A stretch of 46,575 bases of DNA from an uncultured Chthoniobacterales bacterium (GTDB lineage Bacteria; Verrucomicrobiota; Verrucomicrobiia; Chthoniobacterales; Terrimicrobiaceae). The notes under the pieces were generated by a model, which saw only the letters and a program-made list of their open reading frames with translations, was not told the DNA's origin and searched no databases. The stretch is taken from positions 1 to 46,575 of the forward strand of contig CAZSMN010000002.1 in NCBI GenBank assembly GCA_964607615.1, given 5' to 3'. Each line of letters begins with the position of its first letter. Positions within the stretch are counted from its first letter, which is position 1. A program made the translations under genes and the position numbers. Positions 1 through 46,575 of the stretch are shown piece after piece.

Positions 1-30
1 GACGTGGTCGAGTTCCGCTTCAACGTGTGA
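1..30 (+). CDS. 3' end of an upstream CDS cut by the window edge (..DVVEFRFNV*)
   Basis: The frame is open from base 1 to the TGA at 28-30. The stop overlaps the GTG start of the next gene (GTGA). Too short to identify. Confidence 0.25.
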   Translation, partial: DVVEFRFNV

Positions 31-2453
31 AGACGTTTGCGGCCGCGCTTGCCGCCGTCGCCGTGCGGCGCCCGGCTCTGCTCGTCGCCGCGGCTCTCCT
101 CCTCCTCGCGCTTGCGGTTGCCACGCTCCGGAGCAGGCAGGCGTTTGATTCCGAGATTCTTAATCTCCTTCCGTCGGGCACGCCGTCGGTCGAAGGATTG
201 AAGATCTATAACTCGCGCTTCACCTCCGCCCGCGAACTCGCGTTTCTTGTGACGAGCCCGGAGGGTGACGATCGTTCGGCGCAATTCGTCGAGGAACTCC
301 GCCGGCAGCCGTGGGTGCTGAGGGTGATGGACGGCCCGCCCACGGCGTCAAGCGAGGGGCTCAGGAGTCTGCCGGCGCTGATCGCTCCTCTCCTTTTGTC
401 GCAGCAGCCGGCCGACTTCGATGCGACGCTCGAGCGGTTGGACCCGGACGCAATCCGCACCCGCATCGCCCGTCTGGCGGACTCCATGGCCGCGGGATCT
501 CCGCTCGCCCGCATCGCGTTGGAGAGCGATCCTCTCGGCGTCATCGCCCCGATCGCTGCCCGCCTCTCGGAGAAGCTGGCCGTCGCTGAAACATTCGACC
601 TCCAGTCAGGCAATATCCGTTTGGTGCCTGTCATCACCACGCAGACCGATCTGTCGGCCGAGGCGTGCCGGTCGCTCATGGCGGACGTTCTCGCCTTTGT
701 TGAGCGATTCCGTCGCGAGGCGGGTTCGCAAGCTCCCGAAATCGGCGTTACCGGTCGCGCGGCCTATGTCGATGAAATCTCGTCGAGCATGCAAAGCGAC
801 ATCACAACGACAACGATTGTTTCGCTGCTCGCCGTGACCGTGCTCTTCTGGTTTTCCTTCCGCTCGCTGCTTCCGCTGGCTGGCTCGGTTTTGATTCTCG
901 CATTCTCTTGTGTCGTCTCGCTTGCTGCCGGCTCGCTTTTCTTTGACAAGCTGAACGTGGTCGCGATGGGATTTTGCTCGATCCTTATCGGACTGGGGGA
1001 TGATTTCAGCCTGCTCCTCTACCAGCGCTATCTCATCGCGCGGCACGAGGGCAGGGGCCGCGAAGCGGCGATTGCGGAGTCCACCCGCCACTCGGCCCCC
1101 GGCATTCTCTGGGTGGCGCTCACGACCAGCCTTGGCTTTGCGACGCTGATCCTGAGCGGCTCGGCAGGTTTCGGGCAGCTGGGACTTTTGATCTCCGCCG
1201 GTGTCCTCATCGGCGCGGTCGGAATGATTCTGCTCATGCCGTTGTTCGAGCGGGGAAATTCCCTGCCGCCCGAAAGTGACCACATCAAGAGCCTCTGCGG
1301 GGCCTTCCTTTCACGGGGCATGCTGGTGACGGCCTCTCTGCTCCTCGCAGCAGCCATGACGGTGGCCGCTCTTCCCTGGCGGCCGCTCCGTTTCGACACC
1401 TCTCCGCAATCGCTCGAACCGCGTGACATCCCTGCGGCGAAGACGCTTGCTGCGATCATGAAAGCATTTCCGGAGACGTTTGAGCCTGTAATGATCGTGT
1501 TGCCCGGACCGGTTGCTGCGGACGAGTTGGGGGCTCTCGATGCTGCGCTGGAGCGCTTGCGGGAATCGGATGAGATCGCTGGTTTTTCAAGCCCGTCGCC
1601 GCTTGTCGCCGAACCGGCAACTGTGGAGAGGAATCTCCAACGTCTGCGTCAGAATGATGGTGTAGCGCAGGAGAAGGCCGTGAGCGAAGCCGAGGCGGCC
1701 GCCAGCCTAACCGAGGGTTCACTCCAGCCGGCGGCGGATCTTTTAAGGTTGCTCCGGGAGGGGGCGTCGATGGACGCCACGCTTCCACCTTCGTCGCCGT
1801 GGTGGTTTGTTTTGGATCGTGTGGTATCGCCGGGCGCCGGCGACGTGATTTTTTATGTCCGTCTCCCTGCCGGAACTTCTGCGGAGAAGCGGGCCGGCAT
1901 CGAGCACGTCGTGAACGCAGCAGTCCCCCGCGCACTTGTCACCGGATGGAGCCAGATGCTTCACGACCTGGTTCCATGGGCCTCGAGGGAGCTTGTCGTT
2001 TTCGGCTCGCTGGTCATCGCGATCATCCTTGTCATCCTCCTGGCGACTTACCGGAGCCTGCCCTTCCTTGTTCTGCACAGCGTGAGCCTCGCCCTGGCGC
2101 TCTGCGGCACGGTTGCGACCCTCAAGATCACCGGCCAGGCAATCAATCTCCTCAACGTCCTTGCCTTTCCGCTCATTCTTGCCGTGGGAGTGGATTATGG
2201 AGTCCATCTTCTTCTTGCTGTCCGCGAACCGGGAGAGATCCGTCAAAAGCTGCCGGCCGTGATGAAGCCGGTTCTCATCAGCGGGCTGACGACAATGACC
2301 GGATTCGGCGCTTTGACATTGGCCAAAAACCCTGCGCTCAGCGGCCTCGGCCTGGTCTGTGCAACCGGCGTGGCGTGGTGTCTTTTTTCAAGCCTGTGCT
2401 TTCTGGCACCGATCGCATCGCGGTGGATGACGGGCCCGCGGCGGGCCTGCTGA
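27..2453 (+). CDS. MMPL/RND-superfamily membrane transporter
   Basis: 808-aa ORF with two blocks of hydrophobic helices, each preceded by a large soluble loop. RND/MMPL-type transmembrane motifs GLGDDFSLLLYQRY and AVGVDYGVHLL are present. GTG start at 27. Confidence 0.85.
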   Translation: MKTFAAALAAVAVRRPALLVAAALLLLALAVATLRSRQAFDSEILNLLPSGTPSVEGLKIYNSRFTSARELAFLVTSPEGDDRSAQFVEELRRQPWVLRVMDGPPTASSEGLRSLPALIAPLLLSQQPADFDATLERLDPDAIRTRIARLADSMAAGSPLARIALESDPLGVIAPIAARLSEKLAVAETFDLQSGNIRLVPVITTQTDLSAEACRSLMADVLAFVERFRREAGSQAPEIGVTGRAAYVDEISSSMQSDITTTTIVSLLAVTVLFWFSFRSLLPLAGSVLILAFSCVVSLAAGSLFFDKLNVVAMGFCSILIGLGDDFSLLLYQRYLIARHEGRGREAAIAESTRHSAPGILWVALTTSLGFATLILSGSAGFGQLGLLISAGVLIGAVGMILLMPLFERGNSLPPESDHIKSLCGAFLSRGMLVTASLLLAAAMTVAALPWRPLRFDTSPQSLEPRDIPAAKTLAAIMKAFPETFEPVMIVLPGPVAADELGALDAALERLRESDEIAGFSSPSPLVAEPATVERNLQRLRQNDGVAQEKAVSEAEAAASLTEGSLQPAADLLRLLREGASMDATLPPSSPWWFVLDRVVSPGAGDVIFYVRLPAGTSAEKRAGIEHVVNAAVPRALVTGWSQMLHDLVPWASRELVVFGSLVIAIILVILLATYRSLPFLVLHSVSLALALCGTVATLKITGQAINLLNVLAFPLILAVGVDYGVHLLLAVREPGEIRQKLPAVMKPVLISGLTTMTGFGALTLAKNPALSGLGLVCATGVAWCLFSSLCFLAPIASRWMTGPRRAC

Positions 2454-2497
2454 ATCCGGAGCGTGGAGTGGTGCCCCTGACTTGGCCACCGCGTGCT

Positions 2498-3829
2498 CTA
2501 CTCGATGTCCGGCTCTTCCTTTTTGCCCTCTGCCATCAACCTTCTCGCGAAGATAGGGTAAAGAGGCACGCTGGCGAAGAGCACGATCATTGCGGTGCGT
2601 GTCAGGTCGGCATCCGATCCCGCGACCACCCACAAACAGTAGATACTGACGATGGCTACGATGCCAACGACGAGGTAGTGGTGCCAGCGGGTGGTGCCGG
2701 CAATGCAGCCGATTCTTAGAAATGCGATGCCGGAATACATGTAGGGCAGAATCGTCAGGATGATGGCCATATCGATGATCTCGTTGAACTGCTTTGCCAG
2801 TGACGGCGAGGCGGTGACGACGACGATCAGCGACATGAGGACGCCCGTGATGAGGAAGTTCAGGGACGGGATCCCACGCGAATCCACGTGGGAAAAGAGC
2901 TTCGGAAACAACCCATCCCTCGCTGCGGCCGCGGCGGATTGGCTGATCGTGAGGGTCCATCCCACAAGGGATGATCCGGCTTTGAAAATCGCGCAGAGGG
3001 CGATGACAATCGCTCCGGCCGGTCCGAGAACCTTGGCGGCGGCGTCGGCGAACGGGGCCGATGATTTGGCGAGTTGATCGGCGGGCAGGATGCCCATCAG
3101 TACCGTGCACGTCGAGATGTAGAGAATGGCGGCAATCGTCAGGCCGATCATCGTGGCCAGCGGGACGTTCCGCTTCGGATTCTCAATCACGTCCGAGGCG
3201 ACCGCCGCGCTTTCAACACCCATGAAGGCCCAGAGGGCAAAGGCCGCACTTGTCGAGATGGCATCCCACTGGGATTCGTGGGAAGGATTCCAACTGCCGA
3301 GGAAGATGTCGGGATTGAACCATTTCCAACCGAGCGTCGCGATGGCGAGAAGGGGGATCATTGCCAGCACGGTTCCCCATCCGGTGAAGAACCCGACGCA
3401 GCGAGGGCCGGCGATGTTGACGAATGTGGCCACCCAGACCACTCCGATCGTGAAAAGGGCTTCCCGCCCGGTGCCGCCGATTGCCGGGATGAGCTCGGTG
3501 AAATATCCGGTCACGGTTGTGGCGACGGCGATGTTGCCGACCAGATTGGCCGACCAGTAGATGTAGTTCGTCTGGAAGCCCAGATAGGGGCCCAGCGCCT
3601 CTCTGGCGTAGGCGTAGGGGCCGCCCGCCTCCGGCTTAACCGCTCCGAGCATCGCAAACATGAGCCCGATCGCCGCCGCGCCGACGCCGGCCACCAGCCA
3701 GCCGAAAATCGAAATGCTCCCGACCGAGGCCATGCTGACCGGCAGCAGAAAGATTCCGGTGCCGACCATGTTCACCAGAACGAGCACGGTCGCCATGGCG
3801 AGCCCCATCTTTTTTTTTCCGGGCGTCAT
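2498..3829 (-). CDS. APC-family basic amino acid/polyamine antiporter, PotE/CadB-like
   Basis: KKKMGLAMATVLVLVNMVGTGIFLLP, SWNPSHES, ENPKRNVPLA and TASPSLAKQFN..ILPYMYS match my recollection of E. coli PotE (KMGVVQLTILTMVNMMGSGIIMLP, SWNPHH, ENPERNVPIA, TISPSLNSQFN). Start taken at ATG 3829; the ORF-track start at 3880 is also possible. Confidence 0.9.
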   Translation of the reverse strand: MTPGKKKMGLAMATVLVLVNMVGTGIFLLPVSMASVGSISIFGWLVAGVGAAAIGLMFAMLGAVKPEAGGPYAYAREALGPYLGFQTNYIYWSANLVGNIAVATTVTGYFTELIPAIGGTGREALFTIGVVWVATFVNIAGPRCVGFFTGWGTVLAMIPLLAIATLGWKWFNPDIFLGSWNPSHESQWDAISTSAAFALWAFMGVESAAVASDVIENPKRNVPLATMIGLTIAAILYISTCTVLMGILPADQLAKSSAPFADAAAKVLGPAGAIVIALCAIFKAGSSLVGWTLTISQSAAAAARDGLFPKLFSHVDSRGIPSLNFLITGVLMSLIVVVTASPSLAKQFNEIIDMAIILTILPYMYSGIAFLRIGCIAGTTRWHHYLVVGIVAIVSIYCLWVVAGSDADLTRTAMIVLFASVPLYPIFARRLMAEGKKEEPDIE

Positions 3830-3905
3830 GTCAGTGGCGGCCTCCGCCCGCAGCCGTCGAGGCCCCGCGATTGTCTGCAATTAGTAGGAACGACGGGCGG
3901 AGTGG

Positions 3906-6155
3906 TCATCGTAGGACGAGGAGCTTATAGACTCCGTCGTCCGATTCAATCCCATGCGTGTCGTGGGCAAATCCCGGAAACTTGCGGTCCCAGTCCTGGA
4001 TCGCCCTCAGGTAGGCGAGAAACGGTTCGTCCATCGTGCCCAGCCGTTCGCCGGGCATGACCATGGGAATTCCCGGCGGGTAGGGGACGATGCCTGTTGC
4101 CGCAATCCGGCCGGCTGCATCGTCCACGGAGATGCGTTCCACCTCGTTGGCGATGAGCTTCTGGTAGGCGTCGGCAGGCGGCATGGCGATCTCGGGAAGC
4201 ACGGAAAACGCGCGGGCCTGTGCCTGAAGCTGTCCGCCCTGTCGCAGGTGGGACTGCATGCGTTCCCCGAGGTCGCGGAGCCCGAGGCCGGGATAGAGCG
4301 GCGCGACGGCGGGGATCGTGTCGCTCAGCGGGGCATTGGTGTCGTAGTCGCGTTTGAAGGCGAGCAGCGAGTGAACGAGCGTGCTCCACTTGGCGTTGGT
4401 GATGCCGAGCGAAAACAGGAAGAGAATCGTATAGTCGGTTGTCTTCTCGACCTCGATGCCGCGGGCATCGAGATAGGCCGTGAGAAGAGTTGCGGGAAAT
4501 CCCGTTTCCGCAATCGAGCCGTCGGTATGGACCCCGGGCGTCACGACCGAGACTTTGATAGGGTCGAGCATGCAGTAGTCCTCCTCGAGATCGAAGCCGT
4601 GCCACTCCTCGCCGGGATGGAGAACCCAGCAGGACGGGGAAGATGCGAGGAGATCCGGAGCGATTTGCTCGAACGCTTCGTGCTGACCGGTCCGGGGGTT
4701 CCGCACATGGAGAGGATTCCATGTTTGGAAAAACCAATCGTCCCGGCCGTCGTGTTCCCTCCAGAGCCTGGTGATGGTCTGCCGGAAGGCAATGGCTTCG
4801 CGAATCGATTCGTCGACCAGCACCTCGCCGCTCCGGCCTTGCATCATTGCCGCACTGATATCGTTCGAAGCGATGATCGGGTAGAAGGGTGACGTCGAGC
4901 CGTGCATCATGAACGACTCGTTGAAGCGCTGGTGATCGATGGCCTGCCGCCCGTCGCGGACATGGATAAACGAAGCCTGCGACAGCGCCGCGAGGAGCTT
5001 GTGTGTCGAGTGCGTGGCAAAGAGCGTGGGCCCGTCCGCAGGGTGTTCTCCCGGCTCGCCGCGCATCGTGAATCTGCCGGCATAAATCGGATGGAACTTC
5101 GCGTAACCATACCAGGCCTCGTCAAAATGGATCCGGTCGACGGAATCGCCGATGACCTCGAGCACGCGATCGACGTTGTACGTCAGTCCGTCATAGGTCG
5201 AGTTGGTGATGACGAGATGCGCCGGCCGTCCCTCCGCGCAGAGCTTCTCGGGCGTGAGACTCTCCGGCGGGATCGGGCCGATGATTCCCAGCCTGTTGCG
5301 GGTCGGCAGCAGATAGGCGGGGATGGCTCCGGTCAGCGTAAGGCCCTGTTCGTTGGACTTGTGGCAGTTCCGGTCGACCCAGGCCTTCTGTCCGCGTCTC
5401 ACGCAGGCCATCCAGATAATGCGGTTCGATGTGGAGGTGCCGTTGGTTACCGAATACGAGCGGTGGGCACCGAAGACCTTGGCGGCAAATTTTTCCCCCT
5501 CGCCGATCGGTCCCGTATGGTCGAGCAGCGAGCCGAGTTCCCCGACGCTGATCGACAGGTCGCTCCGGAACATGGCCTCGCCGAAGTAGTCGTAGAAAAG
5601 CCGTCCGGCCGGTGATTTCTGGAACGCCGTGCCCCCGGTATGGCCCGGTGTGTGCCACGAGTATTCGTGCACGCGGTCGAACGCGAAGAGGGCCTTGGCC
5701 ATCGGGCCGAGGAGCCCGGCTGAGTAGCTCCGAACGGCGGCGCTGATCCGTCCGCCGATAAATGGTGCGCTGTCCTCCATGAGCCAGACAAGTTCGCTCA
5801 CGGAGGCGAGCAGCGATTCGGACAGCCCCATCGCGCTTTCGCGGTCCGTCAGGAGAAAAATCGGGATGCGGTCGTTGCGGGAACGGATGAAGGCAATGAG
5901 ATCCTCGGCGGCGGCATGCGGGGCATCGGGGTCGTTTCCGAGCGTCCAGTCCACCAGCACTCCGTGAAGGCCGGCATCCGCGAGGAAAAGACTCCGCCCG
6001 TCGACGGCACCGGGACCCGGAACGACATCGATGCCGTTGAGCTCGAGTTCGGATTTCAGGGATAGCGCGGCACGGCCGGCCGCAGTGGACATTTCGAGGT
6101 CGTCATCGACCAGCAGGACACGATGGCGGAGGATTCGGGAGCGGCGTTCGATCAT
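3906..6155 (-). CDS. Biodegradative Orn/Lys/Arg-family PLP decarboxylase, SpeF/CadA-like (substrate unresolved)
   Basis: 749 aa with an N-terminal receiver-like wing (RVLLVDDD). PLP-lysine motif [56 protein letters not shown] and VITNSTYDGL resemble CadA/SpeF rather than AdiA. The decarboxylase-then-antiporter order matches speF-potE. Confidence 0.9.
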   Translation of the reverse strand: MIERRSRILRHRVLLVDDDLEMSTAAGRAALSLKSELELNGIDVVPGPGAVDGRSLFLADAGLHGVLVDWTLGNDPDAPHAAAEDLIAFIRSRNDRIPIFLLTDRESAMGLSESLLASVSELVWLMEDSAPFIGGRISAAVRSYSAGLLGPMAKALFAFDRVHEYSWHTPGHTGGTAFQKSPAGRLFYDYFGEAMFRSDLSISVGELGSLLDHTGPIGEGEKFAAKVFGAHRSYSVTNGTSTSNRIIWMACVRRGQKAWVDRNCHKSNEQGLTLTGAIPAYLLPTRNRLGIIGPIPPESLTPEKLCAEGRPAHLVITNSTYDGLTYNVDRVLEVIGDSVDRIHFDEAWYGYAKFHPIYAGRFTMRGEPGEHPADGPTLFATHSTHKLLAALSQASFIHVRDGRQAIDHQRFNESFMMHGSTSPFYPIIASNDISAAMMQGRSGEVLVDESIREAIAFRQTITRLWREHDGRDDWFFQTWNPLHVRNPRTGQHEAFEQIAPDLLASSPSCWVLHPGEEWHGFDLEEDYCMLDPIKVSVVTPGVHTDGSIAETGFPATLLTAYLDARGIEVEKTTDYTILFLFSLGITNAKWSTLVHSLLAFKRDYDTNAPLSDTIPAVAPLYPGLGLRDLGERMQSHLRQGGQLQAQARAFSVLPEIAMPPADAYQKLIANEVERISVDDAAGRIAATGIVPYPPGIPMVMPGERLGTMDEPFLAYLRAIQDWDRKFPGFAHDTHGIESDDGVYKLLVLR

Positions 6156-6158
6156 GAT

Positions 6159-6584
6159 TCAGGAGGGTAGGATGAAGGGTTTCAGGTCATCGGGGAGCAG
6201 ATGGAGACGGAACTCCAGCGCCGGGGAGCCGAAATTCATGAGGACCGCCCTCTCCAGCCCGGTGAGGCAAAGGAAGTTAAGGACCTCCGCGTCGTCGTCA
6301 CTCTCGAGAGCGGGTTTGGCCCGGCATTCGAGAAGAATCGAGCCGAAGCAGACAAAGTCGGCCTTGAAGAAACTTTGCAGGGCAGTTCCTTTGTAGAAGA
6401 CCTTCAGCGGCTTCTCGCGCTCAAAGGGGATGCGCCGGTTCACGAATTCGAGAACCAGTGCATCCTGGTAAACCGTTTCGGCCAGACCGCGGTGGAGCTG
6501 GGCATGGACTTCGACCGCTGCGCCGAGAATGGCCTCGGTCCTCGGGTCTTTGTGCTGATTTTTCTTATGAGTGGGGGATCTCAT
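6159..6584 (-). CDS. GxxExxY protein (PD-(D/E)XK-like fold family)
   Basis: Family signature GLAETVYQDAL, followed by EREKPLKVFYKG and the ..LLECRAKP.. and AVLMNFG blocks typical of GxxExxY proteins. ATG at 6584; an alternative TTG at 6596 would overlap the upstream stop. Confidence 0.8.
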   Translation of the reverse strand: MRSPTHKKNQHKDPRTEAILGAAVEVHAQLHRGLAETVYQDALVLEFVNRRIPFEREKPLKVFYKGTALQSFFKADFVCFGSILLECRAKPALESDDDAEVLNFLCLTGLERAVLMNFGSPALEFRLHLLPDDLKPFILPS

Positions 6585-6592
6585 AGCGGGGG

Positions 6593-6787
6593 TCAACGCG
6601 GTGTCTGCATGACCCGGCCGTGCTGGATGGAGTTGGTGGGAGATGGTTCATCGGACGCAACATAGGGCATCTTGCCCCGATGAAACCGGAGGTGATACTG
6701 CGGGCCTTCGCTCGGGCGTGGCCAGAACTCGTGACCGAGGAGAAATCCAACAGCAAACACTGCGAAAAGGATGGCGAGTGCGCGCAT
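6593..6787 (-). CDS. Hypothetical 64-aa protein with one N-terminal hydrophobic helix
   Basis: The ATG lies 1 nt after the adiC-like stop. The N-terminus MRALAILFAVFAVGFLLG is a signal or anchor helix. No recognisable domain. Coding status rests on position and the helix only. Confidence 0.4.
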   Translation of the reverse strand: MRALAILFAVFAVGFLLGHEFWPRPSEGPQYHLRFHRGKMPYVASDEPSPTNSIQHGRVMQTPR

Positions 6788-6788
6788 G

Positions 6789-8090
6789 CTATTCCTGGGG
6801 TGGGGGAGGTTGACGATGGCTGACCTGGTTGATCGCGTAGAGCACCGCGCTCAGCAGCAGCGCGATCGCCAGCCAGATGACCTGCTTCGGATCCGAACCG
6901 AGGACTGCCCAGAGGCAGTAGACGGTGGTAATGCCAACCATGATGCCCATTCCGACTCCGATCTTCTTTGCCAACCAGACAAGAGCGCCGGCGACGTAGA
7001 CGTAGGCAACGAGCGTCATAAGCACTGCGATGGAGGAGATGACGCCGAACTCTTTCGAGGCCGTCGGCGAGATCGTCAGGAGCTGCGCGGCCGTCATCAG
7101 AAATCCTGTGATGATGAGGCCTTTCACGGGCACTCCGTGCTGGTTCTCCACGCCGAAGATCCGTGGGAAGAGTCCGCCGTCGGAGGCGGCCTTGGCCGTC
7201 TGTGCGGTTGCGAGCACCCATCCGCCGAGCGAGCCAAGGCATCCGGCCGCCGCGCAGAAGGAGACGATGGCGCCACCCGCGGGCCCCAGCACCAGGCTTG
7301 CGCAATCGGCAAACGGTGCCGCGGATTTCTGGAGAGCGGCATTCGGGATGGCGCCCATGATGGCTGTGCACGAAAGAACATAGGTCACCGCCGCCAGAAG
7401 AACACCGCCGACCGTCGCGATGGGCACGTTCTTCTTCGGGTTATCGACCACGCCGGCTGCAACCGAGGCGGTCTCCACACCGATGAACGACCAGAGCGTT
7501 ACGTTGAGCACGCCCTGGATGGCGCCGAAGGTGTCTTTTCCGCTGACGTTCCACGCGGCCATGTAGGTCGCGGGATCGAACTTGAACCAACCGACGATTG
7601 CCACGCCGACGATGGCGACCAGCGCGAGGATTGTCGTGACGGATTGGACGTTCGTGGTGAGTTTCGGCCCGATGATGTTGATGAACGTGAACAGCCAGAT
7701 CATCCCGATACAGGCGGCGGCAAGCACGTAAGGGTCTTTAAGGGCCGGAAAGAAGAAGCTCAGATAGCCGACGCCCACGACAGCGAGTGCGACATTTCCG
7801 ATCCAGCCGGCCAGCCAGTAGAGGAGATTGGTCTGATAGCCTATGAAGGGACCGAACGCCCGCCGCGCATACGCATAGGAGCCGCCGGGGCTGTCATCGA
7901 TCGATGCCATCTTCGCGTAGACGATCGCGAGGCAGAGCGCGCCGGTGATGGTCACCACCCATCCGTAAATGGCGATGCCTCCCGTTGCCGCGAGGTTGGC
8001 CGGGAGCATGAAAACTCCGGAGCCCATGATGTTGCCCGCCACCATGAGGGTGGCCGGGATGACGCCGACTTTCTTGGAGGGATCGCTCAT
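6789..8090 (-). CDS. adiC: Arginine/agmatine antiporter
   Basis: Near-collinear with my recollection of E. coli AdiC: [100 protein letters not shown]. Start at the internal ATG 8090 (MSDPSKK); the track start at 8129 would overlap adiA. Confidence 0.9.
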
Positions 8091-8113
8091 AGGGGGGAAA
8101 GCTGTGGGGGTTG

Positions 8114-10420
8114 CTAATTCTTCACGCACCAGAAGTGGTAGAGGCCGTTTTCGACGACAGCCCCCTCCACGATTTTTTCAAAGCCGGGAAACTCGTGTCC
8201 CCAGGCTTCCATTGCGCGGAGGAAAGTCAGCCACGGCCCATCGGCCGGTCCGCAATTCTCGCCCGGCATGAGGATCGGGATGCCCGGAGGGTAGGGAATC
8301 GCGCCAACGGCAATCGTGCGCCCCGGCATCTGCGCCAGCGGGAGAAGCTCGACGTCGCCCGACATGAGTCTGGCGTTGGCAGCGCGCGGCGTGAGCACCG
8401 GCTCGGGAAGGTTTCCGAACGCGGCCGCCTGCGCCTTGTCCATCGCGCTGGTCTTCATGCGGCCAAGCATCCGGTCGCAGAGATCCTTCACTCCCATGGC
8501 TCCGTAAAGAGACGGCGCGGTGGCGACGAGGTCGGGGAGGACTTCCGAAAGATCCTCGTTGCGGTCGTAGAGCGCCTTGAAATTCAGCAGGGTATTGATG
8601 AGCGTTCCCCATTTGCCCTTGGTGATTCCGACCGAGAAAAGGCAGAGGACCATGAAGTCGGTCGTTCGCGAGGGAATGATCCCGTGCCGGTAGAGAAAGC
8701 TGCTAAGCACCGCCGCTGGAATTCCGTTTTCCTCGAGTTCGCCGTTATCTCCCATTCCCGGGCAGACAATGCCGGCCTTGATCGGATCGAGCATACACCA
8801 TCCGTCCGGAAGGCCGTCGAATCCATGCCACGTGTCTCCGGGGTGAAGGATCCAACACGAGGGGTCTGTGGCGAGCAGCTCGTGTGGCGCATCGGCGAAC
8901 GGGATGAGCTCGCGGGTGTCAGGGTCGCGCACCTCGGATGCGTTCCATGGCTGGAAAAACCAGTCGCCCTTCCGTGCAAACTCGCGGTGGGCCCTTGCAA
9001 GGGCCTGACGGAAATCCACGGCCTCATCAATCACCTCCTGCGTGAGCGCTTTTCCGTGACCGCGGTCCATCATTGCAGCGCCGATCTCGTTCGATGCGAT
9101 GATCGCGTAGAGGGGCGACGTGCTGGCCTGCGCCATGTAGGCCTCGTTGAAGCGGCTGTGCACGATCGGCCGCCGTCCGCTTCTTACGTGGATATAGGAA
9201 GACTGGGAAAGGGCAGCGAGAAGCTTGTGCGTCGAGTGCGTCGCAAAAATGGTGGGGCCATCCGAGGGATGGTCCTTTGGATCTCCCCGCATCGCGTGGC
9301 GGTCGCGGTAGATCGGATTGAACCGGGCGTAGGCATACCAGGCCTCGTCGAAATGGATCGTATCCACGCTCTGATCGAGGAGGTTCTGAACGTCGGCCGC
9401 GTGGTAGCACATGCCGTCGTAGGTGCAGTTCGTGACGACGGCATAGACCGGCCGCTCCCTGGCAAAAAGGTGGCGGAGCGGATGCTTTGCGATCTTGTCC
9501 GCGATGGCGTCCGGTGAAAACTCCGAGGGCGGAATCGGACCGATGATGCCGTAGCGGTTGCGCGTGGGGCGGAGAAAAACCGGAATCCCCCCGCTGATCA
9601 CGAGGCCCTGCTCGATCGACTTGTGGCAATTGCGATCGCAGAGGGCGGCATCGTTGTCGTTGATGATGGCCGACATGATCGAGCGGTTTGACCCCGACGT
9701 GCCGTTGAGAACCGAATAGCTGAGCTGGGCGCCGAAGACGCGCGCGGCATATTTTTCGGCCTCGCCGATCGGGCCCTCGTGATCAAGAAGCGATCCCATT
9801 GGCGTACGTTCGATGCCGGTATCCGTGCGGAAGAGATTCTCGCCGAAATAGTCGAAAAAGACGCGGCCCTCCGGCGTCTTGGTAAAGGCGACGCCTCCCT
9901 GGTGTCCGGGTGCCGCCCACGAGTGCTCGCGCGTCGCCGTGTACTCAAGAAGCGAGCGCATGAAGGGAGGCAGGAGATTCGCATGGTAGCGCCTGATCGC
10001 CGCCAGCGCGCGGCCGGCAACGAAGGGCGCCGTATCCTCCAGCATCCATACGAACTCGTTCGCGAGTTCCATGACCTCGATGCCGGGCGTATGGTTCCGA
10101 GCCCGGTCCGCCATAAGGAAGACCGGAACGTCATTGCGGCGGACGCGTATCGTTCGCAGGAGAGACTCCGCCTGCGCATGGGCCGCGGAATCATCTGCGC
10201 CGATCGTCCAGTCCACAAAGATGCAGGAGATCGAAGCGTCGGCGAGAACCACCGACTTGCCGTCCTCGACGCTTGCCGCTTCAACAACATCCGCCGAGCG
10301 GGCCGTGAACTCATTGACGAGATCCCGTATGGCGCGGCCTCCTGCCGTGTGTGGGGTTGCCAGCTTGTCATCGACAACGAGGACCCTCCGCTTGAGAAGG
10401 GTGTTGGTGCGTTCGATCAT
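8114..10420 (-). CDS. adiA: Biodegradative arginine decarboxylase
   Basis: 769 aa from ATG 10420 ([18 protein letters not shown]). [67 protein letters not shown] and [17 protein letters not shown] are present. The C-terminus [10 protein letters not shown] parallels E. coli AdiA GIYHVMCVKA. Confidence 0.9.
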
Positions 10421-10467
10421 ACGTTGATGAGGGTTGCCTGTTGGCGGATGAGAGGAAGGGAAGGGGG

Positions 10468-11817
10468 TCAGAAATTGCAGCCGAACTGGGCGCCGATCAC
10501 GAGAGCGTTCGGGGTTTGGGTGCCATTCGGCTGGATGATGTATTGGATGTCGGGCTGGATGAAGACGTTCGGGGTGAGATTGATGATGTAGCTGACGTCG
10601 AAGACGGTCTCCGCCGTCGGGTTCGATCCGGACTGCTCCGGCGCCGGCGCGAACGCGGATCCCAGCGCTCCGGTCATCCATGTGCACAAAAATTGATCCT
10701 GATCGCGTTGAGGCAGGATTCCCTGCCAGATGAGGCCGCCGAATCCCATGACCGGCATCTGCGCCACATTCAGCTGTGGCGAGTAGGTGATGCCTCCCCA
10801 GAGCGCGAGATTCTGATTCGGGTTCTTCGCGTTTTGCCAAACGGTTTGCTGCCCGATCAGGTAGAAGCCGAAGGTGTTGTCTTCGACCTCCGGACCCGTG
10901 CCCGAGGCCAGCGGAAAGTTGGAGTAGTATCCGCCGAGCTTATAGGTGCCCTGCAGCCCGGTCTCAGCGGGAAGGACCGACTTCTTCCCATCCTTGTCGT
11001 GTGTGATTTCGGATTTCCTCTCTCCGAAAGTCGGGGTCCATCCGGTCTCAAGAAACATCAGAATGCCATCGCCGGGGCGGATGGAAAAATCCAACCCGTG
11101 ATAGGCGACAAGGCCCAGCCGGTCGGTAGCTTGGTAGATGCCGGAGTTTACGTAGGTAATGGGCGAGGGATTGATCTTCAGGGTCGCTCCCCAGGTGGCA
11201 TTGGGAGAACTGGTGAACTTTGAGTTCATGAAAAGGCTGGTCGGGTTTCCGTTAATGCCGCCGCTTACCTGAATGCCGAATGCCGGCAACGAGCAGAAGT
11301 CGTCGGCGGCGACGAGGCGGCCGATCTTGAATTCCAGGAAATCGTTGAACAGCACCTGATGGTAGAAGAGCTCGTAGAACATGGCCGTCGGCGTGACGTA
11401 GGATTCCGAAACGTTGAAGACGTTGCCGATATCGGTTGAGAGATTGCGCCCGTTATTCTGGGCGCCCGAGATTTTGAAGGAAGCACCCTTCCATCCCACG
11501 AGCTTCTCCATGTCGAGAGTGACCCCGTAGAGCATCTCATCCGTGTAGGCAACCTCCCGCGTCAGACCTCCCACAGGATTGCCTTGGAAGACGCCCCAGT
11601 AGTTGAAGAACGGCGTTACCCCGTGATCGCCGGCCTTTTCAAATTCGGACTCAACCAGGTTGGGAAACCAGAAAAGATCAGCGCTGGCGGTGGATCCGCG
11701 CGCCACCGGCGCACCGCCTTCGACGGTTGGCAGACCCGCAAATAATGCGGAGGCCACAAGGCAGAAACAAGCAACCGCAGGGAGGGGGGCGAAGACCGCG
11801 CGTGGCGTGCCTTTCAT
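10468..11817 (-). CDS. OprB-family (carbohydrate-selective type) outer-membrane porin
   Basis: Signal-like N-terminus from ATG 11817 (MKGTPRAVFAPLPAVACFCLVASALFA). The sequence is beta-strand rich with alternating aromatics. OprB-like C-terminal block IQPDIQYIIQPNG...VIGAQFGCNF ends in a terminal Phe. The TTG track start at 11853 is less likely. Confidence 0.8.
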   Translation of the reverse strand: MKGTPRAVFAPLPAVACFCLVASALFAGLPTVEGGAPVARGSTASADLFWFPNLVESEFEKAGDHGVTPFFNYWGVFQGNPVGGLTREVAYTDEMLYGVTLDMEKLVGWKGASFKISGAQNNGRNLSTDIGNVFNVSESYVTPTAMFYELFYHQVLFNDFLEFKIGRLVAADDFCSLPAFGIQVSGGINGNPTSLFMNSKFTSSPNATWGATLKINPSPITYVNSGIYQATDRLGLVAYHGLDFSIRPGDGILMFLETGWTPTFGERKSEITHDKDGKKSVLPAETGLQGTYKLGGYYSNFPLASGTGPEVEDNTFGFYLIGQQTVWQNAKNPNQNLALWGGITYSPQLNVAQMPVMGFGGLIWQGILPQRDQDQFLCTWMTGALGSAFAPAPEQSGSNPTAETVFDVSYIINLTPNVFIQPDIQYIIQPNGTQTPNALVIGAQFGCNF

Positions 11818-11999
11818 AAGCGCTACTAATACAAGAGCGCACAATAGCGTCAAGAAGAAAGCCGCTCTGCCGCAAACGATTGTTACCGCTGCGGACCTTT
11901 TGAGAAGGGCGACCCCGGACCATGTAACGGTTAATCGCGTGCTGGTTGGAAGAATTTGCGGCTATGCATGCGCTCGCCCCACGCGGTGGAGATAGAACG

Positions 12000-12345
12000 C
12001 GGAGAGGGGTGGGATTGCGCGCGTTGCAGGCTCTGCGAGTTGGGCTTTGCTTTTCTCGATGGGCGCTTTGCGCCAGGCAATCGAACGGAAGTTCTTCATC
12101 CCACCGGGATGTCACTGGTTTTCGCTGCGCTCAAATATACGGAAGGCGTGGGATTGATCGGCTTCGCCTTACCCCGTCGGGGTCCCGCTAGAGCGGGATC
12201 TGTGTCGCTTTGCTCCGCTCGAACTGCGTTCTCATCCCACGGAACACGACTTGGATTCGCTTTGCGAATTTGGCGGAAGGGGTAGGATTCAAACCACGGT
12301 GGGTTTAACCCCACGGTCGTGGTTCGAGTCGAGTGACCAGCTATC
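12000..12345. repeat. Three tandem ~135-140 nt structured units (U1 12000-12139, U2 12140-12273, U3 12274-~12345, truncated or divergent)
   Basis: Each unit opens with CGGA(A/G)(G/A)GG(G/C)GT(G/A)GGATT. U1 is closed by an 8-bp inverted repeat, GGTGGGAT 12008-12015 with ATCCCACC 12098-12105. U2 is closed by CGTGGGAT 12147-12154 with ATCCCACG 12234-12241. U3 has a GTGGG-N6-CCCAC hairpin at 12299-12314. The internal hairpin-forming motif GCTTTGC recurs four times. Confidence 0.6.
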
Positions 12346-12366
12346 TGAAGGTAAAAAAGCTACTAA

Positions 12367-12864
12367 AAATCGACATATTTGGCAGTTAACAGAATACTTG
12401 TTTTGAAATTTCGAACTGAGAAACCTTACTTACAGACCTCAGTTAACGCTCGCTAGTGAGGTTGTTTTCGAGCAAATCACATGCTCTTTTTAAGTGTTCG
12501 ATGTGTTTCATGCGGTGCCTTTATCTGACTTTCGCGAGTGTCAATCTGCGAACAAAAACGGAAGGGCTAAACTTGCGATGAATTTCTAAAGTCCAATAGG
12601 AGATCCCCCGGCTCTCCCGGGGAGGCTATCGAAGTGCGACGTTTCGTGCATTCGTCAAACCCATTCAAGATGTGAGCCGCTCAAACCAACATTCCAAATG
12701 AAACATGGAAGACTGCTGAGCGAGGGGAATTCTTGGTGGATATGGTGGGCCTAAATAAGGAACTCATCCGGCGAGATCTCGCAGAACAAGAAATCGAAGA
12801 TCTAAGGCTCGATCAGATAGAGATGCCCTGGATTGGAGGGACCTGCGACAACACGGAGGAATAA
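12367..12864 (+). pseudogene. Decayed IS200/IS605-family Y1 transposase (TnpA/RAYT-like) gene
   Basis: A single reading frame is interrupted by in-frame stops at 12454, 12457, 12526, 12568 and 12673. The conceptual product has N-terminal NRILVLKFRTEKPY (compare YHIVFAPKYRRQAFY), a degraded HUH-like ANHMLFL (compare ADHIHMLL), and C-terminal ERGEFLVDMVGLNKELIRRDLAEQEIEDLRLDQIEMPW (compare CRGYYVDTVGKNTAKIQDYIKHQLEEDKMGEQLSIPY of Salmonella IS200 TnpA, from memory). Local GC is ~45% by hand count. Confidence 0.45.
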
Positions 12865-13059
12865 CGAACTGAAACAGACCGCTTTGAGCGGCTGCAATCT
12901 TTAAGCGCCCGGCTTTGCCGGGGGTCGATGACTGCTTCTCTCCTCCGCAGGCGTAGGTGTTTGAAGTCTACTGCTAGGCAAGAAGAAGGCGCATGGGGTC
13001 AAAACCCCATCGTGCATAGAAGAGAAACACGGGAGCGTCTCGGAAACCTTTCGACTACC

Positions 13060-13344
13060 ATGCTTGCCAAATTCAAAATCGATTACGCCGTTCCCTTCAA
13101 CCGCCACGAATCCCCCGAGCACCATCTGACCGATGATCCGGTGGCGTGCGAAGAGTTTCTTGCCGAACTTCTGGAGAGGAAGTTCCGCATCCAGGGCATT
13201 CTGCACAACGGGATACCGCTGGAGCCGGCCCTCTTCGACAAGATGTTGCGCACCGCTGCGGGGCTTCTTGCCGCGGATCACCTTCGCGCCTCGCTGGGAA
13301 TTGACAGCGTTGAGGCCCGGCACCGCTTCGGAACGCCCGCCTGA
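13060..13344 (+). CDS. Hypothetical 94-aa protein
   Basis: ATG at 13060 (MLAKFKIDYAVPFNRHESPEHHLTDDPVACEEFLAELLERKF...). Third-position GC matches the genome and the composition is balanced, unlike the antisense ORF 12901-13323. No domain recognised. Confidence 0.5.
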   Translation: MLAKFKIDYAVPFNRHESPEHHLTDDPVACEEFLAELLERKFRIQGILHNGIPLEPALFDKMLRTAAGLLAADHLRASLGIDSVEARHRFGTPA

Positions 13345-13347
13345 GCG

Positions 13348-14202
13348 TCAGTGTAGAAACCGTTCCAGTGCGATGTGCCGCGCGACGCGACGGAGGTAGG
13401 ATCTCCCGCGCCGCGCCGTTGCGAGTATCGTCTCCCCGTCTCCTTCGCTGGCGATCTCCAGAATAAAGACGCTGTGGAAATGCACATAGGCCAGCTCGCG
13501 CAGGACGCGCTCCCATTTGATGCATCCATCGCCGGGAGGAAGGTGCTCGTCGCCATGGCCGTGGTTGTCATGGGCATGGACGAGGCGGATTTTCGGCCCG
13601 AGGGAGTGAATCAGGAGCTGGAGATCCCTTGAGAGGGCGGCGTGGCCTGTATCAAGACAGGCTCCAACCTGGCAGGTGTTAAGGGCGTTGAGGATCCGCA
13701 GCATGTCGCGGATGTTTCCGAAAAGAAGGTGGGGAAGCTTGTTCTCCACGGCGCAGCCGATGCCGGCGCGCGCACAGGCATCGGCGATCCGGCTCAGCGA
13801 GCGGACGGCATGATCGATCCGGCGCATGCGCTCCTCGCCGGCGTCGGGGACTGCGATCTCCGATCCCGGGTGGACCACGAGATGATGTGCGCCGAAGGCT
13901 GCGGCCGCATCGACCGCGCAGAGGATCTCCTGGACAGAGGACTCGCGGCAGGTGGTGTCCGGGGACGAGATATCGAGGCCGATGGCAAAGGGGGCGTGGA
14001 GCGAATAGACTTCCATTCCGAGCGCCACAGCGAGCGCGGCGGCCTCGCGCACCACAGCGGCATGATGGATGTTGAGATGGGCCGGCGACGTGCACACCTC
14101 GACGAGGCTGAAGCCGCTCGAACGGATCGGCTCCAGACATTTGAGGATGCTATCGCGCCAGAAACAGCCCGTTGACAGGCCCACGGGCCAGTTTGTCATC
14201 AT
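13348..14202 (-). CDS. Xylose isomerase-like / AP-endonuclease-2 (EndoIV) fold TIM-barrel protein
   Basis: 284 aa carrying the metal-ligand series typical of PF01261-type barrels: LHAPF, HLVVHPGSE, AVENK, CLDTGHA, LVHAHDNHGHGDEHLPPGDGCIKW. The start codons (ATGATG at 14202) lie 53 nt inside the 3' end of the upstream gene. Confidence 0.8.
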   Translation of the reverse strand: MMTNWPVGLSTGCFWRDSILKCLEPIRSSGFSLVEVCTSPAHLNIHHAAVVREAAALAVALGMEVYSLHAPFAIGLDISSPDTTCRESSVQEILCAVDAAAAFGAHHLVVHPGSEIAVPDAGEERMRRIDHAVRSLSRIADACARAGIGCAVENKLPHLLFGNIRDMLRILNALNTCQVGACLDTGHAALSRDLQLLIHSLGPKIRLVHAHDNHGHGDEHLPPGDGCIKWERVLRELAYVHFHSVFILEIASEGDGETILATARRGRSYLRRVARHIALERFLH

Positions 14203-15595
14203 TTCTCAGCTCCAGTGCGCACTGGCGGAACCTCTCAAGATTGTCCGGACAGGCTATGGTTGTGCAGATTCCTTTTTCGCGGGCGGACTGGCAGTTCAGG
14301 TCGATGAGGTCATCGGTTCCTACCGCAAAGAGCCCGGAGAATATGCGGGTGTAAAATTCGGCCCGCATGGCGGGATCATATCCGGTCCACTGGTTTCCCC
14401 AGCCGAAATCACGTTCGAACTTCGAGCGGATGAGGCCCGCGATATGGCGGGGGTGCCATCCCCGGGCCAGAAAAATCTGGGTGATAAGCCGCATGTTGCA
14501 GGGCCGGAGCAGCAGATCGTTCGGGTGGGTGAGAACCCTCTGCGCGCAGGCGGGGAGGCCCGCTCGATCCAGCAGGTCGTAGGTGTACGGCCAGCTTTCA
14601 GGTGCAGAAGGCGTCTCGGCGTAGAACCATTCGTGAAAGGTCCTCAGCGAGGACTCTCTGTAAGCGGTGACCAGCTTCGCCATGCCGTCCGGTTGACTGG
14701 GAATTCCCGCCGGGGTATCGGTCGCGATCTCGGCCGCGGCGTCCGGAGTTCTCATGCGGTGGACATGCGGGCCCCATTGGTTCTGCTTGAGGGGAACAAA
14801 GACGAGCGGCTCCAGCTGTTGGACAATATGCGTTCCGACAAGCCCCTCCTGCTGCCAGGGCTTGAGGTAGCCGCTGAAGGGCGTGCGGACGGTTCGCGTG
14901 GGGAGGGGATCCCCGTATTCGGAGACGTCGATGGAGACCATCTCGCGCCCGCGCAGGGTGGGACCGACTTCAACCGCCGTGAGGTCCACCGGGATGGCGC
15001 ATTCGGGTGATGCGACCTTCTTCACGTGGTGGGCGACGAATTCCATCACGAGCCCGAGCCCGGCAAACGCGCGGACCATGGTGGCGGAGGCCTTGCGACC
15101 CCGCGGAAGGTAATTCGGGGTGCCGGATGGCGCGGCCGACCGGCCGAGCTCCACCAGACACTCGAAGGCGGCGGAGTCTGCGGGAATGCTCCAGGCGTAG
15201 TGGTGGCCGCGTCCGCTGAGCACATGGAGGGGATGGATGCCGAACTGTGCGAGGAGCGTCTCAATCGCGCGGGCGACCGGCTCCTGAAGCTCAAAGGCCC
15301 TGCCCGGGTCGAGGTAGGGTTCGCCTGCGAAATCAAAGTTCACATACTCCACATCGAGGTGGGCGATGAGGCACGCGCTGTCCCAGAGCGAGCGGCAGAT
15401 ATCGAGGCCCTCGTCGAGGCCGAGGTCGAGGTCTCCGGGCGGGCGCGGTGCCCGGTCGGCGCGGAACGGGCCGTCGGCCGTGATGTATTCGCAGGTTGCC
15501 GTCTCGGCGCAGTCGCCGCCGAGAAACTCGCTGATCCGGGACCGGACCGCCGGACGGCGGTAGTAGGACTTCAGGATGCCTGTGATGTCCTTCAT
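14150..15595 (-). CDS. Uncharacterised protein with an archaeo-eukaryotic primase (AEP/PrimPol)-like catalytic core and a Cys-rich C-terminal domain
   Basis: 481 aa. Motif I-like CLIAHLDVEY (D81-x-E83). Motif II-like VLSGRGHHYAW (sGxGxH, aa 127-132). Motif III-like SIDVSEYGDPLPTRTVRTPFSGYLK (D223...R-x-P-x-S...K). The C-terminal ~150 aa has Cys at 350, 366, 435, 443, 448 and 459. The gene itself is well supported; the function is motif-level inference. Confidence 0.6.
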   Translation of the reverse strand: MKDITGILKSYYRRPAVRSRISEFLGGDCAETATCEYITADGPFRADRAPRPPGDLDLGLDEGLDICRSLWDSACLIAHLDVEYVNFDFAGEPYLDPGRAFELQEPVARAIETLLAQFGIHPLHVLSGRGHHYAWSIPADSAAFECLVELGRSAAPSGTPNYLPRGRKASATMVRAFAGLGLVMEFVAHHVKKVASPECAIPVDLTAVEVGPTLRGREMVSIDVSEYGDPLPTRTVRTPFSGYLKPWQQEGLVGTHIVQQLEPLVFVPLKQNQWGPHVHRMRTPDAAAEIATDTPAGIPSQPDGMAKLVTAYRESSLRTFHEWFYAETPSAPESWPYTYDLLDRAGLPACAQRVLTHPNDLLLRPCNMRLITQIFLARGWHPRHIAGLIRSKFERDFGWGNQWTGYDPAMRAEFYTRIFSGLFAVGTDDLIDLNCQSAREKGICTTIACPDNLERFRQCALELRNDDKLARGPVNGLFLAR

Positions 15596-15659
15596 GTGAG
15601 GGGGGTGACCCGCCGCGCGAGGGGTAGGGGGAAGCGCGGCGGGTCGGTTGCGGGGCAGG

Positions 15660-16109
15660 TCAGGAGACGGGAACCTCGAGCGCCTGGGCTTTGGTCTCAG
15701 GTCCCTTGGGGAGATGGACCTTCAGCAGGCCGTCTTTGAACTCGGCGCTGATCTCTTCGCCCTTGGCGCCCTCCGGCAGGAGGAACGACCGCTCGAAGGC
15801 GCCGTAGGCGCGCTCGATCCGGTGGTAGCGGAGGCCTTTCTCCTCCTTCTCGAGCTTGCGCTCGCCGGTGATGCGGAGCGAGCCGTCCTCAACGCGGACT
15901 TTGACTTCGTCTTTTTTCACCTCCGGGAGGTCGACCTTGATGGTGAACTCCTTGTCGGTTTCGGCCACATCGACGAGCGGCATCCACTCGTTGACGCCGA
16001 TGGTCTCATCGGCGGTGCCCGGCAGCAGAGGCCGGCCGAAGAGGTTGGCCATGCGGTTCTGCATTGTTTCGAGATCTCTGATCGGGTTCCATTTTGTCAG
16101 CATATTCAT
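15660..16109 (-). CDS. Hsp20/alpha-crystallin small heat-shock protein
   Basis: 149 aa from ATG 16109 (MNMLTKWNPIRDLE..). Alpha-crystallin domain blocks PLVDVAETDKEFTIKVDLPEVKKDEVKV, ERAYGAFERSFLLP and AEFKDGLLKVHLPK. Confidence 0.9.
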   Translation of the reverse strand: MNMLTKWNPIRDLETMQNRMANLFGRPLLPGTADETIGVNEWMPLVDVAETDKEFTIKVDLPEVKKDEVKVRVEDGSLRITGERKLEKEEKGLRYHRIERAYGAFERSFLLPEGAKGEEISAEFKDGLLKVHLPKGPETKAQALEVPVS

Positions 16110-16265
16110 TGGGTTCGGTTCGTTGTCCGGCTGGTGCTTCGTTGTCCGCCCGTCCGCGCAGCCGGGCCGCGGGCGGAAGGTGGCCGGGCCGCGTGCAAGC
16201 CGGCCGGTTGGTATCAACAGACACGCGGAGGGAGGGGGCGGAAATAAGGTGAAACCCCACCACGC

Positions 16266-18110
16266 TCATTCGACCGTTACGCTCTTGGCGAGGTTTCGCG
16301 GCTTGTCGACATCGCATCCGAGGTGGACAGCGGTGTGGTAGGCAAGGAGCTGAAGCGGGATCGCAGCGAGGATGGGCATGAGGAAGTCCGGAGCGTCCGG
16401 GATAAGAATCACGTCGTCGCAGACCTTGTGCAGCCCGTCGTCGCCTTCCGTTCCGATGGCGATGACCGGACCCCTCCGCGCTTTCACTTCCTCGATATTG
16501 GAGATGTTTTTCTCGTACACCGCATCCTGCGGAGCGATGAAAACCGAGGGTATCGACGGCGAGACGAGCGCGATCACGCCGTGCTTGAGCTCTGCGCTCG
16601 GATGGCCCGAGGCCTGAAGATAGCTGATCTCCTTGAGCTTCAGCGCCGCTTCGAGGGCTACCGGGTAGCAGGCCTGGCGGCCCATGAAAAGGAAACCTTC
16701 CGCCTCGGCGTACTTGTGCGCCAGCGCCGCGACCGAACGGTCGCGCTCGAGCGTGCGCTCGACGAGCCCCGGCAGTGACTCCAGGGCGGCGATCATCTCG
16801 ATTCCGTTGGGGCGGGAGAGGTTGCGTAACCTCCCCAAAGCGAGGCTGAGGAGGGCGAGGATGGCGACCTGCGAGGTGAACGACTTCGTGGCGGCCACGC
16901 CGATCTCTGGTCCCGCGCGCATCGCGAGGCTGCCATCGCATTCCCGGGCGATCGAGCTGCAGGCATTGTTGGTGATGCACAGCGTCCGCAGGCCCTTGCG
17001 CCGGCTTTCCCGGACGGCGGCGAGGGTGTCCGCGGTCTCGCCGCTCTGGCTGATGGCGAAGAGGAGCGTATCCTTGTCGAAGGGCAGGTTGCGGTAGCGG
17101 AATTCCCCGGCATACTCGCACTCGGCGGGGATCTGTGCGCGGGCTTCGAGCAGATATTCCCCGGTGAGCCCCGCGTGAAATGCCGTGCCGCAGCCGGTGA
17201 AGACAATGCGCCCCACGGTGCGGAGCTCCGCGGCGCCGAGGCCGAGATCATCGAGCTTTGCGGTGCCCTCGCTCTCAAGGATTCTGCCGCGCAGGGCCTC
17301 TCTCAACGAGTCCGGTTGCTCGTGGATTTCCTTCAGCATGAAATGCGGGTAGTGGCCCTTGTCGGCGGCATCGGCCGTGAAATCGACCGGGCGGATGTGG
17401 AAGGAGCCAACGGTTCCGGCCATGGTCGAGATCTCGAAACGGTCGCGCTCGAGCGCGGCGATATTGCCGTCCTCGAGATAGACGACGTCCTGAGCCCGGT
17501 CCGCGATGGCGCCGGCATCGCTGGCGAGCAGGTGCTCCCCGTGGCCGATGCCAAGCACAAGCGGGCTCCCGCAGCGCGCGCCGACAAGAAGCTCCGGAAC
17601 CTGCGCATGGATCACGGCGATCCCGTAAGTTCCGGTGACCTTCGAGAGCGCGCACCGCACGGCCTCGACCAGCGCGGCCCGGTCGCGGCCGCCGGCCTCA
17701 TCGAACGCCGCGCCGATCAGGTGGGCGAGCACCTCGCTGTCCGTTTCGGAGACAAAGGTGTGGCCCGCCGCGCGCAGCTCATCGCGAAGGGGGCGGAAGT
17801 TTTCGATCACCCCGTTGTGGACGAGCGAGAGCAGCCCGGACTGGTCTGTGTGAGGATGCGCATTATGAAGCGTCACCTCTCCGTGCGTCGCCCACCGGGT
17901 GTGGCTGATCCCTAGGTTCCCGTGGACGGGCAGGGCCGCGACTTCGCGGGCAAGGTTTTCGATCCGGCCGAGGGATTTTCTGACGTCGAGGTGGCCGTTA
18001 AGGACGGCCAGGCCGGCGGAGTCGTAGCCGCGGTACTCGAGCCGCTCGAGGCCGCTGAGAAGCACTTCGGGAGCGTCCGATTTTCCAATGTATCCGATGA
18101 TTCCGCACAT
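16266..18110 (-). CDS. glmS: Glutamine--fructose-6-phosphate aminotransferase
   Basis: Starts MCGIIGYIG (Ntn Cys2) at ATG 18110. Two SIS domains follow. The canonical C-terminus is ..DVDKPRNLAKSVTVE. Confidence 0.97.
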   Translation of the reverse strand: MCGIIGYIGKSDAPEVLLSGLERLEYRGYDSAGLAVLNGHLDVRKSLGRIENLAREVAALPVHGNLGISHTRWATHGEVTLHNAHPHTDQSGLLSLVHNGVIENFRPLRDELRAAGHTFVSETDSEVLAHLIGAAFDEAGGRDRAALVEAVRCALSKVTGTYGIAVIHAQVPELLVGARCGSPLVLGIGHGEHLLASDAGAIADRAQDVVYLEDGNIAALERDRFEISTMAGTVGSFHIRPVDFTADAADKGHYPHFMLKEIHEQPDSLREALRGRILESEGTAKLDDLGLGAAELRTVGRIVFTGCGTAFHAGLTGEYLLEARAQIPAECEYAGEFRYRNLPFDKDTLLFAISQSGETADTLAAVRESRRKGLRTLCITNNACSSIARECDGSLAMRAGPEIGVAATKSFTSQVAILALLSLALGRLRNLSRPNGIEMIAALESLPGLVERTLERDRSVAALAHKYAEAEGFLFMGRQACYPVALEAALKLKEISYLQASGHPSAELKHGVIALVSPSIPSVFIAPQDAVYEKNISNIEEVKARRGPVIAIGTEGDDGLHKVCDDVILIPDAPDFLMPILAAIPLQLLAYHTAVHLGCDVDKPRNLAKSVTVE

Positions 18111-18178
18111 AAGTATGAGTTGGTTAAAAAGGGGTGGCCTGCCGCTCGCCGGCGGGGCGTGCGGCAGGCGGGGCTGGG

Positions 18179-19777
18179 TTATTTCAGGCCGCCGTTGAGG
18201 GGGACGAACTGGTAGCCGAGGTCCTTGAGCCCGGTGACCGTTTCGCTGAGCCGGGCGGGGTCGAGATACCAGTGGAAGTAGAATCCGGCCCACCCGTCGC
18301 GCACGACCTTGAGGGCGCGGGCGCGCTTGATGAGATCCTGTGGTGTCGTTGGAGGCTGAAGATCGTACCAGCCCCAGGGGTCGATGTAGCCGATCGTCTC
18401 CGGGATCCTCTTGAGCCCGTAGGTATCGCGGTAGACGAAGGGCGCGTTGAGCTCGGTGGCCTGGCCTTTGCCGTTCGCATCTTTGAAGAAGAAGATCGCC
18501 CGGTCGCAGGCGAAGGGATACATCGCGGCGAAGACCTTGTAATCAACAGGCGAAGCGAGGTAGTGCGGGGTAAGCCATCCCACAGCGGCAAAGCCGGCAT
18601 TGGTCAGGATGTTCCGGCCGCGGGTCACGCGGTTCCGTGCCGAGCTCGCCGAGTCTCCTGTTGTCGGCCCGACGAGCGTGAGGACGCCATTGGCATCGGC
18701 GGTGACGCGGTAGAACTCATAGTCGTCTCCGGTAACGCCGGTATAGGGGTTGAAGAGCCCGTCGATCTGGTGGGTGGTGCCATGCTGGAGCACCTGGCCG
18801 CCCTCGTTGACCCAACGCTTGATCTCGCCCGTGAAGGTCGAGTTCTTTGTGATCCGGTAACTCTCCGCAACGCCCCCGTTATACGTGCCCTTCCAGTCGC
18901 GGTATTCCGGGATAAGGCTGATCGTGAATGGCACATTCATGGCGGCCAGCGTGTCGCCGACTTTCTTGAGGACCGTGATATCGGCTTCTGGTGAGACATC
19001 TTCCACGCGGAAGAAGGCGCGGTGGATTTCCGGATGGTTGATGCCGAGCATGTCGTGCATCAGGTCGGTGAAGGCGAGCGAGCGGTTCTCGAAGGTAGTC
19101 GATACCATCGGCATGTCCGCGACGAACCAGAAGTTCCCGCTGCGGACGATGTAGGGCCATGCGGTGCCGGCCTCATCGAGGCACGTGGCGAGCGCCTGCG
19201 CCTTTGCAGGGTCGTTGATCCGGACGCGGCTGAGACCCAGGTCGAAAGGCTCCTTTTGCAGGTTGGTCTCCTTATACACCACGGTCGGATGCTTTTCTCC
19301 CGAGTAAGCGAGAAGCTCGAAACCATAGCGGTCGTTGAAGGCCTGCCGGGGCCCGTAGGTCGAGAGGTCCCAGGCGTAGCGCCAGAGATTCACCCCGATC
19401 CATACGAACGGCTTGGCTGTCGCATCGAGATCCGCCTGGAACGCCGCGGCGAGAGGCGTCTCGTTCCACACGGCGCCGACGTAGAAGCATGCATCATAGG
19501 CCGCCAGTTTCCCGGCTGTGTAGGAGGCCAGAGGAAGCCGCGTGACCTTGGCATCGAAATGCGCAAGGAGGTTCTCCAGCTTGACGGAGTAGATGTCCCC
19601 GAGCCAGCCCCACTGCCCGTCGTTGTCGTAGAGAACGAGGACGTTCGGAGCGGTCGGAGGCGTCTGCGCACAGGCCGGGACCGGCGGCAGAGCGATGGCG
19701 AGAGCAAGTGCGAGCACCGCCGTCCGGAGAAGGCTGGCGCAGGTGGAACCTGTCGGGAAGAGCGTTTGTGTTTTCAT
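18179..19777 (-). CDS. Exported DUF2334-type (polysaccharide-deacetylase-like, YdaL-like) protein
   Basis: Signal peptide from ATG 19777 (MKTQTLFP..ALALAIALPPVPACAQ). Central block FFRVEDVSPEADITVLKKVGDTLAAMNVPFTISLIPEY is as I recall for DUF2334/YdaL-type proteins. The family call is from memory. Confidence 0.65.
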   Translation of the reverse strand: MKTQTLFPTGSTCASLLRTAVLALALAIALPPVPACAQTPPTAPNVLVLYDNDGQWGWLGDIYSVKLENLLAHFDAKVTRLPLASYTAGKLAAYDACFYVGAVWNETPLAAAFQADLDATAKPFVWIGVNLWRYAWDLSTYGPRQAFNDRYGFELLAYSGEKHPTVVYKETNLQKEPFDLGLSRVRINDPAKAQALATCLDEAGTAWPYIVRSGNFWFVADMPMVSTTFENRSLAFTDLMHDMLGINHPEIHRAFFRVEDVSPEADITVLKKVGDTLAAMNVPFTISLIPEYRDWKGTYNGGVAESYRITKNSTFTGEIKRWVNEGGQVLQHGTTHQIDGLFNPYTGVTGDDYEFYRVTADANGVLTLVGPTTGDSASSARNRVTRGRNILTNAGFAAVGWLTPHYLASPVDYKVFAAMYPFACDRAIFFFKDANGKGQATELNAPFVYRDTYGLKRIPETIGYIDPWGWYDLQPPTTPQDLIKRARALKVVRDGWAGFYFHWYLDPARLSETVTGLKDLGYQFVPLNGGLK

Positions 19778-19972
19778 GGGAGCGTTATCGGTTACTGAGA
19801 GAACGCTCTCACCGCGGCCATTGGCGGCCAATGGGGTGTAGTGCGGAGGTCGTGGAGAGCCGGTCGGCTCAGAGGGCGAAAACCTTCCCTCCGCTCGAAA
19901 AGAAGCCCCGTGGCGGCCGGGGCGGATCGTCGGAAAACGGGCGGGGGAGTGTCGCCGTTTCCTGTGCAGGCG

Positions 19973-19993
19973 AGCGCCCCCGGGGGGGGCGCT
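19973..19993 (-). terminator. GC hairpin downstream of the response-regulator gene (possible terminator)
   Basis: AGCGCCCCC-GGG-GGGGGCGCT forms a 9-bp stem, 19 nt after the stop at 20012. There is no U-tract on the minus strand, so the function is uncertain. Confidence 0.3.
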
Positions 19994-20011
19994 TTGAGGG
20001 CCGGCGGCGGG

Positions 20012-20701
20012 TCAGATCAGGGCCGTCTGCTGAATGGTGTTGTCGACAATGCCCGACGAGATCGCGTAGCGGGTGAGGCTCGCGGTATCGTGGATGTTGA
20101 GCTTCTCCATGAGGTTCTGGCGGTGCTTTTCGACGGTTTTGATGCTGATGCCCAGCTCTCCGGCGATCTGCTTGTTGGCGCCGCCCTCCGCGATGAGCTG
20201 GAGAACCTGAACCTCGCGCGTGGTGAGGCACATGGTCTTCTTTTCCTCGTAGCCCTTGCCGTGCGGCTTTTCCTGAAAGAGGGACTTCATGCGTTGCGAG
20301 ATCGCGTGGGAGAAGCATTTTTTCCCGGCAACGACATCGTGGATCGCTGCGGCGAGCACATCGCCCGAGGAATCTTTGAGAAGATAGCCGTCCGCACCGC
20401 ACTCGACGACCTGCCGGATGTGGGCATCCGTCCCGGAGGCCGAGAGGATGAGGATGCGTGTCGCCGGCACCATGCGGCGGATCTGGCGCGAGGCTTCGAG
20501 CCCGTTCAGGCGGGGCATGCCGATGTCCATCAGCAAGACATCCGGGCGCAGGGACAGGGCCATATCGATGGCGGAGCGGCCATTGTCGGCATCGCCGACG
20601 ACGGCGATGTCTGCAACGGTTTCGAGAAGCGAGCGGAGAGCCTCGCGCACCACGGTATGATCATCTGCAAGGAGAACTTTGATTTTCTTTGAATGCGGCA
20701 T
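20012..20701 (-). CDS. NarL/LuxR-family response regulator
   Basis: REC domain (KVLLADDHTVVRE..DVLLMDIGMP) plus a C-terminal LuxR HTH (LTTREVQVLQLIAEGGANKQIAGELGISIKTVEKHRQNLMEKL). ATG at 20701; upstream in-frame starts are possible. Confidence 0.9.
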   Translation of the reverse strand: MPHSKKIKVLLADDHTVVREALRSLLETVADIAVVGDADNGRSAIDMALSLRPDVLLMDIGMPRLNGLEASRQIRRMVPATRILILSASGTDAHIRQVVECGADGYLLKDSSGDVLAAAIHDVVAGKKCFSHAISQRMKSLFQEKPHGKGYEEKKTMCLTTREVQVLQLIAEGGANKQIAGELGISIKTVEKHRQNLMEKLNIHDTASLTRYAISSGIVDNTIQQTALI

Positions 20702-20871
20702 CGGGCGGCGGGAGCGGGTCGGGGATTTGACGGAGTGGTTCATTACGATTGGGGAGGCTGCGGATAAAAGAGCTGCTGGAGCATTGCGACAATCCGGCGG
20801 GTTCCGGTTCGAAAGGAGCGGGACTGCGGGGGTGGGTAGGAAGCCTTCTGAGGGCAGGGGAGGAAATGCGT

Positions 20872-21621
20872 TCAGGGTTTCGTGTGAAGGCCCGTCATCG
20901 GGACGAAGCGAACCGGCAGGACCGGACGGCTGATGATACGGTCCTGCTCCTTGCGGATGAGGACGAGATTCTGATCGCATCCATCATTGAGCGGGATGAT
21001 CAAACGTCCGCCGGCTTTGAGCTGCTCGATCAGGGGTGCGGGCACAACGTCATTTGCGCACGTCACGATGATGGCGTCGTAGGGCGCGGCCGCCGCGTAG
21101 CCGTGGAAGCCGTCGCCGGTGAGGCAGTGGACGTTCGTGTAGCCGAGGTGCTCGAGCGTGTCGCGGGCCCGCTCGGCGAGGCCGGAGTGGATCTCGACGG
21201 TGAAGACCTCCACCCCGAGCTCCGCCAGGACAGCCGCCTGATAGCCCGATCCGGTGCCGACCTCCAGAACGCGGTCGCCGGGTTTGAGCTCCAGCTGCTC
21301 GGTCATGAAGGCCACGATGAACGGCTGGGACATCGTCTGGTTGGCCCCGATGGGAAGCGGACCGTCGTTGTAGGCATGGCTACTCCAGACCGCAGGAGCA
21401 AAGTCCTGGCGTGGAACGGTGCCCATGGCCTTCAGTACGCGGGCATCGCTGATGTCGCGCCCGGCTGCCATGAGCTGTTCCCGCACCATTCTAGCGCGGG
21501 TATCGGCGTAGGCGGCATCCGAGCGGATTCGAAAGAACTCCTGCGAGCGCAAGGCCTGTGCCGCCCTGTGGGCGAGGATTCCAGCGATGAGGACCGAGGA
21601 GAGAAGGAGGGTCATTTGCAT
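20872..21621 (-). CDS. pcm: Protein-L-isoaspartate O-methyltransferase with N-terminal signal/anchor
   Basis: SAM-binding motif VLEVGTGSGYQAAVLAELG and the PIMT blocks QTMSQPFIVAFM and PLIEQLKAGGRLIIP. Hydrophobic N-terminus MQMTLLLSSVLIAGILA. Start ATG 21621 (or 21615; TTG at 21633). Confidence 0.88.
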   Translation of the reverse strand: MQMTLLLSSVLIAGILAHRAAQALRSQEFFRIRSDAAYADTRARMVREQLMAAGRDISDARVLKAMGTVPRQDFAPAVWSSHAYNDGPLPIGANQTMSQPFIVAFMTEQLELKPGDRVLEVGTGSGYQAAVLAELGVEVFTVEIHSGLAERARDTLEHLGYTNVHCLTGDGFHGYAAAAPYDAIIVTCANDVVPAPLIEQLKAGGRLIIPLNDGCDQNLVLIRKEQDRIISRPVLPVRFVPMTGLHTKP

Positions 21622-21952
21622 GGTCTTTTTCAATCCGGAACATTCAACGCCGGCGCTGTTTCTCGAACGATGGGGCCTTTACCCCATCGCGGCCGGCCCC
21701 CTGTCGATTCCTAGGGTTTTCACCCCATCGATCCGCCCTCATCCGGAAGGCACTCTTGCCGTGATGAACAAGAGATCACCCTCCGTCGACTATTCGAAAC
21801 CGAATGATTTTCAGGAATTCAAACGCCGCTTCCTTGCAGGTCAGGGACGCTCCCGGGAAGGCTCAGGGCGGGCCCTGAGGGTGCGGAGAGACCGCTCTGA
21901 CGGGTAGGCTCTGCCCGGTCCGGAGATTCCGACATTTCCTCCCAGGCTGAAC

Positions 21953-21990
21953 GGCCGGTTGCCTCACGGCAACCGGCCTTCCTCTTTTCC
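21953..21990 (+). terminator. Strong intrinsic-terminator-like hairpin with a T-rich tail on the plus strand
   Basis: Perfect 11-bp stem GGCCGGTTGCC (21953-63) with GGCAACCGGCC (21968-78) and loop TCAC, followed by TTCCTCTTTTCC. On the minus strand (downstream of the cytochrome c gene) there is no U-tract. Confidence 0.55.
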
Positions 21991-22028
21991 GGTCCACGGG
22001 CACGTGCCGGATCGGGGGAGAGTCCCGA

Positions 22029-22463
22029 TCAGTAATTGGGCAACAGCCGGTCGTTCGGGACCAGCTTGTAATGGGCCTGGAGGAACGCGACGAGGTCGAT
22101 CATCTGCGCGACGGTCATCTCCTCGTTGATCTGTGGCATCGGCGATTCCTTCGTGACGTTTCCGGTATACTTATTGGCCACGAAGTGCGTGGGATTGATG
22201 ATCGCCGTGACAAGTTCTCCGTAGGTTTTCACGCGAGTCGTTTCGCCGCCGAGGGTGAGGTTGAAGCGGGTTGGCGGTGTGAGCTGTTCAACTCCCTCGA
22301 CGCGGTGACAGGTGTAGCACTTCAGCGAGAAGAATGCCTGCCGGCCCCTCTCGATATTGCCGTCCGGGAGGCGGAGGCCATAAGAGGACTTCGGATTGTT
22401 GCATCCGGCGAGGACGGTTGCTGCGGCCAGGCCGGCGATCAGGAGCGGGAGTGTACGGTTCAT
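22029..22463 (-). CDS. Lipoprotein c-type cytochrome
   Basis: Lipobox LAGC near the N-terminus, a single haem motif CYTCH, and a downstream Met-containing segment (SPMPQ). The ATG overlaps the upstream stop (ATGA). Confidence 0.8.
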   Translation of the reverse strand: MNRTLPLLIAGLAAATVLAGCNNPKSSYGLRLPDGNIERGRQAFFSLKCYTCHRVEGVEQLTPPTRFNLTLGGETTRVKTYGELVTAIINPTHFVANKYTGNVTKESPMPQINEEMTVAQMIDLVAFLQAHYKLVPNDRLLPNY

Positions 22464-23980
22464 GGTAGTGAGGGGTGGATGAGATCCTGCGGCGCGGAGG
22501 AATCCTTCGTGACCTCGATGATCGGATCCTCAAAGAGATCGACCTGGAAGCGCAGGACGGTCGCCGGCTCGCCGGGTTGGATCGACCCCTTTTGTCGGGC
22601 GAGGCGGAGCTGGTCGTCGACGGTCGTGATGGCTTTGCTGCCGGGAAGAAGGAGTCCCTTGCGGCCGTCGCCCGTCGATACGACGACGCCATAAACGGCG
22701 GGGTCCAGCTCCTCCGGAGAGGAGACCTTCTCGATCGAATGGACGACGCTCACTTCCAGAAGCAAGCCGGCCACCTCGTCTGCGCTGACGGGGTGAAACC
22801 GCGCATCGCTTTTCGCAGCGAGACGCGCATTTCTCCAGACCTCGAAGACGATGTTCGGCGTGACGGGCTCCGGGCTGCCGGCGAAGCCCCGGAGCGAGCC
22901 GTCGCGCTTTCGGAGCGCGACAAAGACGCCATGCTTCTCCGAAGTGTAGTCGTCAAACGGCGGCGGCGGGGGCTCGACGCTGCCCGCGACGGCGGATTCG
23001 ATGGCGTGCCGGGCGATGGACGGCAGCAGCCGGCCGCCGCTTTTTCCGAAGGAAACCGCGTCCGCATCGGGAAGCGAGCTTTCGCTGAAGAGCAGGGCGG
23101 TTCCGTAGCCGACGCCCAGCGGCGCCTCGTAGCACAGGAGCTTGTGCCCGTTGGAGCGCCAGCCGGCGGCCGCGGTGGCGATCAATGTCGGATCGATGGC
23201 ATCCTCGGATGCGGTTTCCCGGAGACTCTCCGGAATGTGACGCAGGGCACGGTAGTCGCCGGAGCCCACCAATGTGAGAAACGCCTCATCAAAGGAGTTG
23301 GCGCGCGGGTGGTCGCCGCCGGCGGGCCGGCAGGCATGGGAATGGCTCATGTCGCCGCTCGCGACGATGGCGATCCTGTGCGACAGCGCATCGGCAGCGG
23401 CTGCGATAGCTTCTCCGAAAAGGACGATGCCATCGTATTTTGAGAAATGGAGGCTCAGGACGACGGTGGGACCGTCCCAGCCCGCCTCGGCCAGAAACCA
23501 GAGCGGGACCAGCGCGCCGTGGTCGAGTGGATGGCTGGAGATCGACCAGGTCTCGAGGTTGCGGGCTCCGGCCTCGAGGGCGATCGCCCGGGCCATAGCA
23601 AGGTCGAGAGGAAGATTGATCTCCGCATGGGGTGCGTTGAAACAGGCGAGCGAGCCGGAGACCCGGCTGTCCGTCCAGATGCCGAAGGCGCGGCTGCGTC
23701 TGGGCGAATGCGGCGAGATCAGGACAATGCCATCCGGACGGTGCCGGAGGAGCAGCGTGGCAGCCGTGCGCATGGCGTGCTGGCTCGCGGCGACGGGGCT
23801 TTCCCCGTGTGTGCTCACCCCGGGGATGAGGACCGGCGCGTGCGGCATAAGGACTGCACAGACCACAGTCTCCGGGAGGCTCTCCTTGCGGTCAGGAGCT
23901 GGTTGGAGCTCTGCTGCGCTGACGGTTTCCGGCGGTGAAATCCGCCCCGCTTTGGTGGCATTCGTTGGCATGCCAGACAT
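22460..23980 (-). CDS. Fusion of a LigB/Memo-like (class III extradiol dioxygenase fold) domain and an AMMECR1 domain
   Basis: The N-terminal half has LMPHAPVLIPGV, HPLDHGALVPLWF and VASGDMSHSH. The C-terminal half has HGVFVALRKRDGSLRGFAG, DARFHPVS, LLEVSVVHS and GLLLPG, which is the AMMECR1 layout. The hallmark LRGCIG reads LRGFAG here. Confidence 0.8.
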   Translation of the reverse strand: MSGMPTNATKAGRISPPETVSAAELQPAPDRKESLPETVVCAVLMPHAPVLIPGVSTHGESPVAASQHAMRTAATLLLRHRPDGIVLISPHSPRRSRAFGIWTDSRVSGSLACFNAPHAEINLPLDLAMARAIALEAGARNLETWSISSHPLDHGALVPLWFLAEAGWDGPTVVLSLHFSKYDGIVLFGEAIAAAADALSHRIAIVASGDMSHSHACRPAGGDHPRANSFDEAFLTLVGSGDYRALRHIPESLRETASEDAIDPTLIATAAAGWRSNGHKLLCYEAPLGVGYGTALLFSESSLPDADAVSFGKSGGRLLPSIARHAIESAVAGSVEPPPPPFDDYTSEKHGVFVALRKRDGSLRGFAGSPEPVTPNIVFEVWRNARLAAKSDARFHPVSADEVAGLLLEVSVVHSIEKVSSPEELDPAVYGVVVSTGDGRKGLLLPGSKAITTVDDQLRLARQKGSIQPGEPATVLRFQVDLFEDPIIEVTKDSSAPQDLIHPSLP

Positions 23981-24068
23981 CGTAGAGACCGCTCAGGATG
24001 GGCATCCATGGGGTCATTTCCCACCGTCAGGCGGATGATTGTCGCCCGCTTCGCGGCGATACCTGTCT

Positions 24069-24743
24069 TCAGGCCTGTCCGGCCGCCCAGGCGGCGGCGC
24101 AGGCGATGAGCTCGTGGAGGGATTTCTTCCCGAGCTTAATCTTGATCACCGAAAGGTGGGTGTGAACCGTCTTGGTGGCGATGCAGAGCCGTTCGGCGAT
24201 GCAGCTCGTTTGCAGGCCCTCGGCGAGCAGCTGGAAAATCTCAAACTCCCGGTTGGTCAACGAGGGGATGCCGGATTTCCGCACGTTGCCCTGCGGGCTC
24301 AGCCGCTGGAGGATCTGGTTCGATATGGACTCGCTCACGGAGATGCCGCCCCGCATGACCGTGCGTATGGCCCGGAGCACGTCGTCGCCGGGCTGGCTTT
24401 TCATAAGGTAGCCACGGCTTCCCGCCGCAAGGGCTCGCTCGGCGTAGACCGAATCGGGATGCATCGAGATCACCAGCACCGGAAGGTCCGGCATCACGGC
24501 ATGAATGTCTTTGATCATCTCCAGGCCGTTCTTTCCCGGCAGCGAAATGTCGGTCAGCACAAGGTCGGGCGTGAGGCGGAGCGCCGCCTCGAGCCCGGCG
24601 GCGGCGGCTGCTGCGCTGCCGCAAATCTCAAGGTCGGGCTCGCCGCCGATCAGAAGGGAAAGCCCGTCCAGCGTCATCGGATGATCATCGACAATCAGGA
24701 TCCGGCATTTCGCTTTGGGGCGGATCTTTGCGGGTCGGCTCAT
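24069..24743 (-). CDS. NarL/LuxR-family response regulator
   Basis: REC domain (ILIVDDHPMTLDG..DLVLTDISLPG) plus LuxR HTH (LTNREFEIFQLLAEGLQTSCIAERLCIATKTVHTHLSVIKIKL). ATG 24743 overlaps the kinase stop (ATGA); the track start at 24758 is an alternative. Confidence 0.9.
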   Translation of the reverse strand: MSRPAKIRPKAKCRILIVDDHPMTLDGLSLLIGGEPDLEICGSAAAAAAGLEAALRLTPDLVLTDISLPGKNGLEMIKDIHAVMPDLPVLVISMHPDSVYAERALAAGSRGYLMKSQPGDDVLRAIRTVMRGGISVSESISNQILQRLSPQGNVRKSGIPSLTNREFEIFQLLAEGLQTSCIAERLCIATKTVHTHLSVIKIKLGKKSLHELIACAAAWAAGQA

Positions 24744-26254
24744 AGCGGAATTTGACATTCCACACGCACTCCCGCCCCGGGTGAAGAAAAGATTTCCAGA
24801 CGACCGCCATGGACGGCAGCGCGGTGCTGCATGATTCTGAGTCCCATGCCGGTGAGGCCGTTGACGGGTGGCGTCTCCGGAAGACCCCTGCCGTTATCCT
24901 CGATGACCAGATGGATCCCGTCGTCGAGTTTTCGCAGGGTCACCTTCACCTCCGAGGCCCTGCCGTGCTTGCAGGCATTCTGGAGGGCCTCCTGGCCTAT
25001 GCGGTAGAGGTTGATGGCGAGATCCCTGTCGATGTCGTCGAGGCCTTCCCTGTCGCATTCAAACGGGCAGGAGAGATCGAAAAGCGCAGTGCTGTTCGCG
25101 GTGAGGTCGGCGAGGGCCGAGGCAAGGTTCCCGGATTCGAGAGCCGCCGGAGCAAGACCGCGCGAGAGGAGGCGCGTGTTGAGCATGGTGGCGCGAACAT
25201 TCTGAGCGATCGTTTGCAACCGGGGAAGCGCGGGGCTCCGGCGCGACATTTTCTTAACGGTGGCCTCGAGGGAAAAGTTGATGCCTGCCAGCTCTTGGCA
25301 GATCCCATCGTGGAGATCCCGGCCGAGGCGCTGCTGTTGGGCCTCGCCGATGGAAAGGATCTGTTTCTCAAGTTTTCTCCGCCGCGCGGCCTCGCGAAGG
25401 AGTCCATCATTGGCCGCTTCGAGGTCCGCCGTCCTGGTCTTTACCAGCAACTCCAGCCGGTCGTTGAAGTGTTCGAGGCACTGCTGCGCACGGGCTTGCA
25501 GCGTCACATCACGGAAGCTCCAGACGCGGCCGTGGATTTGATCTCCCACGAGCTGGGGTCGGGAGAAACGCTCGAGCGTGCGGCCATCTTTGAGCCTCAG
25601 CAGATCGAGGCTCTCCCGGTCGGGAGTCCTGTAGAGGGCGCGCACCTGTGACAGGAAGGCTTCGGGGTTCTCGAGCTTCGGAAGCACGAAATCGAGCAGC
25701 CGCGACTCCTCATCCGTGGCGCATACGGGTGTTGGAATTCCCCAGATCGCGAGGAACTGCCGGTTGTGCAGGAGAACGTGGCCGTGGAGGTCCACGACGA
25801 GGAGCCCGTCGGCGGTCGATTCGATCGTGGCTTCGAGAAGGGAGACCGATTCCCTCAATCGTCTCTTCATGGCGTGCCGCTGGAGCGCGATCTCTATCTG
25901 TATCGCAAGCTGGGCGGTCTGGATGGGCTTAAAGAGAAAGGCCAGCGGGTTCGCCTCCAGCGCGCGTCGGTGGATGTCGGACTCCGCATGGCCGGTGAGA
26001 AAAATGATGGGAAGATCGCGGTGGACCCTGATGGCCTCGGTGGCCCCGAACCCGTCCATTACGCCCGAGAGCATCAGATCCATCAGGACGAGGTCGGGAC
26101 ATTTCTCGACGACCGCTGCGGATACCCGCTCACCGCGATCGATGGTACCGCAGACGCCGTATCCGAGCATCCGCAGGCGGGAGGCGATATCCTCCGCGAC
26201 GATGGCATCGTTCTCCACAATCAAGATGGAGGCTTTGCTATTAGGCATCGTCAT
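24740..26254 (-). CDS. REC-PAS-HisKA_3-HATPase sensor kinase (NarX/LiaS-type core)
   Basis: From ATG 26254 (MTMPNSKASILIVEND): an N-terminal receiver, a PAS-like segment, an H-box RLGRDLHDGICQEL, and ATPase N/G boxes (IEDNGRGLP, GMGLRIMQHRA). Confidence 0.9.
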   Translation of the reverse strand: MTMPNSKASILIVENDAIVAEDIASRLRMLGYGVCGTIDRGERVSAAVVEKCPDLVLMDLMLSGVMDGFGATEAIRVHRDLPIIFLTGHAESDIHRRALEANPLAFLFKPIQTAQLAIQIEIALQRHAMKRRLRESVSLLEATIESTADGLLVVDLHGHVLLHNRQFLAIWGIPTPVCATDEESRLLDFVLPKLENPEAFLSQVRALYRTPDRESLDLLRLKDGRTLERFSRPQLVGDQIHGRVWSFRDVTLQARAQQCLEHFNDRLELLVKTRTADLEAANDGLLREAARRRKLEKQILSIGEAQQQRLGRDLHDGICQELAGINFSLEATVKKMSRRSPALPRLQTIAQNVRATMLNTRLLSRGLAPAALESGNLASALADLTANSTALFDLSCPFECDREGLDDIDRDLAINLYRIGQEALQNACKHGRASEVKVTLRKLDDGIHLVIEDNGRGLPETPPVNGLTGMGLRIMQHRAAVHGGRLEIFSSPGAGVRVECQIPL

Positions 26255-27044
26255 GGCGGGAGGCAGCCGGCCCGCCCACGTTGGCGGGTGCCGGTGGCGG
26301 CTGCTGAAGCCCGATGGATGTCGGGAAAACAACCTGGAATTCCACGCCCTTCTCCGTACGGGGTGTGCAGAACGTCGCACCGATTTGACGGACGATGAGA
26401 TCGACAAACCGGCGGGCCAGGCAACAGTCCCCCTTTGTCCCGTCTTCGACGCACGGCGGTGCGACATTGCTGCGGACGGTGAGGGTGGCGAGGTTTCCGG
26501 CGTCCGGTTTTAGGCTCAGGAAGAGCTGCTTTTCTGTCGGGTTGTCCGCAAAATGCCGGAACGCCATCGAGGCAAGCTCGTTGGTGAGCAGAGCGAACGG
26601 CACCGCAACATTGAGATCCGCCATGACGGAATCCAGATCCATCGTCAGGCAGACGCCCGAGAAGTCGCGTGCGTTGGCGCTCTTCAAGTATTGGAGAAGG
26701 TCCCTTACGCAAATCGCCAGATCGAGGCTTTCAACGTTTGGCGCACCGAGGATCTTTTCCTGCAGCAGGGCGATGGCGTGGACGCGGTCGCGCAGTTCCG
26801 AAAACAGCTGAAGGCTGACGGGCTCGAGGCATGAAGCCGCCTGAAGGTTCGTAATGCTGAGGATGAGCTGGAGGTTATTGCGCACGCGGTGACGCTGGCT
26901 CTTCAGCTCGCTTTCTCTTGCTTCGAGTTCTTCGGTAAGAACCGAAATACGCTGCCGGAGCCCACGGGATGTGGTCTGCTCGTGGTCGTTGGCTTTACAA
27001 TCCGACCGTTTGTCCGCGCGTAGCCTGCCCGCTGCGTTTTCCAT
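26241..27044 (-). CDS. Soluble HWE/HisKA_2-type histidine kinase without an obvious sensor domain
   Basis: From ATG 27044 (MENAAGRL..): a coiled leader, then the H-box SQRHRVRNNLQLILSI typical of HisKA_2/HWE kinases. The stop overlaps the start region of the next kinase. Confidence 0.8.
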   Translation of the reverse strand: MENAAGRLRADKRSDCKANDHEQTTSRGLRQRISVLTEELEARESELKSQRHRVRNNLQLILSITNLQAASCLEPVSLQLFSELRDRVHAIALLQEKILGAPNVESLDLAICVRDLLQYLKSANARDFSGVCLTMDLDSVMADLNVAVPFALLTNELASMAFRHFADNPTEKQLFLSLKPDAGNLATLTVRSNVAPPCVEDGTKGDCCLARRFVDLIVRQIGATFCTPRTEKGVEFQVVFPTSIGLQQPPPAPANVGGPAASRHDDA

Positions 27045-27078
27045 TACAACACTCCCTCCTAACAGCCTGAACACTAAA

Positions 27079-27657
27079 TTATTCCAAGGAAGAGTCAACG
27101 TGAACCTCCGAGGGGAACAGGACGGTCGGCCGGGATGTGCCAGGCCTCCAGAGCGTCTCATCTGTAACGGTGTTTCGTGCGTCTTCGAGTAGCGGACTGG
27201 ATTCCGCGATTCCGCTTTCAACCGGGTGCACGGAGAAGGAGACCGGATGTCTGGAGATCTCCGTCCGGGGCCAGCCGCTCCAGTTGTTCAGGCGTCTGGT
27301 GGAATGGGCGGGAACGAGGGCGAGGAGGGAGTGTTCGGAGTCTCCATTGAGGGAGAGCCAGAGTCCGAGCCATTGGCGCAGGGCCTCCGGTGCCTCCTCC
27401 TGGTGCCAGGAGGCCGAGAGGATAACCAGATAGGAAACGGCGGCGGCCGAGGCGGCGAGATCGCGCGTTCCGGAATCCTTGAGGTCCCTCATCCTCCACA
27501 CGCTCAGGCGCAGCGGCGTATCGTCACCCACACGGTTTTGGATGAGGTCGCAGATCTTCAGAGCGCGGGCCGCCGATTCAAAATCCTCGTAGAGGACGAC
27601 GGTTCGAAGAAGCGGACGGCGGGAGGTGCGCAGGGAGGGCGGGAGGAGCGGGGGCAT
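27079..27657 (-). CDS. Hypothetical protein (alternating beta/alpha pattern, possibly a flavodoxin/receiver-like fold)
   Basis: ATG at 27657 (MPPLLPP..), with TVVLYEDFESAARALKICDLI, LRLSVWRM, YLVILSAS and SLLALV strands. No signature motif. It lies 34 nt upstream of the HWE kinase on the same strand. Confidence 0.45.
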   Translation of the reverse strand: MPPLLPPSLRTSRRPLLRTVVLYEDFESAARALKICDLIQNRVGDDTPLRLSVWRMRDLKDSGTRDLAASAAAVSYLVILSASWHQEEAPEALRQWLGLWLSLNGDSEHSLLALVPAHSTRRLNNWSGWPRTEISRHPVSFSVHPVESGIAESSPLLEDARNTVTDETLWRPGTSRPTVLFPSEVHVDSSLE

Positions 27658-27727
27658 GGGGTGTTCTTTCAAAAGCATGCGGCAGAGTGCGGAGCGGCGG
27701 CGCCGTGCGCCATAGGGTGAAAGCCCC

Positions 27728-29053
27728 ATGGCCGGTGGTCCTGAAATCGATTTGGTTCAGGCCACCATGAAGACTGAATTACAGAACCATCCCAACGCTT
27801 CCGGGGCGGCGTGGGCTACGCCTGCCGCTTCCGCACGACATCCTGAGCCGGGAGCCGCGCCGCATGACGGCGATGCGGTCGAGGCGGAGATCACCGAGAT
27901 GTTGGCAAGGGTCGACGTGATCGTCGGCGGAGAGCGGCCGTGGGACATCCATGTCCATGACCGGAGATTTTTCCGGCGCCTGCGGGCGCATGGCACGCTG
28001 GGCTTCGGCGAAGCCTACATGGAGGGCTGGTGGGATTGTGCCGATCTGGAGGAGATGTGCTACCGCTGCATCAGCGCGCATATCGATGAGAAGCTGACGC
28101 CGAATGTGAAGACGATCGTCGAGGTCGCCTTCTCCGGCCTTCTGCACCTGCATTCGCGCCGGAAGCAGGACGAGGGATGCACCGGCCACTACGATCTCGG
28201 CAACGATTTCTTTGCCGCGATGCTGGATCCCGCGATGCAGTATTCCTGCGCCTACTTCGAGGGGACGGCCGATCTTGCGCTGGCGCAGCGGATGAAGATG
28301 GATCTGATCTGCCGCAAGCTTGGGCTCCGGCCCGGGATGCGGGTTCTGGATATCGGGTGCGGGTGGGGAGGCCTTGCCAAATACGCCGCGGAGAATTTCG
28401 GCTGTTCGGTGACGGGCATCACGCTGTCGGAGAAGCAGCGGTCATTCGCCGAGAAGCTGTGTTCGGGGCTGCCGGTCGAGATCCGGCTTCAGGACTACCG
28501 CGAGGTGTCGGAGGAGTTTGACCGCGTGGTGAGCGTGGGCATGCTCGAGCATGTGGGCTTTCACAACTATCGGAAGTTCATGGAGGTGGCGGACCGCTGC
28601 CAGAAGCCGGACGGACTTTTCCTCTGCCACACGATCGCGTCGAACAATTCGAGCGGCATCACCGACCCGTGGATTACGCGCTACATATTTCCCAACTCAA
28701 TGCTCCCTTCTGCCGCCATGGTGCTGGAGGCCTCGGAAGGGCTCTTTGTTCTCGAGGATGTGCAGAATCTCGGCACGCATTACGCGCCGACGCTCTGCGA
28801 GTGGGAGCGGTCGTTCTCCAAGTCGCGCGAGCAGTTTCATGCCCGCTTCGGGGAGCAGTTCCTGCGCATGTGGAGGCTTTACCTCCTCAGCTGTTCCGCG
28901 GCGTTCCGCGCCCGGAGCCTGCAGGTGTTTCAGTTCCTGTTTTCCAAGACAGGCTCTTCGATGGGCCACCTCAATTCGCTTTCCTACCGGGATGCCCGGC
29001 TGATGGATCATGAGGCCGTCTCACGGGTGAACTCCGGAGCGCGCGAACTTTAG
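27728..29053 (+). CDS. cfa: Cyclopropane-fatty-acyl-phospholipid synthase
   Basis: Collinear with E. coli Cfa as I recall it: HYDLGNDFF..MLDP.MQYSCAYF, GMRVLDIGCGWGGLAKY, RVVSVGMLEHVG, DPWI.RYIFPNS.LPS, AFRARSLQVFQF. The start is uncertain (ATG at 27728 or 27767). Confidence 0.93.
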   Translation: MAGGPEIDLVQATMKTELQNHPNASGAAWATPAASARHPEPGAAPHDGDAVEAEITEMLARVDVIVGGERPWDIHVHDRRFFRRLRAHGTLGFGEAYMEGWWDCADLEEMCYRCISAHIDEKLTPNVKTIVEVAFSGLLHLHSRRKQDEGCTGHYDLGNDFFAAMLDPAMQYSCAYFEGTADLALAQRMKMDLICRKLGLRPGMRVLDIGCGWGGLAKYAAENFGCSVTGITLSEKQRSFAEKLCSGLPVEIRLQDYREVSEEFDRVVSVGMLEHVGFHNYRKFMEVADRCQKPDGLFLCHTIASNNSSGITDPWITRYIFPNSMLPSAAMVLEASEGLFVLEDVQNLGTHYAPTLCEWERSFSKSREQFHARFGEQFLRMWRLYLLSCSAAFRARSLQVFQFLFSKTGSSMGHLNSLSYRDARLMDHEAVSRVNSGAREL

Positions 29054-29059
29054 AGAGGG

Positions 29060-29082
29060 TGCGCGGCGGGGTTGGCCGCGCA
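29060..29082. terminator. Hairpin between convergent cfa and the CheB/CheR gene (candidate bidirectional terminator)
   Basis: TGCGCGGC (29060-67), loop GGGGTTG, then GCCGCGCA (29075-82). It lies in the 45-nt gap between two stop codons. Confidence 0.45.
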
Positions 29083-29098
29083 TTCCTCGCCGGGGGGC

Positions 29099-32083
29099 TT
29101 ACGGTTGAGTCTGTCCCCCGCCGGTCCGCTCTGTCGTGAGGATGGCGTAAACCGTGCCGGTGGCATCCACAAGGGGCGATGCCACGACGGAGACCTCCAC
29201 GACAGCCCCGCCCTTCGCGATCCGGCGGAGAACGCTCGGATCGAGGCGGTGGGCCTCGCTGATCTGCCAGACCGTTTTCAACTGGAGGCTTTGCTCCTCC
29301 GGCGGCATGAGAGCAAGGATGTTCATTTGCAGGGCTTCTTCCTCCGTCCAGCCATAGATGCGCGTGGCGGCGGGGTTCCATGCGAGGATCCGGCCGTCGA
29401 GCGCGCGGACGATGATGGCATCGCGGGCATCGCGCACCACGGCGGCCAGGTGCCTCAGCGTCTGGGCCTCCTTGATCGCGTCGCCGGCCTTTTTGATATC
29501 CGTGATCTCGATGAACGTGATCACTGCACCGGCGATGACATTCTCGAGCGTGCGGTAGGGCCGGATGCGCAGCAGGAACCACCCGCCGTCACGCGCCTGC
29601 ACTTCGATCTCCTTCGGGACGAGGGTATCCAGAACGGATTGCACGTCGGCCACAAGATCGTCGTAGGCGGGGAGGTTGGTGACGATGTGGCCGATGGGGC
29701 GTCCGACATCTGCTGGGATCAGGTTGATGATATGGGCCGCCGACGGGGTGAACCTCTGGATAAGCTGGTTCTGGTCGACGAAGATGGTTCCGATTCCCGT
29801 GCCGGCCATGAGGTTGTTGATGTCGTTGTTGGCCTTGGAAAGATCGATCACTTTCGTTTGCAGTTCGGCATTCAACGTGGCGAGCTCTTCGTTGAGGGAT
29901 TGGAGTTCCTCCTTGGAAGTCTCGAGTTCTTCGTTGGTCGACTGTAGCTCCTCATTCATCGACTGCATTTCCTCGTTTGAGGATTTGAGCTCCTCGTTCG
30001 AGGTTTCGAGCGCTTCGCAGGTGCTTTCGAGGAATTCGTTTTTTGTGGTCAGTTCCGCTTTGAGCCTCGCGACGAGCGACCGGCCGCCTTTGGCGGGTGC
30101 GGCCTTGGGTTCCGGACCGGAGTCTCTCTTTGCCGGTGCAGGCAGCGTTTCCTCGAAGATCACGAGGTAGTGCGGTTTTGTGACCTCCGTCTCATGCTCG
30201 AGCGGCCCGATGGCGATGTCGACGTGCGTGGTCTCCCCGTTGTTCCGCACCTTGATACCGTGGACGGTGACGTTTGTTCTGCCGGATGTCGCCTTGTGGA
30301 AAGCCAGGCCCAGGGCGCGACGCAGGCCGCTGTGGGCCATCTTAAGAAGGTTCAGACGGGCGCCGCCTTCGGGCATAGGCTGGAGGTATCGCTCTGTCTG
30401 CCCGTGAAGGTAGAGGACGTCACCGCTTTCCGTAACGATTGCGGCCTTGAGGGGTGTGCCGGCGGGTAGCGAACGCTCCACGAGATGTGGCGGGAGGGTG
30501 TTTTTTGATGCCGGCAGCCCCCGCGCCGCGGAGCCCGGAGCGAGGATCTGCCGCTCAACCAGCGGCGGAAAGACCTGGGCGGAAGGCTCGATCCGCAGCT
30601 CCTCGTTTTTCCGGTAGATCTTCGCCGTCCGGTCGATGGGCAGGAAGAGTTCAGGGCTGTCGCCGGTGGTTTCGGAGGTGCCCAGAAAGAGCAGGCCGTG
30701 CGGGTTGAGCGCATATTGGAAAAGCCGGATCACGCGTTTCTGCAAGTGCCCCTGCAGGTAAATAAGAAGGTTGCGGCAGCTGATCAGGTCGAGTCGCGAG
30801 AAGGGAGGGTCTTTGATCAGATCCTGCTCGGAGAAGATGACCATCTCCCGCACGCGTTTGTGGATGCGATAGCTTCCGTCCGGCTCGTGCAGAAAGAAGC
30901 GGCGGAGTCGCTCCGGGGATATCGCTCCAGCAAGGGATGCGGGAAAAAGCCCGGCGCGGGCCTTGGCGATGGCGGCGCGGTCGATGTCGGTTGCAAAGAT
31001 CTGGACGCGGAACGATGTCTTGAGCCTCTCCGCATACTCGAGAAGAAGAATGCCGATCGAGTAGGCTTCCTCGCCGGTCGAACATCCGGGTACCCAGATC
31101 CGCACATACGATCCGGCAGCACGGGAGTGGAGCATCTCCGGGATCACTTTTTTCTCCAGGACCTTGAACGCTTCGGGATCGCGGAAAAACGACGTCACGC
31201 CGATCAGGAAATCTTGAAACAACGTGTCGATCTCGGAGGGCGTCCTCTGGAGGTAGAGGAGGAGATCATTCTTCTGGCGGATGTGCTGCACGGTCATCCG
31301 GCGCTCGATCCGCCGCGACAGGGTCTTTGTTTTGTATTGAGAGAAGTCGTGGCCGGTCCGGTTCTGAACGAGGATACAGATCTTTTTCAGGAAGTCCTCC
31401 GGGAAATCCTGGCCGGCGGGAGCGGGAGCCTTTCCGGACATCTTCGATCGGGCGGCTGTGGAGCGGAGCGCGGCCGGCATGTCTGCCGGCGATACGACCG
31501 CATCGGCGACACCGGCGTCGATGGCATGCCGGGGCATGGAGTCGTAGTCTGCGGATACAGGGCTCTGGACGAGGGTGCGGCCTCCTGCCCGCTTTATGGC
31601 CTTGAGCCCTTCGGTCCCGTCGCTGCCTGCCCCGGAGAGGACGATGCCGATGGCTCTACTGCTGAGATCCTGCGCGAGGGAGCGGAAGAAGAAATCGATC
31701 GGCAGGCGGTGGCCACGCGGCGCCGATGGTTCGAAAAGGTGCAGGATGCCATCGGACAGCGCCATGTCGCAGTTCGGCGGGATGATATAGGCCGCTCCCG
31801 GCTGGACCGGCAGCCCGTCGACCGCCTCACGCACCTTCATTTTCGTGTGTCGCTGGATCAGCTCGTCCAGGATGCTCCCGTGGTCGGGCTCAAGATGCTG
31901 GACAACGATGATGGCATGCCGTGCGATGTCGGCGGGCTTGAGCGCGGAAAAAAAAGCCGTCAGCGCCTTGAGGCCGCCTGCAGAGGTGCCGACGCCGATA
32001 ACGCTGAACGGCTTGTCGGCCGGATCAGCATCTTTTCGGGGTAGGGCAGGCTTGGGCGGCGTGGCGGGACTTTTCTTTTTCAT
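29099..32083 (-). CDS. CheB methylesterase - CheR methyltransferase - coiled coil - PAS fusion protein
   Basis: CheB core (VIGVGTSAGGLKAL, VVQHLEPDH, SGAGSDGTEGLKAIK). CheR core (FFRDPEAF, RIWVPGCSTGEEAYSIGILL, FATDID). Heptad-rich ELKSSNEEMQSMNEELQSTNEELETSKEELQSLNEEL, followed by two PAS-like repeats. ATG at 32083; a GTG at 32107 would overlap the upstream stop. Confidence 0.9.
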   Translation of the reverse strand: MKKKSPATPPKPALPRKDADPADKPFSVIGVGTSAGGLKALTAFFSALKPADIARHAIIVVQHLEPDHGSILDELIQRHTKMKVREAVDGLPVQPGAAYIIPPNCDMALSDGILHLFEPSAPRGHRLPIDFFFRSLAQDLSSRAIGIVLSGAGSDGTEGLKAIKRAGGRTLVQSPVSADYDSMPRHAIDAGVADAVVSPADMPAALRSTAARSKMSGKAPAPAGQDFPEDFLKKICILVQNRTGHDFSQYKTKTLSRRIERRMTVQHIRQKNDLLLYLQRTPSEIDTLFQDFLIGVTSFFRDPEAFKVLEKKVIPEMLHSRAAGSYVRIWVPGCSTGEEAYSIGILLLEYAERLKTSFRVQIFATDIDRAAIAKARAGLFPASLAGAISPERLRRFFLHEPDGSYRIHKRVREMVIFSEQDLIKDPPFSRLDLISCRNLLIYLQGHLQKRVIRLFQYALNPHGLLFLGTSETTGDSPELFLPIDRTAKIYRKNEELRIEPSAQVFPPLVERQILAPGSAARGLPASKNTLPPHLVERSLPAGTPLKAAIVTESGDVLYLHGQTERYLQPMPEGGARLNLLKMAHSGLRRALGLAFHKATSGRTNVTVHGIKVRNNGETTHVDIAIGPLEHETEVTKPHYLVIFEETLPAPAKRDSGPEPKAAPAKGGRSLVARLKAELTTKNEFLESTCEALETSNEELKSSNEEMQSMNEELQSTNEELETSKEELQSLNEELATLNAELQTKVIDLSKANNDINNLMAGTGIGTIFVDQNQLIQRFTPSAAHIINLIPADVGRPIGHIVTNLPAYDDLVADVQSVLDTLVPKEIEVQARDGGWFLLRIRPYRTLENVIAGAVITFIEITDIKKAGDAIKEAQTLRHLAAVVRDARDAIIVRALDGRILAWNPAATRIYGWTEEEALQMNILALMPPEEQSLQLKTVWQISEAHRLDPSVLRRIAKGGAVVEVSVVASPLVDATGTVYAILTTERTGGGQTQP

Positions 32084-32103
32084 GGCGGTGCGTGGCAGGG
32101 TCC

Positions 32104-33864
32104 TCACTGTCCCCGGTGCTTCTCTTTTGGCAATCCGCGAATCTTTGCCGGGCTTGCTGCTGCCGGCTTTTCTGCGCAGACCTTGTCCAGAAGGAGGCTC
32201 AGGTCCTGAAGGTCAATCGGCTTGGAAATATACTCCGTCATTCCCATAGCGAGGAACCTCTCGCGGTCGCCGCGCATGGCAAAGCCCGTCATCGCAATCA
32301 CAGGAAGGGCGGGGTCGGTCTTGCCCGCTTTGCCCGAGCGGATGACTCCGGTGGCGGTGATCCCGTCGATGTCCGCCATCTGGAGGTCCATCAGCACGCA
32401 GTCAAACGTCTCTTTGGCGAGGGCAGACAGGGCCTCGCTTCCGCTGGAGACGCACGTCACGAAATGCCCCATCTTTTCCAGAGCGAGCTCAAGCGTCATC
32501 AGGTTGATGGCATCATCCTCGGCAGCGAGAATGCGGAGCGGCTGACGGGGCGTGGCCGGGCCGGCGGGGCGCATCGGGTCGGCCGGGAGTTCGGCGGCGG
32601 ATTTATGCAGAGGCAGGGTGACTGTGACAGTGGTGCCCTGGCCCACGAGGCTCCGGATCTCCAAGGTTCCCTGCATGACCGCCGCGAGGCGCTTGCTGAT
32701 GGCAAGCCCCAGCCCGACGCCCTTGTAGGGCCGGTTGTCGCCGGCAGGGGCCTGGATGAAGGGCTGGCAGACATAGCCGAGCATCGCCGGGGGAATGCCA
32801 ATGCCGGAGTCCTCCACGGCAAGGATCACGGTTTCGAGCGACGGTTCCCGGGAAGGCGCACGGGTCGCGGTGATCTTGATCCTGCCGCGGTCAGTGAATT
32901 TCATGGCGTTGCCGACCAGGTTGAAAAGGATCTGCCGGATGCGCAGGCTGTCGCCGGTCAGCACCTTCGGGATCTCCGGTGCCAGAGCGAACTCGAGAGG
33001 AATTTTTTTCTCGCGCGCGACGGGCTCGAACGTCTCGGCAATCGCCTCGAAGATGTCGGCCAGCCGGAAGGGCATCTCGTTGAGAATCGTCCGTCCGGCC
33101 TCGATCCGGGAAATGTCCAGAATATCGGAAAGGAGCTCGGTGAGGCGACTGCCGGACCGCAGGGCCATCTCGGTGAGCTTGCGCTGGTCTTCATCGAGGT
33201 GGGACTGGCGGAGAAGCTGCACGACGCCCATGAGGCCGTTGAGCGGGGTCCGGATCTCGTGGCTCACGTTGGCGAGAAACTCGCTCTTGGCGTGGTTGGC
33301 CGACTCGGCGAGCTGGATCGCCTTGGCCAGCTGATCGCCGGCATCCCGTAGCTTCGAGATATCGGCCAGCGTGAGGCGTATCTCGTTCTGTGCCGATAGA
33401 GACAGCTGAAGCTGCACCCAGATGGGGGTGCGCTCCGCGCCGAGGAGCCGCATCTCCGCATACTCCTGCTTGCCCGCCTCCTTGATGCCGTGGCAGAGCC
33501 GGCAGAAGGCGGCCTGATCGTCGGGATGGACGAAGCTGTGGAACGGTTGATTGAGCAACCTCCCCCGGTTTTTCGAGACGAGGCGGGCAAACGCGAAATT
33601 GCTCTCGGTGATGAAGCCGTCGACGCCGAGCGTGACATAGCCGACCGGCGCGAGATCGTAGAGCTCGAAGTAGCGGTTGCGTGAGACCTCGAGCTGCGCC
33701 TGGACGTGGCGGAGCTCCTCATTCTGCAGCTCGAGTTCGACCTGATGGACATGGAGCTCGTGAACGGTCGCCTCGTTGCTGTCGTCCGGCACGCTGCCGA
33801 TCTGCCTCTCGGCGCGCTGGCGCAGGGAGAGATCGTCCGCCGCAGGGGGGGCTTTTTTCTTCAT
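32104..33864 (-). CDS. Hybrid sensor histidine kinase (PAS-HisKA-HATPase-REC)
   Basis: H-box FLANVSHEIRTPLNG, N/G boxes (NLVGNAMKFT, DSGIGIP, GVGLGLAISKRL), and a C-terminal receiver (ILAAEDDAINL..VLMDLQMADIDG). ATG at 33864 (MKKKAPP), or 33915. Confidence 0.9.
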   Translation of the reverse strand: MKKKAPPAADDLSLRQRAERQIGSVPDDSNEATVHELHVHQVELELQNEELRHVQAQLEVSRNRYFELYDLAPVGYVTLGVDGFITESNFAFARLVSKNRGRLLNQPFHSFVHPDDQAAFCRLCHGIKEAGKQEYAEMRLLGAERTPIWVQLQLSLSAQNEIRLTLADISKLRDAGDQLAKAIQLAESANHAKSEFLANVSHEIRTPLNGLMGVVQLLRQSHLDEDQRKLTEMALRSGSRLTELLSDILDISRIEAGRTILNEMPFRLADIFEAIAETFEPVAREKKIPLEFALAPEIPKVLTGDSLRIRQILFNLVGNAMKFTDRGRIKITATRAPSREPSLETVILAVEDSGIGIPPAMLGYVCQPFIQAPAGDNRPYKGVGLGLAISKRLAAVMQGTLEIRSLVGQGTTVTVTLPLHKSAAELPADPMRPAGPATPRQPLRILAAEDDAINLMTLELALEKMGHFVTCVSSGSEALSALAKETFDCVLMDLQMADIDGITATGVIRSGKAGKTDPALPVIAMTGFAMRGDRERFLAMGMTEYISKPIDLQDLSLLLDKVCAEKPAAASPAKIRGLPKEKHRGQ

Positions 33865-34028
33865 AGGGGAGGGGAGGGAGCGTCTGGCCGGAGCATGTCG
33901 CATACAAACGGGCATAACAACCCCGGCGATCGTGAGTCTCCATGGGGTAAGAACCCTACCATCTCCCGGTCACTTGGTGGGGTTTCGCCCCATGTCCGCG
34001 CAGGGAGCCGCGCGACAGAGTGCAAGAC

Positions 34029-34787
34029 ATGCACAGAAACACCTCGTGCGAAGTTATCCCTTTCGATTCTCCCGATGCCGAGCCGGAGGCCGATGCCGTG
34101 AGAGAGCTGGAGGCGTTCAGCTACTCGGTCTCCCACGATCTCCGCTCTCCGCTGCGGCACATCACGTGCTTTGTGGAGCTTCTTCAGAACGATCCCGAGC
34201 TCCGCGTGACCCCTGCGCAGCGGCACCGCCTCGACACCATAGCCGAAGAGGCGGCGCGGATGGGCGAGCTGATCGATCATCTGCTCGCCTTCTCGCGCAT
34301 CGGGCGCTCGGAGATGAACAGGAGCCGGGTCGATCTCAATGTGCTGGTCCGGGAGGCAAGGCAGGATCTCGCCGCCGAATGTGAAAACCGCACGATCCGC
34401 TGGTCGGTCGACGAACTGCCGACCGTGATCGCCGACCACTCCCTGCTGCGCCAGGCTTTTGTCAACCTGCTGTCGAACGCCATAAAGTTCACATCGAAAA
34501 AGAAGGTGGCGCGGATCCGGATCGAGTGCCTCAGCGAGGGGCCGGCGGACGTTGTCATCTCCGTGAAGGACAACGGGGCGGGGTTTGATCCCGCCTACAA
34601 ATCCAAGCTCTTCGGCGTCTTTCAACGGCTGCACCCGAACGATGAATTTGAGGGCTTCGGGATCGGCCTCGCGAACGTGCATCGGATTATCCACCGGCAC
34701 GGGGGAAGGACATGGGCGGATGGCGCGGTGGGCGCCGGGGCGAGGTTCTCCTTTTCGCTCCCGGTTTCCGCGGGGGGAGCGCCATGA
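34029..34787 (+). CDS. Sensor-less histidine kinase (phytochrome-partner-type HisKA/HATPase core)
   Basis: H-box ELEAFSYSVSHDLRSPLRHI, followed by NLLSNAIKFT, DNGAGFD and GIGLANVHRII. ATG at 34029 (GTG at 34020 is possible). Confidence 0.85.
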   Translation: MHRNTSCEVIPFDSPDAEPEADAVRELEAFSYSVSHDLRSPLRHITCFVELLQNDPELRVTPAQRHRLDTIAEEAARMGELIDHLLAFSRIGRSEMNRSRVDLNVLVREARQDLAAECENRTIRWSVDELPTVIADHSLLRQAFVNLLSNAIKFTSKKKVARIRIECLSEGPADVVISVKDNGAGFDPAYKSKLFGVFQRLHPNDEFEGFGIGLANVHRIIHRHGGRTWADGAVGAGARFSFSLPVSAGGAP

Positions 34788-35284
34788 GTGACGCCTGCAG
34801 AATTCTCCTGGTCGAGGATGATCCTGCCGACCTCGAGCTCACGCTTTCCGCTCTCTCGCGGTATGGCCTTGCCGAGCGCACGGTTGCGGTGAACTCCGGC
34901 GATGCGGCCCTCGATTACCTGTACCGGCGCGGCCGCTGGCGCGCGGGCCGGTCTGTCGAACCGGCCATCGTCCTTCTCGACCTCAAGATGCCGAAGGTAA
35001 GCGGATTCGACGTGCTGGCGGCCATCCGTTCCGAGCCTCACCTTCATGGTCTTCCGGTTGTTATCTTCACCTCTTCGGCGGAGAAATCGGACGTTCGTGC
35101 GTGCTATCGTGCCGGTGCGAGCGGGTATGTCGTGAAGCCGGGGGATCTCGAGAAATTCGTCACGGCGGTGCAAAATATCGTGCGCTTCTGGCTGCAGACG
35201 AACGTCCCGCCCCCGCTGTCAACAGGGCTTCCGCGGCGCCTTTCAAGGGCCAGAGCCGATGAAGCGGCTCTTCCTGTGAAATGA
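34784..35284 (+). CDS. Single-domain (Rcp1/CheY-like) response regulator
   Basis: ILLVEDDPADLEL.., VLLDLKMPKVSG, PVVIFTSS and GASGYVVKP. The ATG overlaps the upstream stop (ATGA). Confidence 0.9.
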   Translation: MSDACRILLVEDDPADLELTLSALSRYGLAERTVAVNSGDAALDYLYRRGRWRAGRSVEPAIVLLDLKMPKVSGFDVLAAIRSEPHLHGLPVVIFTSSAEKSDVRACYRAGASGYVVKPGDLEKFVTAVQNIVRFWLQTNVPPPLSTGLPRRLSRARADEAALPVK

Positions 35285-36519
35285 CGGAGCACCCCCATCT
35301 TCTGCATCTGGAGGACGACCCGATCGATGTCGAGCTGGTGCGCCTGCGTTTGGAGGCCGATGGCCTCCGGTGCACGATCCATGCGGTGCAGACGCGGAGG
35401 GACTTCCGTTCGGCGCTCGCCGCCGGCGGGATCGATCTCGTATTGGCGGACTACCGCTTGCCGGGCTTTGATGGCATGGAGGCTCTTTCAATGGTCAAGG
35501 AGATCGCTCCCGATCTTCCGTTCGTTCTCGTCTCGGGCTTTATCGGGGAGGAGTCTGCGGTTGAGGTGCTGAAGAGCGGCGCGACCGACTACATCCTCAA
35601 AGACCGGATGTCGCGGCTTGCTCCGGCGGTCCGCCGCGCGCTGGACGAGGCCCGCACGGGCCGCGAGGCCCGTGTGGCGCGTGAACTGGCGACGCGCTCG
35701 CAGAAGATGGAGATCTTTGCCCAGCTCGCCGGCGGCCTCGCGCACGACTTCAACAACATCCTGACGGTGATCGCTGCGAACTGCGGGCTTCTCCTAGAGA
35801 AGCTGCCTGCAAGAAGTGCCGCCCACAGCTACGCCGAACAGGCGGAGTCGGCGGCGGAGAAGGCTTCCGCCCTGGTCCGCCAGCTGCTGGTATTCAGCCG
35901 GCATGAGAGTCCGGCACCCGTGGAGTTTGACCTCAACGAACTCGTCGACACTTCGCAGAAGCTCCTCCGGCGCCTCCTCCCGAAGATGACGGCCCTCCAC
36001 GTTTGTCCTGCCCCGTCGGGGCTCGTCATCGTCGCCGATCCCGGCCGCGTCGAGCAGGTCCTGATGAACCTCGTCCTCAACGCGCGCGATGCCATGCCGG
36101 ATGGCGGCACGATCGAGGTCGCCACCGGCCGCGTGGCCCTCGACAGCGGCGACCCCGGCCTGCCTCCGGGAAATCTCGTTTCGCTGAGCGTCACCGATAC
36201 CGGCACGGGTATGACCGATGAGGTCAAGGCCAGGCTTTTTGAGCCCTTCTTCACAACGAAACCGCCCGGCGCCGGCACGGGCCTCGGCCTCATCACCTGC
36301 CAGCGGATCATCACAGAAGCCGGCGGCCGGATTTTGGCCTCCAGCGAACCGGGCAAAGGCTCGACCTTCACCGTGCTCCTCCCGGCGGCAGCCGTTCGGG
36401 AGCGTCCGGTCCGGGTCCTAGCCTCCCGCACCGCCCTTCCCGAGGAGGGCAAAAATGGCCTCGCGGAACCGGGTGATGGAAAACGGCTTTCCAAGAAACC
36501 CGGAGTGCTCGATGCGTGA
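35281..36519 (+). CDS. REC-HisKA-HATPase hybrid histidine kinase
   Basis: N-terminal receiver (LLHLEDDPIDVEL.., LVLADYRLPGFDG), H-box FAQLAGGLAHDFNNILT, and ATPase boxes (NLVLNARDAM, DTGTGM, GTGLGLITCQRI). ATGA overlap with the upstream gene. The last ~34 codons overlap the convergent regulator gene. Confidence 0.9.
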   Translation: MTEHPHLLHLEDDPIDVELVRLRLEADGLRCTIHAVQTRRDFRSALAAGGIDLVLADYRLPGFDGMEALSMVKEIAPDLPFVLVSGFIGEESAVEVLKSGATDYILKDRMSRLAPAVRRALDEARTGREARVARELATRSQKMEIFAQLAGGLAHDFNNILTVIAANCGLLLEKLPARSAAHSYAEQAESAAEKASALVRQLLVFSRHESPAPVEFDLNELVDTSQKLLRRLLPKMTALHVCPAPSGLVIVADPGRVEQVLMNLVLNARDAMPDGGTIEVATGRVALDSGDPGLPPGNLVSLSVTDTGTGMTDEVKARLFEPFFTTKPPGAGTGLGLITCQRIITEAGGRILASSEPGKGSTFTVLLPAAAVRERPVRVLASRTALPEEGKNGLAEPGDGKRLSKKPGVLDA

Positions 36520-36828
36520 GGCCTGAAGGACCGCGTCGGAGTCTGGCGTGCCGGAGATGAAGAGCACGGGGGTCCGGATCCCGCGCTTCCGCAGTCCTTC
36601 GATGAAATCGATCCCGCTGGCATTGGGGAAGCGGTAGTCGCAGATGATGAGCCCGATGGCGGGATCCGTAGCGGCCTCCTCGGCGGAGGACGGGTCGAGC
36701 CGCAGCATCAGCCGCACGGTGTTCATGCTCTCGGTCAGCGCCCTCAGGGTGCAGAGCACGTCCGGGTCGTCGTCAACGATGAGGATGGGTGGCAGTCGGG
36801 TAATCGAGGGGTTGTGCAGTGTTTTCAT
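36418..36828 (-). CDS. REC-only response regulator
   Basis: ILIVDDDPDVLCTL.., GLIICDYRFPNASG, PVLFISGT and GFLGKPFS. It is the last gene of the polysaccharide gene train. Confidence 0.85.
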   Translation of the reverse strand: MKTLHNPSITRLPPILIVDDDPDVLCTLRALTESMNTVRLMLRLDPSSAEEAATDPAIGLIICDYRFPNASGIDFIEGLRKRGIRTPVLFISGTPDSDAVLQASRIEHSGFLGKPFSITRFREAIFALLGKGGAGG

Positions 36829-38008
36829 GGGGTCGGAAGGATCTTATCGTTTGGCTGTTTTCCGGGGATCTGCCGAGCAGCTGCGCGTGGAGGATGTGGA
36901 GGATCTTTGCGGCCGCGCGGCCGTCGCCATAGATGCTCGAGCCGGCGGTCATCTTCTCGCGTTCCTCCTGCGAGGAGAGGAGGAGGTCGGCCGCGTCGAA
37001 GACATCGTCCGCCGCGGTTCCGACCAGGCGGAGCGTGCCGGCCCGGACGCCTTCGGGACGCTCGGTCTCCCGTCGCAGCACGAGGACGGGCTTGCCCAGG
37101 GCGGTCGCCTCTTCCTGCACGCCGCCGGAATCCGAAAGCACCAGATAGGCCCGCTGGAGCACGGAGAGGAAGGCGTCATAGTCGAGCGGCTCGCAGAGCC
37201 TGACCTGACCTTTGGCGGCGAGGATGGGAACGATGGCCTCGCGGACAGCGGGATTCGGATGCAGAGGGAGGAGCACGCGGAGCCGTTCGTGCCGGTCGCA
37301 GAGCCGGGCGATCGCGCGGGCCACATTGACCATCGGCTGTCCGAGGTTCTCGCGGCGGTGGATGGTGACGAGGATCAGGCGTTCGTCCGGTTCGAGGTCA
37401 TCGAGCAGCGGACAGGGAAGATCCTTGAGCCGCGCGACCATCCAGTGCAGCGCATCGACGACGGTGTTTCCGCAGACGTGGATATCCTGCGGGGCGATGC
37501 CCTCGGCCAGAAGCTCCGCACGGGAGTTCTCAGTCGGCGCAAAATGCCAGGCGGCCAGACGCCCGAGCAGCACGCGGTTGAGCTCTTCGGGGAAGGGAGA
37601 GTAGCGGTCGTGCGACCTCAGCCCGGCCTCGACGTGGGCGACCGGGATCTTGTGGTAGAACGCGCAGAGGGCGCCGATCAAGGCGCTCGTCGTGTCGCCC
37701 TGTACCACCACCGCTTCAAAGTGTGTTCGGTGAAAAAGGGAGCCCAGCCCGGTCGAGAGATTTGCGGTGAGATCCCAGAGCGACTGCCTCGGACGCATCA
37801 CATCGAGGTCGATATCCGGCACGAGCCCGAAGCTGTCGAGGACGCGCGTGACCATCTCCCGGTGCTGGGAGGTCGAGATGATGACCGGAGCGAGCTCCGA
37901 GGAGGCGGCGAGCGCGAGGATGACCGGAGCGAGCTTGATCGCCTCCGGACGCGTGCCGACGATGATGGCGACCGGCTTGCGGTGCCCGTTGTGGGAGTGG
38001 TTGTTCAT
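36773..38008 (-). CDS. wecB: UDP-N-acetylglucosamine 2-epimerase (non-hydrolysing)
   Basis: VAIIVGTRPEAIKLAPV, HVEAGLRSHDRYSPFPEE.NR, LVTIHRRENLG and SDSGGVQEEA..LGKPVLVLR are the canonical epimerase_2 blocks. The ATG overlaps the upstream stop (ATGA). Confidence 0.9.
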   Translation of the reverse strand: MNNHSHNGHRKPVAIIVGTRPEAIKLAPVILALAASSELAPVIISTSQHREMVTRVLDSFGLVPDIDLDVMRPRQSLWDLTANLSTGLGSLFHRTHFEAVVVQGDTTSALIGALCAFYHKIPVAHVEAGLRSHDRYSPFPEELNRVLLGRLAAWHFAPTENSRAELLAEGIAPQDIHVCGNTVVDALHWMVARLKDLPCPLLDDLEPDERLILVTIHRRENLGQPMVNVARAIARLCDRHERLRVLLPLHPNPAVREAIVPILAAKGQVRLCEPLDYDAFLSVLQRAYLVLSDSGGVQEEATALGKPVLVLRRETERPEGVRAGTLRLVGTAADDVFDAADLLLSSQEEREKMTAGSSIYGDGRAAAKILHILHAQLLGRSPENSQTIRSFRPHENTAQPLDYPTATHPHR

Positions 38009-40674
38009 GGTCGTGGCTGAAGTTGGAATTTTGCCCCGGCGCCGTCGCAGCGCTCGTAGACCTCGGTGAGATCGTCGGCGGTCGGCAGCTGCCGCAGGCC
38101 GAAGACCGGGCAGCTGCCATCGACTTCGGAAAGGAAGATGCCGGATCGCTCCGGGAATCCCGGCGCGAGCACGCCGGCGGTTTTCAGCAGAGGGTGCGGC
38201 GTGGCATTCCGTCGGCAGGCGGTGAGCCCGGACGTCGCGAGCAGGCCGTCCCAGATCTGCTCCCGGGTGAGAACATTAAGCTGGATCAGCAGGTGGTCGA
38301 TCGGGCCGGCAATGAGCTTCTGCATCGCTTTCACGCGCTCCATGCCTTCCTCCGAGAGCATCCGTTCGTTTCTCAGCCATCCCAGAAGCGCGTTCTCGGC
38401 GAGGCGGAGCTCCATGAACTTGCGCCAGAGCCGCCGGAAGACGGGCGGCGAACCGGCACAGAGGGATACCTTGTGTGAGATCTCGATGCGTTGGAGGACG
38501 TCGGGATGGACAGATTCTCCCACCGCCACCAGGCCGCCGATGAGCGGGACAAGAAGATGGACTTCGCAGAAAAGGCAGCCCCAGCGGGAGGCTTGCTCGG
38601 TATCGATCGCCCGTGCGCTGAGGTCGGCCGGCGAGACGCCGAGATGCTTTGCAAACAGATGGCTGGCCTCCTGCTCGCTGATGATGTTCAGGCTGATCAG
38701 CGCATCCGCCAGGGACCGCCGCCGGGTAAACTGGAACTCAAGAACCGCCCTCTGATCCTCCGGCCGCAGCGTGCGGAGCACGCTTTCGAAACAGTCGTAG
38801 CCTGTTTTCTTGAGGCTCCGCCTCGGATACAGGTTCTGCCGCAGGCAAAGGAGGTTTGTCGGCCGTCCAAGAAAAACGCGGATGGGATTTCCGACAACGG
38901 CGGAGACCCGGTCAACGTCCTCCCGGGACGGAGGCTCCTCGAAGAGGAATCCGACCGCCTCGCTTTCCTTGTTCCCGCAGGGCATCGCATGGTAGTGGAC
39001 GGCATATTCTTCCGTCCAGACGTCCAGACGTTCCACGGGCACATCACCGGGTATGACGAGCTGCGGGGGAAGCCCGGAGAACCTCGACCAGATGCCGGTG
39101 AACTGCTCCTCGTCGATCAGGTTCATCCTGAGAAGGGCCTCGGGCGCGGAGAATCCGGCGTGCTCGGACATGATCTTCTCGAGCGCCGGCCGCTCGATCA
39201 AGCCCTCTTCCACGATGAGGTCTTCGACCGACCGGGTGAACTCCGCCAGCGTCGCCTCATCCGGGAATGCGTGCGTCGTCTTGGTCCACGCAAGCGGGCG
39301 GTTGAAAAACCGGTGCCCCGCGTACAGCCATCCGGCGCGGAGGGTGGCGCTCATGTTCACGACGTTCACCACCGGGTAGCGAAGGATCGCAAAGAGGGCG
39401 AGGCGGAGGCCGTAGATCTCCGAGACGAAAGCGACCTTCTGGGCGACCCGGTAAACGAGAAGCGCTGTATCCACGAGAACGATCCTCCAGAGCAGACCCT
39501 CGGGGGTGAAGAGCGGACGCAGGAAGATCGAGTTGCGCCACTCCAGGTGCAGCAGGATAAACTCGGCCAGCACGTAAAGGATCACGATGTAGCCGGCGGC
39601 GTTGATACAATGGACAAGCGGCGCGCGCCGGTCGCGGACGAGCGTGTATTTCACGGCGGCAGAGCCCCACCATCCGCCGCGCTCCCAGCCCTGGAAGGCC
39701 GTGCCGACAATCCAGCGCGCCTTCTGTTTGACCGCATGGCGGAAGGTGGTTGGAAAATTCTCGCGCACTGCGACGGGCTCGCTGACCATCCGCGTGCCGG
39801 TGACGTTGCCCTTGGGATCCCTGGTTTTCACCTCGCGCTCGACGTAGAAGTCGACAAACCCCGCGCGGAACCCGCTCCGGCAGAGCTCGAGGCCCATCAT
39901 GTAATCCTCCGCGAGGTTGCCGACCTGGAAGGGGCCTCCGCCATGCTTCTCGTCGAGAAAGTCGAGCGCCTTGCGGGAGATGGCAGTGCCGACCCCGGCC
40001 GAGGGAACGACCCCGCCCATCACCTCGCGGGAATACATGTCCTTCATGTGCCACTCGGAGAACTCATCCATGTAGGTGTTGCCGACCCAGTATTTCCAGG
40101 GGTCGAGCTCGAGCGGGAAGACCGGGATCTGCCCCATGTCGAAGGTCCGCGGGACGTGGTAGTTGTAAACCTTGAGGGTGAGCGGGTGGATGATGTCCTC
40201 CGCATCATGGAGCGCAATGATGCGGTATTCGCGCCGGCCTGCGACCTCGTGGGCCTTCATCGCCTCGAAGATCGCGTTGAGGCAGTCGGCCTTTGACGTC
40301 GGCCCGTTACTTTTGGTGACCGCCTTGTGGATCCTGGGATTCGACGCGACGAGCAGGTCGACGCACCGGCCCGTTTCCGCGTCGTTCGGATAGACGCCGA
40401 TGAAGATGTCGTAGCGGTCGTAGAGGAGGATACGGCTGGCGTAATCCGCCATACGGTTGATGATGCCGCCCTCATTCCATGCGGGGACGAAGATGGCGAT
40501 GAGCTGCTCCGGCTCGTTTTTAAGCTGTTCGAGCGTGACGCTCGGGCGCTTCCGTTTCTTCCGCAGGTACCTCAGGAACTGGAGGTCGAAGAACACATCA
40601 TCGAGGCCGAAAACAAAGAATCCGATCGCTGCGATGTAGGCCAGAACGAGAAAGATGTAATAGAGGATATCCAT
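38005..40674 (-). CDS. nfrB: NfrB-type membrane glycosyltransferase (GT2) with C-terminal T2SSE_N/MshEN-like repeats
   Basis: Collinear with E. coli NfrB as recalled: GLDDVFFD, PAWNEGGII, YDIFIGVYPND, GPTSKADCLNAIF, LHDAEDIIHP, YMDEFSEWHMKD, VPSAGVGTAISR, VRENFPTTFRHAVKQKARWIVGTAFQGW and AWTKTTHAFP. These are followed by ~400 aa of GLIxxxxL-type helical repeats. Confidence 0.85.
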   Translation of the reverse strand: MDILYYIFLVLAYIAAIGFFVFGLDDVFFDLQFLRYLRKKRKRPSVTLEQLKNEPEQLIAIFVPAWNEGGIINRMADYASRILLYDRYDIFIGVYPNDAETGRCVDLLVASNPRIHKAVTKSNGPTSKADCLNAIFEAMKAHEVAGRREYRIIALHDAEDIIHPLTLKVYNYHVPRTFDMGQIPVFPLELDPWKYWVGNTYMDEFSEWHMKDMYSREVMGGVVPSAGVGTAISRKALDFLDEKHGGGPFQVGNLAEDYMMGLELCRSGFRAGFVDFYVEREVKTRDPKGNVTGTRMVSEPVAVRENFPTTFRHAVKQKARWIVGTAFQGWERGGWWGSAAVKYTLVRDRRAPLVHCINAAGYIVILYVLAEFILLHLEWRNSIFLRPLFTPEGLLWRIVLVDTALLVYRVAQKVAFVSEIYGLRLALFAILRYPVVNVVNMSATLRAGWLYAGHRFFNRPLAWTKTTHAFPDEATLAEFTRSVEDLIVEEGLIERPALEKIMSEHAGFSAPEALLRMNLIDEEQFTGIWSRFSGLPPQLVIPGDVPVERLDVWTEEYAVHYHAMPCGNKESEAVGFLFEEPPSREDVDRVSAVVGNPIRVFLGRPTNLLCLRQNLYPRRSLKKTGYDCFESVLRTLRPEDQRAVLEFQFTRRRSLADALISLNIISEQEASHLFAKHLGVSPADLSARAIDTEQASRWGCLFCEVHLLVPLIGGLVAVGESVHPDVLQRIEISHKVSLCAGSPPVFRRLWRKFMELRLAENALLGWLRNERMLSEEGMERVKAMQKLIAGPIDHLLIQLNVLTREQIWDGLLATSGLTACRRNATPHPLLKTAGVLAPGFPERSGIFLSEVDGSCPVFGLRQLPTADDLTEVYERCDGAGAKFQLQPRP

Positions 40675-40680
40675 GGCAAT

Positions 40681-42333
40681 CTACCAGCGGAGGCTGAGCG
40701 AGACGGTGATCCGGAAGTCGGAGTAGGTGGCGCCGGCATTTCCGCGCGAGTTGTTGTCGTTCCGTCCGAGGTAGGCGCCGCCCAAATATTCGAAGTTGCT
40801 CGAGAGGATCGCCCCCGGAAGGGGAGCCGCGAGCAGGCGTACGCCGGGGCCGGCCTCGAAGTAGTTGTCGTAGTAGTTGCCCGCGCTGTCGAAGGTCAAA
40901 TTCTCGACGACGTAGGCATCGGCCGAGAGCGCCCGGCCGCACTGGAGGAATCGGAATCCCTGACGGGATTGGAGGTAGCAGAGAAAGTCGGAAAGCCGCG
41001 TGTAGTAGGCGGCATCCCCGCCGGCCTCGGCGAACCAGTCGAGGCGCAGGCGGAAGGGAGTCGCGGGCTGCCACGACCAGGCGCCCGTACCTTCCACGGG
41101 CCGCATGGCAAGCTGCTCCGCCGTGAGCTCCTGTTCGCCAGCGACGTCGAGCCAACGGCTTCCTGGGCCCCATGCCCACCAGCCGTTGACGCCGGCGATG
41201 AGCTCTGCAAACCAGTCTCCATGGTGATCCTCCGTCCCGAGGAGATCCTTCTGCACGCCGCCGAGAACGTAGAGGACGAAGGTCTGGGAGGCGAAGGGCC
41301 GCACCCGAACACCCGCGTGGAAGCCGGCGAGGTTCTCGTTGTAGATCGTCGTGATGCCCTCACCGGTCTTCGATCCCGTATCGAGCGTGAAATCGGCCTG
41401 CACGAACGGCTCGATCCACCTGGCGCCCGGAACGAATGTTCCTTCGCGGAGCCTGCCGGAGGCGACGCCGATCTGGTAGCGCGTGAGGTAGGTCGCGTAG
41501 AGGTCGAGCTCGCCCCAGAAGTGACGGTCGAGGTTGAGGGCGGGAGCCAGCGCGGCGATCTCGGCGGCGGCGCGGGACCTGGCGGCTGGATCGCTCCCGC
41601 CGCCGCGAATGTTGGCGAAGACCGCGAACGCCTCGGCATGCCTGCCCGATTTTTGCAGGAGGTAGGCAAGCGTGAGCGCCTCGCTGTCGCTGAGGCGTCC
41701 GCGATCGTTCAACTCCTGAAGCACATCGCAGGCCTCGGCGAGCCGGCCCTGCCGCTGGAGAGCATAGGCTTTCTCGATGAGAAGCGGGTCGGTCGCCTCG
41801 CCGCGGCTGGCGAGGGCGTCGACCGCCGTTACGATGGCGTCGTTGTTTTTCTGGGCGACGAGGGTGAAGACGCGCTGCTGCCGGTCAAGGCGCGCCTGAC
41901 GGGCCCGGAGCTCCGCCTGCACGGCCGGATCGGGAGCGGCACCGCCGGTGCCTTTTGCGGCCTCGCGCTCGGCGGCCTCGCTGCGGTCGAGCGCCGCGAG
42001 GCTCGCGCGCGCTTTGGCTGCCATCGTCGCATCCCACGATTTGCCGAGCATCTGGAGGTTCTCGCGGGCGGGGGCCGTCTGTCCGTCAAAAACCTGCTCG
42101 GCGGCGAGCCGGAAGCGGAGGCTCTCGTTTCCGGGTTCCGCCTCGACCAGCGGCCGGAGCACGGCGGCCGCGTCTTTGTGACGCCCGGCGGCGGAGAGCG
42201 TGCCGGCCACCTCGACCGGGTTCGAAAGGGATGGCGGGGGATTCTCCCTGGCCTCCGGCGGGGCGGACGGTTCGGCGGCGGTGCAGGGGGCGAGAAGTGC
42301 GGCGGCCAGGAGAGGCCCGATCATCCGGTTCAT
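40681..42333 (-). CDS. TPR-containing outer-membrane polysaccharide export protein (NfrA/PgaA/BcsC-like)
   Basis: Signal peptide from ATG 42333 (MNRMIGPLLAAALLAPCTA). An Ala/Leu/Arg-rich TPR-like N-terminal half and an aromatic-rich beta-strand C-terminal half ending ..FRITVSLSLRW (terminal aromatic). ATGA overlap with the upstream gene. Confidence 0.6.
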   Translation of the reverse strand: MNRMIGPLLAAALLAPCTAAEPSAPPEARENPPPSLSNPVEVAGTLSAAGRHKDAAAVLRPLVEAEPGNESLRFRLAAEQVFDGQTAPARENLQMLGKSWDATMAAKARASLAALDRSEAAEREAAKGTGGAAPDPAVQAELRARQARLDRQQRVFTLVAQKNNDAIVTAVDALASRGEATDPLLIEKAYALQRQGRLAEACDVLQELNDRGRLSDSEALTLAYLLQKSGRHAEAFAVFANIRGGGSDPAARSRAAAEIAALAPALNLDRHFWGELDLYATYLTRYQIGVASGRLREGTFVPGARWIEPFVQADFTLDTGSKTGEGITTIYNENLAGFHAGVRVRPFASQTFVLYVLGGVQKDLLGTEDHHGDWFAELIAGVNGWWAWGPGSRWLDVAGEQELTAEQLAMRPVEGTGAWSWQPATPFRLRLDWFAEAGGDAAYYTRLSDFLCYLQSRQGFRFLQCGRALSADAYVVENLTFDSAGNYYDNYFEAGPGVRLLAAPLPGAILSSNFEYLGGAYLGRNDNNSRGNAGATYSDFRITVSLSLRW

Positions 42334-43592
42334 TGTTTTGTCAGGCTTTCCATTGGAAGGTTCGGCATGCCGGTCGATTGTGCGGCATCGACGATGTCGC
42401 GCATTTGCTGGAACGGGAGCCATGCGGGGATGGCGACCCCGGCGATGCTGTCCCGCAAGGCGGAGAGGCCGGCGACCTCTCCGGTGAGGGTGCGAAGATG
42501 GACGGCTTCGCCGGTTGGCGGGTTGATATTCAGCGGAAGCACCGGCCAGCCCTCGTCGGTGACGAGGAGCGTCGTGGCGTGGAAGGCGGACCGGGGCTCG
42601 CCGGGCTCGGCCAGCAGGGTGCCGAGCAGATAGCCGTCAGGCTTCGCTGCCAGCGGTGCCGCCGGCTCGATTCCGCCTTCGCCGGGAAGTTCCCAGCCGG
42701 AGGTTGTAATTCCCGCATCGGCGAGGGAGCCGGGAATCGAGGGTGTGACGGCGCCCCGGAGGATGATCCGGCCTCCGTGCGACTGTGCATATTTCAATGC
42801 ACCGACGAAGTCGTCACGAGGCATCAGGCGATCGCCCGGCACGTTGTCGAGTTGGGTCGAGACGACAAAACCGATCCGGCGGGCCGAGAAATAGTCAACG
42901 ATCCGCCGCAGCGCGGCCGGATCCGATCCCGGGTGGAAATTCTGAATCGCGAAGAAGAGCCCGCGCGGACGAGGGGCGGCAATACCATAAAAATCGAGCA
43001 GGAGGTCGGAGAAGAGCGCGGAGGCGGGGAAGGAGCCGGGTAGCGTGCCGAAGCCGTACACCGAACCTGAGCGCCAGATGAGAGGCCGGGGACTGCCTTG
43101 GGGCGTCGCCATGGCCTCGGACGGCTTGCCCGGACCGGGAAAAAAGGGATCGAGCCGCATTTTCCATTCGAGGCCCCGGTAGACGACGGTCGCATTCGCG
43201 ATCACGGCGGGGTAGGCCTTGGGGGCGGGCGCCCCGGCGAGCGGCGTCGCCCAGCCGATGGCAAGGAGCGGCCGGGCGGTCCGAGCCAGGGCTGCCTTCG
43301 CTTCTGGAGCCAGCGATGGAGCGCTGCACATGCCGGCAACGACCAGATAGTCCGCAGCCTCGATGTCTGTCCCGGTCACGGCGTCTGCCGTGTGCGCCAC
43401 GACCGCCGTTCCAAAGCGTGCGAGCATGAGCCGGATCGGGGCGATTTCGTTGACGAGGGAGAACGGCTTGGCCGGCGCATCGTAGATGACAAGCGTCGTT
43501 CGGTTGCCGGCTCCGGCAGCCATTGCCGTCGCCGGAGGTCCGCCAGCGCTTGCAAGGGCCGCACCGATCGTGACGGCGATGAGCGATCTCAT
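42330..43592 (-). CDS. Exported DUF2334-like protein, apparently degenerate paralogue of 18179-19777
   Basis: Signal peptide MRSLIAVTIGAALASA. It has the same layout as the 18179-19777 protein (LVIYDAP.. versus LVLYDND..). The central block FFAIQNFHPGSDPAALRRIVDYFSARRIGFVVS aligns with FFRVEDVSPEADITVLKKVGDTLAAMNVPFTIS. Confidence 0.55.
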   Translation of the reverse strand: MRSLIAVTIGAALASAGGPPATAMAAGAGNRTTLVIYDAPAKPFSLVNEIAPIRLMLARFGTAVVAHTADAVTGTDIEAADYLVVAGMCSAPSLAPEAKAALARTARPLLAIGWATPLAGAPAPKAYPAVIANATVVYRGLEWKMRLDPFFPGPGKPSEAMATPQGSPRPLIWRSGSVYGFGTLPGSFPASALFSDLLLDFYGIAAPRPRGLFFAIQNFHPGSDPAALRRIVDYFSARRIGFVVSTQLDNVPGDRLMPRDDFVGALKYAQSHGGRIILRGAVTPSIPGSLADAGITTSGWELPGEGGIEPAAPLAAKPDGYLLGTLLAEPGEPRSAFHATTLLVTDEGWPVLPLNINPPTGEAVHLRTLTGEVAGLSALRDSIAGVAIPAWLPFQQMRDIVDAAQSTGMPNLPMESLTKQ

Positions 43593-45925
43593 TTGCCGTC
43601 CGCCTTGTTGTTGCCGTTTCCATTGACCTTGCGCCGTGAGGCGACCCTCTGGAGAGCGAAGATGCCGAAGAGGGTGAAGGCGACCGAACCGAGGATGAGG
43701 TGATTGTTGGAGATCGCGGCGAGGCCATCCGCGGCTTTTTCCTTCTGGAGTTTCTCCGTCTCCTCAAGGGATAGCCCGTCCGGGAGGCCTTCCTCGATGT
43801 GTTCTGCGAGCGATGAGGGCTGGAGGTAGCGGGCATCGTAGGCAACGACGCGGTCTTTGGTGTCAACGGCCGCGACCGTTCCGGTGAGGCGATCCCGGAC
43901 CGTGGGCTTCGTGAGCAAGGCAACGGCGGCCTCGCCGCCCAATCCCTCCACGCCACCGACCGTGGCCAGAAGCTCGCCTTTTGTCCATGGCGACACGAGA
44001 AGCTGCGCCAGGCAGAGCGTGCTCTCGATGCTCGAAGCCGGAAGGACCTCGCCGCGGAGGTTGATCGTGCGCTGCTTCTCATCGGATGCCTTCACGGCGA
44101 GGCGGGTTTTCTCCGGCAATGCCTGCGACCACTGGAACACGGAGCCGAGCACGAGACCGGAACGGTTCGCCACGCGGCTGGCTTGCGGAGGATTTCCCGG
44201 GCCGTAGGTCGCCACCTGCGGCCACAAAACAGGCATCGAGGGAAGGTGCGCGCCGAGGAATACGCCAAGGGACTTCAGCAATTCGACACGCTCCCAGTCA
44301 TTTTCCGCGGGCACCATAACGACGGCCCGCCGGAGGAACGCGTCGCGCATCAAGAGCAGGTCGAGACGGCTGAGGTCGCTTATTTTCAGCGGCTCGGTCT
44401 GAATGTTTAACGTCGAGGAGGCGGCCACATTCAGCCACGCCCGCTCATCATTCCGGTGACCGCAATCCACCGTGCCGATATCGAGGTAAGAGGCGAGCTG
44501 GATGCGGGAGGGATCGCGCCCGGGGATACCCTCCGGCACCGGTATCCGCCGCTGTGTGACGGCGGCATTCTCCGCGGTCAGGGCCACACTTCCAATGGAA
44601 ACATCGTTCAGGCGGACATCCAGGGCGGAGGTCTTGTCGAGGTTCTCAGCGTGGCTGAGATCGAGGTTTATAACGCTGCCGGCGGCGATCTGGTAGCCGG
44701 GCGGAAAGCTCCACTGGCGGTCGGCCTCGTTGCGGAAGAGCCCGCGCAGCGTGACGCCTCCATCCGGCATTGATTGGAAGGCGACCGGCAAGCGCGAGGG
44801 GTGGGCGAGTTGCTCCGTGAGAACCGGAACGGCCGGCATTGTGCGGATGATCCACGGGTTTGAGGGAACGGACCCGATCGCGGGGCTGCTCCCGAGGGCC
44901 ATCGCGGCCCTTTCGAGGCCTTCGGCGTCGCCTCCGCTCAGAATCAGCCAGCGGTGCTCGCCGTTGGACGGGCTGCCTGTGATGATCTCAGCGAGGCAGC
45001 CCTCGCCGGGGAGAAGGGTTGAGAGGGTGTCGGCGATGTTCTCCGCAAGAGCGATATCTTTCAGGGTCTTGGCGGTGCCGATCAGGATGCCATTGCGCCG
45101 CTTCGACTCGCCGGCGAAGTCTCCGGTGTCGCCGATTGCGATGCTGTCGCCATCCAAATAGAGAGTCTGAGCCAGCCGTGCCGTGCCGATGAGGAAAGCC
45201 CGGAGGTCGGACTCTGTTGGCGCGTCGGGGACGAGCAAGGCGACAGCGGCCTGGCTTTTGGGTTTCTCGCCTTCCGGCTTTCCGAGATTCATGAGTGCGG
45301 GTTCGGCCAACGAATCCGGAAAGCGCTGAAGCTCGGGGAATAGCGACTGCGGCTCATAGGCCACGCGGAGGTGGCTCCGTGAGTCCATGGAGATCCAGGC
45401 AGCGGGATTATCCACATCGCGGCACGGGACATAGGTCGTTTGCAGGAGGCAGCGGAGCGAAAGCCGGTTCCACCCGGGGATGAGCGCGGACGCATCAAGC
45501 GGGAGGTGGATCTCTTTGCGCTGAGGGGCTGCCGTGGGATCGGTCTGGCCGAGGCGGATGCTCGTGACCGGACGGTCGTTGAGGCTCACGCTGAGCGTCG
45601 AGATATCCGGAAGAAGGATGGGGGAGCTGACGAAGCTGAGAACCAGTTCGGACCCCTGAACGTAGCGAATGTGCTCCGGGAGGCGGATGTAGAGATCCTG
45701 CCCGGCCAACGCTCCCGCAAGCCGCTTCTCGCTGCCGGAGAAGAGGGGGGCGTTAAAAGCCTTGGTTCCGGCGGAGGCCGTCGCGGGAGCGGCTTCCACC
45801 GCCACAGCGGTCGGTGGGATCGCAGGCAGGAGCATCGCTCCCGCAATGCTGCAGAGGAGGGAGAGGCCTCTCTTTGTGCGAAACGTGGTGGGATTTCTTC
45901 CGTTGAGCGGTTTTTGCGTTTTCAT
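43589..45925 (-). CDS. BcsB-like periplasmic subunit with a C-terminal membrane anchor
   Basis: Signal peptide from ATG 45925. Two BcsB-style repeats (ELVLSFVSSPILLPDISTLSVSLNDRPVTSIRL and VINLDLSHAENLDKTSALDVRLNDVSIGSVAL). Single C-terminal TM LILGSVAFTLFGIFALQRV followed by a basic tail. Confidence 0.65.
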   Translation of the reverse strand: MKTQKPLNGRNPTTFRTKRGLSLLCSIAGAMLLPAIPPTAVAVEAAPATASAGTKAFNAPLFSGSEKRLAGALAGQDLYIRLPEHIRYVQGSELVLSFVSSPILLPDISTLSVSLNDRPVTSIRLGQTDPTAAPQRKEIHLPLDASALIPGWNRLSLRCLLQTTYVPCRDVDNPAAWISMDSRSHLRVAYEPQSLFPELQRFPDSLAEPALMNLGKPEGEKPKSQAAVALLVPDAPTESDLRAFLIGTARLAQTLYLDGDSIAIGDTGDFAGESKRRNGILIGTAKTLKDIALAENIADTLSTLLPGEGCLAEIITGSPSNGEHRWLILSGGDAEGLERAAMALGSSPAIGSVPSNPWIIRTMPAVPVLTEQLAHPSRLPVAFQSMPDGGVTLRGLFRNEADRQWSFPPGYQIAAGSVINLDLSHAENLDKTSALDVRLNDVSIGSVALTAENAAVTQRRIPVPEGIPGRDPSRIQLASYLDIGTVDCGHRNDERAWLNVAASSTLNIQTEPLKISDLSRLDLLLMRDAFLRRAVVMVPAENDWERVELLKSLGVFLGAHLPSMPVLWPQVATYGPGNPPQASRVANRSGLVLGSVFQWSQALPEKTRLAVKASDEKQRTINLRGEVLPASSIESTLCLAQLLVSPWTKGELLATVGGVEGLGGEAAVALLTKPTVRDRLTGTVAAVDTKDRVVAYDARYLQPSSLAEHIEEGLPDGLSLEETEKLQKEKAADGLAAISNNHLILGSVAFTLFGIFALQRVASRRKVNGNGNNKADGK

Positions 45926-45986
45926 GTGATGTGGGAAAAATGGCAGGCGTAACCGGTGGGCTGAATAGGGTGAAACCCGCACTCCA

Positions 45987-46574
45987 TTACGGATTCCGGA
46001 GGATCTGCAGGACGGTTGAGGTGGCGGTCCATTTGACGGGGCCGGCTTCAAAATCGGGATTCAGCACGCGGTTGGTGCCGGCAGCCGGACCGAGGAACAC
46101 ATCGTCAAGAAAGAGCGTTCCGGCGGCGCTGGAGTAGGTGTCGGAAAGGCTGAGCCACACCGCCGTGCGCGTTCCGGTGTTGAATGGCGCGCTCGTGTAT
46201 TTGGTCCATGCCGGAGAGCCGTTGCAGCGGACCTGCGCGAGGAGCCTCGTCCAGTTGCTGTTGCCCCAGACCTGAAGCTGCACGGCCCCCGTTCCTTTTG
46301 CCCAGACGGAGGCCACGCAGGTCGTATTCGGGGCGACGCTCACCTTTTGGTAGAGATCTCTCCAGGTGGCCTTGGATCCGATGACGGCCTTCACCCCCCA
46401 GACGCCACTGTGGGTATTTGTTGCGATGCTGCCGGGCGTGGCGGTTGGCGTCGGGGAGACCGTCGGGGACGGGGAAGCGGTGGGTGAGGGGGTGGGGCTT
46501 GGTAACGGGGTCGGAGTAGCGGTCGGAGTAGCGGTCGGAGTAGCGGTCGGAGTAGCGGTCGGAGTAGCGGTCGG
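45987..46574 (-). CDS. C-terminal part of a secreted protein: Pro/Thr linker plus CBM_4_9-like carbohydrate-binding domain (5' end outside the window)
   Basis: The frame is open to the window edge with no stop codon in it between 46395 and 46574. It encodes (PTAT)n..PTPSPTASPSPTVSPTPTATPGS, then WAKGTGAVQLQVWGNSNW..WTKYTSAPFNTG..LFLDDVFL, typical of galactose-binding-like CBMs. Confidence 0.65.
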   Translation of the reverse strand, partial: PTATPTATPTATPTATPTATPTPLPSPTPSPTASPSPTVSPTPTATPGSIATNTHSGVWGVKAVIGSKATWRDLYQKVSVAPNTTCVASVWAKGTGAVQLQVWGNSNWTRLLAQVRCNGSPAWTKYTSAPFNTGTRTAVWLSLSDTYSSAAGTLFLDDVFLGPAAGTNRVLNPDFEAGPVKWTATSTVLQILRNP

Positions 46575-46575
46575 A
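46509..46575 (-). repeat. Perfect 12-nt tandem repeat GGTCGGAGTAGC x5.6, coding for (PTAT)n, running off the window
   Basis: Read directly: copies at 46509, 46521, 46533, 46545 and 46557, plus a partial copy at 46569. All are identical. Confidence 0.95.

Follow-up and report, generated by a model that had tools for sequence, protein, structure and literature searches.

[quoted passage not shown] Its gene is translationally coupled, and in some relatives fused, to a gene encoding an AP_endonuc_2 TIM barrel. This coupling to an endonuclease IV (EndoIV)-type phosphoesterase probably makes the pair an undescribed module for DNA end cleaning and gap filling or priming. That it represents a new cellular AEP family, whose partnership with the phosphoesterase serves DNA repair or damage tolerance, is the reading we favour, at about even confidence.

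A family outside existing sequence models

The AEP-like gene occupies 14150..15595 on the reverse strand and encodes 481 amino acids, while the barrel gene lies at 13348..14202 (−) and encodes 284; the ORF search returned both as the initial annotation had given them. That annotation had read three AEP signatures in the protein, present in order, and this is borne out by the translation and by conservation in 282 non-redundant homologues, the set to which all conservation counts for the AEP-like protein refer. Profile searches found no Pfam family at E ≤ 1 and no NCBIfam family, and searches of PADLOC, PHROG and PDB sequences gave no match to the 481-residue protein. Likewise, all 120 homologues listed for the protein are without a precomputed Pfam domain. 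As no existing AEP sequence model in Pfam or NCBIfam was matched, the protein founds a family that is new within the superfamily. Its homologues fall into more than 1352 clusters at 90% identity, all named hypothetical, and 577 representatives at 50% identity (E < 1e-3), and the protein is encoded by ∼406 species genomes, mostly Chthoniobacterales.

The catalytic domain

The AlphaFold model of the 481-residue protein is confident (pLDDT 88.5, pTM 0.91). Residues 1–265 (14801..15595, −) are modelled as an AEP catalytic domain, the fold that the annotation had supposed for the N-terminal half, and are structurally nearest to LigD-Pol and Prim-PolC. In a Foldseek search of the PDB, the best 12 informative matches were all AEPs, with a probability of 1.00 for the best eight; Prim-PolC, LigD-Pol and CAPP Prim-Pol ranked first, followed by PriS, pRN1 and ASFV PrimPol. 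The matches to Prim-PolC (5op0 and 6sa0) and to Mtb LigD-Pol (2r9l and 4mky) had a probability of 1.00 and target-normalised TM-scores of 0.43–0.52, and those to CAPP had TM-scores of 0.50–0.55, with E-values for the AEP matches of only ∼1e-3. The secondary-structure order predicted by the model is β(DxE)-α-β-SGxGxH-β-long α-β(D)-β.

The three catalytic motifs are conserved throughout the family. Motif I, LIAHLDVEYVNFD (15332..15370, −), reads LIAHLDVEY and sits on model strand E75–86, where D81 and E83 are predicted metal ligands (D81 is kept in 277 of the 282 homologues and E/D83 in 278). Motif II, LSGRGHHY (15197..15220, −), contains G130, kept in all 282, and H132, the predicted nucleotide-binding histidine, kept in 275. 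This motif was also the sole local match when the family was compared with the authentic LigD-Pol profile using hhalign; the match is weak (E 0.012, probability 3.5%) and places SG-RGHH on LigD SGSKGLH, with H132 opposite LigD H178. Motif III and the strand that follows it, MVSIDVSEYGDPLPTRTVRTPFSGYLKP (14858..14941, −), carry D223, P230, R234, R237 and K245. The motif reads MVSID, with D223 (281/282) on model strand E218–223; R234 and R237 are kept in 279 and 277 homologues, respectively, and P230 is invariant, the distant homologue set included. All the catalytic motifs are still present in representatives at 25–30% identity, and as sequence patterns they go far beyond chance. Together with the model, they define a complete predicted two-metal and nucleotide-binding set (D81, E83, H132 and D223), plus R234, R237 and K245.

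The coupled TIM-barrel partner

The barrel gene (PF01261, E 4.9e-39) begins before the AEP-like gene ends, giving a 53-nt out-of-frame overlap at 14150..14202 (−) and translational coupling. The pairing extends well beyond this genome: the barrel gene follows the AEP-like gene in 85/85 related loci from Verrucomicrobia-type genomes, and the two are fused into a single chain in two representatives (P0131 and P0151). The initial annotation had named two outcomes that would overturn it, a non-AEP fold or unconserved catalytic residues on the one hand and a pairing lost in relatives on the other; both were checked and neither occurred, which supports its interpretation. In most of the 85 loci the barrel match begins ∼28–46 nt before the AEP match ends, and the overlaps called in three of the loci (L001, L002 and L004) measure 44–59 nt. 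Across 86 loci these two genes alone are universally linked. In a distant branch, the barrel partner is found in only ∼10 of 42 loci; this branch has tandem AEP paralogues, both copies of which keep the catalytic motifs (42/42).

The metal-binding residues of the barrel are of the endonuclease IV type. The motifs HPGS, DTGH and HAHDN..DEH picked out in the annotation are present, and the predicted ligand set comprises H69, H111, E153, D184, H187, H209, D218, H220 and E249. Except for H69, each is conserved to 97% or more among 76 partner sequences, and these eight align, in the same order, with E. coli Nfo H109, E145, D179, H182, H216, D229, H231 and E261 (hhalign comparison between the partner family and authentic Nfo, probability 96.5%, E 9e-10). 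The ninth, H69 (LHAPF), lies beyond the local alignment and is matched to Nfo H69 (PHDSY) from its motif. Of the nine metal ligands of endonuclease IV, the barrel conserves eight or more, yet its sequence is nearest to MJ1311 (PDB 3wqo, E 3.6e-16) and CbiR (NF041277, E 2.8e-16), its closest named relatives.

The barrel falls short of the curated scores for Nfo, CbiR and the sugar-isomerase branch of AP_endonuc_2. For Nfo, it scored 27.1 bits with TIGR00587 (cut-off 129.65) and 31.8 with NF002198 (cut-off 244). For CbiR (NF041277), it reached 59.8 bits, the cut-off being 105, and cobamide genes are absent among the neighbours. All NCBIfam models for ketose 3-epimerases and sugar isomerases scored far below their cut-offs; PDB epimerases matched at only E 1e-7 or weaker, and the extra His and Asp ligands of the barrel are of the EndoIV type.

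The C-terminal helical domain

Residues 266–481 (14153..14800, −) are modelled as an all-helical domain with the signatures PND-LLL-P and GWHPRHIAG; modelled alone, the domain has a pLDDT of 81. At about 215 residues, this domain is longer than the helical tail of ∼150 residues first described. The six cysteines reported in it are at positions 350, 366, 435, 444, 449 and 459, two of them (444 and 449) having been misnumbered as 443 and 448. Only C350 (codon 14546–14548), C435 (14291–14293), C444 (14264–14266) and C449 (14249–14251; all −) are conserved, C366 and C459 being variable. All four occur in 200 of the 282 homologues and the first three in 14, while ∼62 have none and ∼6 a mixed pattern. 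That the four cysteines come and go together suggests a single metal or Fe-S site spanning 14249..14548 (−). In one whole subclade both the cysteines and the C-terminus are missing, yet the AEP–barrel pair is retained.

The earlier view of a Cys-rich Fe-S or Zn module thus stands in part, with four of the six cysteines co-conserved, while a PriL-type identity is a weak lead. Against the PDB, Foldseek returned nothing above a probability of 0.09 and a profile search had no match, neither finding PriL or PriX; the modelled domain is without counterpart among solved structures. Its best match in BFVD, a library of viral proteins, is a PriL large subunit, but weakly (probability 0.60, E 0.67). Using hhalign, LP-C350 (LPPC) fell on the FPPC motif of human PriL at C287, over 15 columns and with a probability of 2.6%; the score of 20.4 compares with 12.4 ± 2.4 for shuffled sequences, and 2/150 shuffles reached it (empirical p ∼0.013). 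The cysteine spacing is 85, 9 and 5 residues here, against 80, 17 and 40 in human PriL.

Genomic context and inheritance

The pair sits among housekeeping genes, hsp20 and glmS, as originally described. The hsp20 gene (15660..16217, −; PF00011, E 5.7e-25) is directly upstream on the same strand, a linkage seen in 32 of 86 loci and limited to one subclade. The 64 nt that separate the AEP-like gene from hsp20 are without a U-tract or a sigma-70-like promoter and hold a GC-rich hairpin with a 12-bp perfect stem (15607..15645, −; ΔG −32.6 kcal/mol, z −5.6), possibly a processing, stability or partial-termination element.

Apart from the barrel gene, there are no recurrent neighbours in the 86 loci, and no ligase, Ku, helicase or glycosylase gene is consistently linked; the genes around the pair are metabolic or variable. 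Nor is a LexA box enriched upstream (13/86 loci against 50/430 control segments). The reported position outside any phage, plasmid, LigD/Ku or CRISPR context agrees with PADLOC, PHROG, viral-contig and neighbour searches, which gave no such link: none of 2.9 million viral contigs carries a relative of the AEP-like protein, and the neighbours include no integrase, helicase or plasmid genes. Within the window, composition is free of anomalies but for a slight fall in GC, to 0.57, at 12–14 kb. The spread over ∼406 species genomes, mostly of one verrucomicrobial lineage, together with the intact pair in 85/85 loci and the synteny within subclades, indicates vertical inheritance within Chthoniobacterales-type Verrucomicrobia, where the gene is chromosomal. 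The pair is retained as an invariant core even in the genomes of Udaeobacter, which are reduced.

Proposed function and alternatives

In the repair reading, both proteins would share a nucleic-acid substrate in a step of DNA repair or damage tolerance under stress or in stationary phase. The barrel would incise at, or clean, a site of damage or blockage, such as an abasic site or a 3′-phosphate, leaving a 3′-OH, and the AEP would then extend this end over a short gap or begin de novo synthesis beside the lesion. The four-cysteine helical domain may take the role of a PriL-CTD or PriCT module, holding the initiating nucleotide and the template, with the nick sealed by a host ligase encoded elsewhere.

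Several lines of evidence point this way. On a confident model, the best structural matches are AEPs only, led by Prim-PolC and LigD-Pol; the catalytic motifs are near-invariant, with H132 falling on LigD H178, and eight Nfo ligands align in the barrel. The two genes are coupled in every one of the 85 loci and fused in two representatives, and there is a precedent in mycobacterial Prim-PolC, which fills short gaps once EndoIV has removed a 3′ block, after which LigC seals the nick (PMC5663958). The all-or-none cysteines and the PriL leads (the BFVD match, and LPPC on FPPC) count in its favour too. Among AEPs, fusion to PriL-like or PriCT modules is a recurring theme (PMC5862659). In one subclade, hsp20 lies directly upstream with only the hairpin between. 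Set against the repair reading are the lack of a linked DNA-metabolism gene or LexA enrichment, a barrel nearer in sequence to CbiR and MJ1311 than to Nfo, the reported lack of a DNA-binding groove in MJ1311, the patchy partner of the distant branch, the weak profile matches with known AEPs (hhalign 3.5%) and with PriL (2.6%), and the fusion of one homologue (P0221) to CBS-pair domains. Such domains are more typical of metabolic enzymes.

Several of these points favour a chemistry outside DNA, which the initial annotation had put beside DNA repair or tolerance in the form of a transferase pair. We judge this explanation unlikely, although it fares best among the rivals. Here, the AEP would act as a nucleotidyltransferase that joins nucleotides into a dimer or oligomer or makes a small molecule linked to a nucleotide (a signal, a storage compound or an intermediate of a cofactor), and the CbiR- or MJ1311-like barrel would hydrolyse or mature a phosphodiester in the product, formally like pairs of GGDEF (palm) and EAL (TIM barrel) domains. 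The nearest named relatives of the barrel (CbiR being a cobamide nucleotide-loop phosphodiesterase), the CBS-pair fusion, the metabolic or variable neighbours without consistent repair genes, the unenriched upstream SOS box, the distant-branch paralogues that both appear catalytically intact by their motifs, and the invariant core pair of Udaeobacter would all be accommodated. The structural neighbours of the AEP domain, however, are DNA gap-filling or end-joining polymerases; R234, R237 and K245 lie on the strand after motif III, as in LigD-Pol (...TTIAPYSLR); and the barrel misses the CbiR cut-off, with cobamide genes absent nearby. To our knowledge, moreover, all AEPs characterised so far have nucleic acids as their substrates.

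The helical domain raises another prospect, that of a self-contained single-chain primase (PriS-like with a PriL-CTD-like Fe-S domain) that would reprime or restart replication; the barrel would then be an accessory, removing primers or ribonucleotides, for example. Four co-conserved cysteines in a domain fused directly to the AEP domain, PriL as its best BFVD match and the placing of LPPC on the PriL FPPC motif would suit such an enzyme, and both single-chain PriS-PriL primases (PMC10250227) and the AEP/PriL-like fusion PolpTN2 (PMC5862659) are known. This remains improbable in our estimation, as the PriL link is statistically weak, the PDB searches left PriL and PriX unmatched, the cysteine spacing is unlike that of human PriL, the subclade without the cysteines and C-terminus retains the AEP–barrel pair, and helicase or replication genes are not linked.

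Although most described bacterial AEP families ride on mobile elements (PMC5862659), the empty viral-contig, PADLOC and PHROG searches, neighbours without integrase, helicase or plasmid genes, near-unremarkable composition and signs of vertical inheritance have already largely refuted, and make very improbable, a mobile-element remnant or cargo or an anti-phage defence that uses a Prim-Pol. Equally hard to credit is a spurious AEP resemblance hiding another fold and function: the Pfam, NCBIfam and PDB sequence searches were empty at every threshold tried and the Foldseek E-values and TM-scores (0.43–0.55 overall) are modest, but the informative structural matches are all AEPs, from four different subfamilies, and the three motifs occur in canonical order on canonical secondary-structure elements as the most conserved positions of the family.

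Comparison with known systems

The repair reading invites comparison first with mycobacterial Prim-PolC, the LigC-associated AEP of base excision repair (PMC5663958), which the catalytic domain resembles best in structure. It has the same catalytic motifs and a chromosomal, cellular function. Prim-PolC is known to work with an EndoIV-type enzyme that cleans 3′ ends, as we infer for the AEP-like pair. In contrast to Prim-PolC, the AEP-like family is without detectable sequence similarity except in motif II, without a linked ligase gene, and with an additional 215-residue, four-cysteine helical domain. The EndoIV partner of Prim-PolC is a separate interacting protein, whereas the phosphoesterase of the AEP-like family is operonic, overlapping or fused, and its barrel is no Nfo orthologue.

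The LigD (Pol-PE-Lig) and Ku system of NHEJ similarly combines an AEP polymerase with a 3′-phosphoesterase for end preparation, a role predicted here, and LigD-Pol is the second-ranked structural match of the catalytic domain. Unlike LigD/Ku, the AEP-like pair has no linked Ku or ligase and no detectable membership of the sequence family. The fold of the LigD PE domain is distinct from the AP_endonuc_2 TIM barrel of the pair.

PolpTN2, the Nanoarchaeum equitans-type PriS-PriL and the PriCT Prim-Pols (PMC5862659, PMC10250227) also have an AEP domain fused to a C-terminal helical module. The PriL-like fused modules have four cysteines, as does the C-terminal domain here, a weak candidate for homology with PriL or PriCT. 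These enzymes are archaeal or borne by plasmids or viruses, whereas the AEP-like family is bacterial, chromosomal and vertically inherited.

The barrel belongs to the same superfamily of TIM barrels as Nfo, with eight of the nine ligands of the trinuclear site aligned and the ninth probably shared, but scores 27 bits where TIGR00587 requires 129.65. With CbiR and MJ1311 it has the HAHDN-G-DEH motif in common. CbiR, from the verrucomicrobium Akkermansia, is a metal-dependent cobamide-remodelling phosphodiesterase, and MJ1311 is an uncharacterised protein, reportedly without a DNA-binding groove in its structure. In contrast to both, the barrel partner stands beside an AEP-like gene in 85/85 loci, with cobamide genes absent nearby.

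Significance

Bacteria replicate using DnaG primases. The AEPs that they carry have to date been accounted for in two ways, as belonging to NHEJ or LigC repair complexes or as mobile-element cargo (PMC5862659, PMC5663958). The AEP-like family is large, chromosomal, vertically inherited and outside Pfam and NCBIfam, with a catalytic centre intact by its motifs, a new four-cysteine domain and an EndoIV-type partner. A bolder version of the repair reading, which we offer tentatively and consider rather doubtful, is that it constitutes a third cellular AEP system of bacteria, besides LigD/NHEJ and Prim-PolC/BER. The protein would then unite a primase-polymerase and a PriL-like Fe-S initiation domain in one chain and be tied, through overlap or fusion, to an EndoIV-type phosphoesterase, the two forming an autonomous lesion machine that would incise or clean, then prime or fill; it would be a core function of an abundant soil and freshwater lineage, with relatives in other phyla as tandem, doubly active paralogues.

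The system is compact, consisting of two genes or one fusion protein, and lends itself to direct testing. If the substrate is not DNA, we know of no earlier AEP with chemistry of that kind. Should the pair serve repair or tolerance, it would bring a new architecture to bacterial repriming or excision repair in Chthoniobacterales and Udaeobacter, bacteria that abound in soil and fresh water and are seldom cultured.

Fold and catalytic residues of the AEP-like protein

Searches with the 481-aa protein encoded by the ORF at 14150-15595 (-) returned no match in Pfam (E ≤ 1), NCBIfam, PADLOC, PHROGs or the PDB (phmmer and family profile). At 90% identity the family comprises more than 1352 clusters, and at 50% identity 577 representatives (E < 1e-3); among the matches listed, all were named ‘hypothetical’, none had a Pfam domain, and the named sources were Terrimicrobiaceae, Chthoniobacterales and Spartobacteria. 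About 406 species-representative genomes encode the protein, nearly all of them from Verrucomicrobiota.

An AlphaFold model of the full-length protein (38 homologues as input) had a pLDDT of 88.5 and a pTM of 0.91, and every informative match in a Foldseek search of the PDB was an archaeo-eukaryotic primase (AEP). M. smegmatis Prim-PolC (PDB IDs: 5op0, 6sa0 and 6sa1) and M. tuberculosis LigD-Pol (2r9l and 4mky) matched with probabilities of 0.99-1.00 and target-normalised TM scores of 0.43-0.52, CRISPR-associated Prim-Pol matched with TM 0.50-0.55, and human PriS, pRN1 and ASFV PrimPol ranked lower. The predicted order of secondary-structure elements, β(DxE)-α-β-SGxGxH-β-long α-β(D)-β, is that of the AEP palm. 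Against a small LigD-Pol profile, rebuilt from sequences confirmed against the PDB, hhalign gave a sole local alignment on motif II, which was weak (E 0.012, probability 3.5%) and placed SG-RGHH opposite SGSKGLH and H132 opposite LigD H178.

The AEP motifs quoted in the initial annotation are present at the residues it gave. The fold and the conservation of D81, E83, H132 and D223 had been set beforehand as the points on which its AEP assignment could fail; Foldseek matched AEPs, and the four residues proved near-invariant across 282 non-redundant family members. Asp81 is conserved in 277, position 83 is Glu in 244 and Asp in 34 more, Gly130 is invariant (282/282), and His132, Asp223, Arg234 and Arg237 are retained in 275, 281, 279 and 277, respectively. 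The signature LD[VI][E/D]Y, [ST]GxG[YH]H, LD[LI][ST]..DP...R..R..FS...K is kept even in representatives of 25-42% identity. With the signature conserved at this depth and in the 282 members, the AEP assignment stands, and a spurious fold assignment is very improbable. By sequence and model, the protein carries the fold and motif features that define the superfamily; unrecognised by any existing sequence model, it forms a new family within the AEPs. In its predicted structure it resembles LigD-Pol and Prim-PolC, to which we liken its probable working by analogy, but it differs from them in having neither ligase or Ku linkage nor clear family-level sequence similarity.

The TIM-barrel partner

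The adjoining ORF, at 13348-14202 (-), encodes a 284-aa AP_endonuc_2 TIM-barrel protein (PF01261, E 4.9e-39) and shares 53 nt with the AEP-like ORF in a different frame. Across 76 partner sequences, His111, Glu153, Asp184, His187, His209, Asp218, His220 and Glu249 are at least 97% conserved, and they align on the Nfo metal ligands His109, Glu145, Asp179, His182, His216, Asp229, His231 and Glu261 of the authentic E. coli sequence (NC_000913.3). The conserved His69 in LHAPF, counterpart of PHDSY in Nfo, is probably the ninth ligand. The partner family aligned with Nfo by hhalign at a probability of 96.5% (E 9e-10).

Although the eight ligands align, the barrel scores far below the cut-offs of the curated Nfo models and is therefore not an Nfo orthologue. 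Its nearest named relatives are CbiR, a cobamide phosphodiesterase of Akkermansia (E 2.8e-16, yet at 59.8 bits below the cut-off of 105), and M. jannaschii MJ1311 (3wqo; E 3.6e-16), which shares the HAHDN-G-DEH motif. The structure of MJ1311 reportedly has no DNA-binding groove. A sugar-isomerase role was rejected, as the His/Asp/Glu residues of the barrel make up the full EndoIV-type set and not that of epimerases; the protein is best described as a predicted EndoIV-type multinuclear metallo-phosphoesterase.

The C-terminal helical domain

The helical tail, put at ~150 aa in the initial annotation, measures ~215 aa, and its Cys residues are 350, 366, 435, 444, 449 and 459, correcting the 443 and 448 given there. 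Modelled by itself, the domain had a pLDDT of 81, with no credible PDB fold match (best probability 0.09) and no profile match to PDB sequences. Of the 282 sequences, 200 have all of Cys350, Cys435, Cys444 and Cys449, 14 have the first three, about 62 have none and about 6 show a mixed pattern. Such all-or-none retention suggests one putative metal or Fe-S site.

The Cys-less sequences form a Terrimicrobiaceae-like, hsp20-linked subclade (loci L003, L008, L014, L015, L021-L028 and similar loci; proteins P0020, P0026, P0042, P0097, P0105 and P0119), in which the last ~60 residues are replaced or truncated and all four conserved Cys, Cys350 included, are lost. These members still have the AEP-barrel pair. 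The protein studied here is also hsp20-linked, yet it retains the Cys.

The tail had been likened to a PriL/PriX-type Fe-S or Zn module; of this, the Cys unit is upheld by co-conservation of four residues, while the likeness to PriL comes from weak leads. In a viral predicted-structure library, the best match to the domain was an archaeal-virus PriL, at a weak probability of 0.60 (E 0.67, 188 aligned columns). Similarly, when the family profile was compared by hhalign with the human PriL C-terminal domain, whose sequence was confirmed beforehand, LP(P)C350 fell on FPPC287, the first cluster ligand. With a 200-sequence profile, this weak alignment, which spans only 15 columns, scored 20.4 against 12.4 ± 2.4 for shuffled targets, a value that 2 of 150 shuffles reached. 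As fused PriL-like or PriCT helical modules recur among AEPs (PMC5862659), a PriL/PriCT-like initiation module is plausible, if unproven.

Conservation of the pair

Pairing of the two genes, likewise put at risk beforehand as a claim of the initial annotation, is borne out: the barrel gene lies directly after the AEP-like gene on the same strand in 85 of 85 related loci, and in two proteins, P0131 (747 aa) and P0151 (724 aa), the AEP-like domain and the AP_endonuc_2 barrel are joined in a single chain. The ORF of P0131 is continuous (L141, 562-2805), though it comes from a single 2.9-kb contig. The overlap, too, is conserved, since in most of the 85 loci the barrel begins 28-46 nt before the AEP match ends; genes called in L001, L002 and L004, whose flanks are otherwise unrelated, overlapped by 44-59 nt. 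Chance association was rejected, the pair being invariant and sometimes fused.

All-against-all clustering of neighbouring ORFs (86 loci) found only these two genes universally linked. It yielded no third conserved partner (antisense shadow ORFs accounted for the high-count clusters) and no recurrent ligase, Ku, helicase or glycosylase. In one subclade, 32 loci had hsp20 upstream.

A metagenome scan with a narrower alignment of distant members recovered a distant branch, where the barrel adjoins the AEP-like gene in only about 10 of the 42 loci with room for it. Instead, 21 loci, mostly with no adjoining TIM-barrel gene, have two tandem AEP-like paralogues, each with the full catalytic set (L092, L093, L098-L103, L106, L108, L109, L111-L113, L118, L126 and L128-L132; for example, L093 5938-7407 and 7545-8984). 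The first copy always has the four Cys and the second has them in 14 of the 21. A further family member, P0221 (612 aa), joins an N-terminal CBS pair to the AEP-like domain.

Verrucomicrobial-type pairs of 47-49% identity (L035, L074, L076, L081, L082, L084 and L085) also occur in a few MAGs labelled Planctomycetota, Phycisphaerae, Methylomirabilota, Alphaproteobacteria or Fibrobacter, which could reflect a real wider distribution, horizontal transfer or binning error.

Genomic context and regulation

The housekeeping setting described initially (hsp20, glmS) was confirmed. The pair is surrounded by hsp20, glmS, DUF2334, an OprB porin (10468-11853), two Orn/Lys/Arg decarboxylases, and two-component and chemotaxis proteins, with no mobile-element features in this neighbourhood. 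No relative of the AEP-like protein was found on viral contigs, and a mobile-element or defence origin is most improbable.

The decarboxylases are paralogues (3906-6155 (-) and 8114-10840 (-); PF01276, E about 1e-153 to 1e-157), and between their genes lie two ~448-aa ORFs on opposite strands, 6771-8117 (+), which had no match in a Pfam scan, and 6789-8129 (-). A small ORF with no Pfam match (12928-13344 (+)) is convergent to the TIM-barrel gene; a homologue of 47% identity is placed likewise in L001 (10488-10772), and others occur elsewhere in L004, L048 and L067, their linkage to the pair being inconsistent. Farther along are a 506-aa protein with LigB-type extradiol dioxygenase and AMMECR1 domains (22460-23980 (-)) and a 1002-aa CheB methylesterase-CheR methyltransferase-PAS fusion (29099-32107 (-)).

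The 64-nt gap that separates the hsp20 stop from the AEP start includes a very stable GC hairpin at 15607-15645 (-), with a perfect 12-bp stem and a 15-nt loop (ΔG -32.6 kcal/mol, z -5.6), which may be a partial terminator, processing site or stabiliser. The gap contains neither a U-tract nor a sigma-70-like promoter, making co-transcription with hsp20 plausible in the hsp20-linked subclade. A comparable hairpin occupies this position in L003.

TGTTC-N4-GAACA, which we take to be the verrucomicrobial LexA motif, was not enriched from -300 to +20 of the start (≤2 mismatches); it occurred in 13 of 86 loci and in 50 of 430 controls.

Proposed function

The analysis shows the pair to be a vertically inherited chromosomal module, consisting of a predicted, catalytically intact AEP-family nucleotidyltransferase with a four-Cys helical domain, apparently translationally coupled to a putative EndoIV-type phosphoesterase. 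We propose that the barrel enzyme would act where a site is damaged or blocked, making or cleaning a 3'-OH, and that the AEP would extend from, or prime at, that site. The nearest precedent is mycobacterial base excision repair, in which Prim-PolC fills the short gap with ribonucleotides once EndoIV has removed the 3' block, leaving LigC to seal the nick (PMC5663958). LigD, which joins an AEP polymerase to a 3'-phosphoesterase, offers a second.

Against this proposal stand the lack of linked repair genes, the negative search for an SOS signal upstream, the closer affinity of the barrel to CbiR and MJ1311, with Nfo more remote, the fusion to CBS domains in one family member and the frequent absence of the partner in the distant branch. 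These leave a non-DNA function, acting on a nucleotide or small molecule, unlikely but alive.

We found no description in the literature of this AEP-like family or of an AEP paired with an AP_endonuc_2 enzyme. The protein represents a new AEP family, whose additional domain and obligate partner are likewise new.

Follow-up and report, generated by a model that had tools for sequence, protein, structure and literature searches.

The locus raises the question of what kind of polysaccharide machine its six chained genes encode, and how that machine is controlled in a window (the whole stretch of DNA analysed, 46,575 nucleotides) that an earlier note had described as free of GGDEF and EAL genes. 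We read the open reading frames from the sequence and found the six genes on the minus strand (36418-45925), in the order BcsB homologue, DUF2334-like protein, TPR and beta-barrel protein, NfrB-family GT2, WecB and receiver-only protein. Successive frames are joined by 4-nt ATGA overlaps at the first, second and fourth junctions, by a 6-nt gap at the third and by a 56-nt overlap at the fifth, confirming the chain outlined in the earlier note, and domain, profile and structure comparisons showed all six of its gene identities to be correct (Table 1). A scan of about 30 window ORFs detected no GGDEF, EAL or PilZ domain, bearing out the stated absence of a GGDEF/EAL gene, and there was no such gene among the precomputed Pfam matches of genes called in eight annotated contexts. 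We consider it fairly probable that the locus, which lies in a Verrucomicrobiota genome near Terrimicrobiaceae, is a conserved Verrucomicrobia six-gene operon that makes and exports a ManNAc-type polysaccharide, with a synthase lacking the c-di-GMP signature and a receiver that we propose couples it to kinases. It would be a variant of the Escherichia coli Nfr system with which a small phospho-receiver travels, and the earlier proposal of a synthase-dependent secretion system is supported.

Table 1. Positions of the cluster genes and related features in the window.
Feature	Position	Strand	Basis or remark
3' part of upstream gene	45987-46575	-	partial ORF, stops 61 nt short of the BcsB gene
BcsB homologue, 778 aa	43589-45925	-	PF03170 130 bits
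DUF2334-like periplasmic protein, 420 aa	42330-43592	-	PF10096 below threshold; hhalign
Outer-membrane exporter candidate, 550 aa	40681-42333	-	AlphaFold2 model, Foldseek
NfrB-family processive GT2 synthase, 889 aa	38005-40674	-	NfrB identity, NCBIfam models
Synthase C-terminal regulatory region, residues ~471-889	38005-39264	-	MshEN/GSPII-like repeats without c-di-GMP-binding signature
WecB, non-hydrolysing UDP-GlcNAc 2-epimerase supplying UDP-ManNAc	36773-38008	-	TIGR00236, PF02350
Receiver-only response regulator, 136 aa	36418-36828	-	PF00072 63 bits
Hybrid histidine kinase (REC-HisKA-HATPase)	35281-36519	+	Pfam matches; convergent to receiver gene
Intact DUF2334 paralogue	18179-19831		

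We compared the gene order across Verrucomicrobiota and found it to recur in at least 17 distinct loci, with synthase identities of 42-66%, and it is thus far from a chance arrangement. The succession of BcsB-like, DUF2334-like, TPR-barrel and GT genes was seen in L001, L003, L005, L008, L009, L011, L012, L014, L019-L021 and L089-L092. The gene upstream of the cluster is not the same in L001, L003 and L005, and it is uncertain whether the upstream ORF of the window belongs to the operon. This partial frame encodes a Pro/Thr-rich linker and, at the C terminus, a domain of roughly 135 residues, and had been described as a CBM-bearing secreted protein. Neither Pfam nor NCBIfam has a family for it, and the PDB matches are insignificant and driven by the linker only; a CBM is thus unproven and the description unsupported.

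In E. coli, NfrB, NfrA and YbcH together with WecB (NfrC) and DgcJ make the phage N4 receptor glycan (PMC8669469, PMC8669472). The window synthase belongs to the same family as NfrB (33% identity over 684 residues, E 6e-105; NCBIfam NF011305 412.7 bits against a cut-off of 409, NfrB model 435 bits) and shares its DxD/TED/QxxRW motifs. An N-terminal membrane helix precedes the GT2 domain, the membrane region and a long cytoplasmic MshEN-like tail, the last three in the same layout as in E. coli, and the GT2 columns HD, (T/A)ED and QxxRW are kept in 119 relatives. The synthase would polymerise the sugar at the inner membrane and thread the chain across it. The c-di-GMP motif of the E. coli protein is, however, missing from the tail. 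Leu-490 and Gly-491 of E. coli NfrB correspond to Val and Glu in the window synthase and to Ile or Val followed by Glu in 115 of 119 relatives. The motif of Wang et al. 2016, which requires the glycine even in its relaxed form, was found in none of 120 synthase relatives and none of 21 clade loci, as compared with two matches in E. coli NfrB. Mutation of this glycine abolishes binding in MshE and has the largest effect in reducing NfrB function. The NCBIfam motif model NF053729 (cut-off 38 bits) scores 23.3 bits for the window synthase and 17-29 bits for four clade relatives, versus 66-163 bits for proteobacterial NfrB; it thus falls below the cut-off in five of five clade members and exceeds it in four of four other NfrB-type proteins. 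Pfam MshEN (PF05157) had no match among the window proteins. The window synthase and its whole clade have lost the c-di-GMP-binding signature.

A receiver-only gene stands where Pseudomonas operons carry their GGDEF gene. Its phosphorylation pocket is intact, with an acidic DDD, the acceptor Asp in CDYRFP, the Ser in ISG and the Lys in KPF, and in 13 loci the cluster is accompanied by a receiver-only gene whose phospho-acceptor residues (D/S/K) are intact. Orthologues with 57-64% identity directly follow WecB in L001, L008, L009, L010, L014, L020 and L021, and the clusters of L089-L092 have receiver-only genes as well; in one distant copy, that of L019, neither the acceptor Asp nor the conserved Lys is kept. 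The synthase is followed by a REC gene on the same strand in 11 of 39 motif-less cases versus 0 of 44 motif-bearing ones (Fisher's test, p 1e-4, uncorrected for phylogeny), or in 13 of the 39 when the short synthases of L070 (Bacteroidota) and L073 (Ignavibacteria), which are tail-less and followed by receiver-only genes, are counted by hand. The cluster versions of L003 and L005 have lost the motif, yet the receiver gene is absent, and the two features are therefore not strictly coupled. Convergent to the receiver gene lies the hybrid histidine kinase, a candidate phosphodonor. Homologues (53% and 49% identity) occupy the convergent position right behind the receiver gene of L001 and L020, and L089 has a gene with a REC-HisKA-HATPase-REC set at this position (precomputed Pfam). 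The phosphorylatable single-domain receiver would couple synthesis to such neighbouring kinases, and phosphorylation may have replaced control by c-di-GMP. The earlier suggestion of a receiver in place of, or in addition to, c-di-GMP control gains strength: the clade is motif-less and the receiver is a conserved member of the cluster, its action on the synthase being the conjectural part.

It is possible, if doubtful, that the machine is still activated by c-di-GMP as in E. coli, through divergent MshEN-like repeats that bind it non-canonically or through an unlinked receptor, and that the receiver serves the neighbouring two-component genes and plays no part in making the polysaccharide. Homology links the tail to the MshEN region of NfrB, some synthase relatives (P0003, P0057, P0119) pass Pfam MshEN, and high conservation of the tail within the clade indicates that it has a function. 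The adjoining kinase genes, of which the receiver could functionally be a part, and its absence from L003 and L005 would fit this reading too. Against it stand the glutamate in place of the required glycine and the uniform failure of the motif model in the clade. In addition, the receiver stays with the cluster in L008, L009, L014 and L021, where we found no kinase gene beside it, and in L090 and L091, where none is annotated, and it is kept in L092 although the cluster arrangement differs there. Against our own reading, the clade tail retains an alternative motif under strong conservation, (R/K)S(I/V)EDLLVEEG, which could bind c-di-GMP non-canonically or another ligand.

The sugar is suggested by WecB (TIGR00236 436 bits, cut-off 210; PF02350 358 bits), which would convert UDP-GlcNAc to UDP-ManNAc as the first step. 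Linkage of synthase and WecB genes, a feature shared with E. coli, has been argued to mark UDP-ManNAc use (Junkermeier and Hengge 2021, PMC8669469). In the window, the last 4 nt of the synthase gene are shared with the start of WecB, making an amino-sugar (ManNAc) polymer, as the earlier note had predicted, a reasonable product; the gene directly follows the synthase in at least 12 relatives, is in the cluster in the closest ones, and lies upstream of it in L092. A polymer not based on ManNAc, with WecB acting in another pathway and the synthase using UDP-GlcNAc or another donor, appears unlikely given this linkage and the E. coli genetics that tie WecB to the Nfr glycan, although the substrate of the NfrB family is without chemical proof even in E. 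coli (PMC8669469, PMC8669472). The Limisphaerales cluster version of L005 is without WecB, and the substrate assignment is therefore weaker there. In Listeria, the Pss polymer is built on a backbone of beta-1,4-ManNAc, the same sugar as predicted for the window (PMC4125290, PMC13492145, PMC13274460).

In the periplasm, the chain would be taken up by the BcsB homologue, whose periplasmic body lies between a signal-like segment at the N terminus and a membrane anchor at the C terminus (hydrophobic segments at residues 20-38 and 743-761). The BcsB-like call holds: besides the PF03170 match, a family alignment matches E. coli BcsB with 99.0% hhalign probability (E 6e-18, 579 columns; residues 63-691 versus 83-715), and the protein is a full-length homologue of this cellulose synthase component.

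Bacillus YdaL is a DUF2334 protein. The DUF2334-like call for the second gene stands as to family: the family profile matches the bona fide DUF2334 protein of L005 (hhalign 99.9%, E 1.5e-37) and the window paralogue (94.9%). PF10096, at 21.2 bits, stays under its cut-off of 26, and the protein, a degenerate copy, is probably without catalytic activity. Its AlphaFold2 model (pLDDT 84.5) shows an alpha/beta domain at the N terminus and a (beta/alpha) barrel of the deacetylase type, and its fold is matched by the NDST1 deacetylase, by TIM barrels and by a chitin deacetylase of family CE4. An active polysaccharide de-N-acetylase in the role of PgaB, IcaB or PelA, giving a partly deacetylated cationic polymer, would agree with this homology and fold. 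Moreover, DUF2334 genes beside NfrB-family synthases in other phyla are bona fide, those examined keeping the signature residues, as is the copy in L092 by an unmarked Pfam PF10096 match. We nevertheless regard such an activity as very unlikely. All 26 subfamily members have lost the RxED, HGxxH, DxE, H, E and H columns and with them the Arg, the Asp/Glu and the four His that hardly vary among 15 bona fide DUF2334 proteins, and the internal segment bearing DxEF is absent. With every conserved Asp, His, Glu and Arg of true DUF2334 lost, the protein is probably a pseudoenzyme that would bind the polymer or serve as a scaffold in the periplasm. The PNAG (PgaABCD) and Pel systems share a GT2 synthase, a TPR-porin, a periplasmic deacetylase-fold protein and, by prediction, an N-acetylhexosamine polymer with the window; unlike them, its deacetylase-fold protein lacks conserved catalytic-type residues, and theirs is a c-di-GMP-regulated synthesis. 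The intact DUF2334 paralogue, 18 kb from the cluster, could supply deacetylase activity in trans.

Passage of the chain through the outer membrane may be provided by the exporter candidate, which has a signal peptide and ends in ...SLSLRW. Its TPR matches are weak, but its AlphaFold2 model (pLDDT 80) shows TPR-like helical repeats (39-260) and 12 strands (272-549), a predicted barrel with loops of low confidence. The best Foldseek matches are BcsC 9b8a (E 6.9e-9), NanC and PelBC 9h80, in line with the TPR/beta-barrel exporter first proposed. As an NfrA_C protein it was rejected: PF13283 had no match in the window proteins, and hhalign to E. coli NfrA gave nothing significant. In Legionella, Acidobacteria, Bacteroidota and Ignavibacteria, too, a barrel-only HMM located this barrel upstream of synthases of the NfrB family.

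The machine thus resembles the Nfr system in its synthase-dependent logic and its TPR and beta-barrel outer-membrane partner. It differs in its reversed gene order, with accessory genes and exporter upstream of the synthase, in having a BcsB homologue and a DUF2334-like protein in place of YbcH (DUF4434), and in an exporter of 550 residues without NfrA_C versus 990 residues with it. With cellulose BcsA-BcsB-BcsC it shares a BcsC-like exporter architecture, but BcsA, PilZ and BcsZ are missing and a smaller barrel is predicted. By description, Listeria PssA-E and Bacillus YdaJKLMN also pair a GT2 synthase with a BcsB-type partner (PssD/YdaN). Unlike the window, these Gram-positive systems have no outer-membrane exporter (PMC4125290, PMC13492145, PMC13274460), a short GT2 without the MshEN-like tail, a degenerate-GGDEF c-di-GMP receptor (PssE/YdaK) and a glycoside hydrolase. 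Although the best-known relatives of the components are these three systems, a recent chimera of separate Bcs, Yda/Pss and Nfr operons is scarcely credible, the arrangement being old and stable across Verrucomicrobiota, base composition running without break across the cluster, and Pfam/NCBIfam matches revealing no BcsA/PilZ, GH8 or degenerate GGDEF component. The unique merger of three systems envisaged in the earlier note also does not hold, because BcsB-like and DUF2334 accessories recur beside NfrB-family synthases in several phyla (Deltaproteobacteria, Legionella, Rhizomicrobium, Dyella, Omnitrophota, Kofleriaceae and others), and a BcsB homologue clustered with nfrA, nfrB and wecB in Achromobacter has been on record since Sellner et al. 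2021 (PMC8669472). According to its description, this Achromobacter xylosoxidans cluster joins WecB and a synthase of the NfrB family with a BcsB homologue, as in the window, and has NfrA and O-acetyltransferases besides; the description makes no mention of a receiver gene, of any DUF2334-like protein or of the c-di-GMP motif having been lost.

We interpret the cluster as a variant form of an Nfr-type synthase-dependent system, in which control by c-di-GMP has apparently been replaced. The six minus-strand reading frames form the translationally chained run described in the earlier note, with junctions of -4, -4, +6, -4 and -56 nt, all three 4-nt overlaps being ATGA. The GC content is uniform over the cluster. 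No sigma-70-like site was found in a promoter scan, terminator-like matches were near expectation (13 versus 8.3 +/- 3.5 in shuffled sequences) and all lie within coding sequence, and no riboswitch or other RNA was found in the window with Rfam. A partial ORF, open at the window edge, ends at 45987, 61 nt upstream of the cluster. It had been taken for a CBM-bearing protein, an identity for which domain-model and PDB searches gave no support. This partial gene encodes a long Pro/Thr-rich linker (PTATPTAT...), and the DNA at 46400-46575 is therefore a short-period repeat.

Genes of the cluster, listed in the order of transcription
Gene product	Position	Strand	Length and reading frame
BcsB homologue	43589-45925	-	778 aa, ORF read from sequence
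DUF2334-like protein	42330-43592	-	420 aa, ORF read from sequence
TPR-barrel exporter	40681-42333	-	550 aa, start is the ATG giving a 4-nt overlap
NfrB-family synthase	38005-40674	-	889 aa, ORF read from sequence
WecB	36773-38008	-	411 aa, ORF read from sequence
Receiver	36418-36828	-	136 aa, ORF read from sequence

We compared the synthase to enzymes of known systems. It shares 33% identity with E. coli NfrB over 684 residues (E 6e-105), retains the HD, (T/A)ED and QxxRW columns in an alignment with its relatives and exceeds the NF011305 cut-off; the NfrB equivalog model scores it at 435 bits, under the cut-off of 1170. NfrB-family models are the best description of the protein, for which no PilZ or cellulose-synthase Pfam domain was found. 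The cluster differs in this from the Bcs system, as BcsA with its PilZ c-di-GMP domain is absent. The WecB assignment of the earlier note was borne out (TIGR00236 at 436 bits), and the linkage of a synthase to a WecB-type UDP-GlcNAc 2-epimerase is shared with E. coli NfrBA-YbcH. Because the WecB and synthase genes overlap by 4 nt, and following the argument of Junkermeier and Hengge (PMC8669469), we propose that the polymer contains ManNAc. In the Listeria Pss system, a GT2 and a BcsB orthologue produce a beta-1,4-ManNAc backbone (PMC4125290, PMC13492145, PMC13274460), a product consistent with this proposal.

In E. coli NfrB, the MshEN domain carries 24-residue c-di-GMP-binding motifs, whereas the homologous C-terminal tail of the window synthase is degenerate and lacks the motif. 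A strict RLG regular expression gave 0 matches, but motif I of E. coli (RPLG...) also misfits this expression, and we thus used the published relaxed motif (Wang et al., 2016) with the E. coli protein as positive control. The relaxed motif matches twice in E. coli NfrB and is present in about two-thirds of the other NfrB-type synthases collected; it is absent from the window protein, from its database relatives (0/120) and from the loci of this clade (0/21). Even the relaxed pattern retains the glycine of RLG, mutation of which abolishes binding (PMC5013675), and the equivalent exchange in NfrB, G491L, caused the strongest defect (PMC8669469). The window synthase has V-E at the aligned residues, with Glu at the position of E. 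coli G491, and 115 of 119 aligned relatives likewise carry Glu at the Gly position. With NF053729, the NCBIfam model of the motif (cut-off 38), the five clade members scored, the window synthase (23.3 bits) included, give 23, 25, 17, 29 and 29 bits, and four other NfrB-type proteins reach 66, 77, 160 and 163 bits. The tail remains an MshEN homologue, as three relatives pass the PF05157 threshold, including one that shares 61% identity with the window protein; the window synthase itself does not pass it. A conserved alternative motif kept by the tail might bind a ligand.

The cluster's final gene codes for a receiver (PF00072 at 63 bits). In seven loci an orthologue follows directly after WecB; these proteins share 57-64% identity, a level of conservation equal to that of the synthase, and keep the DDD acidic pocket (19-21), the acceptor Asp64 (CDYRFP), Ser92 (ISG) and Lys114 (KPF). 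An eighth locus contains a receiver copy of 36% identity, and a receiver gene of 124-136 aa occurs in four further loci (L089-L092), selected solely for the length of their contigs, in one of which it is located upstream and divergent, adjoining a relocated WecB. In a Chthoniobacterales MAG (L019:14949-15404), the copy at this place in the cluster is a pseudo-receiver, since its acceptor Asp is replaced by Ser and its conserved Lys by Ala. Among the loci compared, 11 of 39 synthases without the motif are followed by a REC gene on the same strand, versus 0 of 44 with it (Fisher p 1e-4); as this p value is not phylogeny-corrected, we regard the association as descriptive only. The automated count omitted two loci where the synthase ORF ends at, or within, the receiver ORF, and hand-counting these brings the number to 13 of 39. 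Both loci, one from a Bacteroidota MAG (L070:4381-6208) and one from an Ignavibacteria MAG (L073:9887-11765), contain a short TPR-barrel gene, then a tail-less NfrB-family synthase of 476 or 495 aa, and immediately thereafter a receiver-only gene. The combination of an NfrB-family synthase devoid of the c-di-GMP module with a receiver-only gene may have been arrived at independently in Bacteroidota and Ignavibacteria. Two comparison loci (L003 and the Limisphaerales locus L005) have the cluster without a receiver, yet their synthases also lack the motif.

The earlier statement that the window holds no GGDEF/EAL gene was confirmed, as none of the approximately 30 window ORFs scanned contains GGDEF, EAL or PilZ, and no GGDEF or EAL gene was found in the eight Pfam-annotated contexts (0/8). 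In Pseudomonas, nfr operons often have a GGDEF/EAL-type gene in last position (PMC8669469). A convergent hybrid kinase gene adjoining the receiver is conserved in two comparison loci (L001 and L020), a gene of the same domain set occupies this position in L089, and the kinase is absent from the other loci. In the window, the 3' ends of the hybrid kinase ORF (35281-36519, plus strand) and the receiver ORF overlap by 102 nt, and the kinase tail past the HATPase domain may represent read-through. The region beside the cluster is a dense signalling block: at 29099-33915 (minus strand), a CheB-CheR-PAS fusion of 1002 aa overlaps a PAS-HisKA-HATPase-REC hybrid kinase by 4 nt, and kinase genes are located at 34020-34787 and 35281-36519.

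The BcsB assignment of the first gene holds, with PF03170 at 130 bits, and an alignment of 15 family sequences matched E. coli BcsB in hhalign at 99.0% probability (E 6e-18, 579 columns). A single-sequence PDB search with this protein returned a chance match only, and its identity was settled by profile comparison. The protein has a signal-like N terminus and a C-terminal hydrophobic anchor at residues 743-761, the C-terminal membrane anchor being shared with BcsB of the Bcs system. For the DUF2334-like protein the model search fell short of the earlier assignment, PF10096 reaching 21.2 bits with a gathering cut-off of 26, but homology was established by profile comparison, at 99.9% probability to a bona fide DUF2334 protein that occupies the equivalent place in the cluster of a Limisphaerales genome and at 94.9% to an intact DUF2334 paralogue in the window. 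Its AlphaFold2 model (pLDDT 84.5) is closest to the deacetylase part of human NDST1, to generic TIM barrels and to a CE4 chitin deacetylase. In 15 bona fide DUF2334 proteins drawn from the examined loci, RxED, the next Asp, HGxxH, DxEF and an Arg, His, Arg, Asp, Glu and His are near-invariant. None of the 26 members of the window subfamily retains these signature columns, the DxEF segment being deleted, and at the retained positions the window protein has A, Q, N, R, T, G, T, T, L and P. Judged from its sequence, the protein looks non-catalytic and is a candidate pseudoenzyme scaffold. The intact paralogue (18179-19831, minus strand; PF10096 at 145 bits) keeps all signature residues, found no match in a PDB search and adjoins a glmS-type gene with GATase and SIS domains (16266-18293, minus strand). 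Comparable intact copies occur no more than 10 kb away from the cluster in L012, L020 and L090, and the window paralogue could act in trans on the same polymer. We also considered E. coli YbcH as an equivalent of the DUF2334-like protein, which was ruled out: YbcH is a DUF4434 protein (PF14488) with no similarity to it, and an iterated search from YbcH found no match in the window.

A domain scan of the exporter returned only weak TPR matches. Its AlphaFold2 model (pLDDT 80) comprises a signal helix, a TPR-like solenoid (residues 39-260) and 12 strands (272-549) ending in ...SLSLRW, and the best Foldseek matches are E. coli BcsC (E 6.9e-9), 12-strand porins and PelBC. The exporter thus shares with the BcsC/PgaA/PelB/AlgK-E type the fusion of a periplasmic TPR region to a C-terminal beta-barrel, here with 12 strands predicted. 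The NfrA_C domain expected by the earlier note was not recovered: PF13283 was not matched at E <= 0.1, and a comparison with E. coli NfrA was not significant (hhalign probability 5.7%). A barrel-only HMM places the same barrel upstream of NfrB-family synthases in Legionella, Acidobacteria, Bacteroidota, Ignavibacteria and Coxiellaceae, and does not reach NfrA-type proteins; on these domain, profile and barrel results we rejected NfrA_C membership. An iterated search starting from NfrA did converge on the exporter ORFs, which we put down to the TPR repeats, given that NfrA-type proteins escape the barrel-only HMM. By sequence comparison, then, the exporter is a family separate from NfrA, and its modelled TPR and barrel architecture suggests a functional analogue.

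We examined 92 loci for conservation of the gene order. Synthase relatives of approximately 890 aa number in the hundreds, those named coming from Terrimicrobiaceae, Spartobacteria, Chthoniobacterales, Limisphaerales and Methylomirabilota. The BcsB-like, DUF2334-like, TPR-barrel and synthase genes occur in this order in all Verrucomicrobial loci with sufficient flanks, with WecB next in most, whereas Proteobacterial loci are ordered (WecB)-NfrB-NfrA-YbcH; the auxiliary YbcH (DUF4434) and an NfrA with NfrA_C are not part of the window cluster. Mixed forms are also found: BcsB-like genes adjoin NfrB-family synthases in two delta/proteobacterial MAGs and in Legionella worsleiensis, and intact DUF2334 genes do so in Rhizomicrobium, Dyella, Omnitrophota, Kofleriaceae, Baltobacteraceae and others. 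In Achromobacter, a BcsB homologue has already been noted in a cluster with nfrA, nfrB and wecB (Sellner et al., 2021, PMC8669472). The recurring order, the mixed forms and the Achromobacter precedent contradict a one-off chimera of the Nfr, Bcs and Bacillus ydaJKLMN systems, as the cluster had been read, and indicate instead a conserved accessory set of Nfr-type systems; the gene chain reported earlier thus stands, its interpretation only in part. YdaL of the Firmicute Yda system is a DUF2334 protein. The degenerate-GGDEF receptor (YdaK/PssE) and the glycoside hydrolase (YdaJ/PssZ) of Yda/Pss are absent, domain scans having found neither a GGDEF nor a glycoside hydrolase domain in the cluster or window. 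Nfr systems accordingly come with at least two accessory sets, YbcH with a long NfrA or BcsB-like and DUF2334-like proteins with a short TPR-barrel, a point relevant to how genes for biofilms and surface glycans are annotated in Verrucomicrobiota, Legionella, Acidobacteria and other groups.

The cellulose, PNAG, alginate, Pel and Nfr synthase-dependent machines are textbook c-di-GMP targets and, to our knowledge, the Nfr system is known only from work on E. coli phage N4. The interest of the present cluster lies chiefly in the apparent replacement of this control. In the mechanism we envisage, WecB would supply UDP-ManNAc, the GT2 synthase would polymerize and translocate the chain, the BcsB homologue and the DUF2334-like scaffold would guide its periplasmic passage, and the TPR-barrel would export it. 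Conservation of the receiver and loss of the motif suggest that receiver phosphorylation might control synthesis, possibly via the degenerate MshEN-like tail, although we consider direct control of the synthase by the receiver rather doubtful. It is a tentative idea that the Verrucomicrobial clade has rewired an Nfr-type synthase from a second messenger to a phosphorelay, the tail without c-di-GMP binding serving as a dock for the phosphorylated receiver of the operon, so that neighbouring histidine kinases would turn on polymer synthesis post-translationally. A widespread clade in which the entire machine is retained, the nucleotide-binding signature lost and a dedicated receiver acquired would offer a natural system for testing how such synthases are turned on and what role an MshEN fold plays without c-di-GMP binding.

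Other features of the region were recorded as well. A gene for a cyclopropane-fatty-acid-synthase-like methyltransferase (CMAS; 55-61% identity) stays near the cluster in the window (27728-29053, plus strand) and in three comparison loci (L001:21364-22587, L003:3196-4377 and L012:3413-4867); in L003 and L012 it sits immediately upstream of the BcsB homologue. An Orn/Lys/Arg decarboxylase and an amino-acid permease occur as two tandem pairs (2498-6155 and 6789-10840, minus strand), with an OprB-family porin following them (10468-11853, minus strand), an arrangement that resembles a duplicated module of the acid-resistance type. The adjacent 1.5 kb or so (11850-13350) has a GC content of 0.51 versus approximately 0.63, with no convincing ORF or Rfam match found there. 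At 22460-23980 (minus strand), LigB-type dioxygenase and AMMECR1 domains are joined in a single ORF.
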